From contig JBAZQK010000003.1 in the NCBI GenBank assembly GCA_041645215.1, positions 45,723 to 109,722 on the forward strand: a stretch of DNA of 64,000 nt, given 5' to 3'. Below, in pieces: positions 1 to 64,000 of the stretch. How positions within the stretch are numbered: position 1 is the first letter of the stretch; every line of letters begins with the position of its first letter. Under the pieces are notes generated by a model that had not been told where the DNA came from, searched no databases, and saw nothing but the letters and a program-made list of their open reading frames with translations. The position numbers were made by a program, and so were the translations under genes. The DNA is from Patescibacteria group bacterium. Lineage in GTDB: Bacteria > Patescibacteriota > Patescibacteriia > Veblenbacterales > UBA10138.

Positions 1-753
1 CGGCGTCTCCACTGCCACATAAGCTCTGTCCAAAGCGTGGCGCGGACGGTACTGGGCGCGGCGCAACCAGTGATGCCGCTGGCTGATAATTTTACGGCGC
101 CAGGTTAACCAGGCGGTTACGTTCGCCACCGCTCCTGAATTAATATCTAACTCCTCCATAATGTCTTTAAGCCGCGAATCGCTTGCACTCAAAGCCACTA
201 GCAGCTCGGTTAGTTCCAAATGCTTAGTCTGACGCTGCCACGCCAACTCCGCGGCCCGTTGAAAAACTTTTATGCTATCGCCGGATAATTTTGCGTGCCA
301 GCCCTGTTCTTCATTAGCCAAAGACTGTTGTAAAAGCCGAATTAATCGACTAATATCAACGCCTAATCTGACCAAGACCCCTACCACCGTACGATTTTTT
401 AAAGCCGCGGCCATTAAATGAGTTGGGCTGACCTCGGTATGGGCCACTCGTTCAGCATAGTGATAAGCCTGTTCCAATACCCGCCAAATATCTTCACTTA
501 AGTACTCCTCTATTACGACGGTTGCCTGGTCGCGCGCCGGCACTTTGTACCAGTATTTTTCCCGATCAAATCGGTACCAAGTGTAACCAGCTAAAATTAT
601 ACTAAGCCACCAGGCCTTAGCTCCGGGATGAGGCGGCAAAAAAATATCCAAAGCTATAACGGCCGGCGCCTCCCACACTGAAACGACGCCGACTGCTCCT
701 GTCAACAAGGTTAACCATAAACTAACCTGCGCCAGCAAACGATAAGCAAACAT
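1..753 (-). CDS. Partial CDS (5' end in window, runs off the window start): membrane-anchored protein with two Clp-N-like helical repeats
   Basis: Manual translation of the minus strand from the ATG at 751-753 gives MFAYRLLAQVSLWLTLLTGAVGVV..., with no stop before position 1. It has two hydrophobic helices, then repeats resembling the Clp N-terminal domain (EVSPTHLMAAALKNRTVVGVLVRLGVDISRL and ELTELLVALSASDSRLKDIMEELDINSGAV). It is absent from the ORF track because no stop falls inside the window. Confidence 0.45.
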   Translation of the reverse strand, partial: MFAYRLLAQVSLWLTLLTGAVGVVSVWEAPAVIALDIFLPPHPGAKAWWLSIILAGYTWYRFDREKYWYKVPARDQATVVIEEYLSEDIWRVLEQAYHYAERVAHTEVSPTHLMAAALKNRTVVGVLVRLGVDISRLIRLLQQSLANEEQGWHAKLSGDSIKVFQRAAELAWQRQTKHLELTELLVALSASDSRLKDIMEELDINSGAVANVTAWLTWRRKIISQRHHWLRRAQYRPRHALDRAYVAVETP

Positions 754-818
754 ACGCCAATGGCGAAAGTTTAAATCCTGTCTACTATAACTACTGAGCC
801 AAATGAATTCAGGCACGA

Positions 819-1172
819 TTAATTGCTAAAAATAATTAACAAACTTAAGGGTAAAATTACCAGCCACAACAAAATCGGAATTAAATAGACCACACCAGCC
901 ACTAGCAGATGAACCAATTTAACTATTAGCAAAATTGAGCGCATTACCAGACTGATAATACGCCCTTGCCAGGAATAATCCTGATACATTGGTTTAAAAA
1001 AATATTTAACAAATATACCCAAACCCACGCGAGCCCGCGTGTTGGCCCAGGCGCGCCCTGACCACGCCGCCAGCTGCTTTAAACCGCCGCCATACCACCA
1101 CCACGGAAAACGAACAACATCAGCCAAAAATTCAAAAATCAACTGGCCGGTCTGTTTCCAAATCAATAACAT
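819..1172 (-). CDS. Hypothetical small membrane protein (117 aa)
   Basis: ORF with two or three hydrophobic segments and a Trp-rich stretch (FPWWWYGGG). No recognisable domain. Confidence 0.35.
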   Translation of the reverse strand: MLLIWKQTGQLIFEFLADVVRFPWWWYGGGLKQLAAWSGRAWANTRARVGLGIFVKYFFKPMYQDYSWQGRIISLVMRSILLIVKLVHLLVAGVVYLIPILLWLVILPLSLLIIFSN

Positions 1173-1429
1173 AAATAAATCAAAATGAAAATATCAAAAT
1201 GAAAAATGACAAAGCAAAATTATAAAAATTCCAAATCTTAAATCCTAATACCTTCCGCCAGCACGCCCCGCCGAATGGCGGGCAGGTTTATAGCCCGAGC
1301 GTATTTAAGACAGCGGCTTTGGCAGGCCCCGCTCAAGCTTGGGCAGGCGGGACTTGTACTTTTGATTTTTGACTTTTGAGCTTTGATTTTCCATATTGTA
1401 ATTTTGCATTTTGATTTTTCAATTTTACA

Positions 1430-3382
1430 TTATCTAACCACCACGCCCTTGCCCTGCGCCCCCAAATCATCGTCTAACTCGGTAGTAACAAATTTAGCGG
1501 TGGCAATTAAATCAGCGCCGGATACTGAATCACGAGCCGTGGCGGTGGTGGTTTTGGTCAGCACCAAAATTTTATCAGCATCGCTCTCCTCCGGCGTTAC
1601 CGCCAGCTCAAACCAAGCTTCGGGCTTGGTAAAAGTTATGCCCGCCCCGGCGGGCAAACGATTTAGCCGCCAACTAACCTCACGCGTGTTGGAATTATAA
1701 GTTACGGCTTGACCAGCCGAAACCGTCGTTTGCCCGGTCCAATTAACCCCCGCTGGCAAAGTGGCCGTTACTTCCATGTTTTCCAAATCATTAAGCGTAT
1801 TGCCCAACTGCCAGAATACGATGTAAGTAGTGGTTTGCCCAACCCGCGGCGGCAAAGGACCTGACCCCAGCTTAACCAACTGATCAGTATAATACCGGCC
1901 CTCAACCGCCAACGACATCAGCGAACTAAATTTGGTTTCTATTTGATTTGATTGCAGACTTATCGTTTGTAAATTGTTGTCAATCACCTGCTTAGCCTCG
2001 CCCGTCACTTGAGTCATAAAACTAACAGGTGATTTGGCTCCCCGCGGCAGACTAGTTACCGTATTAATTCGCCAAGTCAAAGTAACGCGCGATTTAGATT
2101 GAACGATTTTTAAAAATGGTACGGAGTCGCCCGACCAAGTAATCGTACCGGCGGTCTTATCCAACTGTCCGCCAAAATCGTCCCGCCAACTTGACCAATC
2201 TAAATAAACGGTTGACAACTGGACTTTAAGTTTAAAATCGCTGTAAGACAAATCGCCGTTATTAACAACGGCTAATTCGTATTTTATTTCCTGTCCGAGC
2301 GTCGCCTGACTTTTTAAACTGACATCATTAGCCGTCAGATTAAGACTTAATTGCGAACCTAATACCGCTACCTGCCAAACCTTTTCCTCTTGCACCGAAA
2401 ACACCTTATCGGTTCCGCCCCAAAAACCAATCGCCACACCGAGTGACTGGTCGCCAACCTGACTGGCTGAAGAAAATTTTCCTTTGAGTTCAAACTTGCC
2501 ATCGCCCTGCGGCTCAAGGTCTCTCAACCGCCAAACATTGTTTTGTCCACTTTCAGCCTCTAACGACGGCACTTCCAAATCAAAACCGCCGGGCAGATTA
2601 AGCCGCAACCGCAACCCGACTAACTTAGCCGTTGAACTATTATGATACTTAACCGCTAACGTAACCGGCTGATCAACCGCCACCTTAGCTAAGCCGGCCA
2701 AATCTAAATTAATGGCCGAGGCTACCAGCTTGGTGCTAAAACTTAAAGTTTTAGTAAATTGAGCTTTGATGTTGTTGGGCTCATAAACCACCAAAGCCGA
2801 AATTTTCTTATCGTCATTAAGGTCGCCAATCAGCTGACCGCGTATGGTTAATGCGCCAACTTGATTAGGACCAACGCCGGGAATAATAAAACGCGTTGTC
2901 TCCTGGTTGTCAGGCTGTAAACTGGCGTCCGCAAAAGTAAAACCGTCGGGATAACGTAAATTTATTTCAACCTGTTTTAAGCCAATCGCCTGATTATTGG
3001 CATAGGACAGGGTGTATTCCACCACCTGGCCAGACGGCAACTCGCTGGGCGCTGTTAATTTAAACTGCACGGCCTCTTCGCCAAACCTCGCCGGATTCCG
3101 CCCCAACCACAACCAACTGCCAATCGCGCCAATTATAAGAAAAACCAGTGCTGACATAATATAACCCCAACGACGGTGGCGGCGCGAACCGGCTATCAAT
3201 TTTGACAAATCAGCCACCGCCTGTTGGCGATAGATTTCATCCCATTTGGGTGTGGCGTTGGAATTAGTTAAATTATTAGATGACGACGGAGAATCGTCGG
3301 CATCATTGTAACTAATGGTAATATCATTAACTTGGCTTTTTTTCATACCCAGTATATCAACTTGGCTTAACCACCTCAGCAC
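1430..3382 (-). CDS. Large surface/cell-envelope protein with an N-terminal membrane anchor (about 640 aa)
   Basis: 650-aa ORF. The hydrophobic helix IMSALVFLIIGAIGSWLWL is followed by an extracytoplasmic region predicted to be beta-rich. The first 12 codons of the track ORF are encoded by the first unit of the upstream tandem repeat, so the real start is probably the internal ATG (MKKSQV) near 3346. Confidence 0.6.
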   Translation of the reverse strand: MLRWLSQVDILGMKKSQVNDITISYNDADDSPSSSNNLTNSNATPKWDEIYRQQAVADLSKLIAGSRRHRRWGYIMSALVFLIIGAIGSWLWLGRNPARFGEEAVQFKLTAPSELPSGQVVEYTLSYANNQAIGLKQVEINLRYPDGFTFADASLQPDNQETTRFIIPGVGPNQVGALTIRGQLIGDLNDDKKISALVVYEPNNIKAQFTKTLSFSTKLVASAINLDLAGLAKVAVDQPVTLAVKYHNSSTAKLVGLRLRLNLPGGFDLEVPSLEAESGQNNVWRLRDLEPQGDGKFELKGKFSSASQVGDQSLGVAIGFWGGTDKVFSVQEEKVWQVAVLGSQLSLNLTANDVSLKSQATLGQEIKYELAVVNNGDLSYSDFKLKVQLSTVYLDWSSWRDDFGGQLDKTAGTITWSGDSVPFLKIVQSKSRVTLTWRINTVTSLPRGAKSPVSFMTQVTGEAKQVIDNNLQTISLQSNQIETKFSSLMSLAVEGRYYTDQLVKLGSGPLPPRVGQTTTYIVFWQLGNTLNDLENMEVTATLPAGVNWTGQTTVSAGQAVTYNSNTREVSWRLNRLPAGAGITFTKPEAWFELAVTPEESDADKILVLTKTTTATARDSVSGADLIATAKFVTTELDDDLGAQGKGVVVR

Positions 3383-3998
3383 GAACGTGACTAGACAAGA
3401 ATAAATGATTAAATAATTTTAGATAAGACATAAAGTTATAATAGCTGGTGGTTAGGGCGAGTGCTAGCCAAGTTGTATTACTGGGCATACCCAGTATATC
3501 AACTTGGCTTAACCACCTCAGCACGAGCGTGACTAGACAAGAATAAATGATTAAATAATTTTAGATAAGACATAAAGTTATAATAGCTGGTGGTTAGGGC
3601 GAGTGCTAGCCAAGTTGTATTACTGGGCATACCCAGTATATCAACCCCGTAGAATCACGGCGGATACATCGATCAACCGTAATGTCCGGATTAATTGTAA
3701 GTAATTTGCGATTTTCATAAATATTGATTGTCCGCCGTAACTCTACGGGGTCAACTTGGCTTAACCACCTCAGCACGAGCGTGACTAGACAAGAATAAAT
3801 GATTAAATAATTTTAGATAAGACATAAAGTTATAATAGCTGGTGGTTAGGGCGAGCCCAGAACCAAGAGCTATATAGGAAGTACTGATATTATTGCTATC
3901 CATTATTGGTAAGTAATGTGTTCCCGTGGCGATGCGAGGGTACCGTGCTTGCTCTGGTGCTGGGCGAGTGCTAGCCAAGTTGTATTACTGGGCATACC
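3345..3998. repeat. Three tandem copies of a unit of about 135 bp (promoter/5' region of the surface-protein gene). The third copy carries two different insertions of about 105 bp.
   Basis: The unit is catacccagtatatcaacttggcttaaccacctcagcacga[a/g]cgtgactagacaag...ttgtattactgggc. The insertion at 3646-3750 has terminal inverted repeats ccccgtaga/tctacgggg and a tcaac target duplication. The insertion at 3856-3963 is flanked by the direct repeat gggcgag. Confidence 0.85.
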
Positions 3999-4005
3999 AA
4001 TTACA

Positions 4006-4842
4006 TTATAGTACACTCTTAAGGACTTTGAGAGCCCTTAGCTCCTGACCGGTCTGGCCGCGCAAATAATCAGTTAAAAAGACTAATCCGACATTGGGGA
4101 TAAATGGCGCCAAGTTGGCCGGTTGATAATAAAGCCTCCACGGGTTTATCCGGCCGGCGTCGCCACTTGGCGCATCATCCATCCGCCTTGAGCGGACAGT
4201 CTTTTGCGCCGGCGGATAAAGCTGGCTCAGCCACTCCCTAACTTCATTGGGCAATACCACGGTTGAATCGGCGGCGAGGGTGCATTCTTTATGTAAAAAA
4301 CCGTGTCGCGTCCAGCTAAAATTAATTTCACCGTTTAAAACTTGTCCGCAAATATCGCATTTATTCAGGTAAACCATCAAGCCGGTCAAATGTAAAACCT
4401 CAATTATAAATTGCATCAATTTAGTACGCGCTTGCTCGCGCCAGAATTTATCATTAATTGACAACAACGCGGCCAACTCACTTAGATAACTGTCCAACAA
4501 ATCAAATAACCTATAATCGGTCTGGCCGTCGCGAGTTAAAGTGTCAACTATTTCCAAAAAACTACTGGCCAATATAATGGTTGGTAAATGATAAGGCGGT
4601 TTTAAATACACTTTTCTGACATTGGCCGAGGCCAAACGATCAATCGTACGGCCGCGGGCCGCCATAATATCTATGGTCGCAAATGGTAACAAATGCGGCG
4701 CCAATTTAGAACCGATTTTTTGGCTGCCGGCCGCCACCGCCTTAAATTTGCCGTACTCGCGCGAATACACCGTGTACAATCGGTCATTATCACGATAAGA
4801 ACTAACGCGCAAAACAAAACCATGGGTTAAATAAGTGGACAT
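4006..4842 (-). CDS. recO: DNA repair protein RecO
   Basis: The N-terminal OB-fold region (GFVLRVSSYRDNDRLYTVYSREYGKF) and a C-terminal C4 zinc motif (CDICGQ...HKEC) are typical of RecO. The length is 278 aa. Confidence 0.7.
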   Translation of the reverse strand: MSTYLTHGFVLRVSSYRDNDRLYTVYSREYGKFKAVAAGSQKIGSKLAPHLLPFATIDIMAARGRTIDRLASANVRKVYLKPPYHLPTIILASSFLEIVDTLTRDGQTDYRLFDLLDSYLSELAALLSINDKFWREQARTKLMQFIIEVLHLTGLMVYLNKCDICGQVLNGEINFSWTRHGFLHKECTLAADSTVVLPNEVREWLSQLYPPAQKTVRSRRMDDAPSGDAGRINPWRLYYQPANLAPFIPNVGLVFLTDYLRGQTGQELRALKVLKSVL

Positions 4843-4845
4843 AAA

Positions 4846-5547
4846 TTATTTAAAAAAGCCGTGCATTACTTTGGTTTTATAGCCTTTTGTAAATTCATAA
4901 ATAATCGACCAGAACACTCCAACAGCAAAAGAAAACATCACTTCCTCAATAGGAACACCCCATAAATTCAAGCCTATAAAATTACGCAAAGTATAAAAAC
5001 TACTGATAAAAGTCGGAAAGAATAAATTAAAAAGTACAAAAAGGAAACTGTATATAATACAAAAAAATATGCCACTAAAAATCATTTGCTGTATTAAATC
5101 TCTGCGATAGAACGCCATCATCGTAGCACCAATTAACATAGAAACCGAAACATTGTAAATGGTTTTATTGGGATAAATAAATTCTAAAAATACATAAAAC
5201 AATGCAAATATAATTAAAGCTAAGTAATGTGGATAGCGACGATTAAATAATTGCCTCTTTAACTTTCGCTGTTCTATAAATTCAAATATTACCGAAGCTA
5301 AACCACCACCCAAAAATCCAAACACAAGATCCTCAATTGAAAAACCTACTTTATTAACAAGATTAAATATCGTCGGTGGCCTCCAATATTCAGGAACATA
5401 TAAAAAATCCGTTATGGCTAACAAGCTACCGATTATACCAGCCCAAATCATTTCCTTTCTCAGGTCCACTCGTCGAACGAATATTATAAGCCATGGCACC
5501 AAAAGCAGACCGCACCCAATAATATAGGCATATTGCATATTAAACAA
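4846..5547 (-). CDS. Polytopic membrane protein, possibly of the lycopene-cyclase-domain (CrtYcd-like) family
   Basis: About seven hydrophobic helices. PEYW and IEDL motifs resemble the PxE(E/D) motifs of lycopene-cyclase-domain proteins. It sits 5 bp from the geranylgeranyl-reductase-like gene. Confidence 0.4.
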   Translation of the reverse strand: MFNMQYAYIIGCGLLLVPWLIIFVRRVDLRKEMIWAGIIGSLLAITDFLYVPEYWRPPTIFNLVNKVGFSIEDLVFGFLGGGLASVIFEFIEQRKLKRQLFNRRYPHYLALIIFALFYVFLEFIYPNKTIYNVSVSMLIGATMMAFYRRDLIQQMIFSGIFFCIIYSFLFVLFNLFFPTFISSFYTLRNFIGLNLWGVPIEEVMFSFAVGVFWSIIYEFTKGYKTKVMHGFFK

Positions 5548-5552
5548 AAAAA

Positions 5553-6746
5553 TTAAAATGATAAATACTTGGCAAACAACAACGCCAATTTAGGATATTT
5601 ATATATTAATTCATAACGGTAGTTAAAAAATACCTCAAAAGCATCCGCTGGATCCACACTTTGAAATCTATACATCAACTTATCAAGATCCTCATCTGTA
5701 AATTTACGATAAAGCGCCTTACCAATACGATATGAAATATTCCATCGCCAACCAAACAAATTACGCCATTCGTTTTCATACTTTTGCTCTAAACTAACAA
5801 TATCGGTACTACTCTTCAATGCTTGATCAATACATTTTGCGGCTAATTGACTTGTTTTAAAAGCATGCCTAATACCTTCAAATGCTAAGGGATTAACTTG
5901 AGAAGCCGCATCTCCAATCATAATAATATTTTTATAGGCGTGATATTTAACACCGGGCGAAATAAAACCACCACCACCGTGAATTTCTATTGGCTCTAAA
6001 TGATTAGAGACATCAAATTTGCCCATAAAACTCCTAAGCAACTGCTTTAATTCAGTATTGTTTGGCAGTCTACCCCATGACCCGATGCCTATCTTACATG
6101 CCCGACTCTCCTCCATGGGAAATATCCAAGCATAGCCTTGTGGTGCTACCTTGCCAAAATACAAGGCTACTGTTTTTTCAAAACCACTCGGCATACCAGA
6201 CAATTGCAGTTCAAGGGCGCTAGCTAAATCATCAGATTGTGTTTGGTTTAACTTTAAAAAAGAATTAGCAAACCCCCAGTGCCCGGTGGCGTCCACAATA
6301 TATTTGGCTCGCAACTCACCTTCGCCAAATATGCCCTTATATTTTAGGCCAACGATATTACTGCCCTCTTTAATAAACTCCGTGGCCGCCGCTCCCACCA
6401 TCGTATCGGCACCGTGACGCGCCGCGTCTTCAGCCAAAAACTTTTTAAGCGCCGCAAAATCAAACACATAACCGCGCGTCTCGGGATAAGTCCATTCGGC
6501 CACTTCATGGGTGGAGGCAAAATAAATCCGATTCCAAGTGGCGGAAAGAACTTTGGCTGGTAAATCAAATTCCTCAATAGTTTCGCGCGGCGTACCAGCC
6601 GTGGAATAATTCGGCTGACCAATCTCCTGCGAATGTTCTAGTAAAATAACCTTTCTACCCGCCTTAGCCAACTCACGCGCGCACTGTCCGCCCGCCGGTC
6701 CGGCGCCGATGACTATAACGTCGTAAAGCTTATTATCATTGGTCAT
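5553..6746 (-). CDS. FAD-dependent oxidoreductase, geranylgeranyl reductase family
   Basis: N-terminal Rossmann FAD-binding motif YDVIVIGAGPAGGQCARELAKAGRKVILLE. Length (397 aa) and overall pattern match digeranylgeranylglycerophospholipid/geranylgeranyl reductases. Confidence 0.7.
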   Translation of the reverse strand: MTNDNKLYDVIVIGAGPAGGQCARELAKAGRKVILLEHSQEIGQPNYSTAGTPRETIEEFDLPAKVLSATWNRIYFASTHEVAEWTYPETRGYVFDFAALKKFLAEDAARHGADTMVGAAATEFIKEGSNIVGLKYKGIFGEGELRAKYIVDATGHWGFANSFLKLNQTQSDDLASALELQLSGMPSGFEKTVALYFGKVAPQGYAWIFPMEESRACKIGIGSWGRLPNNTELKQLLRSFMGKFDVSNHLEPIEIHGGGGFISPGVKYHAYKNIIMIGDAASQVNPLAFEGIRHAFKTSQLAAKCIDQALKSSTDIVSLEQKYENEWRNLFGWRWNISYRIGKALYRKFTDEDLDKLMYRFQSVDPADAFEVFFNYRYELIYKYPKLALLFAKYLSF

Positions 6747-7078
6747 ATTTTAGAACAAAATATTTACCTGTCAGTCTAAAGCCCCCTCGTCATTCTGAAC
6801 ACATTCGCTGTGCTCAGTGTAAACTCCGTGAAGAATCCAGATTCTTCCCTCACCCCGCCTGGCGGCGGGGTTCCTTCAGAATGACAATCTAAAATGAATT
6901 TTAAGACTAGTAGAACTTACGCGTTTGAGCCAAGTTCGAGGCAAAACCGAGCATTTGAGCGAGCCGTAGTAAAACTACGGTGAACGAAAAGCGGAGGGTT
7001 TAACGAAGAAATTGGCCAAAGCCGCTTGAGGGGTCGTCCCTGCGCCCGCCCTGCAAGCGGCAAGCGCGTAAGTCCTAA

Positions 7079-10000
7079 CTAGGATATTTCCACACTCACT
7101 GCCTCGCCTTCTATTTCCAGCTTGTTATCATACTCCTCTTGGCTGATATTAATTTCCTTAGACAAAGTGGATTTGAGTAAATTATCACGGTGATTAAAAA
7201 GTATGGCGGCTATTTTTTCAGTAGCTCCAACTTTCAACATAATCCGATCGTTAATCGTTAACCCCCGCTGCTTGCGCAAGGCATTTACCTGCCGCGAAAA
7301 TTCGCGTATTAAACCGAGCGCTTTTAGCTCATCATCAATTTCTGTATTTAAAACTACCGACAATTCCCCTGCTTCCTCGCAAACTACTTCTAATACATTT
7401 ATTTCATCGGCCAAAATTGCCTTCATTTCCTCGGCCAAAATCAAACCCTTCACGGTAACCACCCGCAAAGCCTGACGAACTTTTATTTTAGCTGCCGCCC
7501 GCTGAGCTAAAACCGTTTCTACTACTTGTCTTAGTTTTGACATCTTAATCAAAAGTTCTGGATCGTCATTATCGGCATACAAAGATGGCCATTCTGCTAA
7601 ATGCACCGACTCTAATTCTCCTCCAACCCGACGATAAATATGCTCTGACAAAAAAGGTACAAAAGGAGACATTATTTTTGATAAATTAAGTAAAACATGT
7701 CGTAAGGTATTTAGGGCTTCCATTTTTCTATTCTCTTGTTTAAATCTATCGCGGCTGCGGCGCACATACCAAACCGATAAATCAGTAATAAACTCCTCTA
7801 TCTTCCGTCCCGCTTCTGTCACCTTATAGTTTTCTAGATATTCTGTTACTTCGTCCAATAATTTATACCACATTGCCAATATCCACCTATCTAATACATG
7901 AGTAACTTGCGGCACTTGCCGTGTACCGTCGCTCGCCTTTGGGCGAGCGACTGGTACACGGTACAATTCATAAAACATCACCACATTCATTAAAATCAAA
8001 AATGTTTTTTTTACCACGGCCTCAACATCTTTGGGGTCAAAATTCTTAGGTTCGCCCGGCTGGCTAGCCGTATAAAAATAAAACCGCAAAGCATCAGTCC
8101 CGTATTGATTGATAATTTCCCAGGGGTCAATAATATTGCCCTTGGATTTAGACATTTTTTGGCCATATTTGTCGTTTATATGCCCCAAACAAATAACATT
8201 CCGGTAAGGCGGAATCTCGCCGATGGCGCCGGCTTTTTTAAGCAAAGTCGCCACCGCCAGCAGAGTGTAAAACCAACCGCGGGTTTGATCTATGGCTTCA
8301 GCAATAAATTCAGCCGGATAATGGTCTGGCAATTGCTGGGCGCTACCCGCAGTCGCCGGATAACCCCACTGGGCAAACGGCATACTGCCACTGTCAAACC
8401 AACAATCAGCCACCTCCGGCACGCGCCGCATTTCCCCGCCACACTTACAAGCCAAAACAATCTCGTCAACATAAGGCCGGTGCGGATCAAAATTTTGACT
8501 TTTTCCGCCAGCACGCCCTGCCAAAGACGAGGCTCCGCCGAATGGCGGGCCGAGGGAGGCGGATCCGCCTTGGGCGGAGATTTTTGACTTTTGACTTTCG
8601 TTGGCTAAATCAGACAACTCCTGAAAACTGCCAACGCATATCTGATTGCTGCAGTCTCCACATATCCATATGGGTAATGGCGTACCCCAATAGCGCTCGC
8701 GCGAAATGGCCCAATCTTTTACCCCGTCCAGCCATTCGCCAAACCGACCTTGCTTAATATGCTCGGGATACCAATTGATTATCTCGTTAGCCGCTTTTAA
8801 ATCCTCCCGCAAAGCTGACATTTTTATAAACCACGATAGTTTGGCATAATACAGAAGCGGCGTATCGCAACGCCAACAATAAGGATAATCATGAGTGTAC
8901 ATTTCTTGCTTAAACAACAAACCGCGCTCTTTTAAATCCTCCACGATTCCTTGCTCCACTTCTTTATCCTTAACAAACTTACCAGCCCATTTGGCAACAT
9001 CTTTGGTAAAATAACCATTCTCGTCAACCGTATGAAACTTGGGCAAGCCGACTTGACCGCCTAAATTAAAATCGTCCTCGCCGTACATTACGGCCGTGTG
9101 TACCACGCCGGTGCCATCCATAGTGGTGACGAAATCCGCGGCATACACGCGGTGTGATTTTTCGTTCTGGAGCGGTTTGATGTCGAATAACGGTTCATAT
9201 TCTAAACCAACTAACTCACTACCTCTCAATAGCCGTATGTTTTTAAATAAAACATTACCTTTCCCCTTAAAATTAGTACTACCCCATGTCAAATCATCTT
9301 CGTGTGGGTGAGGACTATAACCTAAAGTACTCTCAAAAACATTCGTAAATGCGGAACGGGCCAATATAAATACTTCACCTTTTTGTATATCAGAAACATC
9401 TGACGTTTCAACCTCTAACATTAGGTAATCAATATCAGCACCAATTGCGAGCGCTACATTCCCCGGTAAAGTCCAAGGTGTAGTCGTCCAAGACAAAATA
9501 TATGTATTATTTTCAATTTTGACTTTTTCCGCCAGCACGCCCCGCCAAAGGCGAGGCTCCGCCAGGTGGCGGGCCGAGGGAGGCGGATCCGCCTTGGGCG
9601 GAGACTTTTGACTTTTGACTTTGAACTTAATATAAACTGACGGTTCAGTAATTTCTTTATACCCTTGGGCCACTTCGTGGCTGGATAGGGCCGTACCGCA
9701 ACGCGGACAATGCGGCACCACTTTATAATCTTGGTACAACATTCTTTGCCAGCCCTCACCCGGACATTCATCACTGACTCTAAATTCATTCTCTGGCTCC
9801 ATGACTGGCTGACTGTCTGACTGGCTAACCCACGTACGCCAGATTTGCTTAAAAATCCACCACAAACTTTCAATGTAATAAGGCTGATAAGTAATATAGG
9901 GCTTTTCCAAATCCAGCCAATAGCCAATGCGTTCGGTTAATTTTTCCCACTCATTTTGATATTTCCAGACGGCGGCCTTGCATTTACTATTAAACTCCTC

Positions 10001-10318
10001 CACCCCGTACTGTTCTATGTCTGACTTGCCTTTAAACTTCAACTCTTTCTCAACCTGCAGTTCCACGGGTAACCCTTGGGTATCCCAACCGGCTTTACGG
10101 TCAACCTTAAATCCCCGCATGGTTTTGTAACGCGGAATTAAATCCTTAAACGCCCGCGCTAGCACGTGATGCAAGCCCGGCTTGCCATTGGCTGTCGGCG
10201 GCCCTTCAAAAAAAACAAACTTGCCCTGTGGGGCCGGCTTGGCCAGGGTCTTGGCAAAAATTTTATGTTCTTTCCAAGAAGCTAGGATTTTGTCCTCCAG
10301 TTCAGAAAACTTTATCAT
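7079..10318 (-). CDS. ileS: Isoleucyl-tRNA synthetase carrying two in-frame repeat-element insertions
   Basis: Class I aaRS HIGH-region (PPTANGKPGLHHVLARAFKD), KMSKS motif (KMSKSKGN), the CP1 editing motif TTTPWTLPGN and a C-terminal Zn-binding region. Two segments of about 35 aa (near 8493-8598 and 9517-9623) are encoded by a dispersed GC-rich repeat. Confidence 0.95.
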   Translation of the reverse strand: MIKFSELEDKILASWKEHKIFAKTLAKPAPQGKFVFFEGPPTANGKPGLHHVLARAFKDLIPRYKTMRGFKVDRKAGWDTQGLPVELQVEKELKFKGKSDIEQYGVEEFNSKCKAAVWKYQNEWEKLTERIGYWLDLEKPYITYQPYYIESLWWIFKQIWRTWVSQSDSQPVMEPENEFRVSDECPGEGWQRMLYQDYKVVPHCPRCGTALSSHEVAQGYKEITEPSVYIKFKVKSQKSPPKADPPPSARHLAEPRLWRGVLAEKVKIENNTYILSWTTTPWTLPGNVALAIGADIDYLMLEVETSDVSDIQKGEVFILARSAFTNVFESTLGYSPHPHEDDLTWGSTNFKGKGNVLFKNIRLLRGSELVGLEYEPLFDIKPLQNEKSHRVYAADFVTTMDGTGVVHTAVMYGEDDFNLGGQVGLPKFHTVDENGYFTKDVAKWAGKFVKDKEVEQGIVEDLKERGLLFKQEMYTHDYPYCWRCDTPLLYYAKLSWFIKMSALREDLKAANEIINWYPEHIKQGRFGEWLDGVKDWAISRERYWGTPLPIWICGDCSNQICVGSFQELSDLANESQKSKISAQGGSASLGPPFGGASSLAGRAGGKSQNFDPHRPYVDEIVLACKCGGEMRRVPEVADCWFDSGSMPFAQWGYPATAGSAQQLPDHYPAEFIAEAIDQTRGWFYTLLAVATLLKKAGAIGEIPPYRNVICLGHINDKYGQKMSKSKGNIIDPWEIINQYGTDALRFYFYTASQPGEPKNFDPKDVEAVVKKTFLILMNVVMFYELYRVPVARPKASDGTRQVPQVTHVLDRWILAMWYKLLDEVTEYLENYKVTEAGRKIEEFITDLSVWYVRRSRDRFKQENRKMEALNTLRHVLLNLSKIMSPFVPFLSEHIYRRVGGELESVHLAEWPSLYADNDDPELLIKMSKLRQVVETVLAQRAAAKIKVRQALRVVTVKGLILAEEMKAILADEINVLEVVCEEAGELSVVLNTEIDDELKALGLIREFSRQVNALRKQRGLTINDRIMLKVGATEKIAAILFNHRDNLLKSTLSKEINISQEEYDNKLEIEGEAVSVEIS

Positions 10319-10418
10319 GCCATTATTATAATGATTTTTCTCTATACCCGCAAGTTGACTTTAGTAACCTAATGAACTAAGGTATAACAAAATTACAAAC
10401 AAATCTAAAAGGCAAAAA

Positions 10419-10805
10419 ATGACCAAAAATCAAAATCGCATCATTAAAATATTAGATTCATTAGACTCAATCCCTCTAACAGAGGAGGCAAAAAACATTT
10501 TATCAAGCATGGAAATTTTGATTCAGATTGACAATAATGTACTCGCAATTGGCCCAACGGGAATCTATTTGTTGCAACGCTTTAATCAAGCAGGAAATTT
10601 TGACATCAAAACCAAAATGACAATTACACAAAATGAACACCAAGCTACCTTAGGTTTGGAATTTGAAAATTCTAATCGTAATATTATTCAAACAATTACT
10701 GCCTTGCTGGCTGAACTAGGACCTAAATTAAAAGAATCTACTGGTAATTTAGGTTTTACGCATTTAAACGAGAAAACAGAGCTTAAATTAACCATTCCAC
10801 TATAA
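10419..10805 (+). CDS. Hypothetical protein (128 aa)
   Basis: ORF with reasonable coding appearance between ileS and argS. No recognisable motif. Confidence 0.35.
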   Translation: MTKNQNRIIKILDSLDSIPLTEEAKNILSSMEILIQIDNNVLAIGPTGIYLLQRFNQAGNFDIKTKMTITQNEHQATLGLEFENSNRNIIQTITALLAELGPKLKESTGNLGFTHLNEKTELKLTIPL

Positions 10806-10826
10806 AAAACTAACAACGAGGTAACA

Positions 10827-11072
10827 ATGGCAACGCCAACCCAAACACCAGCAAAACAAAAACGCTTTCTGCATGGTTATTCTGAAATGATTAACCTGGG
10901 CGAAAAAGAAAGCTTATTAATGAACGATATGTGTATCTTCATTAAAATGGAAGCTGACAAAATATGCTGTGTTGACCAAGTGAACAAAAAAGTTCACTTA
11001 CTGGTCAAAAACAAGAATGTTTTATTCATTAAAAAACAAACTCTGTGTCTTAAGGCAGAGAAATTTAAATAA
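10827..11072 (+). CDS. Hypothetical protein (81 aa)
   Basis: Short ORF 22 bp downstream of the previous one, with a GAGG-like RBS (aacgaggtaacaatg). No motif recognised. Confidence 0.3.
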   Translation: MATPTQTPAKQKRFLHGYSEMINLGEKESLLMNDMCIFIKMEADKICCVDQVNKKVHLLVKNKNVLFIKKQTLCLKAEKFK

Positions 11073-11306
11073 CTCCGGACTAAATTTTTTAGATCAAAAC
11101 TGCTGCCAAGAGCTCCAACTCTCGCGGCAGTTATTTATTTATTAGAAATTAGATATTAGATATTAGAAATTAAAAATTCTACCTACCCACGCACTATAAA
11201 GCTACCAATTTCTACCATAATCCAAATTTATTGCTGGTCGCTTTAAGTGCGGGGTCTCGCGCTCTAATAACAACAGCCAAAAAGATAATTTTAATTTATA
11301 GAACGC

Positions 11307-13040
11307 TCACATTTCTTCCAGCACTTCAATCCCTAAAATTCCCAAACCATGTTTTAAAACTTGCGCCGCTTGCTCAACTATTTTTAAACGCAACACTTTT
11401 TCGGCCGCGCCGGCTTTTAGCACTGGCATACTTTGGTAAAACGAATTCACCATTAATGACAACTCGTATAAATATAAAGCCAACAAATGCGGACCATTCT
11501 CCTGGCCGGCGCGCCACACACTCTCCGGATACCTTACAATCATACGCCACAGTTTCAAATCTTCTTTACTGGCCGCGCCCAGCAACTCGGCGGTTAATTT
11601 TACGGTCGGGCCCTTAACCTTAAGCTCGCTCTTAAACTTGCGCAAAATACTTTTGAGTCGCGCGTAAGTATATTGCAAATAAGGTCCGCTGTTACCCTCC
11701 ACGCTCAACATTTTATTCCAGTTAAACGTAATATCAGTCAAACGATTTTGCGCTAAATCATTATATTTAACCGCGCCCACGCCCACCGCCTCGGCTACGC
11801 CACTTTTTTGTTTTAAGCTGAACTTGGAATTTTTCTTATTAACTATCTCCAGCGCTAAATTATTAGCCTTATCCAAAACTTCCTCCAAACGAATAATCCG
11901 GCCTTGGCGCGTGGCCATTCTATGACCGTCCTCACCTAAAATTGTTCCAAATTTAATATGTTCAAGTTTAATTCCTTTGCTATAGCCGGCTAAACCCGCG
12001 GTCGCGAATACCTGTTCAAAGTGCAGCGCTTGTTCATTACCAACTAGGTACATTATCAAATTGGGTTTAAAATGCTTGGCCCGGTATTGAATAGCGGCCA
12101 AGTCGCGCGTGGCATAAAGCGAACCACCGTCCGATTTTTGAATTAAGCAGGGCGGTAAATTGGCCGCTGCTAAATGAACCACAATTGAACCATCATCATT
12201 TTTAATTGCCAGTTTCCGTTTTAATAAATCAGCCACGACCGACGACAGCCTTGGCTCATAAAAACTTTCCCCGATTATGCGGTTAAACTTAACTTTAAGA
12301 CGCTGGTACAGCCCGGCAAACTCCCGCCAAGACTCGGCTTTAAACCAATTCCACAAACGGCGATTTTCCTTGTCGCCTTTCTCCAGTTTTAAAAATTCAG
12401 CCTGTCCCATTTTTTCCAAGTCCGGTTGCTCTGTCATCACCTCGTGAAACCGCACGTATAATTTGAGCATTTCCTCAATCGGACTTTTGCGTATGGCCGC
12501 TTTATTGCCCCACAATTTATAGGCCGCGATAAGTTTGCCAAACTGGGTTCCCCAATCGCCCAAATGATTCATTCTGATAACCTTGGCCCCCAACGCCTCA
12601 TATATATTGGACAAAGCTTGACCGATAATAGTGGAACGAATATGGCCAATGTGCATTGGTTTGGCAATATTGGGTGACGAATATTCAACAATTACTTTTT
12701 GGTGGCGCCAAATATCCCAGTTCTTAATTTTCAGGCCTAAGCCCACGGTCTTAAAAACCGCCTCCGTGGTCAACCAAAAATTTATAAAACCAGGCCCCGC
12801 CACCTCCACTCGCGCCACCAAATTTTTTAACGCCTGGGATTCGTTTAATTCATCAACTATGGTGGCGGCCGCCGCTGACGGCGTAACCCCCCACTGGCTG
12901 GCTACCCGCAACGCAACATTACTGCTGTAATCACCGTGCGCCAAATCGCGCGTTAATAACACCTCAACCTCGTCCGGTTTTAAACTATAATGTTTGGCCG
13001 CGGCTCGCGCCAATTCGGCCTGAATCTTTAAACTAAGCAT
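11307..13040 (-). CDS. argS: Arginyl-tRNA synthetase
   Basis: N-terminal Arg_tRNA_synt_N-like region, a class I HIGH variant (PNIAKPMHIGHIRSTIIG) and a C-terminal DALR anticodon-binding-like region. Length is 577 aa. Confidence 0.9.
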   Translation of the reverse strand: MLSLKIQAELARAAAKHYSLKPDEVEVLLTRDLAHGDYSSNVALRVASQWGVTPSAAAATIVDELNESQALKNLVARVEVAGPGFINFWLTTEAVFKTVGLGLKIKNWDIWRHQKVIVEYSSPNIAKPMHIGHIRSTIIGQALSNIYEALGAKVIRMNHLGDWGTQFGKLIAAYKLWGNKAAIRKSPIEEMLKLYVRFHEVMTEQPDLEKMGQAEFLKLEKGDKENRRLWNWFKAESWREFAGLYQRLKVKFNRIIGESFYEPRLSSVVADLLKRKLAIKNDDGSIVVHLAAANLPPCLIQKSDGGSLYATRDLAAIQYRAKHFKPNLIMYLVGNEQALHFEQVFATAGLAGYSKGIKLEHIKFGTILGEDGHRMATRQGRIIRLEEVLDKANNLALEIVNKKNSKFSLKQKSGVAEAVGVGAVKYNDLAQNRLTDITFNWNKMLSVEGNSGPYLQYTYARLKSILRKFKSELKVKGPTVKLTAELLGAASKEDLKLWRMIVRYPESVWRAGQENGPHLLALYLYELSLMVNSFYQSMPVLKAGAAEKVLRLKIVEQAAQVLKHGLGILGIEVLEEM

Positions 13041-13143
13041 GTATTTCAGTATACAGGAAAATTTTGTAATTAAAAAGCCGGTCCTTAAAAAAAGAACCGG
13101 CTAGTTTTACAAAATCTGTTTATTAATTAATGTATTTGATATT

Positions 13144-13971
13144 TTATTTAGAGATCTTTCGGCCAGATGCTTCAAGAACTATACAAGTATGCGCTAATTT
13201 GTGCTGCTGTGTATAAAGCTCACACCGCTTAAGGGCTGTAATTAAATCCTGACATTCTACCTTATCTTCAGTATGACGAATCTTAACTTTCCCTAAAGCA
13301 TAAGGCAGGAGTATACCAAGTATCTCTATATATCCAAGCAATGAAGGCATAAATACATCACTATTCCCTAGATGCACAAGAGCTTTTACCGAGAGATCTT
13401 TCAATGTTGCCACTTTTATACTTTTAGGATTATTTGTAATTAACACCATATTCTGCCTAACATAGCCCCCATCTTCAAGATTAAGCCAAAAGGCACCATA
13501 TAAACTCAAGGCAAAATTTATGGCGTTACGCAAGTCTGGATCTTTTTCTGGTATATTCCGTAGGTGTGTAAAGAATCCTAATGCCAGACCAACAGCATCA
13601 ACAACCGAACCATTTGCCCTGGTAAAAATACTATCCTCCGAATCCACTAAACTACATAGTGTAGACCGGGCCGCACGTGAGATTTTTATTTGCCTTGGAT
13701 CAATACCTACTGCTTGTTGGTCATTGTCATCAACTCCACCCCACGAAACTAGCAACTCAATAATACGCTGAATGAGTTTGGCGTCAATTGAATGCCATTT
13801 TGCTTCATGAACAGCTTTCTTAAGTTCCCAAAGCAAACTTAACGGATAACCAGACCTTACAACAATGTTTACCTGAGATACTGATTCTGTACCTGACAAG
13901 CTCTCAAGCTGGCTGGTAATGGTTTGAATATCCTTATCCAATTCCGGTTTAACTAAATTTAAGTGTACCAC
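13144..13971 (-). CDS. Hypothetical protein (275 aa)
   Basis: Long ORF. No conserved motif recognised. Confidence 0.4.
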   Translation of the reverse strand: MVHLNLVKPELDKDIQTITSQLESLSGTESVSQVNIVVRSGYPLSLLWELKKAVHEAKWHSIDAKLIQRIIELLVSWGGVDDNDQQAVGIDPRQIKISRAARSTLCSLVDSEDSIFTRANGSVVDAVGLALGFFTHLRNIPEKDPDLRNAINFALSLYGAFWLNLEDGGYVRQNMVLITNNPKSIKVATLKDLSVKALVHLGNSDVFMPSLLGYIEILGILLPYALGKVKIRHTEDKVECQDLITALKRCELYTQQHKLAHTCIVLEASGRKISK

Positions 13972-14407
13972 GATTGTTAAACTCCTTTATTTATTTTACG
14001 TATTTCGCCCACCCGCTCTGGGGCCGGCTTTATTTATTTTTGGCTATTTTAGCCGGCTTCAACTTACACCCAGACAATACCAATGTCAAGAAAAAATCAG
14101 TGATAGACAAACCACCGACCAAACCAACTCGCTTATTTACCCCTTCGCGCTTATCCCGCCGTACAGTAGTTGTAGCGGCCGCGACAAATACAGTGCAACA
14201 GAAAAACTGGCTTAATGGACAAAATTAGTTGCTGAAAATTACCTTTTAGGGCTAATACTAGCTATAGACTTACATCTGTATTACGACCCAACGAATTTTG
14301 CTTAATAAATTACCTATAGAACCGCTAAAACAAGCTCAAAAAATCGACTAAGACCGCGTAAGTAGCAACTAAAAATGTCCATTATACCTAAAAGAACAAT
14401 GCAGTAC

Positions 14408-14442
14408 CAAAAACACCCTCTGGGGAGGATGTTTTTAAGTGT
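14408..14442 (-). terminator. Putative bidirectional intrinsic terminator downstream of rplT
   Basis: A short hairpin (cctc-NNNN-gagg) is flanked by an A-run on one side and a T-run on the other (aaaaacaccctctggggaggatgttttt). It lies about 30 bp 3' of the rplT stop. Confidence 0.35.
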
Positions 14443-14468
14443 TTTAATAACTCAATGTTACAGTATAT

Positions 14469-14822
14469 TTATACTTTGGGCTTTATTGCCTCTACCAACT
14501 TTTGGAACACGGCCGGGTACTCCCGCGCCAACTGCGACAACACCTTACGGTCCAGCTCAATCTTGGCCTTTTTTAACAAATCAATAAACCGACTGTAGCT
14601 TAAACCATATTCGCGCGTCGCGGCATTCAACTGAATCTGCCACATTCGGCGGAAAGCGCCTTTTTTGTCGCGCCGATGAGCAAAGGCATACACTCCGGCC
14701 TTACGCGCCGCTGGTTTAGCGAGCGTTATTTTGCTCTTACGACCCCAGCGATAACCCTTGGTTCTCTTTAACAAATTCTTGCGGCGCTTTAAATGCATTA
14801 CGCCTCGTTTAACTCTGGCCAT
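14469..14822 (-). CDS. rplT: 50S ribosomal protein L20
   Basis: MARVKRGVMHLKRRKNLLKRTKGYRWGRK... is the canonical L20 N-terminus. Length is 117 aa. Confidence 0.95.
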   Translation of the reverse strand: MARVKRGVMHLKRRKNLLKRTKGYRWGRKSKITLAKPAARKAGVYAFAHRRDKKGAFRRMWQIQLNAATREYGLSYSRFIDLLKKAKIELDRKVLSQLAREYPAVFQKLVEAIKPKV

Positions 14823-14978
14823 ATTATTTACCTAATAACATTAATAATGAAGCTCTCTCTCCTGATGTCCGCCGACTGGCGGAATCGGGAGGTTATTTAT
14901 AAGAATGCGTTTCATCCGTCGTAGTCCTGCCGCCGGCGGGACGAAGTCCTCAACATCGGTGAACGAAGGCGGATAAAA

Positions 14979-15173
14979 TTACCGGTTCGGCAATAATTTA
15001 CGAATCGCTGGCGCATTAACCTTGGCGATTTCCACATCACGCCGCTTGCGCCGCGTGACTACTGAAGCCTCGCGGGAGTTAAAATGGTCTTGGCCGGCGG
15101 TGCGCTTCATTAACTTACCTTTGGCAGTTATGCGAAACCGTTTGGCGGTAGCTTTGTGAGTCTTAACTTTCAT
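14979..15173 (-). CDS. rpmI: 50S ribosomal protein L35
   Basis: 64-aa basic protein (MKVKTHKATAKRFRITAKGK...) in the conserved infC-rpmI-rplT context. Confidence 0.85.
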   Translation of the reverse strand: MKVKTHKATAKRFRITAKGKLMKRTAGQDHFNSREASVVTRRKRRDVEIAKVNAPAIRKLLPNR

Positions 15174-15358
15174 AACAATAAATAATCAATAAATTTATAA
15201 TTTTAGGACTTACGCGTTTGCCGTCATCCTGAAGCTGATGTCCATCGGCTGAAGGATCTCGGCTTATATCTAAGCGATTTTCGAATGAGATTCTTCTCCC
15301 GCCGCTGGCGGGATCAGAATGACACAAAAAGCCTGAATCGCGTAAGTCCTAAATTTAA
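15174..15358. repeat. MITE-like nested inverted-repeat element inserted between infC and rpmI
   Basis: Outer inverted repeats ttaggacttacgcgtttg ... cgcgtaagtcctaa enclose inner inverted repeats gtcatcctgaa ... tcagaatgac and a ccgccgctggcggg hairpin. The same motifs recur at 6770-7078, 19440-19515, 34819-34912, 53112-53334, 53950-54129 and 57311-57399. Confidence 0.7.
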
Positions 15359-15922
15359 TTACACTACTGGCTGAACCTTAGCCTTACTCGGCTCAATTTT
15401 CTTTTTGCCAATTTGCATACTCATTCGACCACCCTGACGACCAATTGGCACTTCCACAAAAACACCCTCGCCCAAATCATTAATAAATTTGTTAAATCCC
15501 TCAACCGCGATATCGGCGTGAGCTCGCTCGCGGCCGCGCAAAACCATTTCCAGACGCACCTTATGGCCTTCGCTCAAAAACTTTTGCGCCTGTTTAAGCC
15601 TGACATTGCGATCATGCTCGCCAATTTTAAAAGAAATCCGCACGCCCTTAACTTCAATTTTTTTGGCCTTTACCTTTTGGGCTTGCGCAATTTTTTGCTG
15701 CTTATATTTAAATTGCCCAAAATCCATAATTTTGGTTATGGACGGACGTTGAGTGGGATTAACCTCTACTAAATCCAAGCCCTTTTCGTGGGCGAGCAAC
15801 AAAGCTTGTGAGGTCGGCATAACGCCGAGTATTTTTCCAGTATCATCTATGACCTGAACTTCGGGTAAACGAATATATTGATTCACGCGATAGCGTGGTC
15901 GGTTTCTATTATCGTAACGCAA
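15359..15922 (-). CDS. infC: Translation initiation factor IF-3
   Basis: IF3 N- and C-domain signature (RLPEVQVIDDTGKILGVM ... KGVRISFKIGEHDRNVRLKQAQKFL) and position upstream of rpmI-rplT. The true start may be a non-ATG codon, as is usual for infC. Confidence 0.9.
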   Translation of the reverse strand: MRYDNRNRPRYRVNQYIRLPEVQVIDDTGKILGVMPTSQALLLAHEKGLDLVEVNPTQRPSITKIMDFGQFKYKQQKIAQAQKVKAKKIEVKGVRISFKIGEHDRNVRLKQAQKFLSEGHKVRLEMVLRGRERAHADIAVEGFNKFINDLGEGVFVEVPIGRQGGRMSMQIGKKKIEPSKAKVQPVV

Positions 15923-16051
15923 ATGATTGTAACTAATGATTAGTAAATAGAATGTGTCATCCTGAAGCCGATGTCCATCGGCTTCAGGATGACAGGCTAT
16001 AATAATTTTTCACAAAGTTATGCGAATCCGCCGCGGCGGATGAGCTTTACA

Positions 16052-16440
16052 TGGTGGAGGTGACGGGGGTTACACCCGTGTCTAGTTAATTAAACCTAAA
16101 TTTGGCTCCAGGCTCAGTGCCCGCTAATTACCGACGCGCCAATCAAGCGGCACAAAAGTTGGCGTGCGGGTTGTCCTATAATTACTCGTCGCTATAAATA
16201 GGACAGCTTAACAGCGCGAGACTCGATAAATGACGTTCCGTATAAGTTATCGAGTGTCACTTAAGGGAACGGCTCTGACCAATATTAGGCCAAGGCTGGG
16301 GCAAAGCTCAATCCCGCCAAGGCGGAACGAACCTTGCTAACAAATGTATTAGCATTTGTGTAGGTGCAGCTTTTTTACGAAGACTGCGGCTTCGACCTGC
16401 TAAACTTAAGTTAAAGAACTATCGAATTATAAACACCCCC
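16052..16440 (-). ncRNA. ssrA: tmRNA (SsrA)
   Basis: Located by eye next to smpB. The 5' end is GGGGGUG... followed by a UUCGAU motif. The 3' end reads GGGUGUAACCCCCGUCACCUCCACCA, a T-arm plus acceptor with an encoded CCA. The 7-bp acceptor stem GGGGGUG/CACCUCC includes a G3:U70 wobble, the alanine identity element. An internal ORF ends ...AGLSFAPALA-UAA and may be the tag. Length is about 389 nt. Confidence 0.7.
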
Positions 16441-16489
16441 CATCGTTAGCCATTAGCTTATAGCTAATGGTCATAACAATGGTGAGTGT

Positions 16490-16942
16490 TTACCCTTTGA
16501 TTCTTAAAGAACTTCTAATCTCGCGATTAAGTTCGCGTTTTTTTAAAGTCTCGCGCTTGTCATGTTTGGTTTTACCGCGCGCCAGACCGATTTCAACCTT
16601 AATTAACCTGTGCCTAGTATAAACAGAAAGTGGTACTAGTGTCAAGCCTTTTTCCTTAATTTTGCCGAATAAATGAGACAACTCACTAAATTTAAGCAAC
16701 AGCTTGCGGTCGCGAGCCGGGTCATAACTGGCCTGGGTTGTTTTGGCTGGTAAATAAGGCGCAATATTAACGCCAGTCAGCCACAGCTCGCCCATTTTAG
16801 GTATAACAAACGAGCCGTGCAGATTGATTCGCCCGCCCTTGGCCGACTTAACCTCCGCCCCAGTCAGCACTAAACCAGCCTCGAATTTCTCCAGGATAGC
16901 GTAATCGTGCAGGACACGCTTGTTATCTGCCAACCTACCCAT
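16490..16942 (-). CDS. smpB: SsrA-binding protein SmpB
   Basis: RVLHDYAILEKFEAGLVLTGAEVKS...GLTLVPLSVY...RGKTKHDKRE is canonical SmpB. Length is 150 aa. Confidence 0.95.
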   Translation of the reverse strand: MGRLADNKRVLHDYAILEKFEAGLVLTGAEVKSAKGGRINLHGSFVIPKMGELWLTGVNIAPYLPAKTTQASYDPARDRKLLLKFSELSHLFGKIKEKGLTLVPLSVYTRHRLIKVEIGLARGKTKHDKRETLKKRELNREIRSSLRIKG

Positions 16943-16958
16943 AAATAATTCCTACTTT

Positions 16959-16994
16959 CATCTGCTTCGCTGCTCGCGAGCAGCGAAGCAGATG
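16959..16994. terminator. Perfect 36-bp palindrome (stem-loop) just 3' of the 17008-17526 gene
   Basis: catctgcttcgctgctcgcgagcagcgaagcagatg. An almost identical copy lies on the other side of the same gene at 17588-17623. Confidence 0.5.
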
Positions 16995-17007
16995 AAATGC
17001 TAATTTA

Positions 17008-17526
17008 TTAATTTAAAATTAAACGACTTAAATCTTTATCCAACTTGCCTTTACGTTGCATAGTTTTTAAAACACTATACAGTTGTTTACGCTTTTTGCT
17101 ATCAAGCATTTTAATAATATCATCAAGTAATATTTCAGGCCAAAAATTCATCGGCGCGCGACGTTTCAAACTGGACATTAAACCATAAGTGTTAACTTTA
17201 TCTGACACAGGAGTATTGCGGCCCCGCTCAAACATAAGTCTAAATCCACTGCCCGCCTCCTCTAACCACAGATTAATTTTAGCTATTGTGCTGCTACTTA
17301 CTTTAACCTGCTTCATTATCTCACGATAACCCACTCCGGCTAATAATAGTTTGGCGACTTTTAGCCGCTTGGCCAACATGGTCAATTCAGCGCGGGTTAA
17401 AAGATCGCGAAAAACTTCAGCCGACTCGCTAAACCCGCGCATAGTTCCCAGTGAACGGAAAAAACCTAACAATAAAGCTTCCTCTTCATTTTTACCTAAA
17501 TTTTTATATTTGAATGTTCTAGCCAT
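17008..17526 (-). CDS. TrpR-like YerC/YecD-family DNA-binding protein with a C-terminal extension
   Basis: FRDLLTRAELTMLAKRLKVAKLLLAGVGYREIMKQVKVSSSTIAKIN matches the YerC/YecD (Trp-repressor-like) helix-turn-helix signature. The gene is flanked on both sides by the same perfect palindrome. Confidence 0.6.
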   Translation of the reverse strand: MARTFKYKNLGKNEEEALLLGFFRSLGTMRGFSESAEVFRDLLTRAELTMLAKRLKVAKLLLAGVGYREIMKQVKVSSSTIAKINLWLEEAGSGFRLMFERGRNTPVSDKVNTYGLMSSLKRRAPMNFWPEILLDDIIKMLDSKKRKQLYSVLKTMQRKGKLDKDLSRLILN

Positions 17527-17587
17527 AAATTCACTGATTAATACTATTAACTAGCCCTTCTATTATACCCCGCCCGCCCTTAATATT

Positions 17588-17623
17588 CAACTGCTTCGCT
17601 GCTCGCGAGCAGCGAAGCAGTTG
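17588..17623. promoter_or_regulatory. Second copy of the perfect palindrome, upstream of the 17008-17526 gene
   Basis: caactgcttcgctgctcgcgagcagcgaagcagttg. This could be an operator or a bidirectional terminator. Confidence 0.45.
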
Positions 17624-17662
17624 ATAAATAGAAATAGGATAAAAGGATAACTACTATTAATA

Positions 17663-17932
17663 TTGACAAAAAACTGTTTATTAACCAAGATAGTAGCAAA
17701 AGAAAAAGGAAATTTAACAATGAAATATTTGCTTTATATTGGCCTGTTGGTTACGACGGCTATTATAATAAGCTCGGCAGCTGTACTAATAATATGTATC
17801 AAGGCGTGCCGTCAGCCCCGCCCCAAGCCTAAAAACAAATTTAGTTTAATAAACAAATTGTTCGCCCAAAAAGGTGATGAACCTTTTGACGGCAACCCGG
17901 ACGAAATTTTAAAAAACAAAAATAACAAGTGA
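17663..17932 (+). CDS. Small single-pass membrane protein (probable start at MKYLL near 17720)
   Basis: One hydrophobic helix (LLYIGLLVTTAIIISSAAVLIICI) followed by a basic, charged tail. Confidence 0.4.
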   Translation: MTKNCLLTKIVAKEKGNLTMKYLLYIGLLVTTAIIISSAAVLIICIKACRQPRPKPKNKFSLINKLFAQKGDEPFDGNPDEILKNKNNK

Positions 17933-17939
17933 GATAACC

Positions 17940-18440
17940 ATGGAATTATCATTCATACCTGCAACATTACTGGCCTACGGTCTGGCTATGTTCCTACTAA
18001 TATGGTGGAATAAAAGACACCGAATCAAATTCCAACCATATTGTAGCTACAATCTTCAAAATGAAGAGGATGAAGAGTCAACAACTGACAAAAACACAGC
18101 CGTAAATTCCACAACTCTGGCAGCGGCGGAAGATTTATCTAGCTCCCCTCCTCCCACATCTGATGAAGAAGAATTAGACGAATTATATATTATGGATACT
18201 CCTAAGGTTAACGAAGAAGACAAAAACAGGCGATTAAACATCATACTTGAAGAGCAAGATTACCTGGACGATTTGGCGGGTAGAAAAACTGTCTCAAAAA
18301 TCAGCATTAAAGATATACTTCGGGCATTACTTCAAAACCGAACTGTAAAAATTGTTTTACTCATAATCGGCGCGTTGACACTATTTACCGGATTGGTTGC
18401 TCTTACCATAATTACCGGCAGAAATAGCTGGTTTGGATAA
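17940..18440 (+). CDS. Membrane protein with N- and C-terminal TM helices and an acidic central region
   Basis: Hydrophobic segments at both ends and an Asp/Glu/Ser-rich middle. The ATG lies 8 bp after the previous ORF. Confidence 0.45.
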   Translation: MELSFIPATLLAYGLAMFLLIWWNKRHRIKFQPYCSYNLQNEEDEESTTDKNTAVNSTTLAAAEDLSSSPPPTSDEEELDELYIMDTPKVNEEDKNRRLNIILEEQDYLDDLAGRKTVSKISIKDILRALLQNRTVKIVLLIIGALTLFTGLVALTIITGRNSWFG

Positions 18441-18566
18441 ATAAAAACCGGACGTAAAATTTGAAAACACAAAATAATTCCGACAAATTTGCTACCCTCT
18501 GGCCCTTATGGTTGGAGGGAATTTTATTACCCAGAGAAAAAACATTTAACTAACGCTCGTCACCTA

Positions 18567-18603
18567 CGGGGATTTTTGTCCAGCTGGACAAAAATCCCTG
18601 TAG
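18567..18603. terminator. Long perfect palindrome between convergent genes
   Basis: tacggggatttttgtccagctggacaaaaatccctgtag is a 15-bp perfect stem with no loop. It lies between the 17940-18440 (+) and 18720-19166 (-) genes. Confidence 0.4.
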
Positions 18604-18719
18604 TGTAAATAGATTATAAAAACCTACAACTCCACTGGTAAATTTAAGACAAATAAAAGAAGCCACGACCAGAGTAATTAACAAACGGTGCGGCTTCAAA
18701 TTTTTGTGAACAACTTAAA

Positions 18720-19166
18720 CTATAAATTTTGAAAAACTGTTTTTAGAGTGACTAAATAATTGTTTTTGTCTTTTTGAGCTTCCTTGGCTGTTTCTTTTGT
18801 CTTGGTTAAAAGATTCTTTATCCGCTTACTTAGCCAAGCAAACGAATAAAAAATTATAACCAACCCACCGAAAATGTACATAAGCATATCAAATAGACGT
18901 GACAATAACCACGCCCAGCTGGATAATCCTTCTAGTATCAACCCGCGAGTTACCGGATATAAACAGGCAATGATAACCAAAAGAATAAACCAATCAAAAA
19001 TAGTGGGAAGACCAATTAGGTCCAGCAGAGATGGCCAAGGAACAACTACCTGATTTGCTGGAGAATCACTCACGTTGTTTCTAATAATAATTAGCATATC
19101 CAACGTGAAAAACATTACAACGAGAAAAAGAACCATAGAAAGCAATTTTTTAATTAGCTTTTTCAT
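18720..19166 (-). CDS. Polytopic membrane protein (148 aa)
   Basis: Four predicted TM helices. No motif recognised. Confidence 0.45.
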   Translation of the reverse strand: MKKLIKKLLSMVLFLVVMFFTLDMLIIIRNNVSDSPANQVVVPWPSLLDLIGLPTIFDWFILLVIIACLYPVTRGLILEGLSSWAWLLSRLFDMLMYIFGGLVIIFYSFAWLSKRIKNLLTKTKETAKEAQKDKNNYLVTLKTVFQNL

Positions 19167-19361
19167 TTTAATCCCTTTGGGTTGTTTTTATTTTTGATTA
19201 TTTTTCTACTTTTTTAACTATTTAATATACTCCTTAAATTTGATTTTGTCAAGGGGTTGGAGAGGAATATGGCTTAAATAAGGCCTAAACTAGGGCTAGC
19301 TTATTATACTCCTCTGCTCTCGACTAAGCTAATCTACTCCCAGCTAAGCTAATTGAACGCT

Positions 19362-19392
19362 ATGGGCTTGACAAATCCTGCAGTTTTGCTAT
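19362..19392 (+). promoter_or_regulatory. Sigma70-like promoter candidate upstream of the 19682 gene
   Basis: TTGACA, a 16-nt spacer, then TATGAT (ttgacaaatcctgcagttttgctatgat). A MITE-like element at 19440-19515 lies between this promoter and the gene. Confidence 0.35.
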
Positions 19393-19681
19393 GATGATAC
19401 GTTATAGTTTTTTACTCGCGAACCTTAAAAACCACAGTATTTGTCATTCTGAACAAAGTGAAGAATCTCTTATTTGGGTTCCCCCCGATCCTTCGCTCCG
19501 CTCAGGATGACAATAACTAAATAGTAGTAAATAAACTAGCTACATTATTTTATTGTAGCTAATCGCTCCAGGGGCATATTCTAGCTGTTCACGCGAAAAC
19601 AGCTTCTTACAAATGCCCGGCAGCCGGAGCGATGAAATTCAAAACCCGACCTTCTGCCGGTTGGGGAAATAGGAGTCAAAG

Positions 19682-20221
19682 TTGAAAAAATTAACATTAA
19701 TCTTCGTGGCTATCATATTGATAGCATTCTCTGGCCAAACATTTGGCCAAGAAACAACCACTAACAAAGCCGTAAGGGTTTATGTTGGATATTTCGGGGT
19801 TGTGGGGCCAGAATCTCATCATGGCCCAAGCGCATACTTCAGTTTTCCGCTTAATAAAATGAAACTTCGTCTGGGTTTCTTCGGGCGATCAGTTGCTTGG
19901 GGTACATATGAATCCCGCGGAGGCTTTATCCAACTTTCAAAATTGATAAGCCACCCTGAATCAGATATCAAATTCCGTCTTAATCTTGAAACCACATTCA
20001 GTGCTGAAAATTTAGTTGGAGAGACAGATTTGCCGCATAAGATGGTTACTGTTACTGGCGGCGGATCAATAGTCTTTGATCCAGTAAAAAATTTCAGCAT
20101 TGAATTCAGTTCTGGCATTGGCTATGGAACAATGGTGAGTTTACCAAAAAACTCCTTAGTAAACTCTAACAAAACATCAGTGGCATTATCACTGTCATTA
20201 TCTGCCTCGTATTTTTTCTGA
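19682..20221 (+). CDS. Secreted protein with an N-terminal signal peptide (TTG start)
   Basis: TTG start preceded by a GGAGT RBS. The signal-peptide-like N-terminus is MKKLTLIFVAIILIAFSGQTFGQE. The mature part alternates hydrophobic and polar residues and may be beta-rich. Confidence 0.5.
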   Translation: MKKLTLIFVAIILIAFSGQTFGQETTTNKAVRVYVGYFGVVGPESHHGPSAYFSFPLNKMKLRLGFFGRSVAWGTYESRGGFIQLSKLISHPESDIKFRLNLETTFSAENLVGETDLPHKMVTVTGGGSIVFDPVKNFSIEFSSGIGYGTMVSLPKNSLVNSNKTSVALSLSLSASYFF

Positions 20222-20259
20222 GAATAATAAAACAATATTAACAAATATCGGAGAATAAA

Positions 20260-21015
20260 ATGAATCCTTACATCGTAATCGGAATTGTATTAGTAGTAAT
20301 TGGCGTTGTTGCTCTATATTTTCGCAATAGAAGAAACAACGGCAGAACAGTCACAACAACTGAAAACGTACAAGTTACACCACAACCACAACGGGTTCCT
20401 CTAAACATTGTATCTACTGTCACATTTGCAGACGATCCTAATAACCAACGCACAAATCATGATTGGTTAAGATATCTACTCTATGCAATATTGGCGATAG
20501 CTCTACTAATTGGCGGATATTACCTATTATCTAGCGGCAGTAATAATGACGAACAGTTGGCAAAAATTGAAAAAAAGGTTGATAACGCAAATATCTCAAT
20601 AGCTAATCTGCAAGACAGTTTAAGTCAGCATGATAAAAATGGTAAAACTGGTGGTAAAAATATTGTCAATGCTGTAAATATTGTCGGTGAGCAAGTTACA
20701 AATCAGAATACACTTCTCACTGGTATAAACAAAACAGTTAATCAAAATACCGGCACATTGAAAAACATATCTAATAAGTTAACCGAAATTGACAAGCAAA
20801 TCAAATTACTTGCAGGCGATCAGCAAACTATGTTTGCTAAATATCAGGTATTTATGGCTGAACTAAGAAAATTAAACTCAGACCCAAATGCCACAGCTGA
20901 ACAATTAAGCAAACTCAGCAACAAAATTGATGATCTAAAAGAACAGATCAATAATCTTGAAGTCAAAATTAATAATCTGGAAACATCAAAAAAACAATTA
21001 CAAGACAACGGCTAA
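20260..21015 (+). CDS. Membrane-anchored coiled-coil protein (251 aa)
   Basis: Two TM helices (IVIGIVLVVIGVVALYF and LLYAILAIALLIGGYYLL) and a long heptad-like N/Q/K/L-rich tail. Confidence 0.5.
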   Translation: MNPYIVIGIVLVVIGVVALYFRNRRNNGRTVTTTENVQVTPQPQRVPLNIVSTVTFADDPNNQRTNHDWLRYLLYAILAIALLIGGYYLLSSGSNNDEQLAKIEKKVDNANISIANLQDSLSQHDKNGKTGGKNIVNAVNIVGEQVTNQNTLLTGINKTVNQNTGTLKNISNKLTEIDKQIKLLAGDQQTMFAKYQVFMAELRKLNSDPNATAEQLSKLSNKIDDLKEQINNLEVKINNLETSKKQLQDNG

Positions 21016-21040
21016 CACGCTGCTTGTCACAACTATTTGT

Positions 21041-21072
21041 AGAGCCTGAACACCGGCTCTACTTTTTTTTGT
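21041..21072 (+). terminator. Intrinsic terminator for the 20260-21015 gene, overlapping the 3' end of the convergent 21059-24763 gene
   Basis: A 6-bp stem hairpin (agagcc-tgaacacc-ggctct) followed by T9. Confidence 0.5.
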
Positions 21073-24000
21073 TCAAAAAATCTTTATCCTGTTCAATTAA
21101 CTTATTAGCTCTTAATTTAGCCTGAAACTTAGCATCATCTTCTTCAAGAAGATTAGCCTTATTCTTAGCTGCTAAATATTCAGCACCTGCTTTATTATTG
21201 GCATTCAATTGAGCCTCAATTTTAGCTTCTTCAAAAATTCCTTTTCCATAAGATTTATCAGCTAATACAACTTGATGTTTTATATATTCACCGTAAATTT
21301 TAGCCTCTTCTAAATGACCACTCTTAACCAAAGATTCATGAATCTTTAAGTCATTATGTAAAACCCTGGCTGTCATTTGAACTTGTTGACTTAAAAAACC
21401 TGGATCCTTATGAATAAACACACCATTACTTCCTCTTTGATGTATAACCTCCATAAACTTATCCGCCAAGGCAACTTCTTGCAAGTCTTTAGTAAAAACT
21501 CCACCTTGCATCATTCCATTAAAAGTTGTTTTAAGGTTTCCCTTATTATCATAATCCATAATCAATTTACCACCATTAACTGAAATTTCTTTATGAGTCG
21601 GGACGGTTTCTAAATTTTGAGATAATTCTGTACCTGCTTTTTGCCCAGCCAATTTAGAACCCTCCAATACTTGGCTTTGACTTGCTATACCCTTAGTACC
21701 AGTTACCCTACTTAACTCCTCGCCCACGGTGCCGGATTTACCAGTATAATCAGCGCCTAAGGTTTTATGCAAATACTCATAAACCTTGTCACCGCCGCCG
21801 TCGGATAAGCCAAATAGCTTGCTGGTGTGGTCTATAATATTACTTTCGGTAGCATCACCGCACTTTAAGCTTAAAATATAATCAGCGTTATTCTCGCCGA
21901 CGGTTGATTTAATCCCATTATATAAAGCGTACTCCTGGGCATACTGGCCGGTTAATTTGTTGAGCGAACTGCTTAACGCCTGCATACTAAACTGATCCTT
22001 GGCTAGGGGCGCGTTTAACTGTTCACCCGACAACGGTGATTTAAGATTAGTAACTAACTCGCCGCCCACCACATCAGCTTTAAAACCACCCGGCATACTA
22101 GCCTTACCGTCGTGAACCAGTTCCAGCCAGCTGTTCGGCTTATTGGCATAAGTATGAACATCCGCCATATTGATATTGGCAAAACCCTGATTACGCAAAG
22201 ATTTAAACGCCGCGTAATCCATACCAGCTTCGGTTGAAGACAATGATTTATAATTTTCTTTTAGAAAATCCTTAAAGTCAGTTTCGTGGAAATAACCAGC
22301 CCGGCCATTAACGACTTTATCTATAACGCTTAAGTTTTCAGTTTGGGCCGCGGTTAAATTGCCCTTGCTTAATAAATCCACCCCGGCCCAGCGGGCCATT
22401 TCCGCTTGGTAGCCTAGAGGTAACTTATCGCCGGAACGGGGCAAGTTGTCAGAAATAACTGTTAAATTTTTATCTATCACGGCAAATTTATTATGAGCGT
22501 CAACTAATTGTTGTGTCACACTACGGTGGTCGTCAGCTAAAAACCGTACGGTATCAACCGAATTATTCTGCCTATCCAACAAAGTCGCATAACTCAACCT
22601 GCCGGTAAAAGGGCTGTCGCCTAACTTGGTCTCTCCGGCCCACATACGCAAATCAGAATTAGAAAAATGTTCGGTTCCATCGGGTAGGTCGCTATCGTAA
22701 TGCACCATAGTGTAACGCGAATGCTCGCTGCCATCGAGTGAACTAAACACTTCCCATTTGTTATTCAATAACGGATTAACATCAACTTTAGGCTGAACTG
22801 ATGGAATATCTACACCCGCGCCACCACTTCCCTTAGCCACATGTTGATACAAATCTTCCTTAGCCAAGCCTTCGCCAAATTTATAATGCCATTTACCGTC
22901 ACTGCCTTGTTCTAATAAAACCTTATCGCCGATGGCGCCGGATTTAAGACGCAAATCATAAGCCTGGCCGCCAGAAGTAACTCCAGCCACAGCCTTATCG
23001 CCAACTTGAGTATTTAAGGCCGCTTCATGAGCTAATTTACCGGCAAAAGATTTAACTGCTTTGATATCTTGCAAATCACCGGCATAACCAAATTTGCGCG
23101 GGTCATCCATAATTTGTTGAATGCCCTTGGTTTCAATGCCCTGGCCTTCAGCCACAGTCGTGATAACTGAATCTTTAGCCAAGTGCGCGCTAATTTCCTC
23201 GGCTGAAGGAACTTTTTGGCCAGCAAACATATCCTGGTACTCGCTCATAAAAGCCCGCCATTCGTCCGGCCCCCATTGACCACTGGCCTTAACGCCGCCG
23301 AAACTATGTTCCAAATTATGCAAATAATCAACCAAACCACTAACTTGTCCGGCTGGCCAGTTTGACACATTGGGAATCTTGCCAAAAAATTTAGCCGACA
23401 AACGATCAATTTCCTGGCCATATTGTAGTAATTGCTCCTGGGTTAAACCACTGGCACCTACATTTCCAGAACCAGTCACCTCCTGCACACCCTTGCCAAT
23501 TATTTTACCAAGTAAACCAGCGCCGACCGCTACTCCAAAAGCGGCTGACAGAGTAGCTCGCGCCACAGCTTTATTTCTGGCCTGGGCTTTAACTGAAGCA
23601 AAAGTTTCATCTAATTCCTCAATTTCCGCCTTTATTACCTCATCGGTAACCTTGCCTTGTTTTATTTCTGTCTCCAACCTCTCTTTATATTGTTCCTTTA
23701 ATGCCTGGTAAGCTTCATTCTTACTAACATCTTCGTGTTTTTTTCTGGCTGACAATTCAAAATGCTGCAAACGCAATCTTAATTCATCTTTACTTAAATT
23801 AACTATTTCTTCAGCCTTTAATTCGCTCTCCTTGCCTTTGGTTTTGGCCCAATGTTCACTCAAGCCTTTGGTACCTTCGTGCACACCAATAGCCGAAGAC
23901 GCCCCGCTAAAGATACGCCTAAATCCTAACAGGCCGGCCGAAGTTAAACCGGCTCCCATAGTAGCCGCGCCCACGCCGGCACCAAACAAACCCACCCCGA

Positions 24001-24763
24001 TTAATGTTCTGGCCGAAACCGTACGCATTAAAAACTTGCCAAATTTGGTTTTAGCCTGATGGCCTGTCCATTTTTCAAGATTTTGGTCACCCAGCCACTT
24101 ATAACCTTGTTTCACTTTTTCCCAGACTTTATGCCGCTGCTGCAGGTCTGAATATTCCTGGGTTTCTTGATAAGCCGCTACCGCTTTATCATAATCAAAA
24201 ATTTTACCTAGAACTTTTTGAGTGCCATCTGGCAGACTTTCCGTTAAGTCTTCCTGAAAACTTCCCGCGGGTTGTTTAGCCACCCACTGTTTAAATAAAT
24301 CAGGGTTAATGCCCAGCGCCAGAGTGCGCTCCAGGCGCGAATCTTCATACAAAAACCGGCGAATGCTGTTTTTATTATAGTCAGCTCGCTTGGTTTCATA
24401 AAACTTTTTAGCCACCGCGTATTCATCCCTTAAACCCGTCTTGGTCTTCTTGTCCTCCAGGGCGGCATATTTTTCCCGCGCTTGATTAAACTCAGTCAAG
24501 GACTGGCGTAGTTGATGGATTTTTTGCGTTTTTAAATCGCGTTCAATCACTTCTTTCTCCGGAGCTATGGCTGACGCCGTGCCTTGATAGCGTTCATTAT
24601 AAAATTGCTTATCCTCGGCGGTCCAGTCTTCAATTTTTTTATCTCGCAACGCTTCCAACTTCTTAATATCATCAGCACTTAAAACGCGTTTACCTTCAGG
24701 AATATTTTCCCAAGGATTAGGCGTCTTAAGATGGGGCGGTGGCGGGACATTCATATTGACCAT
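21059..24763 (-). CDS. Giant (1234 aa) protein: N-terminal coiled-coil region, a glycine-zipper TM segment, and a C-terminal domain of about 900 aa with unknown function
   Basis: Long ORF. The N-terminus is K/E-rich and heptad-like. The TM segment is FGKFLMRTVSARTLIGVGLFGAGVGAATMGAGLTSAGLLGF with GxxxG repeats. The C-terminal part is large, with no motif I can assign. It is the last gene of a tightly spaced four-gene minus-strand operon. Confidence 0.6.
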   Translation of the reverse strand: MVNMNVPPPPHLKTPNPWENIPEGKRVLSADDIKKLEALRDKKIEDWTAEDKQFYNERYQGTASAIAPEKEVIERDLKTQKIHQLRQSLTEFNQAREKYAALEDKKTKTGLRDEYAVAKKFYETKRADYNKNSIRRFLYEDSRLERTLALGINPDLFKQWVAKQPAGSFQEDLTESLPDGTQKVLGKIFDYDKAVAAYQETQEYSDLQQRHKVWEKVKQGYKWLGDQNLEKWTGHQAKTKFGKFLMRTVSARTLIGVGLFGAGVGAATMGAGLTSAGLLGFRRIFSGASSAIGVHEGTKGLSEHWAKTKGKESELKAEEIVNLSKDELRLRLQHFELSARKKHEDVSKNEAYQALKEQYKERLETEIKQGKVTDEVIKAEIEELDETFASVKAQARNKAVARATLSAAFGVAVGAGLLGKIIGKGVQEVTGSGNVGASGLTQEQLLQYGQEIDRLSAKFFGKIPNVSNWPAGQVSGLVDYLHNLEHSFGGVKASGQWGPDEWRAFMSEYQDMFAGQKVPSAEEISAHLAKDSVITTVAEGQGIETKGIQQIMDDPRKFGYAGDLQDIKAVKSFAGKLAHEAALNTQVGDKAVAGVTSGGQAYDLRLKSGAIGDKVLLEQGSDGKWHYKFGEGLAKEDLYQHVAKGSGGAGVDIPSVQPKVDVNPLLNNKWEVFSSLDGSEHSRYTMVHYDSDLPDGTEHFSNSDLRMWAGETKLGDSPFTGRLSYATLLDRQNNSVDTVRFLADDHRSVTQQLVDAHNKFAVIDKNLTVISDNLPRSGDKLPLGYQAEMARWAGVDLLSKGNLTAAQTENLSVIDKVVNGRAGYFHETDFKDFLKENYKSLSSTEAGMDYAAFKSLRNQGFANINMADVHTYANKPNSWLELVHDGKASMPGGFKADVVGGELVTNLKSPLSGEQLNAPLAKDQFSMQALSSSLNKLTGQYAQEYALYNGIKSTVGENNADYILSLKCGDATESNIIDHTSKLFGLSDGGGDKVYEYLHKTLGADYTGKSGTVGEELSRVTGTKGIASQSQVLEGSKLAGQKAGTELSQNLETVPTHKEISVNGGKLIMDYDNKGNLKTTFNGMMQGGVFTKDLQEVALADKFMEVIHQRGSNGVFIHKDPGFLSQQVQMTARVLHNDLKIHESLVKSGHLEEAKIYGEYIKHQVVLADKSYGKGIFEEAKIEAQLNANNKAGAEYLAAKNKANLLEEDDAKFQAKLRANKLIEQDKDFLNKKK

Positions 24764-24780
24764 ATACTATTTAAAAATAA

Positions 24781-25119
24781 TTAAGCGGCGCGAGCCGAAA
24801 CCAAGCCGCTTAATTCCATTTTCAAAATCTCGACTTCTTCTAAAAGCATCTCCAAACTTTCCGGAATATATTGGTTAAGAACCTCCAACTTTTCGTCTAT
24901 GCCGGATTGCAACAATTTAGTTTGGTCAAGTTCTGGAATTTGCGCCAAGCGTTGCGCAATTCGCCTAAGCCAACGTTGTTCTACGGTATTGCAAAGTTCC
25001 TCCAGTAAAACAGCCTTATCATCTGGCGATAAGGCTTGCAAACTAAAACTATCCCACAAATCATCCTTCAGCATCTGCGCAACATTTTTGTCAGCTGATT
25101 TTTTGGCTGATTTTACCAT
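24781..25119 (-). CDS. Small acidic alpha-helical protein (112 aa)
   Basis: Sits 18 bp upstream of the giant protein gene. It is acidic and predicted helical, with no motif. Confidence 0.45.
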   Translation of the reverse strand: MVKSAKKSADKNVAQMLKDDLWDSFSLQALSPDDKAVLLEELCNTVEQRWLRRIAQRLAQIPELDQTKLLQSGIDEKLEVLNQYIPESLEMLLEEVEILKMELSGLVSARAA

Positions 25120-25195
25120 AAATCATTGATTAGTTCTCGGTAGTAATTTTAACATACTATTATAATGCAGAAATCATCGCTTGTCAATCCTAAAA

Positions 25196-27997
25196 CTAAC
25201 CACTACTCTCTATGACTGGCAACCCAAACTTTCTACATTCTTTTTCTCGGTAGATTATTTTCCATTGTTCAACTATTCTGGTAACCGCCTGCTCACTGGT
25301 TTCACCGGCCGCCACGTATTCAGCCGGTGATTTATTAATTGCCGCCAGAGCTGCTTCGTTAAATCTCGGGAGATTCTGCTCCAAGACTTTTTCTAAATTC
25401 GTTAATTTAGCAATTTCTTTCTCTGTTGCCGAAAGCTCACGGCTAAATTTCAGACCATTATATTCAAATACCTCCGCCACCACCTTATCCACAGCAACAA
25501 CTTGTTTCTTATCTTCTGGCGGTGGAGTTGTGTCCACTTGAACCGGCTGAGCAGGAATAGTTTTAACAAACACCGGTTCCACTCTGCCTAGTTTTTTCTT
25601 TGGCTCTTCAACTGTTGGTTTTTCTGCTTCTACCACTTTACCAGGCGTTGGTTTTATTAATCCGCCTTTTTCCAAATAATCTTTAACCTTGCCTTGCGGC
25701 ACGTAACTGGGCGCCAGTTGGTCTAAAATATCTTTAAGACTGACTTCAAGCGGCGTACCATCCAGTGGTTTAACCCACATCGCCCCGCGCACCGGCACGC
25801 CTTGTTTAAGATTTAAAATTTTACTCAAATCCACACTATCGTTTACAGTATTAACCATAAAACTCATCCGTCCTGGGTTATAACTGATTAACCCGTCAAA
25901 ACCATTTACTTTAATAGCGTCATGGCCAGCCTTGAGTCTTTTTTCCCCATCAAAGCCAATCAAATTCACTACCCAGCGCATGGGTTGGCCATTTATTTCC
26001 GTAGTAATTAAAGTGCCTGCTTTAATTAATTCCTCATCAGTTTTTTTAACAGACTTATTCTCCTGACCATTCTTTTTATAAAACCACTCGGCGGCTTGAA
26101 CTATGCTGAAATTTTGATTAGTTGATTGCCTATATAAGTCATATTCAGTTAACTCTTCTCGTGTTAAGGGAGTATCCAAAACTTTTTGATAATCGCCTTC
26201 GTGCCAGCGCCACAGCTTTTTATTATCACCTTTTTCCTCTGCATTGCCAGGTACTGGATTTAATTTACTGTTTAGAAATTCATAAATATCATCAATTTTC
26301 ATGGTGCGATGCAAACCGCGTAAGGTTGACTTGCTGGACAAAAACTGATTAACGTTATTTATCATACCGGCATTATCGTCATCCACGGTTATTTGGGCCA
26401 GGGCGTGGCCGATTTCCGGATTAAATTTTTTGGCCGGGTCAGTTTCAGCTTTGGCTTGACGGCTAAACAGTCCGCTGTCATTCAAAATATTAAAAAGTAC
26501 CAAAGCGGTCGAGGTTTTAAAACCACGCTCGCGTTGATGATTATCTGCTATGATGGTAGTTTGACCAGCTGTATTGACCTTAAACTTTAGGCCTGAAGTA
26601 TAACCCATATCCACCACCACCCCGGGAGGTAAGTCCACACCATGAGGCAAGGCTGTAGCGTTAAGGGCCTTATCCAAACCGGCTTTTTGGAAAAAATACA
26701 AAGCCGCCGCCGCGTCTGTATCAGCATCTTTGCTTAAGTAATATTTATTTTCTTTATCGCCGGGATTTTCTTTACCATACAACCAGCGGCCGCTGTAATA
26801 AAAATCCTGCCACACGCTTTTTAAACCTTCTACCAAAGCTTTACTGACTTCGGTCCAATCAGCTTGGTCTAATTTTTCGTCCAACTTAAAATTAGCCTTT
26901 GCCAACTCGCTGGTTTTCTTAAAGCTGCCCAATTGGGCTGGCAAGATTTTAGATAAAATTCGCGCGGCTGGATTTTCTTTTTTAGCCCGCATATCAACTT
27001 TTTCAAATTTTCCATTTCTAAGGCTATCCTCTAGGGTTTTGTCACCTTTATCAATCAAACTGACCTCATCTTCGGCTAAAAATTCCGCCTCCGCCGGATT
27101 CAAATCACGCAAAAATAACTTCAAGGTTGTCTGCCAGTGAGGGTCTGCCATATAAGCCTTGGCTTCGGGCGCTAATTTGACGTCTTCTGGTTTGCCAAAA
27201 AATTCAGCTTTCATTTGTTCACGCGTCATCCCCTTAACATACATTTGGCATAAAAAACCATAAATCTCACCATCACGTAATGATTTAGGTTTGTCGGCTT
27301 CTTTTTTAACCAAAGGCAAATTTAAGTTTTCAATTATTAATTTGCCTGACTTAATATCACCTAGCAACATCCCGGCAACCACACGGATATAACCACGTAT
27401 TAAATTATTAAAATCGTGGCCTTGTGATTTGTTGTCGTTAACTGGTGATTTTTTACCATCAACCTGTTTCTTTTTGCTATTAAAAAGTCCGGCAGATAAT
27501 CGCGCGTCAAATTCTGGATTTTTAGCCAAGGCTTGTAAATCTTCCCCAGACAACTCCCCGCTTTTTAATTGTTCGGCCAGTCTGTCATAAACTGTTTGTT
27601 TAACTTTTGACTCATCCTCTGCGCTCCGCTTGTGTGGCACTCTTATTTCATCATCAGAATAAAAATAATCCGAACTTTTAAAATTATTAAGTTCAAAAAA
27701 ATGACCGTCAGGTTTACGGCCTGCTTGGTTTTCTGTTGATTTGTCAGAAAACTCTTTTGAACCGGAGTTTAATTCATTGTTTGAATTTGTCTGGTTGTTG
27801 ATTTTAACTTCATTACTACTAACAGAACCATCCAACTTGCCTTCTGGTGGATTTGGCGAATTACCTTGTTCTTTTGGCGGTACTTCATTATTACCAGGAT
27901 TAGATCCGACTTGATTGTTTATAAGGCCCTCAAGTTTATCTCCACCTGGAAAATCTTTTATAAGCATATTATAATTATACTTAAAAATGGTACTCAT
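25196..27997 (-). CDS. Large (933 aa) protein with an N-terminal low-complexity region and a degenerate DHH-phosphoesterase-like core
   Basis: A DHH-like motif I (KDADTDAAAALYFFQKAG), motif II (GVVVDMGYTSG) and a DHH-like motif III with DNH instead of DHH (TTIIADNHQRE). The N-terminal 120 aa are N/S/G/P-rich. Confidence 0.45.
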   Translation of the reverse strand: MSTIFKYNYNMLIKDFPGGDKLEGLINNQVGSNPGNNEVPPKEQGNSPNPPEGKLDGSVSSNEVKINNQTNSNNELNSGSKEFSDKSTENQAGRKPDGHFFELNNFKSSDYFYSDDEIRVPHKRSAEDESKVKQTVYDRLAEQLKSGELSGEDLQALAKNPEFDARLSAGLFNSKKKQVDGKKSPVNDNKSQGHDFNNLIRGYIRVVAGMLLGDIKSGKLIIENLNLPLVKKEADKPKSLRDGEIYGFLCQMYVKGMTREQMKAEFFGKPEDVKLAPEAKAYMADPHWQTTLKLFLRDLNPAEAEFLAEDEVSLIDKGDKTLEDSLRNGKFEKVDMRAKKENPAARILSKILPAQLGSFKKTSELAKANFKLDEKLDQADWTEVSKALVEGLKSVWQDFYYSGRWLYGKENPGDKENKYYLSKDADTDAAAALYFFQKAGLDKALNATALPHGVDLPPGVVVDMGYTSGLKFKVNTAGQTTIIADNHQRERGFKTSTALVLFNILNDSGLFSRQAKAETDPAKKFNPEIGHALAQITVDDDNAGMINNVNQFLSSKSTLRGLHRTMKIDDIYEFLNSKLNPVPGNAEEKGDNKKLWRWHEGDYQKVLDTPLTREELTEYDLYRQSTNQNFSIVQAAEWFYKKNGQENKSVKKTDEELIKAGTLITTEINGQPMRWVVNLIGFDGEKRLKAGHDAIKVNGFDGLISYNPGRMSFMVNTVNDSVDLSKILNLKQGVPVRGAMWVKPLDGTPLEVSLKDILDQLAPSYVPQGKVKDYLEKGGLIKPTPGKVVEAEKPTVEEPKKKLGRVEPVFVKTIPAQPVQVDTTPPPEDKKQVVAVDKVVAEVFEYNGLKFSRELSATEKEIAKLTNLEKVLEQNLPRFNEAALAAINKSPAEYVAAGETSEQAVTRIVEQWKIIYREKECRKFGLPVIESSG

Positions 27998-28107
27998 GTC
28001 AAGTTTTTTTTAACAGTTTTTTTAACCCATCTTTAGCATTTCATACGTTTCTTCTTGTATCATAAATCTTAAAAGACTACTTAATCAACCTCACAATCTG
28101 ATAATAA

Positions 28108-30579
28108 TCACGCAATAACCTTGATATATTTAGAATCAATATAATTAACAAATGAACTACGGCTCATTGGCCGATTATATGAATCAAAACTACTGTAAGA
28201 AATAAATACTTTACTTTTAGCACGCGTCATCGCCACATAAAAGAGCCGTTTTTCTTCCTCAAGATCACTTGCTTTGTATACAGGGAATTTAGATTCATTC
28301 ATTCCAACAATAAAAACATAATCAAACTCCAAGCCCTTGACTTGATGCACGGTTACAATGGGAATTTTACCCTGATCTAAACCCAAAAAATGTATATCCT
28401 TAACAAGAGAAGAATAATGAATCAATTCTCGGATAACTATATCAGCCGGACGCTCTAAATCATCTCGTTCTTTGAATATAGTAATAAGCGTTTCAATTGA
28501 TTTAAAGCGTTGTTCTTTAGCCGCATCCGTTTCATAATAATTCTTTAATCCAGAATTCTCCCAGATATAGCGAAGCGCGTCGGCCGGCCGTTTTTCTTTT
28601 ACTAATTTTTCCCAATTCCCAATCAAAGAGCTAAGTTGGATAAATTTTTTAAAAAATTCTTTAAAGAGTTTGGCGCGCTGATCCTGATGTTCCTTAAGTT
28701 TATTAACTAAAACACCTAATAAACCAACGGTTGCCGCGACGTCGTCTTTAGCATCATGAGTAGCGGTGGCTAAATTAAGCTTGGTGGCCAAAGTACTTAA
28801 TTTATAATTTTCTGATTCTATAAATCTTTTAGCCAAATCCAAAGTATCATAATATTCTATAATATCAAACTGAATTCCCTGACGCTTGCCGTTCTCTATA
28901 ATCATAGAAATATCAAATGTAATGTTGTGGCCAACCACTATATCCTCGCCAATAAACCGCTTTAATTCCAGTAGCACCTCTTTAGGATCGCGACCATCAC
29001 TTTGCAAAAACTCATCAGTAATACCATGCACCTCTTCGGAAAAACTCACAGGGATTGTATTCTTAAGGTGATAATGAAAATCCCCAGCCGGTTTACCGTT
29101 AATAACTTCGCTGGCGTATATTTGAATAATCTCATCTTTTAACACATTAGTACCAGTGGTTTCAATATCAAGTACAACGATTCTGCCTTTATTATGTCTA
29201 CTAATCAGATTACTAAACGGCTCATCAAAACGATAACTTCTAAAATTAAGGAAATCAGAAACTTTCAAACCAACAGTTGCGCCACGTTCACGAATAGCTT
29301 TTAAAGTCGCAGTACCAATATTGCGCGTAGGCCTTAAAACCAAACGAGAGGTGCTCTCTAAATCAAATTTATTAAAAATAACTTTTAGATAGGCATATAC
29401 ATCTTTTACTTCTTGCCTGCGAAAAAAATCATACTTATCCACGGTAATATGGGCAATATTTTTAGCTTCAAAAACTTCCGCTATTTGGCTAATTAAATAA
29501 TTAGCCCTAGTAAGCACCGCGATTTTTGCTCCAGATTCGGCGTCTCGAAGATTATTTATATTTTCAATAACCCAATCAACCTCTTCGTGCAGATTATGAC
29601 CGCCAAATAATTCAATGCATTTACTATTGCCAGACTCTGGCCGCAGAGATATGATTTTCTTGGTAGCTGACTTTTGTAAACTGGTTAAAAATGACTTAAC
29701 GGCATTTAAGATGGGCGCGCTAAAACGATAATTAATTTCCAAATGCAGCTCCTGAACGGGAGCGAAATGACTGCGAAAAATTTTAGTTATTAAATATGGT
29801 TCCGAACCACGCCAACCGTAAATTGTTTGATCAAGATCGCCAATAAGAGCGATGTTTTTATGAACTTTTGCCAACTCTTTAACCACCAAATATTCAGAAA
29901 GGTGCGTATCCTGAAACTCATCCAACTGAATGAATCTATATCGTTTTGACCATTTATTTTTTACCTTCTCATTGGTATACAAAGTTTTTAAAGTAACAAT
30001 AACCAACTCATTAAAATCGAGGGCATTTTGTTCGCGTAAGGCTGAAATATACTGCTCGCCAATTTTAATTAATACTTCATCCAAGACAATTGGCTTTAAA
30101 TTGCAACCAATCTCTCTCTCCACAAGATTTAGACGATAATCATACAATTGCTCAACTAGATCAAATATTCGTCGGTTATCATTTATGTAAGCGGACGAAA
30201 TCTCAGGATAACGTTCAAGAATATTTTTTATAGACTCTAGTTGGTCAGTATCGTCAAAAATAACAAAATCGGCAGGAATACCAATTTGTTTAGCTTCAAC
30301 TTTAATGAAATAAGCGCAAAAACCGTGAAAGGTCTTTAAGGTTAAGCCATCGAAAATTTCTTTTTTACCTATTCTCTTTTTAATTCTTTCGGCCATTTCC
30401 TCCGCGGCGCGGTTAGTAAAAGTTAAACAAAGAATTTCTTCGGGTTTAATACCAGAATCAAGGGCTGTCATTACACGTTCAGCAAGTACAGTTGTTTTAC
30501 CGGTGCCAACCGGAGCTGAAATTAAATACGCGCCACCGGTGGCGTCAATAATCTTTTTTTGAAGTTCATTAAATTTCAT
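28108..30579 (-). CDS. UvrD/PcrA-like SF1 helicase with an inserted DEDDh (DnaQ-like) 3'-5' exonuclease domain
   Basis: Helicase motifs I (APVGTGKTT), Ia (TFTNRAAEEM), II (DEFQDT), III (GDLDQTIYGWRGS), IV (YRFS), V (VTVHQVKGLEFDYV) and VI (YVAMTRAK). Exo I (VVLDIETTG), Exo II (VGHNITFDISM) and Exo III (HDAKDDVAAT) lie between helicase motifs IV and V, which is the 2B-domain position. Confidence 0.85.
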   Translation of the reverse strand: MKFNELQKKIIDATGGAYLISAPVGTGKTTVLAERVMTALDSGIKPEEILCLTFTNRAAEEMAERIKKRIGKKEIFDGLTLKTFHGFCAYFIKVEAKQIGIPADFVIFDDTDQLESIKNILERYPEISSAYINDNRRIFDLVEQLYDYRLNLVEREIGCNLKPIVLDEVLIKIGEQYISALREQNALDFNELVIVTLKTLYTNEKVKNKWSKRYRFIQLDEFQDTHLSEYLVVKELAKVHKNIALIGDLDQTIYGWRGSEPYLITKIFRSHFAPVQELHLEINYRFSAPILNAVKSFLTSLQKSATKKIISLRPESGNSKCIELFGGHNLHEEVDWVIENINNLRDAESGAKIAVLTRANYLISQIAEVFEAKNIAHITVDKYDFFRRQEVKDVYAYLKVIFNKFDLESTSRLVLRPTRNIGTATLKAIRERGATVGLKVSDFLNFRSYRFDEPFSNLISRHNKGRIVVLDIETTGTNVLKDEIIQIYASEVINGKPAGDFHYHLKNTIPVSFSEEVHGITDEFLQSDGRDPKEVLLELKRFIGEDIVVGHNITFDISMIIENGKRQGIQFDIIEYYDTLDLAKRFIESENYKLSTLATKLNLATATHDAKDDVAATVGLLGVLVNKLKEHQDQRAKLFKEFFKKFIQLSSLIGNWEKLVKEKRPADALRYIWENSGLKNYYETDAAKEQRFKSIETLITIFKERDDLERPADIVIRELIHYSSLVKDIHFLGLDQGKIPIVTVHQVKGLEFDYVFIVGMNESKFPVYKASDLEEEKRLFYVAMTRAKSKVFISYSSFDSYNRPMSRSSFVNYIDSKYIKVIA

Positions 30580-30917
30580 AAATATGAAGCTCCTCGAGCT
30601 GATGGGACAGGAACGTGGGGTATTCCACTGTGGCGCCCGGGGTATCTTCCGCTACCCACCTTCGTCCTCCCAAGGCGGACTACGGCGGGTTATAAAGCCT
30701 AATCTCTCGTGCCCCAGTCCGCCCAAAGCCTACATGCAAAAAAACATATCTCGTCTATTATCCGTACTGCCTTTGGCCCCGACGCCGGCCGGTGGTAGGC
30801 AGAGGTCATCACCCCCAAGGTGACATCCACCCCTCAATGAACGTCGGGGTTTTAAGCGAAGCCCCGCTAAGCGGGGCGAAGGTGGATAAACATTAAGTCG
30901 GTCTTTATATTTTATGG

Positions 30918-31613
30918 CTATTTCTCATTATCCAGCGCTAACCTAAGCAAGAATATTGTTTCGGTCCTAAGTTTTGCGCGGGCCCAGTCTTTCTGACTTT
31001 CAGTCAACAAGTCGCCGAGACCATCGAGAATATGCCGATTATTCATCTTTTCCAGCAAATAAATACACTTGACTAAGACATCTCGGAAAGACATGTTTAA
31101 TCTTTTTTCCACAATCTTTTTATTGATCGGCCAATTATTTTTTGCAAAAAAATACACATCAAAAATATCACGGCTGGTTTTGCCGACTCGTTCATACATA
31201 GCCGTGAGTTTATTGGCAAACATATCTTCCTGAACCATAACCAGCATAGAAATGCCGAGCATTATTTTGAGTTCATATTGAGATCCAAAGTCTCGGCGAT
31301 TTACCTCGATTTTTATGTTTTGGGCTTTTGGATCGTAGGAGAGGACGATAATAAGGTTAAAACGTTTTATCCGCGATTCCTTTATTTCTCCATAGTTTCT
31401 CGCAATTTTTTGTATCTTTTCGAATACGTGGGTTTCTTTAGCTTCATCTAAAAGATCAAAATCAAGGTCTACTGAAATTCGATTGAGGTCATAGATCATA
31501 AATGCGGCGGTGCCGCCCTTAAACCCCAGATGGGAGGCAAGCGCAGTATCAGAATAAATATCCTTAAGGATCTGCAATTGTATTTTTTTATGTATTGAGG
31601 CATCTAACATCAT
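30918..31613 (-). CDS. AbiEii-like nucleotidyltransferase (type IV toxin-antitoxin toxin, DUF1814 family)
   Basis: The GFKGGTAAF ... RISVDLDFD motifs are characteristic of AbiEii/DUF1814 nucleotidyltransferases. Length is 231 aa. Confidence 0.65.
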   Translation of the reverse strand: MMLDASIHKKIQLQILKDIYSDTALASHLGFKGGTAAFMIYDLNRISVDLDFDLLDEAKETHVFEKIQKIARNYGEIKESRIKRFNLIIVLSYDPKAQNIKIEVNRRDFGSQYELKIMLGISMLVMVQEDMFANKLTAMYERVGKTSRDIFDVYFFAKNNWPINKKIVEKRLNMSFRDVLVKCIYLLEKMNNRHILDGLGDLLTESQKDWARAKLRTETIFLLRLALDNEK

Positions 31614-31679
31614 ATAGTTGCTTGTCCCATTAGATAATTCTTCAGTCTTTGTTTAACATAACGCTTGCCCCACGCGGCT

Positions 31680-31877
31680 TTAAGATATTTTTCTCCATGA
31701 GTGGCAGCTTGTTGATTTAGACAGGCTTCGTAATAAACCAATGCCAACGGCAAACGGTTCTTTGTGGATACCCTCCCTTCCATCGTTATGCAACTTCAAT
31801 CTATTCTTTAGATCATCGGTATAACCAGTGTATAATTTACTATCTTTTTTAATTCTAAGAACATATGTGTAGTACAT
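31680..31877 (-). pseudogene. Truncated GIY-YIG nuclease fragment (N-terminal motif only)
   Basis: YYTYVLRIKKDSKLYTGYTDDLKNRLKLHN is a GIY-YIG core motif. The ORF ends after 65 aa with no nuclease C-terminal part. Confidence 0.5.
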
Positions 31878-31883
31878 AAATAT

Positions 31884-32483
31884 CTAACGGGATGAACTCT
31901 TATAATGCTCAAAATACCTATTAACCTTCTTCACCATATTTTTATGGTGATAGATGGGTAATATTTGAAACACCCTATCCCAGTCCAATGAATCCAAGTG
32001 ATCAAAATGATAGTCCTTGCTTACGTAAATCCTGTCCAAAAAAGCCCTTTCCTTGGTAGCAATTGAATAACCGTCTTTATGCTCAATGCCGGTGGTGTTG
32101 CTTAAGACATAATCTTTCATTTTTACAAAAGAAATAGTATGTCCATCAACGGTGATGTCTCGGGTTACATAGGAAGCGACAAAAATCGTTTCGTAGTACT
32201 GAAAGTTAATTCCGGCTCGGGTTAAAACAGTTTCAAAACTGATATATGACGGAGTATATATTCGCGTCGCTAAATCAAAACGACTGTATTTTTTATCTTT
32301 AGCATACAAGCCGCGACGAACCCGAATCAACTTTCCGGATTTTACATAAGAATTTAATCGCACTCGAGCCGCGTTCTCGTTCTCACCACCCCATAACAAA
32401 GTTACATCTTTTGTTGAAAAGATGGTTTTATTGGATCTTAACAAGACCTCTAAAAATTCGCCTTTTTTGGGTTTTTTATCCAT
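31884..32483 (-). CDS. AbiEi-like transcriptional regulator/antitoxin
   Basis: About 200 aa with an N-terminal winged-helix-like region. It sits immediately upstream (in transcription order) of the AbiEii-like gene, which is the typical AbiEi/AbiEii arrangement. Confidence 0.5.
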   Translation of the reverse strand: MDKKPKKGEFLEVLLRSNKTIFSTKDVTLLWGGENENAARVRLNSYVKSGKLIRVRRGLYAKDKKYSRFDLATRIYTPSYISFETVLTRAGINFQYYETIFVASYVTRDITVDGHTISFVKMKDYVLSNTTGIEHKDGYSIATKERAFLDRIYVSKDYHFDHLDSLDWDRVFQILPIYHHKNMVKKVNRYFEHYKSSSR

Positions 32484-32999
32484 TTTTTACTGGATGTTAG
32501 GTTTAAACTAACTTCCAGTACTATTTTATACTGTAATCCAAATAAACACAAGGGTTAAGAGGTAAAAAATTTGCTCTTTATTTACCCTTGAAATCGCCAA
32601 ACCATCCTGATATAGTTAGCTAAGTGAAGCTCCACAACCTCATCCAGCCTTCGTTCGCCTTGGGAGGACTACGGCGGAGTAGGCCGGCCGTAATGTCATG
32701 GGATACGTGGGTCAACTAACCGGAACGTTTTTAAAATACAAATAAGACCCAGCTAAGTAGCTGGGTCTTATTTTATGAAACTCCCGACCGCATCCCGCTA
32801 AACGGGACGAAGGCTGGAAGCTACGGGGTATGCAGACAAAGGAGGATAAAAAATTAATCCTCTTGGCGGGCTCGATCCCGCCGCGGCGGAACGATCTTTA
32901 CCCCGTAGTGAGCTGTGCTCTACTACGGGGTTCTCCGTGACCCCGCCTAACTAGCTGGCGCTAGTATTACGGGGCAAGCCGGGAGACTTATATTCAGTG

Positions 33000-33072
33000 C
33001 GGGCTCGACCGGATTCGAACCGGCGATCTTCTCCGTGACAGGGAGACGTGTTAACCGCTACACTACGAGCCC
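33000..33072 (-). tRNA. tRNA-Asp (GUC)
   Basis: The reverse complement folds as a cloverleaf: acceptor GGGCUCG/CGAGCCC, anticodon stem-loop UCUCC-CUGUCAC-GGAGA with anticodon GUC, and T-arm GCCGGUUCGAAUCCGGU. There is no encoded CCA. Confidence 0.85.
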
Positions 33073-33248
33073 ACAGTACTCAATTTACGCTTTGACAGAT
33101 TAACACAGATTAAATTTGCTTTCAAGCTGGGGGGTTGGGAGCGATTTGTACCTGCTTATCCTTAACCACCAGCCGTCCCCGCACAAACCGCCCCGTGGAC
33201 GCGGGGCTAAGTCCGCCAAAATGGTTAATACAAAGGGCCTCTTGTATT

Positions 33249-34028
33249 TCATTCCCGCTGGCGACGCCAGTAAAACCACAGACCAGCGCCGGCGGCAATC
33301 GCCAAAACGGCAAACCAAATGCCGGTCCTTAAACCAAAAATAAGCAGTTGTTCATCAATCCGCAACCCTTCCAGCGCTAGCCTTAAAATACCGCTCAAAA
33401 CCAAATACTCGGCCAGTAAACTGCCGGATAAAACCGGTCGGCGTTTCCATAAATAAACAAAAATAAGTACCAGACCAATAGACTCGTACAAAAAAACCGG
33501 ATGAAAATAAACCTGATTCAAATAATCCAAGGGTCGAAACTGGTAACTTATCGGAATGCCCCACGGCAAGCTGGTGGGTAAACCAAAAAGTTCCTGGTTA
33601 AAATAATTACCCCAACGGCCAATCGCCTGCCCCAGGGCCAACGACGGCGCCAATACATCCAACCATTGCCCAAGCGGCTGTTGATTTTTTTTACACCACC
33701 AATAAAGCGCCGCACCGCCGCCGATTAGTCCGCCGTGCCAAGATAATCCCCCTTGCCATATTGCCAGAACACTGGACAGATGATCTTTAAAATACCACCA
33801 TTCAAAAACAAATACATCCACCAAGCGCGCCCCAATTAATCCGCCGACCACCAGCCAAATTATTAAGCCCTCCAACAAATTAACATTGATGTTTAATTTT
33901 TTTAAACGGCGCCGCACTAACCAATAACCCGCGCCCACCGCCACTGCCATTAACAAGCCATACCAATGAAAAGACAAAGGACCAAGAGTAAAAAAGACCG
34001 ATGATGGTAAATAAGTGTGGAGAAACAT
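33249..34028 (-). CDS. lgt: Prolipoprotein diacylglyceryl transferase
   Basis: Polytopic protein with the Lgt signature (GGLIGARL ... WQGGLSWHGGLIGG). Confidence 0.85.
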   Translation of the reverse strand: MFLHTYLPSSVFFTLGPLSFHWYGLLMAVAVGAGYWLVRRRLKKLNINVNLLEGLIIWLVVGGLIGARLVDVFVFEWWYFKDHLSSVLAIWQGGLSWHGGLIGGGAALYWWCKKNQQPLGQWLDVLAPSLALGQAIGRWGNYFNQELFGLPTSLPWGIPISYQFRPLDYLNQVYFHPVFLYESIGLVLIFVYLWKRRPVLSGSLLAEYLVLSGILRLALEGLRIDEQLLIFGLRTGIWFAVLAIAAGAGLWFYWRRQRE

Positions 34029-34209
34029 AAATACAAATCAAAATGCAAATATCAAAAATCAAAATTACATTTACACTTTTCGTGCCCGAGGCAGATCCGC
34101 CTTGGGCGGAGATTTTTAAATTTTAAACTGTATTTATATTCTACATCATTTAACCCAAATAAAAAATCCGCCCGGCTGGATAGTGGGACCGACTTTGACT
34201 GCCAACTAT

Positions 34210-34818
34210 TTATCCCCCAATCAATTTAGCCTGAATTAATTCCTTCAACTTTGTCCAGTCATCAACCTTTTCGCCATTGATAAAAAAAGTTGGCGTACTA
34301 TTCACACCGCGCTTGTCGCCTTCGCGCATATCGTCCCGCACCACACTCGCTTTGGCCCCGCTTAGCAGGCAGGCGGTAAACTTGGTCATATCCAAACTCA
34401 AGTCCTGGGCGTACTTGATAAGGTTACTGCGGGATAAAGCTGGTTGCTGGTCAAACAAAGTATTGTGATAGAGCCAAAATTTTTCCTGGTCATTGGCGCA
34501 CTCGGCGGCCTGGGCGGCTGGAAAAGCGTGAGTATGGATTGTTACCAACGGATAATGCTTATAAACGAATTTTATGCGGTCGCCAAACGTGTTCAACGCC
34601 TCTTTAACAGTAGTCTCGGCGGCCTTACAAGCCGGACACTGAAAATCAGAAAATTCCTCCACGGTTACTTTGGCGCTGTCGCTGCCCAGCGCCGGCCGCG
34701 GCGAATTAATATTGGGGTAAAACGGCTTAGTTTGCGACTGCCAAATCAATAAACCCGCCACTACCACCGCGACGGCGGCCGCGCCAACGCCAATATAAAG
34801 CGATTTGGACATAGACAT
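34210..34818 (-). CDS. DsbA-like thiol:disulfide oxidoreductase (membrane-anchored)
   Basis: N-terminal TM anchor and a thioredoxin-fold CxxC active site (FQCPACKAAE). Confidence 0.8.
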   Translation of the reverse strand: MSMSKSLYIGVGAAAVAVVVAGLLIWQSQTKPFYPNINSPRPALGSDSAKVTVEEFSDFQCPACKAAETTVKEALNTFGDRIKFVYKHYPLVTIHTHAFPAAQAAECANDQEKFWLYHNTLFDQQPALSRSNLIKYAQDLSLDMTKFTACLLSGAKASVVRDDMREGDKRGVNSTPTFFINGEKVDDWTKLKELIQAKLIGG

Positions 34819-34912
34819 AGCTTTTAATTATGAAACTCCCTCCCGCTGTCCGCCGGCCGGCGGACAGCGGGTCAGAATGACAGCTTATGGGTCAAACGCG
34901 AAAGTCCTAAAA

Positions 34913-35713
34913 TTATTCACCGGCCAAAGCCGCCTCAATAATCGGTTTGATTTGTTCAAATGGTACGGCGCCTTCAACCGGCGTACCATTAACAAAAGTG
35001 GTTGGTGTGCCACTAACGCCGTAACTCGTCCCTTCTTTTATGTCATTTTGGACTTTGGCCGCCATCTCGCCGCTATCCAAACAGGTTTTGAACTTAGATT
35101 CATTAACCCCCACTTCTTTGGCTAATTTGGGCAAATCAGCCAGAGCAAACCCAGTACCGTTAGCGGTAGTACGCTCAAAAATCTTATCAATATATTGCCA
35201 ATACTTATCACGGCCGCCAAGCTTTCCCACGCACTCGGACGCTTCCGCCTCTTTCTGGGCGTTAGCATGGAACGACAACGGGAAATGGCGATAAACCCAA
35301 CGAACTTTGCCGGCATATTGTTGCATAACTTGCTCCATAACCGGATGGAAACGTTGACAGAAAGGACATTCCAAATCGGAATATTCTACCAAAGTTACCG
35401 GGGCATTCTGGTCGCCGCGTATATAATCACTGTCCTTTATTGGAACATTAACTTTGGCCGGCGGCTGATTAGGAGCCGGCTGATTGCCATTATTATTGCC
35501 ACTATTATTGTTAACCGCCGCTACTTTGGAACCGTCACCTTTTTGACCCAACTTAAACCAGCCCTCACTACCACCTGAAGTTGCCAAGGCAACCACAAAA
35601 CCAATTAGACTAACCACGGCCACGCCGGTCGCCACGCCCATTATAAAAGTCAACTTCGGTGACGCCCCCGCAAATAAATTAGGTTTGATTTCGTCTGACA
35701 TATTTGTTAACAA
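34913..35713 (-). CDS. DsbA-like thiol:disulfide oxidoreductase (membrane-anchored, second paralog)
   Basis: TM anchor, a G/N-rich linker and a CPFC active site (YSDLECPFCQRFHP). Confidence 0.8.
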   Translation of the reverse strand: MLTNMSDEIKPNLFAGASPKLTFIMGVATGVAVVSLIGFVVALATSGGSEGWFKLGQKGDGSKVAAVNNNSGNNNGNQPAPNQPPAKVNVPIKDSDYIRGDQNAPVTLVEYSDLECPFCQRFHPVMEQVMQQYAGKVRWVYRHFPLSFHANAQKEAEASECVGKLGGRDKYWQYIDKIFERTTANGTGFALADLPKLAKEVGVNESKFKTCLDSGEMAAKVQNDIKEGTSYGVSGTPTTFVNGTPVEGAVPFEQIKPIIEAALAGE

Positions 35714-35957
35714 TTAAAGGTTATTAATAATACTTAATATTCTAGCACACTGCCGCCGTCAGCGCCAAAGTCATAAAGAGATGGTTTCAAAACCCTATTT
35801 CTGCTACAATCTCTGTTTTTTGACTGCGACTGCGTCAGATTTCCCAAAATGTCCTCATCGTAGCTACTGCTACGTTTCCGGGCATTTTGCTCATCTTCCT
35901 GGTCTCGTTTAAAAATCATAGCTTTCGCCACGAAAAGGGTTTTGAAACCATCTCTAA

Positions 35958-36530
35958 TTAATTTAACTTGGTAATCTTTTTGCTTATCAAAATCTGAACA
36001 CCAATCAACAGCAAAATCAAGACTACGGCGACATAGGGCAGGTCCTGCACCACAATTCGCAACAGGCCAAAACTGTGGCCTAACAGCTTGCCCAACCCCA
36101 CAAACAACACCGACCATAACAAGCTGGCAATTAAATCCACCTTGATAAAATCAGCCGTTGGCATTTTGGCAATCCCCGCCACAATTATGGAAGAATGCCC
36201 AAAACTATAAATAAACTTGGTCATAAACAAAGTAGTCTTACCGTTTTTGGCAAAATGGTTTTCCAGCCACGCCAACTTACTCGGCTTAAGCCATAAAAAA
36301 CGACCCCAGCGGTCAATTAATTTTCGTCCAAAACGACGGCCGGCTAAAAACCACAACCAATCGCCAATTACTGAACCTAAAAATGTAACAACCAAAGCCA
36401 GCGGCAGATTCATTAATGACATTGATACTAAAAATCCGGCCAGCAAGGGAAAAATTTCACCCTCCACCACGGCGCCTAAAAACAGCACCAAGTAACTGTA
36501 ATTAATTAACAGTTCTAATATCTTATCCAT
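35958..36530 (-). CDS. DedA/SNARE-associated family membrane protein
   Basis: Polytopic protein with the DedA signature (GRRFGRKLIDRWGRFL ... FMTKFIYSFGHSSIIVAGIAKM). Confidence 0.75.
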   Translation of the reverse strand: MDKILELLINYSYLVLFLGAVVEGEIFPLLAGFLVSMSLMNLPLALVVTFLGSVIGDWLWFLAGRRFGRKLIDRWGRFLWLKPSKLAWLENHFAKNGKTTLFMTKFIYSFGHSSIIVAGIAKMPTADFIKVDLIASLLWSVLFVGLGKLLGHSFGLLRIVVQDLPYVAVVLILLLIGVQILISKKITKLN

Positions 36531-36533
36531 AAG

Positions 36534-37994
36534 CTACTCACTAATAGACGGCTTATAATTATGCCAAGTGGTCGCCTGCTCATAAGCGTAAGCCATTCGT
36601 AAAATCATTCCTTCTGACCAGACAGAGCCGATTAATTGCAAACCGACCGGCATTTTATCAACAAAACCACAGGGAACTGACACCGCCGGCAAACCGGCGA
36701 TATTAGCCGGCACTGTATAAACATCCGCCAAGTACATGGCTAACGGATCATTGATCCGACTGCCGAACGGAAAGGCTACGGTCGGAGTGGTCGGAGTCGC
36801 CAACATGTCAAATTCGCGCCACACCCGAGTTAAATCAGCTTTTAATAGTTCTTTTACTTTTAGCGCTTGACGGTAATAAGCCTCATAATAACCCGAACTT
36901 AAAACATAGGTGCCGAGCATAATCCGGCGCTTAACCTCATTGCCAAAAAGCTGACCGCGAGTTTTAGTATAAACTTCCATTAAATTATGACCAGCGATCT
37001 GCTCGCCAAAACGAAGGCCGTCATAACGCGCTAAATTGGCGCTGACTTCAGCCGGCGCCATTACATAATAAGCCGCCAAGGCGTAAGCCATACTCGGAAT
37101 ACTGACAGCCGACACTTTAGCGCCTAAACCGGTAAGCACATCAATGGCGTCACGAACGGTTTGCGCCACTGGTTTATTTATGCCTTCCGCAAAAAATTCC
37201 TGGGGCACGCCGACGCGTAAATTTTTTACCGATTCGCCTAACTCCGCCGCGTAATCAGGCACCGGGGTTTGACTGGCGGTAGCATCATACTCATCAGCGC
37301 CGGCCATCACCGTCAAGACTCGAGCGGCATCGCCGACATTACGCGCCAACGGACCAGCCTGATCAAGCGACGATGCCATCGCGATTAAACCATAACGCGA
37401 CACCCGTCCATAGGTCGGCTTTATCCCGACCACGCCGCAAAAAGCGGCCGGCTGACGGATTGAACCGCCGGTGTCAGTTCCTAGGGCAACCATAGCTTGG
37501 CCAGCCGCGACCGCGGCCGCTGAACCGCCGGATGAGCCGCCGGGAACTCGAGTTGTGTCCCAGGGATTAAAAGTCGGATAAAATCCCGAATTTTCAGTAG
37601 ACGCGCCCATGGCGAATTCATCGCAATTAGTTTTTCCTAATATGATGGCGCCGGCTGACAATATTTTTGACACCACGGTTGACTGATAAGGCGGCACATA
37701 ATGAGCCAAGCTGCGGGAAGCGGCGGTGGTCGTTAACCCCTTAGTAATAATGACATCTTTAACGGCTACCGGCACTCCGCCCAATGGTCCAATGGCCTTA
37801 CCGCCCGCCCAAGCCCGATCAAGTTCAGTGGCACGAGCTAAAGCGGTCTCCGGCTGAACTGCCAAAAAAGCTTTAAGTTTTGGTTCCAGCTTATCAAGAC
37901 GATTTAAATAATCTTTTACCACTTCGGTTACTGAAAACAATCGGTCCTTATAACCTTGCTGTAAACTGGCAATTGTCAAATCATTCCACTTCAT
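36534..37994 (-). CDS. gatA: Glu-tRNA(Gln) amidotransferase subunit A
   Basis: Amidase signature GGSSGGSAAAVAAG and the Ser-cisSer-Lys triad context. Length is 486 aa and the gene lies directly downstream of gatC. Confidence 0.95.
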   Translation of the reverse strand: MKWNDLTIASLQQGYKDRLFSVTEVVKDYLNRLDKLEPKLKAFLAVQPETALARATELDRAWAGGKAIGPLGGVPVAVKDVIITKGLTTTAASRSLAHYVPPYQSTVVSKILSAGAIILGKTNCDEFAMGASTENSGFYPTFNPWDTTRVPGGSSGGSAAAVAAGQAMVALGTDTGGSIRQPAAFCGVVGIKPTYGRVSRYGLIAMASSLDQAGPLARNVGDAARVLTVMAGADEYDATASQTPVPDYAAELGESVKNLRVGVPQEFFAEGINKPVAQTVRDAIDVLTGLGAKVSAVSIPSMAYALAAYYVMAPAEVSANLARYDGLRFGEQIAGHNLMEVYTKTRGQLFGNEVKRRIMLGTYVLSSGYYEAYYRQALKVKELLKADLTRVWREFDMLATPTTPTVAFPFGSRINDPLAMYLADVYTVPANIAGLPAVSVPCGFVDKMPVGLQLIGSVWSEGMILRMAYAYEQATTWHNYKPSISE

Positions 37995-37998
37995 AAGC

Positions 37999-38388
37999 CT
38001 ATTTATCGTCCGGCGTCAGAATACTCTCCCGCTGTACTTCGGGAGGGACTTTTTCAGAATACCCTGCCGCCTCCGCCCGCCGGCGGACAGCGAGAGGACT
38101 TTCAGCAGCTGAAAAAATCGGCGGAACTTCTAATAAATTACCGGCTCGCCGGGGCGCTAATTTTATAATATCGCTGCCGCCGGGATAATCCGCCATTTTA
38201 TCAGCCCTTGGGCATAAAACAGTTGGCGCCGTGAATACGCTAACTGATAAATTCTTAAGTTCGGCTAATTTATCTAAATAATGCAAAACTTCGTCCAATT
38301 GAATGGTGAAGTTATCAACTTCGGATTCACTTAACTCCAGTCGAGCTAACTTAGCTAAATGAAGTATGTCGGCCTTAGATAAACTCAT
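37999..38388 (-). CDS. gatC: Glu-tRNA(Gln) amidotransferase subunit C with a C-terminal extension encoded by a repeat element
   Basis: The GatC core (ADILHLAKLARLELSESEVDNFTIQLDEVLHYLDKLAEL) is followed by about 35 extra residues. These overlap a GC-rich palindromic repeat (ccgccggcggacagcgag) at 38036-38105. Confidence 0.8.
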   Translation of the reverse strand: MSLSKADILHLAKLARLELSESEVDNFTIQLDEVLHYLDKLAELKNLSVSVFTAPTVLCPRADKMADYPGGSDIIKLAPRRAGNLLEVPPIFSAAESPLAVRRRAEAAGYSEKVPPEVQRESILTPDDK

Positions 38389-38735
38389 AAATTAAAGTAT
38401 ACAATAAACCCGCGACTACGCCAAAAGATTTAGAATAGAGAATTGCGAATCACGAATCACGAATAAAATCCTGAATAATTTATAATTTTAAATTTATAAT
38501 AATACTCTGTAGCCAATTAACAACTCAAAAGTCAAATATCAAAAGTAAAAACCGCAACGCAAAGCTTAAAACTTATAGGAACTTTTGCGTTTTAACTTGT
38601 CTCCCTTCGGGAGATCTACCGTAGGTACGATAGTTTTGCGTTTTGACCTTTAACTTTTGACTTAAAAACATTAGGATTTAAGATTTTACAAATTCATTAA
38701 ACTTTATAAAGAGATGGTTTCAAAGAATGATACTG

Positions 38736-40739
<2,004 letters not shown>

Positions 40740-41840
40740 CTAAGGACAAGTTTCGCTAATATTACCTTTGAGAATTGAACACTGCGAAAAAATCGTATAA
40801 TCAAAAACATCAGACGACGGGGCGAACTGCGGCACGGTAATAGACAAGGCCTGACGCGTATCAGCTTGCTGACCCGTAGTTGAAATTGTGATACGGGCGG
40901 GCAAAGCATACACACTGCCGTTACCATCAGTCTCGCTGTAAGCAGTTAACTGCAAATTACAAATACCGCCGTATAAAGCTTTTAACCGCAAACGGTAATT
41001 GACATAATTCGGCTGGCCCACGTTATTGATATTAATAATGACGGCTTGACCGGGACTGGCGGCAATTTGACTGTGATTAATATAACGCCGCTGAACGTCA
41101 AAATCCGACGCCGCTCCGCCCCACGATGACCAGGATAGTTCCAACCACTCCTGTCCTTGATTAACACAGGCGGTTGCGGTTGGATCCCAACTTATTTTTA
41201 ATGATTTTGCCTTTGGACTGTCGTCCAGTGAAGCGGCGGGGTCAAACAAATCAATTTGTTTAACTTCGTCCGGTTTTAAAGTAGTTATAAGAGTTGATTG
41301 GGTTTCCTGGCTGTCGCGCCACCACTGCCCTTGACTGCTAATCAAACTGACCGGGCTGGATGAGGAAACCGTCAACTGACTGCCCTTTAACCCTTCCTGT
41401 CGCCATAAATACAAACCCTGCTCCAAACCGCTTTCGGCGGCATAATAAGCCACCACTGCCCGATCGGCCGAAGTTGTAAGGCGCAACTGGCGCATGACCA
41501 AACTGCCGACTGTCAAACTGGTAACCAAAATCGTCGCCAAAGCCAACAACGCCAATAGCAATACCATCCCCTGATTATCACCCTTCGCCCCCAATACCCT
41601 GCGGTCTCCAGGCCGCAAAGGATGAATGGCGAGGATGATGGGGCTGTAGTTTTTCCGCCAAAGGCGAATCAGCCACCCTCGGCCTGCCATTCGGCGGAGC
41701 CTCGCCTTTGGCGGGGCGTGCTGGCTGAAGCGGGACGAGGGGAGTAGGTAAAAAAGGCTACGGGTGATGAATCCTAAAATAGAGGATACCCGGTGGTCTT
41801 GCCACCGGGAGAATTCATTTTTTTCTCTTGTATAAAACAT
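40740..41840 (-). CDS. PilX-like minor pilin/pilus-associated protein. The real start is probably the internal ATG (MVLLLALLAL) near 41570.
   Basis: A hydrophobic N-terminal helix is followed by a PilX_N-like motif (AVVAYYAAESGLEQGLY). The N-terminal 90 codons of the track ORF are read through a copy of the GC-rich dispersed repeat at 41610-41765. Confidence 0.55.
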   Translation of the reverse strand: MFYTREKNEFSRWQDHRVSSILGFITRSLFYLLPSSRFSQHAPPKARLRRMAGRGWLIRLWRKNYSPIILAIHPLRPGDRRVLGAKGDNQGMVLLLALLALATILVTSLTVGSLVMRQLRLTTSADRAVVAYYAAESGLEQGLYLWRQEGLKGSQLTVSSSSPVSLISSQGQWWRDSQETQSTLITTLKPDEVKQIDLFDPAASLDDSPKAKSLKISWDPTATACVNQGQEWLELSWSSWGGAASDFDVQRRYINHSQIAASPGQAVIININNVGQPNYVNYRLRLKALYGGICNLQLTAYSETDGNGSVYALPARITISTTGQQADTRQALSITVPQFAPSSDVFDYTIFSQCSILKGNISETCP

Positions 41841-41843
41841 AGA

Positions 41844-42488
41844 TTAGCGACGGTAAATTCGGCTAACGACTGAAGTTTGCAAGAAAAAACTGACTGGCGC
41901 GTCAAGCGGCGAATTGGGCAGTGCCTGGGCGCTTATTACAATTGTAAGGCGCGGCTGCTCATTGGGCGCCGCCGCTGACAACGCGAACGGATCAGTATCA
42001 GGCACGATATAAAACTGGACCAAGTTTAGTTTTATATTATCCGACAGCAAAGATTGCCAGTTATCAACCTCGCCCCGGCTAACCTGCAATTGTAAAACAC
42101 CGCCCCCCACGTCCGCGACTCGCCAACGGACCGCGCCGCCGGCCGGATCACGCAAGGCTAATATCGAAGCGGCTTGCACCTGACTGCCCGTTTTTAAACT
42201 TAGGTTGTTGCTAACATAATAATCATAATCAATTGAATCCTGGCGCATTTGCTGCACCATGGTATCAACGGCAAATCTCATGTCACGCTGAACTGATTGG
42301 CTGGCAACTAATTTGCGATGGGCGCGCGTCGCCGTAAAAAAAATATCAGTCGCCGCCACCATCACCAGCGAAAAAACAGCCAACGCCACGATCATTTCCA
42401 TGGTGGTGAAAGCCGGCCGCCAACCTTCTCTAATTTTGGGGCGCGCTTGGTATAGTCGCATATCGCCAATTATATAAAAAATCCTCAA
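41844..42488 (-). CDS. Type IV pilin-like minor pilin (PilW-like). The real start is probably the second ATG, near 42461.
   Basis: Class III signal-peptide motif G|FTTMEMIVALAVFSLVMV, with Glu at +5. Confidence 0.65.
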   Translation of the reverse strand: MRIFYIIGDMRLYQARPKIREGWRPAFTTMEMIVALAVFSLVMVAATDIFFTATRAHRKLVASQSVQRDMRFAVDTMVQQMRQDSIDYDYYVSNNLSLKTGSQVQAASILALRDPAGGAVRWRVADVGGGVLQLQVSRGEVDNWQSLLSDNIKLNLVQFYIVPDTDPFALSAAAPNEQPRLTIVISAQALPNSPLDAPVSFFLQTSVVSRIYRR

Positions 42489-43098
42489 TCTTTAAGCTAT
42501 GGCTGTTATTGCGTTCATCCCACTTAACCTCAACTACCACTCTAATTCCCACTTGCGCCTCGCTGCCGCCGCAACCGGTACCTGAACTGGTTTCAGTTTG
42601 AGCGGCCTGATTGCGGCAAATTGGATAAAGCCATAATAAACGACGCCAAATTGTGGAACTGGCCCCGCTAATCGGCACGGTGCCGGATTGGCGGTATAAC
42701 GAATTCTGGTCGCGGTAAATCGCGGCTGACGGATTAGTTTGATCATTGGGCGAAAAATACATAGACCAACCAAGCGAACTTGGATCAAGGATTGGGACGG
42801 CGGTAATATCAGCGCCGTTGGCAGTATAACCCAGACAATTCACACCACTTGACACGCATTGGTACCACGGCACAGTGGCGCCGGCTAACCAAGCGTTATC
42901 ACGAATCGCCCGCGCCGCCTCAACCGCTTCGCGAGCTAAATTAAGGGCGGTTAACCGATTTTGATTCTCGGTGCCGGCGGCCAAATTTGAAATCGTCAAA
43001 CTCATCACCCCAATAACTCCGCTCAAAATAACCGCAATCGCGACAATCGTTTCCAGCAAACCTTGGCCTTTTACGCAACGCCAATTGATTCTAACCAT
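42430..43098 (-). CDS. Type IV pilin-like minor pilin (PilV-like)
   Basis: Prepilin motif G|QGLLETIVAIAVILSGVIGV. Confidence 0.65.
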   Translation of the reverse strand: MVRINWRCVKGQGLLETIVAIAVILSGVIGVMSLTISNLAAGTENQNRLTALNLAREAVEAARAIRDNAWLAGATVPWYQCVSSGVNCLGYTANGADITAVPILDPSSLGWSMYFSPNDQTNPSAAIYRDQNSLYRQSGTVPISGASSTIWRRLLWLYPICRNQAAQTETSSGTGCGGSEAQVGIRVVVEVKWDERNNSHSLKIEDFLYNWRYATIPSAPQN

Positions 43099-43100
43099 AA

Positions 43101-43694
43101 TTATTGAACGTTAATCTGCCCCGAAATAGCGTTAACTGTCACATTAATTAAATTTCCACTGCGGCTATGGCGCAACCCGACCTGCAAAGAGCCGCCCCAG
43201 CCGCCGCCGTTTAGAGAACCGTTAATGTAACGATCACCCAAGGGTGGTCGAAAACTAAAAGCCACGGCGGGCAACACCGGGGTTAAAGTATTTATAGTTA
43301 CATTGGCCGGCAAGTTGTAAGTCCAACCGGAAATGATTTCATTGGCGCTATCAAATAAACCGTTGCTGTTAAGGTCGGGAAACAAAATTAGTTGATTGGG
43401 GCTGCTTAAATCAAAATATACGCCATAGCCGCCGCTGGGAACAAACGTACTGCCGCCAATATTAACGGTCGTGCCGGCCAACGCTTGAGCCTGGGCCTGC
43501 TCTAATACCGAAGCGACCAGAAAGCCGGCTTGACGCAACTGGTCCTGCTGTGAGCCCTGCCTAAAATTAGCTATCATTATACTGGCGATAATCACAAAAA
43601 TACTAATCGCTACTAACAAATCAACGGTGGTAAAGCCGAATCGAGTTATTGGTTTAACAACTGACATAATTTTATAATCCGAGCCAAGCGCCAT
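43101..43694 (-). CDS. Type IV pilin-like protein (FimT/GspH-like)
   Basis: Prepilin-like N-terminus G|FTTVDLLVAISIFVIIASI, with Asp in place of Glu at +5. Confidence 0.6.
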   Translation of the reverse strand: MALGSDYKIMSVVKPITRFGFTTVDLLVAISIFVIIASIMIANFRQGSQQDQLRQAGFLVASVLEQAQAQALAGTTVNIGGSTFVPSGGYGVYFDLSSPNQLILFPDLNSNGLFDSANEIISGWTYNLPANVTINTLTPVLPAVAFSFRPPLGDRYINGSLNGGGWGGSLQVGLRHSRSGNLINVTVNAISGQINVQ

Positions 43695-44424
43695 ACCACT
43701 GCCAAATTAAACTGCCCCCGACAAAAACTAACCAAGTGGCAACTGCCAAAAATGTTCCAAATGGCAGTTGCGTATCCCGCCGCGCCCGTTTAAGAGCCAA
43801 CATTACCAGCGCCACGACCGCGCCTGACCAATAAGCTATTATTAAAGCCATAATAGTGTAACGCCAACCTAAGGCCACTCCCATTAACAAGCCAAACCTG
43901 ATATCCCCCGCCCCCACCCAGCGACCGCGCGACCAATAATATTGCAGTGCGAACCAGCCGGCTCCCACGGCCGCGCCGACCGCCAAGTCCAACCAGCTCC
44001 GCCCTATTAGTAAATTTAAAATTAACAGCACCACTGTACCGCTCAAAGTTAAACTGTCCGGCAATATCATATATTGCCAATCAAACACAAATAAAACTAT
44101 TAAATAACTGACCAACACCAAATAAGTCAACAGCATTAGCCATTGGCCGCCGGGAATTAGCGCCGCGCCCAGCGCAAACCAGGCGGCGGTTACCGCCTCA
44201 ACCAACGGGTACTGCCAGGAAATTGGTTGGCGGCAAAACGCGCACCGCGAGCGCAAATAAAAAAATGATACTAGTGGTATATTGTGATACCAATATAACT
44301 GCTGGCGGCAGTGCCGACAGCGCGACCGACCGGTTAGTTTTTCTCCAGCCGACAAACGCCAAATCACCACATTGAGAAAACTGCCCACTATCAAACCGAA
44401 AATCGCTAATATAAGCAATTCCAT
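43672..44424 (-). CDS. pilD: Prepilin peptidase (A24 family)
   Basis: N-terminal tetracysteine Zn motif (CRHC ... CAFC) and a polytopic peptidase-A24 core with the conserved Asp-containing GAGD motif. Confidence 0.85.
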   Translation of the reverse strand: MELLILAIFGLIVGSFLNVVIWRLSAGEKLTGRSRCRHCRQQLYWYHNIPLVSFFYLRSRCAFCRQPISWQYPLVEAVTAAWFALGAALIPGGQWLMLLTYLVLVSYLIVLFVFDWQYMILPDSLTLSGTVVLLILNLLIGRSWLDLAVGAAVGAGWFALQYYWSRGRWVGAGDIRFGLLMGVALGWRYTIMALIIAYWSGAVVALVMLALKRARRDTQLPFGTFLAVATWLVFVGGSLIWQWYGAWLGL

Positions 44425-44819
44425 AACTTTAGAATATCATTTTCAGGCGACTTGGCCAAGTTGCCGGCTGGGTTAGGATAAAACTCCACGATCTCATCCA
44501 GCCTTCGTCCGCGGCGGCGAACTACGGCGGATTTGGCCGGCGGTGGCGTCTTGCAAAACATTAATCTGACCCCCTTTTTTTATATTATACTTTTAAATTA
44601 AAGGTACCTGACCCTTTTTCAATTCGCTGTTAGTAGTTACGGGATTTATGTCCGGTGCCGCCATAGCGGCATCCCGCAAAATTAAAATTTTTTTTAATAG
44701 TAGGTGCGGTGACCGGACATAAATCCCTGAAGTGGCTATTTAGTTTTTACCTGACACCTTTTTCCCTCTGGGATAGAATGAATTAAAACATTAAGAAAAA
44801 CGGTCCTCGTGAGACTTAT

Positions 44820-45749
44820 TTATTCATTAATGCGTTCTAAAACATTAAAGCCGCTAAGAATAACATCGCAAATAAAATCTTCGAGTTGACTTTGGTCATC
44901 TTTAGTTTGAGCTTTATAAAGATAAGTATAATAAAGCTGTTTTTGCTGTTGATGAATAATCGCCGGCGCTAAATTAGCTTTCAAAAGCATAGCGTTCATA
45001 AGCAAACGTCCCACCCGACCATTCCCATCAGAGAATGGATGAATTTGTTCAAAGCGACTATGAACATTAGCTGAAATATTCACAATATCTTTTTTTGTTT
45101 TTTCTGCATCAAGAATAATTGACTTCATCAAATCTGGTATCCGTATATAATTAGCTGTTGGCAAGCTAACACCCACAATTCTAACTGCATGATTACGATA
45201 CATTCCCGCATCTCCACGAATTCCATTCATAAGAATACTATGCAATTTCAGTATTAAATTTTCGTTAATTTTCCCTTTTTTAGCTAGGTAATTAAATAAG
45301 TAATTTAGGGCGGTTTGATGATTTTTTGCTTCTAACTGTTCAACTAGACTTTTATTTGGTAGAGCTACATTTTCAAAAAGAACAGCAGCTGTATCTAGTT
45401 CAGTAAGGGTATTTCCTTCAATGCTATTGCTATGATAAGTAAGTTTTAAAATAAATTCATCGAGAATATCTTGATTATTTAAAATTTCATTAATAATACT
45501 TTTGTATTTAGATGATTTTTTCTTTAAAATCTGTTTTTTGGCTGTAAGCTTATCATCTGAAATGATTTTTTGCCCAGTAACCTCTAAAAATAAATCATTT
45601 ATAATTGATTCCTTTTTTTTATGAGGAACAGATTTTCCTGTCCACCAATTATTAAAGGCAACAAAAGAAACTCCAAACTTTTCTGCCAATTTAGTCTGAG
45701 TTAATCCAAGTCTTTTTTGAATAATTTTAAGTTTTTGCTGTGTATTCAT
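44820..45749 (-). CDS. Fic-family protein (class II, self-inhibited) with an N-terminal XRE-type HTH
   Basis: Fic motif HPFSDGNGRVGRLL, inhibitory-helix motif SNSIEGN upstream of it, and an N-terminal HTH (LGLTQTKLAEKFGVSFVAFNNW). Confidence 0.85.
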   Translation of the reverse strand: MNTQQKLKIIQKRLGLTQTKLAEKFGVSFVAFNNWWTGKSVPHKKKESIINDLFLEVTGQKIISDDKLTAKKQILKKKSSKYKSIINEILNNQDILDEFILKLTYHSNSIEGNTLTELDTAAVLFENVALPNKSLVEQLEAKNHQTALNYLFNYLAKKGKINENLILKLHSILMNGIRGDAGMYRNHAVRIVGVSLPTANYIRIPDLMKSIILDAEKTKKDIVNISANVHSRFEQIHPFSDGNGRVGRLLMNAMLLKANLAPAIIHQQQKQLYYTYLYKAQTKDDQSQLEDFICDVILSGFNVLERINE

Positions 45750-46030
45750 ATATAGATATTATCAAACTTTATAAAGTTAGTCAAAACAGTGAAAACTTTA
45801 TAAAGTTACAAAATTCAAGGACTTGCTTTAAGCTCTTTTAAGGCAAGACCTTTTTCCGACTTAAAAATATCGGATGTCCAAGCTACGGTTCTTGCGAGAT
45901 CCAACTAAAAGGCTCCTGACACCTTTTTCCTTTTTTCCTTGACATCTCTTTTTGTGCATATATTACATTTGCCGCTATAATCTGTTATAATCCACTATAT
46001 ACAGTATAGCGTTAATTTTTAATAAAACTT

Positions 46031-47095
46031 ATGGACGACATTTTCCGAAAATTTGATCATCGCATAAAAAATCCCGATCCGCATATCGTGACTCTTTTGG
46101 CTGAGATTGATGGTATTCGCGGCGAGTTCAAAGGGGGCTTAAGAATGACGCCTCAGGCCATTATTAACCTTAAGAGATCAACACTAATCACCTCTGCCGG
46201 TGCTTCGACTCGTATTGAGGGCGCAAAACTGACCGACGAGGAAGTCGAGAAGGTCATGCGCGGCCTTGCAGTCTCAAAGTTTGCTGATCGTGACTCGCAG
46301 GAAGTTCAGGGATATCTTGAAACGCTTCAGAATGTTTTTGATAGTTTCCAAACCTTGCCGCTTCGGGAGAGTGTTATCACTTCGCTTCATAATCAACTTC
46401 TTAAATACTCCCACAAAGACGATACGCATCGTGGTGGTTATAAAAAGAAAGAGAACACAGTTGGTGTACCGGGACCGGACGGCAAAGTGGCGCAAATCAT
46501 GTTCGAGACCACCCCGGCGTACCTTACGCCAAAGGAAATGCAGGAACTTGTTGAGTGGACTGATGATGCGCTCGAAAAAAACCGCTTTCATCATCTTCTA
46601 ATTATCGCAAATTTTATTGTAGAGTTTTTGAAAATTCACCCGTTTGAAGATGGTAATGGGCGTCTTTCGCGCGTCCTTTCAAATTTACTTTTACTGCGAT
46701 TTGGTTACCAGTTTGTACAGTACGTCTCGCATGAACAAATTATTGAGCGCCGCAAGGACGAATACTATATTGCTCTCCGCAAATCTCAAGAGACATTCAA
46801 GACTGATCACGATACCATCGCACCGTGGCTCAATTTCTTTCTTTCGGTAGTCAGAGAACAAGCGGCAAAGGCTCTTTCGTATCTAAAAGAAGAAAAAGTT
46901 GAGGATATGCTGTCTCCCAAGCAATACGAAGTATGGAAGTATGTTTTAAGTGTCGGAGAGGCCGCACCGGGTGAGATCGTAAAAGCAACCGGTATCGCAT
47001 TGGGTACAGTTCGTCAAGCGCTTAATAGTTTGGTTGAACTCGGAAAAGTGAAACGTATCGGGCGTGGCCGGAGTACACGGTACCTAAAAATATAA
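46031..47095 (+). CDS. Fic-family protein (class II) with a C-terminal winged-helix domain
   Basis: Fic motif HPFEDGNGRLSRVL, inhibitory motif STRIEGA, and a C-terminal wHTH-like region (PGEIVKATGIALGTVRQALNSLVELGKVKRIGRGRSTRY). Confidence 0.85.
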   Translation: MDDIFRKFDHRIKNPDPHIVTLLAEIDGIRGEFKGGLRMTPQAIINLKRSTLITSAGASTRIEGAKLTDEEVEKVMRGLAVSKFADRDSQEVQGYLETLQNVFDSFQTLPLRESVITSLHNQLLKYSHKDDTHRGGYKKKENTVGVPGPDGKVAQIMFETTPAYLTPKEMQELVEWTDDALEKNRFHHLLIIANFIVEFLKIHPFEDGNGRLSRVLSNLLLLRFGYQFVQYVSHEQIIERRKDEYYIALRKSQETFKTDHDTIAPWLNFFLSVVREQAAKALSYLKEEKVEDMLSPKQYEVWKYVLSVGEAAPGEIVKATGIALGTVRQALNSLVELGKVKRIGRGRSTRYLKI

Positions 47096-47357
47096 ATTAA
47101 TTTAGGAAATCGCTTAAAGAACGGTTCTTGCGTAATTCAATTAAAAGGTTCCTGATACCTTTTTCCTGTTCTAGGATAGAGTGAATTAAAACACTAAAAA
47201 AAATCTGCCTGTTGCGGGGAATAAAGAAAGGCTCCTGACCCCCATTTACCTCATTTACCCATTTCTGTCCCCATTTATTTCGTGAATGGAGAGTTATTTT
47301 TGTAGTTTTTCACGATTATGTTGACAAAACAGTGAAAAAAGAATATAATAGTGGTAT

Positions 47358-48233
47358 ATGACTAAAATACTTAATGTTTTCAATAAAATAAATTCTTTAC
47401 GTGAAAGATATTATAAAGCATCTACGGGAAAAGAGGCGCTTATTAAACTTATTGCTGAAACTGAAGTTGCCGAGCAAGTATATAACTCAAATGCTATAGA
47501 AAACAACACTCTTACTCTTGAAGAAACTGAAAAAATACTTCTTCAAATTGATCTTGATAGATATATCACTGAGCGAGAAATATTTGAAACAAAAAATTTA
47601 GCAAGAGTTGTATCATATATAGATAAAAAAGCCAAAGAACAAGAACTTACTCTTGATGTTATTTTATCGCTTCATAAAATGTTGATTTCAAATATACGCA
47701 ATGATGTTGCTGGAAGATTCAGAAAAGATAATGAATATGTTCGAGTAGCTAATTACATTGCACCAGCTCCAAAAGAAGTTCTAACAAGACTTGAAAAAAT
47801 GCTGACAGAATACAATGCTACAAGCCATGAAAATATTATTAAACGTATTGCGCGCTTGCACCTTACTTTTGAACACATCCATCCATTTGTTGATGGCAAC
47901 GGTCGTATCGGAAGAGTAATAAATAATTACCTGCTTATAAGAGAAGGATTTGTTCCAATAAATATAAAATTTATTGATAGAAAAAAATATTATGAAGCTT
48001 TCAAAGAATTTGATAAAAAAAACATAACTACTGTTATGGAAGAAATGGTAGGGAAAGCGCTTACTAACAGTTATTATAAAAGATTAGCATACTTGGAAGA
48101 CAAAAAAATTATTCTGCTTGTTGAGTATGCAAAAAGTAACAAGCTTTCACATTCAAATCTTATAAATAAAGCTAATCGACAGACTATTGAGGCTTTTTTA
48201 GAAAAGAACGTTTGGAAAATTGGTGTTGATTAA
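47358..48233 (+). CDS. Fic-family protein (class II, third paralog)
   Basis: Fic motif HPFVDGNGRIGRVI and inhibitory motif SNAIENN. Confidence 0.85.
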   Translation: MTKILNVFNKINSLRERYYKASTGKEALIKLIAETEVAEQVYNSNAIENNTLTLEETEKILLQIDLDRYITEREIFETKNLARVVSYIDKKAKEQELTLDVILSLHKMLISNIRNDVAGRFRKDNEYVRVANYIAPAPKEVLTRLEKMLTEYNATSHENIIKRIARLHLTFEHIHPFVDGNGRIGRVINNYLLIREGFVPINIKFIDRKKYYEAFKEFDKKNITTVMEEMVGKALTNSYYKRLAYLEDKKIILLVEYAKSNKLSHSNLINKANRQTIEAFLEKNVWKIGVD

Positions 48234-48366
48234 AAAATGAAGCCTCCACGGGCTCATCCAGCCTTCGTCCTCCTTGGGAGGAGGGTTGGGGGTTGTATTA
48301 TTTTTAGTGAATTAAAACATTAAGAAAAAGTTGCCTGTCGCGAGGAGTGTATATGTTATCACTAAT

Positions 48367-48717
48367 TTAGGGTATGGTAAGTTCAGGATTTTTAGAAATA
48401 TAATCATCTATGGCAATCTTCAATTTTGGCAACTCGTGAGTAATGATATTCCAAATAATATCTACATCAATATCAAAATAATCATGCACAAGCTTATCTC
48501 TAGTGCCAGCTATATTTTTCCACGGAATATCAGAATATGTTGTCGTAAGATCGTCAGGCAGATTTTTAGATGCTTCACCAATAACCATAACATCATAAAC
48601 AACAGCGCGTAAAAGTACATCATTATGAGACAAATCAACACAACTTACATCTTTTGTCGCTTTTTGTATTCTTTTTATGGCATCGCGTATATGCAATACT
48701 CTGATGTTAATCTTCAT
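48367..48717 (-). CDS. HepT-like (DUF86) toxin of a HepT/MNT toxin-antitoxin pair
   Basis: Rx4HxY motif (RDKLVHDYFDID). Overlaps the upstream MNT gene by 11 bp. Confidence 0.7.
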   Translation of the reverse strand: MKINIRVLHIRDAIKRIQKATKDVSCVDLSHNDVLLRAVVYDVMVIGEASKNLPDDLTTTYSDIPWKNIAGTRDKLVHDYFDIDVDIIWNIITHELPKLKIAIDDYISKNPELTIP

Positions 48718-49039
48718 AAATAGGCTTTAAATCGTTAAACACTGAACTTTTAATATAACGTCCAATGTTTTTTTCGGTGGCTAAATCTACCTTACGGCCA
48801 ACTTTTTCTTCAAGTTCGCGCTCAACACCAATAAGATCAAATAAAGAAAAGGCGCTATTTTGCTTCAAACGAATCATAATATCAATGTCGCTTTCAGATT
48901 TTTCTTCACCTCGCGCGAACGACCCAAAAACACCCGCATAAGAAATCGGATATTTCTTAAATACCGGTTCAATTTTCTTTTTTATCTCATTGAGTCTTTT
49001 ATCGCTTACCATATCATTTATTATAATACAATACAACAA
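48707..49039 (-). CDS. MNT-type nucleotidyltransferase (antitoxin partner of HepT)
   Basis: GSx(n)DxD motif GVFGSFARGEEKSESDIDIMI. Confidence 0.75.
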   Translation of the reverse strand: MLYCIIINDMVSDKRLNEIKKKIEPVFKKYPISYAGVFGSFARGEEKSESDIDIMIRLKQNSAFSLFDLIGVERELEEKVGRKVDLATEKNIGRYIKSSVFNDLKPIYED

Positions 49040-49083
49040 AAAAACTAGTAATAGTCCCTACAGAGCAGGACTTAGATCACATA

Positions 49084-49347
49084 TCACTTCGCTCGCTCTT
49101 TATCAAGAATATCGTGTGTGCCGACACGGCGAAGAACGATCAAAGTTTCCCAATATTGAAAGGTGAAACGATACGCTCGCGTTATACGCGCATACCAAAT
49201 CGAAGTGCCAGGCAATTTCTTCACATGAAGCGAAGAGTGACGAGGGTTTACAATTAAAAATTTAAGCACCTTGTCGAGCGCTCTCCGGACCTCAATCGGC
49301 AGTATCTGATAATCCTTCTTGAACGATTCAGTGAAGAAAAACTGCAT
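49084..49347 (-). CDS. RelE/ParE-family toxin
   Basis: 87-aa protein with a RelE/ParE-like C-terminus (YARITRAYRFTFQYWETLIVLRRVGTHDILDKE). Its start overlaps the stop of the upstream small ORF by 1 nt. Confidence 0.65.
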   Translation of the reverse strand: MQFFFTESFKKDYQILPIEVRRALDKVLKFLIVNPRHSSLHVKKLPGTSIWYARITRAYRFTFQYWETLIVLRRVGTHDILDKERAK

Positions 49348-49637
49348 TATCTTTTTCCCTTACCGCGAAGCGCGGCGATAAGCGTTTTGGCATCTCTGAA
49401 TGGGCCGTAGACTTTGCGCGCCTTTATGGCGACATCAGCTTCGGCTTCTTTTTGCTGCCACTCTGGTGTCCAAAACCAATTGTCTTCGGCGCGAACTTTT
49501 ACTGTTCTCTTCCAATGGGAAAACGCCTCATATTCCTCACGGGGAATAACCACAAGATCTCCTTTTTGAGCAAGTTCTTTAGGAATAGTAACTGCATTCA
49601 TAGTGACACTATACCATATCCAAAAATCAAAAGTCAA
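49347..49637 (-). CDS. Putative antitoxin (AbrB/MazE-like swapped-hairpin N-terminus). Probable start at MNAVTIPK.
   Basis: VTIPKELAQKGDLVVIPREEYEAF resembles SpoVT/AbrB-type antitoxin DNA-binding domains. It is translationally coupled to the RelE-like gene. Confidence 0.45.
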   Translation of the reverse strand: MTFDFWIWYSVTMNAVTIPKELAQKGDLVVIPREEYEAFSHWKRTVKVRAEDNWFWTPEWQQKEAEADVAIKARKVYGPFRDAKTLIAALRGKGKR

Positions 49638-49852
49638 ACCTCGTTTACAAAATTATTATATTTTGTCTACTATCTTTGCATATGTGGAGTTAGTGGACAA
49701 GGCCCCCTGACAAGAGGGTTAGGGATTGTATTATTTTTAGTGAATTAAAACATTAAGAAAAATCGCCTGGTACGGGAAAGAAAGAAAGAGTACCTGACCC
49801 CCTTTCTATGTTAACTTGTAGCAAGGACAGGACAGTCCTTGCTACACTTTAT

Positions 49853-52800
49853 CTATCGTTGATAGTTAGATCCTACCAACTCAATTCTAAATATAACCGC
49901 AGTGTCATTATTCGATACCGACCATTGTAGTTTACCCTCGATAGCAGTCGGTAAATTTGCGGTAAGATTCGTAGCCGCCGAAAGTGCTCCACCGTTTTTC
50001 CTCCAATAATAATCTACACTTGTTGTCCCGTTTACCACAAAAATTAAATCAAGGAACTCAGAGCCAGCTAGCGTTGTAAGAGATGCCGACGCATTTTCTG
50101 TCGTTCCATCTGCTTGAGTTGCATAAAGATTAACTACCCCGCCACTTTTGATAATCTTGAAGCCAATATGAGCATCTGTATAAGTATGTCCACTACCATT
50201 AACCGTTGGTTGTCCAATTCCGAAGAAAGTCGATGCCGCTCCATTCGAAGCATCAATTGCGGCGGCATTAACAAGAACTGAATATATTGGACTACCTGCG
50301 AATAATTTTGCGTTTGTAGTCTGAAAATTAACTCGTATACTTTGAGAACTTGTAATCGTAGCACCGGTGTTGACTGAAACTCCATATGAGCCAAATGATG
50401 TAGTACCACTGCCAACACTGACAAGCTCAAATCGTGCAGAAGTCGAAAACTCCGTTGAAAACGCTGTTTTTGATACAGGAACTTGGCTCACAAAATTCGT
50501 CCCATCAGAAGTAAGCACATTGCCGGAGGTGCCGGCGGTGGCGGGATAGGTGGCGGTGGACCAAGTCGGGGCGGCTGAAGCGCCGGAACGCAAAATTTGT
50601 CCGGCTGTAGCTGTGCCCGATAATATAGCGCCGGCTGAAGCGGTGGAATATAAAATTCCGCCATTAGAAGCGGTTAAGTTTGCGCCCGTGCCACCTTGAG
50701 CTAAGGTTATTAAAGCATTAGATGTTAAGATAGTAGCAGCAGCATCAGGGAAAGTGTAAACTCTGGCTACTGTCGGGCCTGCGGCAGTAAAGAACGCTAT
50801 ACCTGTTCCACCATTAGCAGTTGGTAATATTCCAGTTACCTTTGCCGCAAGGTCAATAGTTCCAGCCGCAATCATTGCATTGGTAACTTTTAAAGCTCCG
50901 ATAGCGGTGGTTATAGCACCGGTTCCTGTTCCTGAAACATCTCCAGATAATGTTATAGTTTGGTCGCCTGTATTTGTGCCAGAGTTTGTGCCTGTAATGT
51001 CAGAAGTGAATGCTAGTGTTCCAGCGGCATCTTTTAAGGTGTAAATTCTATCGGCTGTATTGGTATTTACAAAATATCCATCAAAAGTATTGGCAACATT
51101 TCTTAATTTCATGGTTGTATTTAAGAAAGTTTTGATACCAGAGTTTGTTTGGGCAGAAGCTAATACCATATCGCCTACACCTTTGGCATTAAGTTGAGTT
51201 TGGATAGCTGAAGTTACACCTTTGACATAGGAAAGTTCGGTAAGAGATGGGTAAGTAGCTGTTGCGAGAGAACCAAGAGTATTTGCCCCAGACCAATAAG
51301 TCAGTTCGTTTATAGTTCCTGTTCCAACTGATGTTAAATAAGTTGAATTATCAAATGAAATTACTGTTCCATTGCCTTTTAAGAAACCCGTTCCATTGGT
51401 CGTAGAAGCGGTTGTGATGTTGTCTAAAGTTAATGCCCTGTCGGGGAGTGTATAAATTCTATCAGCAGTATTTGTATTTACAAAATAACCATCAAAAGTA
51501 TTGGCAACATTTCTTAATTTCATTGTCGTATTTAAGAAAGTTTTGATACCAGAGTTTGTTTGGGCAGATGCAAGAACCATATCACCTACACCTTTAGCGT
51601 TTATTTGAGTTTGTATCGCTGAAGTTACTCCCGCTACATAATTTAATTCTGTGCCTGTAGCAGTCATTGAAATTGCTCCAATGGTGAATGGTGTAGGTAT
51701 AATGACTGTGCCGGTAAAAGTAGGAGAAGCCAAAGGTGCGTAAGCTGTGGTATCAATAGATAATGTTCCAATTCCGCCACCTGTTTTTACAAAACCATTA
51801 GTCGTAAGGTTAGAAAGTGCAGTAATGTTTTGCGAAGTATTGACTGTAATGGTATTTACTGAACGAGTAAGACCAGTTGAAAAAGTTAAAGGCACTTCAT
51901 AAGCACTTGAAGCGGTATAAGCAGCTGTGCCTAATGTTCCACCAGTTCCGATGTTTAGAGTTGATGCATCTGTTCCCGCCAGAGTGAGAGTATTGGAAAT
52001 GGTTAATGTTTTGCCAGCCGTGACTGCCAGTCCGGTGACGGTGGCGGCATTGCCAGTGGTAGAGCCAGACGAACCAGTTACATTGCCAGTCACATTACCG
52101 GTGAGTGGACCAGAAAAGCCGGTAGCGGTTAAAAGTCCAGTGGCAGGATTGAATGACAGTTTGGTAGTAGAAACTTTAGCCGCGTAATTACCGCCAGCCG
52201 TGGCTGTCCACAAAGGATACATGGTGGCGGCGGTAGTGATATCGTCAGCATTATTCACCGGTACAGTTATAGCGCCCGAACCATCAAAATTAACCCCATT
52301 GATGGCTCTGGTGGTGGTTAAAGTCGCCGCGCTGCCAGTCGTGTTCTGGTTTAAGGTTGGGAAATCTCCAGCCACGGCGATTGTCAAAGCGCCGGTAGTA
52401 GTGGTTGATTTTAAAATACCAGTAGCGAGCGCGGAAGTTCCAGCTGAATAATCCGTTCCAGCCGTAGCGGCCGAAAAGGCCGATGCACCATTACCCTTGA
52501 TTAGTCCAGTCAGGGTGGACACGCCTGTGCCGCCATAAGCAACCCCCACCACATTACCTTGCCAAGTAGAGCCGGTGGACAGGGTTTTATTGAGCAAGGT
52601 TTCGGTACCAGCTAAAGTAGCCAAGGTGCCAGAGGTGGGTAAAATCAGGCTGGTGTTAGCCGTAGTCGTAAAGAATAAGGTATTAGCCGCAGTGGCCAAA
52701 GGCACTAGGCCGCTGTTATCCTGCAGGGTGATAGTTCGGCTGGCTGTGGGGTCGGTTACGCCCAAAGTGGTTTTGTTGGTATCAATGGTGGTGCCGTCAA

Positions 52801-52951
52801 AGGTCAGGGTAAGGTTGCCTTGGGAATTAATATTAAAGCTGGAAAAAGTCAATTCTGCCAAGGCATACTGGGAAGTAATAGCCAAAGACAAGATTATAGC
52901 TAAACCAACGGCGCTTTGGCGCCAATATCTAAACAGTTTAAACTTGGTCAT
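49853..52951 (-). CDS. Large (1032 aa) Thr/Gly/Ala-rich repetitive surface protein with a signal peptide and an internal near-identical duplication
   Basis: N-terminal signal/anchor (LAIILSLAITSQYALA) and T/G/A/S/N-rich repeats. A segment of about 55 aa (KGVGDMVLASAQTNSGIKTFLNTTMKLRNVANTFDGYFVNTNTADRIYTL) occurs twice. The corresponding DNA at about 51080-51230 and 51490-51640 is nearly identical. It resembles a phage tail-fibre or adhesin. Confidence 0.6.
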   Translation of the reverse strand: MTKFKLFRYWRQSAVGLAIILSLAITSQYALAELTFSSFNINSQGNLTLTFDGTTIDTNKTTLGVTDPTASRTITLQDNSGLVPLATAANTLFFTTTANTSLILPTSGTLATLAGTETLLNKTLSTGSTWQGNVVGVAYGGTGVSTLTGLIKGNGASAFSAATAGTDYSAGTSALATGILKSTTTTGALTIAVAGDFPTLNQNTTGSAATLTTTRAINGVNFDGSGAITVPVNNADDITTAATMYPLWTATAGGNYAAKVSTTKLSFNPATGLLTATGFSGPLTGNVTGNVTGSSGSTTGNAATVTGLAVTAGKTLTISNTLTLAGTDASTLNIGTGGTLGTAAYTASSAYEVPLTFSTGLTRSVNTITVNTSQNITALSNLTTNGFVKTGGGIGTLSIDTTAYAPLASPTFTGTVIIPTPFTIGAISMTATGTELNYVAGVTSAIQTQINAKGVGDMVLASAQTNSGIKTFLNTTMKLRNVANTFDGYFVNTNTADRIYTLPDRALTLDNITTASTTNGTGFLKGNGTVISFDNSTYLTSVGTGTINELTYWSGANTLGSLATATYPSLTELSYVKGVTSAIQTQLNAKGVGDMVLASAQTNSGIKTFLNTTMKLRNVANTFDGYFVNTNTADRIYTLKDAAGTLAFTSDITGTNSGTNTGDQTITLSGDVSGTGTGAITTAIGALKVTNAMIAAGTIDLAAKVTGILPTANGGTGIAFFTAAGPTVARVYTFPDAAATILTSNALITLAQGGTGANLTASNGGILYSTASAGAILSGTATAGQILRSGASAAPTWSTATYPATAGTSGNVLTSDGTNFVSQVPVSKTAFSTEFSTSARFELVSVGSGTTSFGSYGVSVNTGATITSSQSIRVNFQTTNAKLFAGSPIYSVLVNAAAIDASNGAASTFFGIGQPTVNGSGHTYTDAHIGFKIIKSGGVVNLYATQADGTTENASASLTTLAGSEFLDLIFVVNGTTSVDYYWRKNGGALSAATNLTANLPTAIEGKLQWSVSNNDTAVIFRIELVGSNYQR

Positions 52952-53334
52952 ATAATCAACAAGTTAATGATTAATAACTAAAGTCTATATCAAAGAGTAG
53001 CATAATTACCTTAATAAATTCAAGCACCTTGACCCGCCAACGGCGGTGGCTTGTCCCGCTTCAGCCAGCACGCCCCGCCGATTCGGCGGGGTATTTTGGC
53101 GAAAGGTGATAAACGCGTAAGTCCTATATAAGCAAAGAACAAGCCCTTTTTAGGAGGACTTGTTCTCTAAATTAAATCAGTATAGGACCTACGCACTTCG
53201 TCATCCTGAACTCGATTCAGGATCTCTATCAAGGACTAATGTTAGCCAAGGTTAGATTCTGATCCGCCAGTGGCGGACAGAATGACGGCTGCAAAAATAC
53301 CACATTCTGTGTCAAGTGCGTAAATCCTACAGTA

Positions 53335-53790
53335 TTATTGAATTCCGCTCGGCGTGGCAGTTCGCGCGCCAGCGGCTAGACCACCGGTAGCGCCTTCCAG
53401 AGTAAAAGTAATTGAATAGGATGTACCATCGGCCGAGGCGTAAGTATAAGCGGCTCCGCCCGGTGACGGGTTAGAAGGCACTCTCCCCATATAAACCGTT
53501 CCAGCGGCCGTGGCGTTAAAGCCATTGGTGGCGCTTAAGGTCAAATGGTTAGCGTCGCCCAAAGTTCCGGCTTGAGCATTGGCAGCAATAGTGCCGGATG
53601 GATACAGATTCTGATCGCCATAATAAAGCTCCAAAGCGGTTTGTATCTGCTTAACATCACTCACCCGCTTAGCATCGCGCGACTTCAGACGAGCGCTGTT
53701 AAGAGCCACTACCGCCAAGGTTGACAAAATGGCAATAATAGCGATTACAACCAAGAGTTCAACTAAAGTGAAACCTTTTTGATTTGTCAT
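53335..53790 (-). CDS. Type IV major pilin
   Basis: Canonical class III signal and N-terminal helix: MTNQKG|FTLVELLVVIAIIAILSTLAVVAL. Confidence 0.9.
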   Translation of the reverse strand: MTNQKGFTLVELLVVIAIIAILSTLAVVALNSARLKSRDAKRVSDVKQIQTALELYYGDQNLYPSGTIAANAQAGTLGDANHLTLSATNGFNATAAGTVYMGRVPSNPSPGGAAYTYASADGTSYSITFTLEGATGGLAAGARTATPSGIQ

Positions 53791-54129
53791 TGTCTCACCT
53801 CCTTCCTTTTTTGCACAAATTCCTTGCGCGCTATACTCATAGTAATCAAAGTTTAGAACCCAAGGACAAAAATAACATAGTTAGTATAGCATATTTTCTG
53901 GCTAGCGTCCAATAGCCCGAGACTACCTATTTAAATTACGAAATTGAGATTCTTCAGCTTCGCTTCAGAATGACAAATGGAAGTAGGTTCAGAATGACAG
54001 AGTGGCTAGCCTCACTATAGCGCGTGTGTCATCCTGAGTGGAGCGATAGCGGAATGAAGGATCTCGAGATCCTTCAGCCGATTCCGCCGGCCGGCGGAAA
54101 GCGAAAGGTTATTTCGTAATTCAAGGTAG

Positions 54130-55338
54130 TTAAAAACTGCCGGCCAAATTATACAGCGGCAAAATTATCGCCGACACCATAACCCCCACCGCCACACCCA
54201 AAACCACCATTATCAGCGGCTCAACCAAAGTAGACAAATTGCTCACCAAATTTTCCACCTCCCGACTGTAAAACGCCGCCAAGCGCTGCAAAATTTCTTC
54301 CAGCCGGCCGGTTTTCTCGCCCACCACCATCATCTGCGAAACCATCACCGGCATCACCTCCGACTGCAAAAAAACCGTGGACACTGAATTGCCCTCCTCC
54401 ACCTCATGAATCGTGCGCTTAATCAAATCTTGAAAAACCGAATTGCCCACCACCCCCGACACCACCTCCAAGCTTTTGGTTAGCGGCACGCCGCCCTGCA
54501 ACAAAGTCGCCAGCGACCGGGCAAAACGGACCAAATAAATTTGCCGGTAAATCCGGCCAAAAATGGGAATTTTCAATTGCCAGCGATGCCACAGCAATCT
54601 GCCAACCTCGGTCCGAACAAAAACTCTGATGCCGCCAATCACCCCCATTACAATTAATATTATCAACCACCAATAATTCTGCATAATATTACTGGTGCCA
54701 ATAAGCAATCGGGTCGTAAACGGCAATTTAGTATTGGTGTCCTGTAAAATCGTAATCAGTTTTGGCAAAACAAAAACCATCATTACGAAACCAACAATAA
54801 TCAAGCCGCCAACAATAAAAGCCGGGTAAATCATGGCGCCGTGAATTTTACTCGTCAAGTCGTGATTCTTTTCCGCCTCATCCGCCAAATAATTTAACGA
54901 TTCCTCCAATTTGCCCGAAGTTTCGCCGGATTTAATCATATTCACGTAAAATCCGGAAAAGGCCTCGGGATACTTAGCCAAGGCGCCGGACAATTTGGCG
55001 CCGCCTTCCACCTCATCAGCCACATCCGAAACTATCACGCGCAAAGTATCATTCTCCGTTTGTTTAACTAAAATGTGCAAACTTTCCAACAACGGCACGG
55101 ATGCCGAGGCCATAACGGCTAACTGGCGGGAAAATATTACCAGGTCTTTTGACTTGATGCGGTTAAAAAGTTTAAGTGACGCCTGCAAAAAACTGCCGGC
55201 CGCGCGCGCTTCCACCGACACCGGCGTTAACTGCTTTTCCGCCAAAACTTCCAACGCCAGACTTTCCGAAGCGGCTTCCACTACTCCCGATTGATCTTGG
55301 CCTTTATAATCTTTGGCGTGATAATCAAAAAATGGCAT
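54130..55338 (-). CDS. pilC: Type IV pilus inner-membrane platform protein PilC (GspF family)
   Basis: Two GspF-like repeats with three TM segments, in pilus-locus context. Length is 402 aa. Confidence 0.85.
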   Translation of the reverse strand: MPFFDYHAKDYKGQDQSGVVEAASESLALEVLAEKQLTPVSVEARAAGSFLQASLKLFNRIKSKDLVIFSRQLAVMASASVPLLESLHILVKQTENDTLRVIVSDVADEVEGGAKLSGALAKYPEAFSGFYVNMIKSGETSGKLEESLNYLADEAEKNHDLTSKIHGAMIYPAFIVGGLIIVGFVMMVFVLPKLITILQDTNTKLPFTTRLLIGTSNIMQNYWWLIILIVMGVIGGIRVFVRTEVGRLLWHRWQLKIPIFGRIYRQIYLVRFARSLATLLQGGVPLTKSLEVVSGVVGNSVFQDLIKRTIHEVEEGNSVSTVFLQSEVMPVMVSQMMVVGEKTGRLEEILQRLAAFYSREVENLVSNLSTLVEPLIMVVLGVAVGVMVSAIILPLYNLAGSF

Positions 55339-55341
55339 AAA

Positions 55342-56418
55342 TTAAGAGCGCTGGAGTAAAGCTTTAAACAATTCCAAATCGTGCGCGTACTTGATTGCTA
55401 TTTCCTGCATAATTTCACCGGTTTGGGTAAGTTGGGCCAAGGCAAAATCAAACGGCATCATACCCTCGGCGCGCGATGTCTGCAATAAATTATTAAGGCG
55501 GTAATATTTACCTTCTTGAATAATTGATTTTACCGGCGGGGTGTTAAGCAATAATTCCGGCACCAATACCCGGCCGCCGCCGACGCGCGGAATTAATTGC
55601 TGAAAAGATATAGCCAACAAAGCGTCGGCCAGCCTGGTCCGCGCACTGTCCTGATCATCCGGTTTATATTGCCCAAGCAAACGTTCGATAGTTTTAACTG
55701 ACGAATCTGACTCGGTTACCGCCAAAACTAACTTGCCGCCTAAGGCCAAATCAATCGCCTGATTGATTATCTGGCCGCTCGGCAAACGCGACAACGCTAT
55801 CACATCGCAATCCTCATTCGGCAAGTCGCTAACCGCCTCTTCCCAACTATTAACGTCCTGGCCCACTTCTCTTTGATCTAACAGGCTTTTATCAGCTAAT
55901 AAAGCGTATTCAATCGGTTCTTCAATGGTTACAATGTGACGCGCCTGGCGATGGTTAATTACTGACAGCAGACTGGCCACCGTCGTGCTCCGACCGGAAC
56001 CGAACGGCCCGGTTATCAAAATTAAACCATGCTGACGGCTGGTTAATTTGGCCAACGCCGGCGGCAAACCTAAATCAACTGTTGTTTTAACCGAACTGCC
56101 GATAAAACGCATAGTTAATTCCGGTAAACCATGCTGATAAAAAACCGACACCCGCAGGCGTAAACGGTTGGCAAAATTATAACCAATGGTTATTTGTTTT
56201 TGCTGTTCCAAAATTTGACGTTGCTGGGGTGTCAGTAAATAAGCCAGTATCGCCTCTAAAAAATCAGCGGAAACAGTCGCCTCGTCGCTTTCAACCGACA
56301 ACTCGCCGTCGCGGCGCGCCACCGGCTGGGAACCGGCGCGTAAATATAAATCTGACACCGCTTGCGCAGCCAAATTAGTCAGTATTTTTTGAAAAATCGC
56401 AACTTCGGTAGCTGACAT
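55342..56418 (-). CDS. PilT-like secretion ATPase paralog with degenerate Walker motifs
   Basis: PilT/GspE-family core. Walker A reads GPFGSGRST (Arg instead of Lys). The Asp-box/Walker B region reads DCDVIALSRL, lacking the catalytic Glu of the canonical DPDVILVGEMRD. Confidence 0.7.
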   Translation of the reverse strand: MSATEVAIFQKILTNLAAQAVSDLYLRAGSQPVARRDGELSVESDEATVSADFLEAILAYLLTPQQRQILEQQKQITIGYNFANRLRLRVSVFYQHGLPELTMRFIGSSVKTTVDLGLPPALAKLTSRQHGLILITGPFGSGRSTTVASLLSVINHRQARHIVTIEEPIEYALLADKSLLDQREVGQDVNSWEEAVSDLPNEDCDVIALSRLPSGQIINQAIDLALGGKLVLAVTESDSSVKTIERLLGQYKPDDQDSARTRLADALLAISFQQLIPRVGGGRVLVPELLLNTPPVKSIIQEGKYYRLNNLLQTSRAEGMMPFDFALAQLTQTGEIMQEIAIKYAHDLELFKALLQRS

Positions 56419-56455
56419 AATAGGAAATTTAAAATGTAAATATCAAAGATTAAAA

Positions 56456-56848
56456 TTATTTTTTATTCTTGAGAGTCAATATACTGGAAGCTAAAATATT
56501 AGCTAATTCTATTAATTCAGCCAAAAGACGGTTAACTTCTTGTTTATTGCCTTTATTAGTGTCTCTTAGAAGTGTTAGCCAGACTTTTGATTCATTAGCT
56601 GATTTTAATGAATAAGTGAAAAAATTAATAAAATCCTTCTTGGAGCTAGCCGAGTTGGCTTCTATATAATTGGCTAATATGCTAGTACCGCTCCGTAATA
56701 ACTGTTTACCAATCACTTCACTCACAACTCCTTTAGGCAATGAATCAATGAATTTAATTAAACTTAGAGTAAATTTATAAAGCCGTTGTTTAAATTCATT
56801 TTTAAATTTTAATTTGTCATTTTCCATTTTGATTTTTACATTTTGCAT
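56456..56848 (-). CDS. Four-helix-bundle protein (23S rRNA intervening-sequence protein family). Probable start at the internal MENDKL.
   Basis: LLRSGTSILANYIEANSASSKKDFINFFTYSLKSANESKVWLTLL matches the four-helix-bundle/IVS-protein signature. Confidence 0.65.
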   Translation of the reverse strand: MQNVKIKMENDKLKFKNEFKQRLYKFTLSLIKFIDSLPKGVVSEVIGKQLLRSGTSILANYIEANSASSKKDFINFFTYSLKSANESKVWLTLLRDTNKGNKQEVNRLLAELIELANILASSILTLKNKK

Positions 56849-56935
56849 TAATTATTATTGCCCATAAATAATGTTTAAATGTTCTTTTGTTCCAGTGCTT
56901 AAGTGATAAAGTGTTTAAGTGTTTAAGTGTTCCTT

Positions 56936-57310
56936 CTACTCTATCAACGATTTTACCTTAGCTACCACCTCCGACGGTAAAAAATGGGCCTTAATTAAGT
57001 AAGCCGCCGCGCCCAATTCATGGGCGCGAGCCACATCAGCTTGAATATGAGAGTTAGTAAGCATAATCACCGGAATGTTTTGAGTCAACACCTCGGCTTT
57101 AAGTTCGGCTAATACTGTAAAACCGTCTTTTTTAGGCAAACCAATATCCAGCAAGACCACGGCTGGCATTGCATCTTTTATCAAACTAACCGCCCGTTCA
57201 CCATCTTCCGCCACCTTAACCGTAAAACCCTCATTAGTAAGCTTAGTTTGGTACAATCGCCGTAAAAATTCATCATCCTCTACCAAAACTATAATTTTAT
57301 TGGTTGACAT
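56936..57310 (-). CDS. Single-domain response regulator (CheY/PilH-like receiver)
   Basis: IVLVEDDEF ... VVLLDIGLPKKDGF ... with the phospho-acceptor Asp and conserved Lys. Length is 124 aa. Confidence 0.85.
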   Translation of the reverse strand: MSTNKIIVLVEDDEFLRRLYQTKLTNEGFTVKVAEDGERAVSLIKDAMPAVVLLDIGLPKKDGFTVLAELKAEVLTQNIPVIMLTNSHIQADVARAHELGAAAYLIKAHFLPSEVVAKVKSLIE

Positions 57311-57399
57311 ATAATATTGACTTTCAGGACCAGTCAGGATCAGAATGACGGAACGAAAAAGTCTTTATTTAGTGGCAAAGGCGTAAGTCCTAATAATAT

Positions 57400-59154
57400 T
57401 TAATCATTAGTGGCGGTTAATACCTCCTCCAAGGTTGTCAGACCTTGTAAAACCTTTAACAGTCCGTCTTGTTTCATTGATACCATTCCTTGACGATGCG
57501 CCTCGTCCCTGATCGCCTGGTAATTGGGCCCCACGGAAAGTATCGCCTGCAATTGAGGCGTATTAGCCAAAGATTCGGCAATCACGGTACGGCCGTGATA
57601 ACCGGTAAAGTCACAGCGATTACAGCCGGCGCCTCGTTTAAACACCCATTTGTCATTCAGGACCGTAGCTTTGACATCAGCCGGCAATAAATTTAACTCG
57701 GCTTTCATCTGGGCCAACAAATTGTCTGGCACTTTTACTTCCTGGGAGCAAAAACGGCAAACTTTTCGCACTAATCGCTGTGCGACCACAATATTGAGAG
57801 TTGACGCCAGCAGAAAAGGCTCAATATGCATATCAACCAAACGAGTTATGGCGCCAAAGGCATCATTAGTGTGCAGAGTGGACAACATAACATGTCCGGT
57901 TAAGGCGGCGTGAATGGCCAACTCGGCCGTTTCGGTATCACGAATTTCACCGACCAAAATGATATCCGGGTCCTGCCGTAAAATGGAACGCAACCCCGAC
58001 GCAAAAGTATAGCCGGCATCCGGATTGACCTGCGACTGGTTAACTCCCAACAAATAATATTCAATCGGGTCTTCCAAAGTAATAATATTGACGCCTTCCT
58101 CGTTCAAAATATTAAGCGCCGCGTACAAGGTGGTTGATTTACCCGAACCGGTCGGGCCGGTAACCAAAAACATCCCCTGCGCCTTTTTTAAACCTTCCTG
58201 AATCAATTTTAGGGTGTTGCCCCAAAAACCCAATTCTTCCAAAGTCTTAAGGCCGGTTGAAACATCCAAAATACGCATCACCACTTTCTCGCTGCTTAAC
58301 AGCGGCATCGTCGAGACCCGTAAATCAATCGGCCGACCCGACACGATAACTCTAATGCGTCCGTCCTGCGGCGTCCTGGTTTCATCAATTCTCATATTAG
58401 CCAAAATCTTAACGCGCGATATAATGGCGGAGTGGATGTAACGCGGCAAAACTATGGAAGTATGCAAAATGCCATCAACCCGGAAGCGGACCCGGCTATC
58501 CCCCTCCATTGGTTCAATATGAATATCCGAAGCGCCGCCTTCCACGGCGTGCCGTAAAATAACCGCCACCATCTTAGCCACCGGCGCCGCCTTTACCACC
58601 TCTTCCAGTTTGCCGGAATCTTCGCTCTCGGCGTCAGACGGCTGTAATTCATTTTTGCCCTGAAATTTATCCTCGGCCAGGGTTAGCGCCGCTTTAACCT
58701 CGCTTTTTAAACTGCCATAGCGTTTGATTCCATTAATGAAAGAATCCTGACTGGTAACAAAATAATGAACCTTCCAATTGTGCTCACGGGCGATAAATTC
58801 AATCGCCTCAATCGCCTTATAGTTGCCGGGGTTAACCAGCGCGACCGATACTTCCCTCTCGTTACGCTCAAACAAAACAATTTGATAATTCTCGGCAATC
58901 TCCTGCGGTATAAGTTTAATCACGTCCAACGGAATATTCCGGTCGGTCAAATCAACATAGGGCATATTATAAAGCTCGCTTTTGGCTGAATACAAGTCCT
59001 TACTGGCTATCAAGTCGCGTTTCAGCAAAATGTCTTCAAGCGGCTGACCAGCGGCTTGAGCTTCACGAACCAAAGACTTGGCCTGCTCCGAGCTAATTAA
59101 CTCACGGGCCAATAATATATCAATTAAGGTGGGGCTGTTTTTTCTTTTAGGCAT
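57400..59154 (-). CDS. pilB: Type IV pilus assembly ATPase PilB (GspE family)
   Basis: Walker A GPTGSGKSTT, Asp box DPDIILVGEIRD, His box, and a tetracysteine motif (CRFC ... CNRC). Confidence 0.9.
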   Translation of the reverse strand: MPKRKNSPTLIDILLARELISSEQAKSLVREAQAAGQPLEDILLKRDLIASKDLYSAKSELYNMPYVDLTDRNIPLDVIKLIPQEIAENYQIVLFERNEREVSVALVNPGNYKAIEAIEFIAREHNWKVHYFVTSQDSFINGIKRYGSLKSEVKAALTLAEDKFQGKNELQPSDAESEDSGKLEEVVKAAPVAKMVAVILRHAVEGGASDIHIEPMEGDSRVRFRVDGILHTSIVLPRYIHSAIISRVKILANMRIDETRTPQDGRIRVIVSGRPIDLRVSTMPLLSSEKVVMRILDVSTGLKTLEELGFWGNTLKLIQEGLKKAQGMFLVTGPTGSGKSTTLYAALNILNEEGVNIITLEDPIEYYLLGVNQSQVNPDAGYTFASGLRSILRQDPDIILVGEIRDTETAELAIHAALTGHVMLSTLHTNDAFGAITRLVDMHIEPFLLASTLNIVVAQRLVRKVCRFCSQEVKVPDNLLAQMKAELNLLPADVKATVLNDKWVFKRGAGCNRCDFTGYHGRTVIAESLANTPQLQAILSVGPNYQAIRDEAHRQGMVSMKQDGLLKVLQGLTTLEEVLTATND

Positions 59155-59171
59155 GAAGTGGTGCGAGTTCG

Positions 59172-59639
59172 TTATTGAATACCGGACGGCGTCAAAATGT
59201 GAAGACCGGCAGCCAAACCGGCAGTGGTACCTTCCAAATAAAAGGTCACCGTATAATTTGTGACGCTAGCCGCGGTCGTAAAAGCGTAATTGCAGACAGC
59301 CGAGCTGGAAGAAGTGCAGAGCGCGGTTCCTAAGGGGTCATTAAGGCCGCCAATGTTTATCATAAAATCAGCCAAACCGGCGGCCCCGGTACCGGTACAA
59401 GCCGACACCGCGGTGTCAATAGCCGCGCAGCCAGAAGGTTTATAACCAAGGGCGGGATTTTTATCATTAAATAATTCAATAGCGGTTTGCAACTGTTTCA
59501 TCTCGGCCACGCGTTTGGAATCACGAGATTTCTGCCGCGCCGCGTTTAAGGCCACGACCGCCAAAGTTGATAAAAGAGCAATGATAGATATGACTACCAA
59601 CAACTCCACTAACGTAAAACCTCTTTGTAATTTAGGCAT
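59172..59639 (-). CDS. Type IV major pilin (second paralog)
   Basis: MPKLQRG|FTLVELLVVISIIALLSTLAVVAL. The mature part is Cys-containing. Confidence 0.9.
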   Translation of the reverse strand: MPKLQRGFTLVELLVVISIIALLSTLAVVALNAARQKSRDSKRVAEMKQLQTAIELFNDKNPALGYKPSGCAAIDTAVSACTGTGAAGLADFMINIGGLNDPLGTALCTSSSSAVCNYAFTTAASVTNYTVTFYLEGTTAGLAAGLHILTPSGIQ

Positions 59640-59666
59640 AGGGTTTAGATTAATTAAGTTAATAAA

Positions 59667-60017
59667 TTATTTTTTTTTAATGAGCGAATTCAAATTAACC
59701 AAGGGCTCAAACGGGTTAAGCCGGCCCAGTTCTTTGGTTCGCAGCGGCACTTCACCGAAAATTTGCAAATTCTTGAATTGCGGATTATCCAGCAAATCAG
59801 TGGGTAACTTAACGGTTGACCCCGCTACGGCATTGTTGCCGGCATTGGGCAGCGGCATTGAACCAACTTTGTTACCCAACCCGACCAGTGGCGGCGCCGG
59901 GAGCGGCTTAGATCCAAAATTCACATACAGCAACCCTCCTATTATAATCCAAACCAACGCAATCGTGCCAGACAAAATGGCAACTTTCTGGCGGCTTAAT
60001 TTTTTTCGGGCTAGCAT
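59667..60017 (-). CDS. Small membrane-anchored protein in the pilus operon (PilP-like?)
   Basis: Single TM helix (VAILSGTIALVWIIIGGLLYV). Position after the PilO-like gene. Confidence 0.35.
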   Translation of the reverse strand: MLARKKLSRQKVAILSGTIALVWIIIGGLLYVNFGSKPLPAPPLVGLGNKVGSMPLPNAGNNAVAGSTVKLPTDLLDNPQFKNLQIFGEVPLRTKELGRLNPFEPLVNLNSLIKKK

Positions 60018-60029
60018 AAAGCAACAATA

Positions 60030-60638
60030 TTAATTGGCCGGTAAATAAGGACTGGCTAAGTTTATAATATAACCTCGTCGGGACTCGCTGGCGCTGCCAC
60101 TGCCGTAATTAAAAGCCACCCCGGTGACCGAGAGTAAACGCAAACTATTCTCCACATCGGCGATGAAAGTTTTAAGTTGAGTGTAACTGCCACTGGCCAA
60201 CGTCAAATTAATATTCAACAGTTTCGGACCCCTGTCACGGGTAATTGCAGCGCCGCCGCTGATATCGCTATTGTTTACAAAGCTGATAGCCGCGATATCA
60301 ATCTGATTTTTTTTGGCAATCCCCTCCAACTGGGCGACTAAATTGGGCAAATCCTGCCCTACTGGCAAAGTTATTTTAAGCCGCTCCGTCTGGTCTTGAT
60401 TTACAAGCGATATTTGCTTATTAATCTCCGTCAGAGTCGCTATATCATTCTCCACCCGCTGACGCGGACCATTGAATGATTCCAGGGGAGGCACGACGGA
60501 CATTTTCTGCTCTAAGGGCCGCCAGACCGCCAGCCAGCCAAACAGCAAAATAACCAGAGCGCCGGCGCCCGCCAATAACCAACGCTGTTGGACCCAAAAA
60601 TTCAACCGGGGTGAGGAGTCATTGCGTGGTAAGGCCAT
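60030..60638 (-). CDS. PilO-like pilus assembly protein
   Basis: Single TM helix, then a coiled-coil and a periplasmic-type domain. Position downstream of the PilN-like gene. Confidence 0.5.
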   Translation of the reverse strand: MALPRNDSSPRLNFWVQQRWLLAGAGALVILLFGWLAVWRPLEQKMSVVPPLESFNGPRQRVENDIATLTEINKQISLVNQDQTERLKITLPVGQDLPNLVAQLEGIAKKNQIDIAAISFVNNSDISGGAAITRDRGPKLLNINLTLASGSYTQLKTFIADVENSLRLLSVTGVAFNYGSGSASESRRGYIINLASPYLPAN

Positions 60639-60642
60639 AAAA

Positions 60643-61806
60643 TTATGGATTAACTGGCGCGGGATTAAAAATTACCGGTTTAAAAGTTAACGCTAGGGAA
60701 AAGGCCACGCCGGCCGCCTCACCGCCCGCGCCGCTAATCTGCTGCAAGTTGCTCACCTGAACATCCAAGACTTCGGGCGCCAACTCAAAGGCCCGCATCT
60801 GCCGCATAACCTCGGTATAATTTTCACCCCGGCCCTGCAAGGCCAACTTGCCCGAGCTGTCAGCGGCGAAGGAAGTAAAATAAACCGCTACGACTGAATT
60901 CTTTTCCAACCAATTAAATAAGGGCAACCAACTTTTCTTGACCGCTAACAAATCGCTGACCGTCTGCAACCTTGTACCCAACGACAGATTAGTTTCCGAC
61001 TGCTGGCGCAAATTTTCCAATTGCTGCTGCCGGGCATTAATGTCAGTTTGGGCTTTGTCAAAAGCTGACTGTCTTTGCAAAAGATAAAAATTAGACAGGC
61101 CATAAACCACTGCCACCGCCGCCAAACTGGCCAACCAAACCGCCGCCACCAACCGCTTGGCCGGACCTGATGGCTGAACCCGTTGACTAAACGGTATCAG
61201 GTTAACATCAACCAGCTCGCTGCCGGCGGCGCCGGCGGCGGCCGGCTGACTAAGTCCGGGCAAAACTGGCGGAATTGACAAAGTTGACCGACCAACTAAC
61301 TTAGGGAGCGAGCCATCAACTTTGGCAACTGCCTCCCCTTTAATTTTATCCGACGGAACGCCTTTGGCAACATAATGGTTCTGACTATTCTGGTAGGCCG
61401 GTATCGGTTCGGGTGATTTAAACGAGCCGTTAGCCTTATCACCCTCATTATCAGGGCGCGCGCCCAAGGCCGGGGCGGCCAAACTAGTTTTAATCGGCTC
61501 CACCGCCGCGGCCGCTGATTTAGCCGTTGCCACTACCTCCGCCTCTTTGGCGATTTTAGCGCTAGCTTGGTTGGTTGGGCCGAACACCGGTTGAATTGGC
61601 CTAGCTTTTTTAATCCACCGCTGGAGCAGCCTTTGCCACCACGTCAGCGCTTTACCGCCTGACGGCTCCACCGCCTTAAATTTCGGTTTTGAATACTCCG
61701 TAGGGGAGGCGGATGGTGTAATCGCCTGCTTTATTTTGCGCTCCCGTTCCCGCAAGTCATTGGGCAGTAAATTGATATCGTCAAACATAAATTTAAATAA
61801 TTTCAC
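60643..61806 (-). CDS. PilN-like pilus assembly protein with a long disordered insertion
   Basis: The N-terminal INLLP motif (DDINLLPNDLRER) is typical of PilN. One TM helix (LVAAVWLASLAAVAVVYGL), then a coiled-coil. It overlaps pilM by 14 bp. Confidence 0.6.
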   Translation of the reverse strand: MKLFKFMFDDINLLPNDLRERERKIKQAITPSASPTEYSKPKFKAVEPSGGKALTWWQRLLQRWIKKARPIQPVFGPTNQASAKIAKEAEVVATAKSAAAAVEPIKTSLAAPALGARPDNEGDKANGSFKSPEPIPAYQNSQNHYVAKGVPSDKIKGEAVAKVDGSLPKLVGRSTLSIPPVLPGLSQPAAAGAAGSELVDVNLIPFSQRVQPSGPAKRLVAAVWLASLAAVAVVYGLSNFYLLQRQSAFDKAQTDINARQQQLENLRQQSETNLSLGTRLQTVSDLLAVKKSWLPLFNWLEKNSVVAVYFTSFAADSSGKLALQGRGENYTEVMRQMRAFELAPEVLDVQVSNLQQISGAGGEAAGVAFSLALTFKPVIFNPAPVNP

Positions 61807-62860
61807 GCATGGCTAAACCAATGGCGCTGGAAAATTGCGGACCAATTTCGTCAAGAATCGGCTTCATATCCAGCGGATAGCTTATCCGCGCCCAGGGATC
61901 GCCAATATAAACTCGCAACTGGAAAATGCTCTCCAAATAATCGGTCAAATGCGGTAAAAACGACGAACCGCCCGTCAAAATAATCTTTTCAATCCCGTGG
62001 GGCGACTGACCTTGATAAAGGTTAAAAGTATATTTAATTTCATTTATAATCGGCCCAATTGATGTTTCTATCGTCTGGGGAATACTGCCGCTGCCGCCGC
62101 TGGAAATATTTAAACCGATATCTCGCTTAAACTGCTCGGCGCGCTTAATATCTATGTTCAGACTGCGCGCGATAGCCTTGGTTAAGGTGAATCCGCCAAC
62201 ATCAATGCTTCGATTTAAAATCGGAATGCCCTGTTCAATCACGCAAATATCCGTTCCGACAGCTCCCAAATCAACAATCATTACATTGGTTTTGGCTCCG
62301 CCCAATAAACTTCTTTCCAAAGCAAAAGCCTCGGTTTCCAAACTCAACAAATCTAAGCCGGCGCGACGAAAAATATCCAAATATCTTTTTACCACATTCT
62401 GCGGCGCCGCCGTCAATAAAACTCGTATATTATTACTGTTAGTGTCGGCCTTATCGCCTTGTTCATCATTAAGAATTTTCCAATCTAAAGTCATCTCGTT
62501 GATTGGCAGGGGCACGAATTTGCGCGCCTCCCAAGCCACCGCTGAACCCAACTCTTTTTGCGACATTGCCGGCAAACTTATAACTGAACTAAAAACCACA
62601 AATGTCGGTAGGGCTGAAACCGTGCGCTTGGCCTTTATATTAGCTCTCTTAGCAACTTCCTTGATCGTCGCCACAATGCGGCCAATATCCTGTTCGGAAT
62701 CAACTTTCGTGAAATCCTTAGTATTTTCCGCCCGTCCGTAAGTTACCAGCCGCGGTGTGCGATTGGCCCCAGCTTCCAACTCCACCATTTTAATGCTGGC
62801 GGTGCCAATATCAACTCCCAAGTAGGATTTTTTTCTGCCCCATGAACTAAAAAAACTCAT
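61793..62860 (-). CDS. pilM: Type IV pilus assembly ATPase-like protein PilM
   Basis: Actin-like ATPase fold signature (YLGVDIGTASIKMVELE ... GGGSSF). Length is 355 aa. Confidence 0.85.
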   Translation of the reverse strand: MSFFSSWGRKKSYLGVDIGTASIKMVELEAGANRTPRLVTYGRAENTKDFTKVDSEQDIGRIVATIKEVAKRANIKAKRTVSALPTFVVFSSVISLPAMSQKELGSAVAWEARKFVPLPINEMTLDWKILNDEQGDKADTNSNNIRVLLTAAPQNVVKRYLDIFRRAGLDLLSLETEAFALERSLLGGAKTNVMIVDLGAVGTDICVIEQGIPILNRSIDVGGFTLTKAIARSLNIDIKRAEQFKRDIGLNISSGGSGSIPQTIETSIGPIINEIKYTFNLYQGQSPHGIEKIILTGGSSFLPHLTDYLESIFQLRVYIGDPWARISYPLDMKPILDEIGPQFSSAIGLAMREII

Positions 62861-63062
62861 AAACGATTCGCAAATTTTTGTTTATAATTGATACCATTAA
62901 GCTTTATTATGAAACTTATCAACCAATATATTATAGCACAAAATAGTTTGTTAGTGAAGCTCTATAACGCCACCCCCGCCCAAGGTGGGCAGGCCGCGCT
63001 AAGTGGGGCAGGCCGCGTCCCGCCCCTTTTATACATCGTCTAGAGCATTCGGCAAGGGCTTT

Positions 63063-63220
63063 GTAAACCCCGTTACACCCCGTCCTGAAGGACGGGGCAT
63101 TTTGGGGGAAGATTTTTAATTTCCCATTCACTCTGTTAGAAGTCTCCACCGGTGGTGGAGTATCCCGATAGCCATTGGGATTACTTCTAACGGGGCATTC
63201 TGGGTGTAACGGGGTAAACT
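63063..63220. repeat. Structured inverted-repeat element upstream of pilM
   Basis: An 18-bp perfect inverted repeat (gtaaaccccgttacaccc ... gggtgtaacggggtaaac) encloses nested hairpins (cgtcctgaaggacgggg, ccaccggtggtgg, ctgttagaagt...acttctaacgg). Confidence 0.55.
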
Positions 63221-64000
63221 ATGGTATGTTAAACAGCCAAGCCGGCAAGGTGCGCAACAAATTGGCAAAGCCCGGCGGAGTGTTAACAATTATTCGGCCA
63301 TCCATAATCACTTTTTCCGCTGGTTCATTATTGGCGCTATAAGTCCTTTGCCAGTTAATTTTCTTAGCAATCAATGGCCCATAAATATTTAACTGCCCGC
63401 TGCCGCTACCGGTGTCAAACATTCCGCCGCCCGACTGGTCGCCAGCGACATAAATCGCGCCGACGGTGCGGGCGACACTGCTGGCAACCGTAACGCTCCC
63501 CCGCACCAGCCAACCAACCGAGGCGATATTGCTAATACTGCCTTGATACGGCCCGGCCTCATAACTTGAATCAGCGTTAAAGGTTAAATTTCCGTCCACA
63601 ATTATAAGACCCGCTCCGCCCTGACTCCCCGAACCATTTTTAAATGTAATCGGCTCGTCAATATCTAAATTACCTTTAAAATAATAAACTCGCCGGTTTA
63701 GACGATCATTGCCGCCTTGATTTAGGCTGTCACTGGCCGCCGTCGTCTGCCCGAGAGAACCCCAGACCTTAACGGTGTAACCGTAAATGTCAGTATCCCC
63801 GTTGGCTACCAGCGAACCGTTGGCTTTATGAATTAAACTGTAATAATCAAAGGTTCCATCCTGCGGCCGGTCGGATGTGGAAATAGTGGGATAAGGCACT
63901 GCCCCAAAATTTGGCCTGATGTAATCCACTTGCGGCGCGATAAAATTCTCTATTACTTTTAATTGCGTGTTGGTGCCGCCGCCTAAAATTAAATACTGGC
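63219..64000 (-). CDS. Partial CDS (3' end in window): Gly/Ser/Asn-rich secreted or surface protein
   Basis: The reading frame stays open from the GTG at 63927-63929 up to the window edge, so the gene starts beyond position 64000. The protein is Gly-rich and predicted to be beta-rich. Confidence 0.5.
   Translation of the reverse strand, partial: QYLILGGGTNTQLKVIENFIAPQVDYIRPNFGAVPYPTISTSDRPQDGTFDYYSLIHKANGSLVANGDTDIYGYTVKVWGSLGQTTAASDSLNQGGNDRLNRRVYYFKGNLDIDEPITFKNGSGSQGGAGLIIVDGNLTFNADSSYEAGPYQGSISNIASVGWLVRGSVTVASSVARTVGAIYVAGDQSGGGMFDTGSGSGQLNIYGPLIAKKINWQRTYSANNEPAEKVIMDGRIIVNTPPGFANLLRTLPAWLFNIP

Follow-up and report, generated by a model that had tools for sequence, protein, structure and literature searches.

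Background

Defence and toxin-antitoxin islands are known as AT-rich variable segments between core genes in which unrelated modules, such as SoFic-type Fic proteins, HEPN/MNT pairs and members of the RelE family, are packed together. Among single-gene systems, SoFic and related class II Fic proteins carry an active-site motif and an inhibitory motif. Integron arrays (CALINs, and sedentary chromosomal integrons with toxin-antitoxin cassettes) are built of units of about 1 kb with very diverse cargo, joined in one orientation by a recurring element of 80-130 nt, and their cassette content differs between close strains; an adjacent IntI integrase is not required for CALINs. The pdif (XerC/XerD) modules of Acinetobacter plasmids, which shuffle between replicons, are small, often consist of toxin-antitoxin pairs and are bounded by short conserved sites, which are 11-6-11 dyads in alternating orientation. 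REP/BIME repeats and bidirectional intrinsic terminators are short hairpins with A/T-run flanks, found in many copies just downstream of genes.

The locus described here lies in a 64,000-nt stretch, referred to below as the window, of the chromosome of an uncultured member of Candidatus Kerfeldbacteria (Patescibacteria), and is a strain-variable accessory set of defence and toxin genes. As an island it is of an ordinary kind, but the element at its joints, a lineage-specific DNA repeat, is undescribed. Unlike defence islands generally, it occupies the type IV pilus locus of a member of the Patescibacteria, it has no mobile-element genes visible in the window, and a single composite repeat serves as the link between its modules. 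The array-like build, the single orientation of the repeat and the diverse, strain-variable cargo recall integrons. However, the repeat has neither R''/R' boxes nor an imperfect dyad, no integrase occurs among the window ORFs scanned, promoter-like boxes of their own precede at least Fic2, Fic3 and the RelE operon, and some module boundaries lack the repeat. In contrast to pdif sites, all copies are direct and no 11-6-11 dyad is conserved. Where SoFic is a single gene, three divergent Fic copies stand side by side here, one of them with an extra N-terminal XRE helix-turn-helix (HTH). Unlike REP/BIME repeats and terminators, the hairpins have weak, AT-rich stems, their conserved part is the loop and not the stem, and the copies are confined to the island on one strand.

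Results and discussion

Setting and composition of the island

Five independently acquired modules, namely three class II Fic genes, a HepT/MNT pair and a RelE/YoeB-fold toxin with its small partner as antitoxin, are placed between pilD and the gene of a 1032-aa protein that adjoins the major pilin gene. The prepilin peptidase gene pilD (43672-44424, minus strand; Pfam A24_N_bact and Peptidase_A24) is the core gene of the left flank, and its closest named relatives are from Candidatus Kerfeldbacteria. The major pilin gene (53335-53790, minus strand; Pfam N_methyl) forms the right flank. The 1032-aa gene (49853-52951, minus strand) encodes a secreted-looking repeat protein that varies between strains, with patchy identity of 70-94% in two related loci, L009 and L026; family and PDB searches with this protein gave no match. 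The island is compositionally distinct, with a GC content of 0.37 overall and locally down to 0.25-0.35 against 0.47-0.52 in the flanks, and GC3 across the modules spans 0.18-0.49.

An earlier note on this DNA had proposed that an accessory island splits the pilus locus. Synteny supports this proposal, since the pilus genes are contiguous in the more distant relative L031, where a pilin homologue (61% identical) abuts pilD directly upstream. The island does lie between two pilus blocks as proposed, but the inserted block is larger than had been assumed: the variable 1032-aa gene is also part of it, and the gap between pilin and pilD is filled by the island together with this surface-type protein. 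The label of a toxin-antitoxin island also needed adjustment. Toxin genes are present, but class II Fic proteins are predicted self-inhibited single proteins and not toxin-antitoxin pairs. Because of this, and because they match the SoFic model, defence/toxin island is the better label.

The Fic proteins

Fic1 (44820-45749, minus strand), Fic2 (46031-47095, plus strand) and Fic3 (47358-48233, plus strand) all match Pfam Fic beyond the cut-off, with E-values from 1e-16 to 5e-23. The active-site motif HPFx[DE]GNGR is located at aa 237, 203 and 175 of Fic1, Fic2 and Fic3, respectively. The same chains carry the inhibitory motif [ST]xxxE[GN] N-terminal to the Fic core, as SNSIEG at aa 107 of Fic1, STRIEG at aa 59 of Fic2 and SNAIEN at aa 44 of Fic3, which is 130-144 residues ahead of the active site in each protein. 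The three proteins are therefore assigned to class II and predicted, from these motifs, to be self-inhibited AMP-transferases; profile matches and motif positions agree with the earlier claim of three class II Fics with intact motifs. Their added DNA-binding domains differ as had been described. Fic1 has an N-terminal XRE-type HTH (NCBIfam RstR, 2e-7, with further matches to PHROG repressors) and Fic2 a C-terminal winged helix (DIP2311-like_C, 3.4e-7).

The PADLOC SoFic model matched Fic2 at 1.9e-43 over profile positions 26-349 of 361, a near-full-length match that includes the C-terminal winged helix. Fic1 (4.5e-31) and Fic3 (2.1e-29) matched as well, with PDC-S04 as the better match for both. 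All three thus match a defence model, and an anti-phage role is predicted for them. Pairwise identity among the three is only 28-30%, and their GC3 values are 0.20 (Fic1), 0.44 (Fic2) and 0.18 (Fic3); the possibility that they are conserved core genes of the lineage did not hold.

The HepT/MNT pair and the RelE-fold toxin

Pfam searches bore out the HepT/MNT pair. Both genes are on the minus strand, with MNT (48707-49039; NTP_transf_2 and Polbeta, 1e-14) preceding HepT (48367-48717; HepT-like, 2e-25) and overlapping it by 11 nt. The translations show the HEPN Rx4-6H motif as RDKLVH in HepT and the GS..DxD motif as GSFARGE..DIDI in MNT, which additionally matches PADLOC PDC-S09. In its genes and motifs the pair corresponds to a predicted HEPN-MNT (type VII toxin-antitoxin) system.

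The last module comprises an 87-aa protein (49084-49347, minus strand) and a small upstream gene of the same operon that encodes an 84-aa partner (49347-49601, minus strand). Sequence searches of Pfam, NCBIfam, PADLOC and PDB with the 87-aa protein gave no match. Its structure model (pLDDT 92) is predicted to adopt a RelE-type fold, a beta sheet against two N-terminal helices, and Foldseek matched it to YoeB, YafQ, RelE and RelK (TM 0.72-0.79, E down to 5.6e-6). Two homologues bear the JGI names RelE/StbE and YafQ. Family searches with the 84-aa partner gave no match; its gene shares a start/stop overlap with the toxin gene and the pairing is repeated at homologous loci. The structural matches to YoeB, YafQ and RelE, at TM 0.75-0.79, are in line with the earlier description of a RelE-like toxin with a small upstream partner. 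A promoter-like TTGACT-18-TATAGT lies ahead of the operon at 49637-49608. Comparable -35/-10-like boxes are located upstream of Fic2 and Fic3, the latter with its own consensus promoter at 47321-47349.

The composite linker

Neighbouring modules are linked through a lineage-specific composite repeat, here called the linker, which always lies on the plus strand. Its parts are a CCTGAC-loop hairpin, a -35/-10-like box, a 23-nt AT-rich core, a GCCTG..CGGGG box and a second hairpin. The core, GTGAATTAAAACATTAAGAAAAA, occurs four times, at 44778, 47181, 48307 and 49740, with 0-2 mismatches and in plus orientation throughout; none is expected by chance and no copy was found elsewhere in the 64-kb window. 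The hairpin motif, CCTGACMCCYTTT, occurs seven times, all on the plus strand and within the island, against 0.28 expected. This census confirms that the repeat of the earlier note is real, with the core positions corrected to those given here, and that it is not ubiquitous in the data covered, as no copy lies outside the island in 64 kb. The claim that every module is bounded by it fails at two boundaries: the Fic1/Fic2 spacer has the hairpin part only, without a core, and the repeat is entirely missing from the MNT/RelE spacer (49040-49083). The proposed island element ctcatccagccttcgtcc, one of three sequence pieces named in the note, has further copies at 32639 and 32805, beyond the island, and belongs to a wider repeat family. 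Public scans turned up only two other loci related to the repeat, and over all 4 loci the sample amounts to about 7 cores and about 16 hairpin motifs.

The left edge of the island is marked by a GC-rich REP-like repeat (44484-44553, plus strand; CTCCAC..CTCATCCAGCCTTCGTCC..ACTACGGCGG), which is not island-specific, as its families D13 and D15 are also found at 30674, 32630 and 48244. Two CCTGAC hairpin motifs follow on the plus strand with no gene between them (44565-44619), a degenerate one at 44565 and one with an AAAGG/CCTTT stem at 44600-44619, and then a nested inverted repeat with 16-nt perfect arms (44641-44727). Linker copy A (44743-44814, plus strand) consists of a degenerate hairpin motif, the promoter-like box CTGACA-17-TAGAAT, the core (44778-44800) and a truncated GCCTG box, and ends 19 nt from the Fic1 stop codon. 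On either side of Fic2 stands one copy of a 50-nt direct repeat of family D18, a box of ACGGTTCTTGCGAGATCCAA and a CCTGAC hairpin; the left one (45885-45934, plus strand) is 86% identical to the right one (47121-47170). The right box opens the full-length copy C (47121-47252, plus strand), which continues with the core (47181-47203), GCCTGTTGCGGGG and an A-rich stretch and has a second CCTGAC hairpin motif at 47226-47246; its weaker -35/-10-like CTGATA-17-TAGAGT (8/12) was recognised by eye and not listed by the promoter scan. Copy D (48244-48346, plus strand) comprises a REP-like hairpin, the G-rich box GGGTTGGGGGTTGTATTATTTTTAG, the core (48307-48329) and GCCTGTCGCGAGG, and ends 20 nt from the HepT stop codon. 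The full-length copy E (49663-49812, plus strand) comprises a palindrome (49663-49700), CCCTGACAAG, a G-rich box, the core (49740-49762), GCCTGGTACGGG, an A-rich stretch and a CCTGAC hairpin motif (49786-49805), and is 79% identical to the corresponding L026 region. In three truncated copies the core is 15-37 nt away from the neighbouring stop codon; the other copies have a much longer distance. Several further intergenic repeat families are present in the genome, and one of them has inserted in frame into IleRS.

The first hairpin is weak and terminator-like, with an A-tract and a T-tract around the conserved CCTGAC loop. Folding predicts the same stem-loop for 8 copies, with energies of only -2.7 to -11.7 kcal/mol, and a terminator scan of the window did not list these hairpins. 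Covariation is seen at one stem pair (AU, GC, CG, UA), with a constant loop; in the stem alignment 79% of cells are paired, and a slide by one column still yields 71%. A promoter-like box precedes the core in three of the four window copies and is poor or missing in locus L023 and in one L026 copy. A second hairpin with a T-run is present in the 4 copies that do not directly precede a toxin 3' end (C, E, L026_2 and L023) and absent from the 3 that run straight into one (A, D and L026_1).

Variation between strains

Strains 98.5% identical to the window depart from it at 44491-44494, which is the island edge. At this edge the overlap between two contigs of a single assembly is exactly 141 nt, which equals the k-mer size and indicates a branch of the assembly graph. 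Locus L026, from another strain, is 98.6% identical to the window through Fic1 and Fic2, up to position 47211, just past the core plus TCTGCCTG. Beyond this point it carries a different RelE-family pair and then another linker copy, so that its cassette stands in place of Fic3, HepT/MNT and RelE and has repeat copies at both joints. The L026 pair is 80-83% identical in DNA to copies in other genomes, which are without the linker, and the similar stretch begins 17 nt before the antitoxin start and goes no further than the toxin stop codon. The L026 cassette shares no flanking homology with these donor-type copies at its 3' joint, and plain homologous recombination therefore cannot explain its acquisition. 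In locus L023, where the context differs, the same motifs lie on both sides of an unrelated HTH cassette. Runs of hairpin motifs, 'empty' and parted by short unique spacers, occur in the window (44565-44764) and in L026 (2831-2975), and REP-like hairpins are inserted within linker copies D and L026_2. Since the modules differ strongly in GC3 and the Fic proteins are only 28-30% identical, yet core sequences hardly vary, we assign the linker to the locus or lineage and not to the cargo.

Comparison with known sites

No pair of R'' (RYYYAAC) and R' (GTTRRRY) boxes 40-160 nt apart was found on either strand of six spacers, and an inverted-repeat search of all linker copies for an attC dyad found only the short local hairpin. 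An integron-like reading fails because the repeats lack these attC features. No recombinase or IntI integrase domain was detected among the 29 window ORFs scanned. The 11-6-11 dyad in alternating orientation of Xer/dif sites was also rejected, as all linker copies are direct; by reading, an inner dyad TTTTA/TAAAA of only 5 nt is present in only 2 of the 4 copies. An inverted-repeat search found neither the terminal inverted repeats nor the target-site duplication of a MITE. Rfam covariance models gave only four chance-level matches (E >= 1.2), none of them on the core, and a described RNA family was rejected.

Function of the linkers

We give a probability of about 0.5 to the reading that the linkers are intergenic punctuation and, at the same time, joints for the swapping of modules by recombination of imported DNA. 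Through terminator and promoter roles they may insulate neighbouring modules transcriptionally, and because they are repeated they could serve as joints where modules are lost, gained and exchanged. Exchange would proceed by homologous recombination, or by one-sided homology with illegitimate joining, of imported DNA, and would not need an integron-type integrase. Against this reading stand the weak hairpins missed by the terminator scan, the promoter-like box that is poor or missing in L023 and one L026 copy, the lack of homology at the 3' joint of the L026 cassette and the small sample. The strict conservation of the 23-nt core and hairpin loop also exceeds what a passive role needs, and neither a terminator nor a promoter would lead one to expect a single orientation regardless of the direction of neighbouring genes.

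That same orientation on one strand, independent of gene direction, would suit a dedicated non-integron cassette system, in which a recombinase encoded elsewhere recognises the CCTGAC hairpin, the core or both, and inserts and excises gene cassettes in one orientation. Repeats at module boundaries, the L026 replacement right after the core-GCCTG box, the empty hairpin runs, the unrelated HTH cassette in L023 and cores nearly invariant despite very diverse cargo are consistent with it, as is the covarying stem with its conserved loop, which resembles structure-plus-loop recognition. We nevertheless consider such a system unlikely, given that no recombinase is found among the window ORFs scanned, attC boxes and dyad symmetry are lacking, the joints do not fall at one fixed nucleotide, the core is missing at two module boundaries and the sample is very small. 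Its extension, a gene-cassette platform of the lineage with the CCTGAC-loop hairpin and 23-nt core as recombinase site and perhaps pilus-imported single-stranded DNA as substrate, is rather improbable; if true, defence and toxin cassettes would be captured in fixed orientation between pilin and pilD.

We find it very doubtful that a selfish miniature element (MITE or REP-like) has colonised the AT-rich island spacers in the form of this repeat, with no role in module turnover. The several other intergenic repeat families of the genome, including the one in IleRS, and the REP-like hairpins within copies D and L026_2 fit such an element; the lack of terminal inverted repeats, target duplications and copies outside the island in 64 kb does not, nor do the mosaic, modular copies in place of discrete units, the unexpected strict orientation and the strain breakpoints that coincide with repeats. 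We hold it to be just as improbable that a small plus-strand RNA has the core as its 5' end and extends from the promoter-like box to the second hairpin or, where that hairpin is lacking, reads antisense into the toxin gene from its 3' end as a regulator. The -35/-10-like boxes stand at the right distance in most copies, and the second hairpin is present or absent exactly according to whether a toxin 3' end follows directly (4 against 3 copies). On the other side, Rfam has no match, linkers fold no better than shuffled sequence (z-scores -0.5 to +1.3), the consensus fold is weak (-3.9 kcal/mol) and the promoter box is not conserved in L023.

Returning to punctuation and module swapping, the breakpoints of the strains at the linkers and the linker copies at both joints of the L026 cassette are consistent with recombination at these repeats. 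A toxin-antitoxin array in a second genome contains a cassette that is present or absent by contig and is flanked by a 41-nt direct promoter repeat.

Insertion and variation at the pilus locus

Patescibacteria have tiny genomes and rely on type IV pili to contact their hosts and probably also to take up DNA. To our knowledge, the acquisition and turnover of defence genes in this group are poorly described. The source lineage of the window was assigned to Candidatus Kerfeldbacteria from its best named relatives. Between pilD (43672-44424, minus strand) and the gene of a 1032-aa protein (49853-52951, minus strand), the stretch 44425-49852 is an inserted, variable island. The earlier note had described it as splitting the pilus locus, and comparison with relatives agrees. 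In L031, a related contig whose PilD is 56% identical, 187 nt lie between the end of a major pilin 61% identical to that of the window (53335-53790, minus strand) and the pilD that follows it; compared with L031, both the 1032-aa gene and the island are thus additional. In L029, a contig from another relative, the gene before pilD is TMEM260-like. Exactly at 44491-44494, strains with 98.5% identity to the window begin to diverge from it, and the pilD contig and island contig of one assembly overlap by exactly 141 nt, the k-mer size, which marks the island edge as a branch point of the assembly graph. L026, a contig from a near-identical strain, follows the window at 98.6% identity through Fic1 and Fic2 to 47211, just past the core of a repeated linker and the adjacent TCTGCCTG. 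Beyond this point a different RelE-family pair replaces Fic3, HepT/MNT and RelE; a further linker copy comes after it, together with several "empty" hairpin motifs.

The 1032-aa protein is Thr/Gly-rich with a signal-like N-terminus, and its gene contains an internal 191-nt repeat (51039-51229 and 51450-51640); family, PHROG and PDB searches with the protein returned no match. The gene is mosaic between strains, with patches 70-94% identical in L026 and in L009, a strain variant. Given its place between pilin and island, the product may be a variable surface or pilus-associated protein.

Genes of the island

Seven genes lie within 44425-49852. The Fic domain scores above the Pfam threshold in all three Fic proteins (Fic1, 44820-45749, minus strand; Fic2, 46031-47095, plus strand; Fic3, 47358-48233, plus strand), each of which carries HPFx[DE]GNGR together with an [ST]xxxE[GN] inhibitory motif 130-144 residues upstream. 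Since inhibitory motif and active site share one chain, these are class II Fic proteins. Fic1 bears an N-terminal XRE-type HTH and Fic2 a C-terminal winged helix, while no extra domain was recognised on Fic3. HepT (48367-48717, minus strand) and MNT (48707-49039, minus strand) are clear family matches that overlap by 11 nt. Sequence-family searches gave no match for the 87-aa protein (49084-49347, minus strand) that accompanies an 84-aa partner (49347-49601, minus strand). Its structural model (pLDDT 92, from a 27-sequence alignment) matches the YoeB, YafQ and RelE structures with TM 0.72-0.79, and the "RelE-like" assignment made from sequence alone is thus correct as regards fold. In PADLOC, each of the Fic proteins also matches the models SoFic and PDC-S04, and MNT matches PDC-S09. 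The gene content of the proposed "toxin-antitoxin island" is upheld, with "defence/toxin island" being the more accurate label. The genes belong to known families, of which they are ordinary members, and their arrangement as a variable defence/toxin island is likewise of a known kind.

The three Fic proteins share only 28-30% identity, and GC3 of the modules spans 0.18-0.49 versus about 0.5 in the flanking genes, from which we infer that the modules were acquired separately. The linkers that join them are nearly identical despite this separate acquisition.

Architecture of the linker

The 23-nt linker core, GTGAATTAAAACATTAAGAAAAA, occurs in four copies (44778, 47181, 48307 and 49740), all on the plus strand and with 0-2 mismatches; none would be expected by chance and the rest of the 64 kb holds no copy. 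The CCTGAC motif is found seven times against 0.28 expected, always on the plus strand and always within the island. Alignment of the copies revealed a modular linker, in which a 50-nt box ending in the hairpin AAAAGG-nnCCTGACn-CCTTTT is followed by one of two alternative boxes, both -35/-10 promoter-like, then by the core, GCCTGnnnCGGGG, an A-rich stretch and a second CCTGAC hairpin. The promoter-like boxes stand 5' of the core in most copies, not all. The bounding of every module by this element, as first described, was too broad a claim: the Fic1/Fic2 spacer lacks the core and the MNT/RelE spacer lacks any repeat. Likewise, ctcatccagccttcgtcc, which had been counted as an island element, belongs to a GC-rich REP-like family with further copies next to an AbiE pair (30654-30711 and 32630-32822).

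The predicted hairpin fold is the same in eight copies, but weak. With 13 copies compared, 79% of cells are paired, with covariation at one pair, and a sliding control was only moderately worse owing to the A/T-run context. In several cases the hairpin lies 12-94 nt past stop codons with A and T runs on both sides, and for this reason a role as terminator or insulator is plausible.

Two further structures were seen in the spacers. A nested inverted repeat with 16-nt perfect arms and inner GC hairpins lies between two CCTGAC motifs in the pilD-Fic1 spacer (44641-44727), where Rfam gave no match above noise. A run of four units of 9-11 nt (gaCCCCCATTTacCTCATTTaCCCATTTctgtCCCCATTT), each with CCCATTT or CTCATTT at its end, lies at 47238-47285, with linker copy C on one side and the Fic3 promoter on the other.

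Occurrence of the linker elsewhere

In species-representative genomes the core pattern gave five single matches, which we regard as chance because none had shared flanks. Metagenome contigs gave 16 matches, with flanks shared by only two, L026 and the groundwater contig L023. The latter has an XRE-HTH gene with the hairpin motif on one side and the core, a GCTTG box and the hairpin on the other; this linker-bounded gene adjoins a proton pyrophosphatase gene. L043, a contig with an 82%-identical homologue of the window toxin, places it in a RelE / HicAB / DUF433 array (HicAB and DUF433 being labels read from ORF translations, not from a family search) in which the G-rich box and the hairpin are retained and the core is missing. 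The L043 hairpins have an unchanged loop on stems with compensating changes (AACGGT/ACCGTT and AAATGG/CCATTT); the second stem is of the type matching the units at 47238-47285. Homologues of the window RelE at 63-65% identity (L040-L042) are single, stand among housekeeping genes and have no repeat. The repeat is confined to a narrow lineage, and this census of the window, species-representative genomes and metagenome contigs bore out its association with small accessory genes, beside which it lay in every case seen.

Origin and turnover of the modules

Several known kinds of element were compared with the linker and rejected. An integron attC site would have R''/R' boxes and a site-wide dyad, neither of which is present, and scanning 29 ORFs found no integrase and no recombinase. 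The linker copies carry no terminal inverted repeats. A structured RNA is disfavoured by the lack of an Rfam match, by a core-to-hairpin fold no better than shuffles on both strands and by the weak consensus fold. Attachment at a tRNA or tmRNA is at odds with the sole tRNA of the window, tRNA-Asp at 32999, being far from the island. As to phage or plasmid origin, no phage match was obtained, plasmids gave only two short Fic-gene matches, and viral-contig scans for core and hairpin yielded only chance matches. CCTGAC is missing from the remaining 58 kb of the window, unlike a DNA-uptake sequence, and small ORFs across the core are interrupted by a stop codon within it in all three plus-strand frames, the frames not being conserved between copies.

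The exchanged cassette of L026 and its relatives in other genomes are 80-83% identical in DNA over a segment that opens 17 nt before the antitoxin start and closes with the toxin stop codon; the similarity being limited to the gene pair, the pair was dropped into a pre-existing local scaffold. Its RelE-family toxin (L026 2123-2625; homologues P0148-P0267) shares 75-91% protein identity with proteins whose NCBI labels span several candidate phyla (Nealsonbacteria, Wildermuthbacteria, Wolfebacteria and Parcubacteria), and the pair looks to be spreading very recently within Patescibacteria. A short promoter (TTGACTTTTnnTTTTTGA..) is common to these arrays and could be a source of one-sided homology. 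In a second array (L044-L053, contigs from another genome) some contigs carry a cassette that others lack, with that promoter standing on either side of it as a perfect 41-nt direct repeat; in the window, Fic2 is flanked by 50-nt direct repeats. Together, the similarity limits in L026, the shared promoter, the 41-nt repeat cassette and the Fic2 repeats favour an explanation in which modules would turn over as imported DNA recombines with the repeated regulatory linkers. Such recombination accounts poorly for four observations: that all copies point the same way, that the core does not vary, that the loop is conserved on a covarying stem, and that empty hairpin motifs occur in runs. Each of these would suit a dedicated site-specific recombination system acting at the linker; we give that alternative roughly one chance in five. 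The linker evidence comes from four loci and no complete genome, data too thin to establish a new mechanism.

At this pilus locus, near-identical strains differ by the turnover of single modules, and the joints coincide with an undescribed repeat. The position in a patescibacterial pilus locus and the sharing of an undescribed, non-attC linker at points of strain exchange are noteworthy. Should the repeat be no more than punctuation, the locus is a neat case of a defence island whose modules are shuffled by recombination; should it prove a recombination site, it would represent a new cassette system.

Some versions of the L026-type toxin occur on up to 70 contigs. The L044-L053 array (e.g. L045, 1700-4800) comprises five or more small gene pairs, all on one strand; a ParE pair and a GIY-YIG gene are among them. 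A recurrent motif particular to this array, AAAATAGGGACGTGCACATTTTT, lies immediately past stop codons and resembles the CCTGAC hairpin in its design.

Other features of the window

A second toxin system, AbiEii toxin with AbiEi antitoxin (30918-32483), lies beside tRNA-Asp (32999-33072) and is flanked by a CCAGCCTTCGTCC..GGACTACGGCGG REP-like repeat (30654-30711, 32630-32700 and 32805-32822) of the same family as the ctcatccagccttcgtcc copies of the island. Two very large ORFs, 21059-24763 (1234 aa) and 25196-27997 (933 aa), have no Pfam match, and in a UvrD-type helicase (28108-30579) residues 468-620 form an inserted RNase_T (DnaQ-like) exonuclease domain. Within the IleRS ORF (7079-10318, minus strand), two insertions of a GC-rich REP-like element, about 108 nt long and with AAAGTCAAAA repeats at its bounds, lie at 8491-8598 and 9515-9622. 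The frame is unbroken, and the copies are 94% identical and read in different frames, each adding about 36 residues. Further intergenic copies lie at 41654-41729, 1252-1275 and 53060-53082. The element resembles the Rickettsia palindromic elements, which are found in frame within genes.
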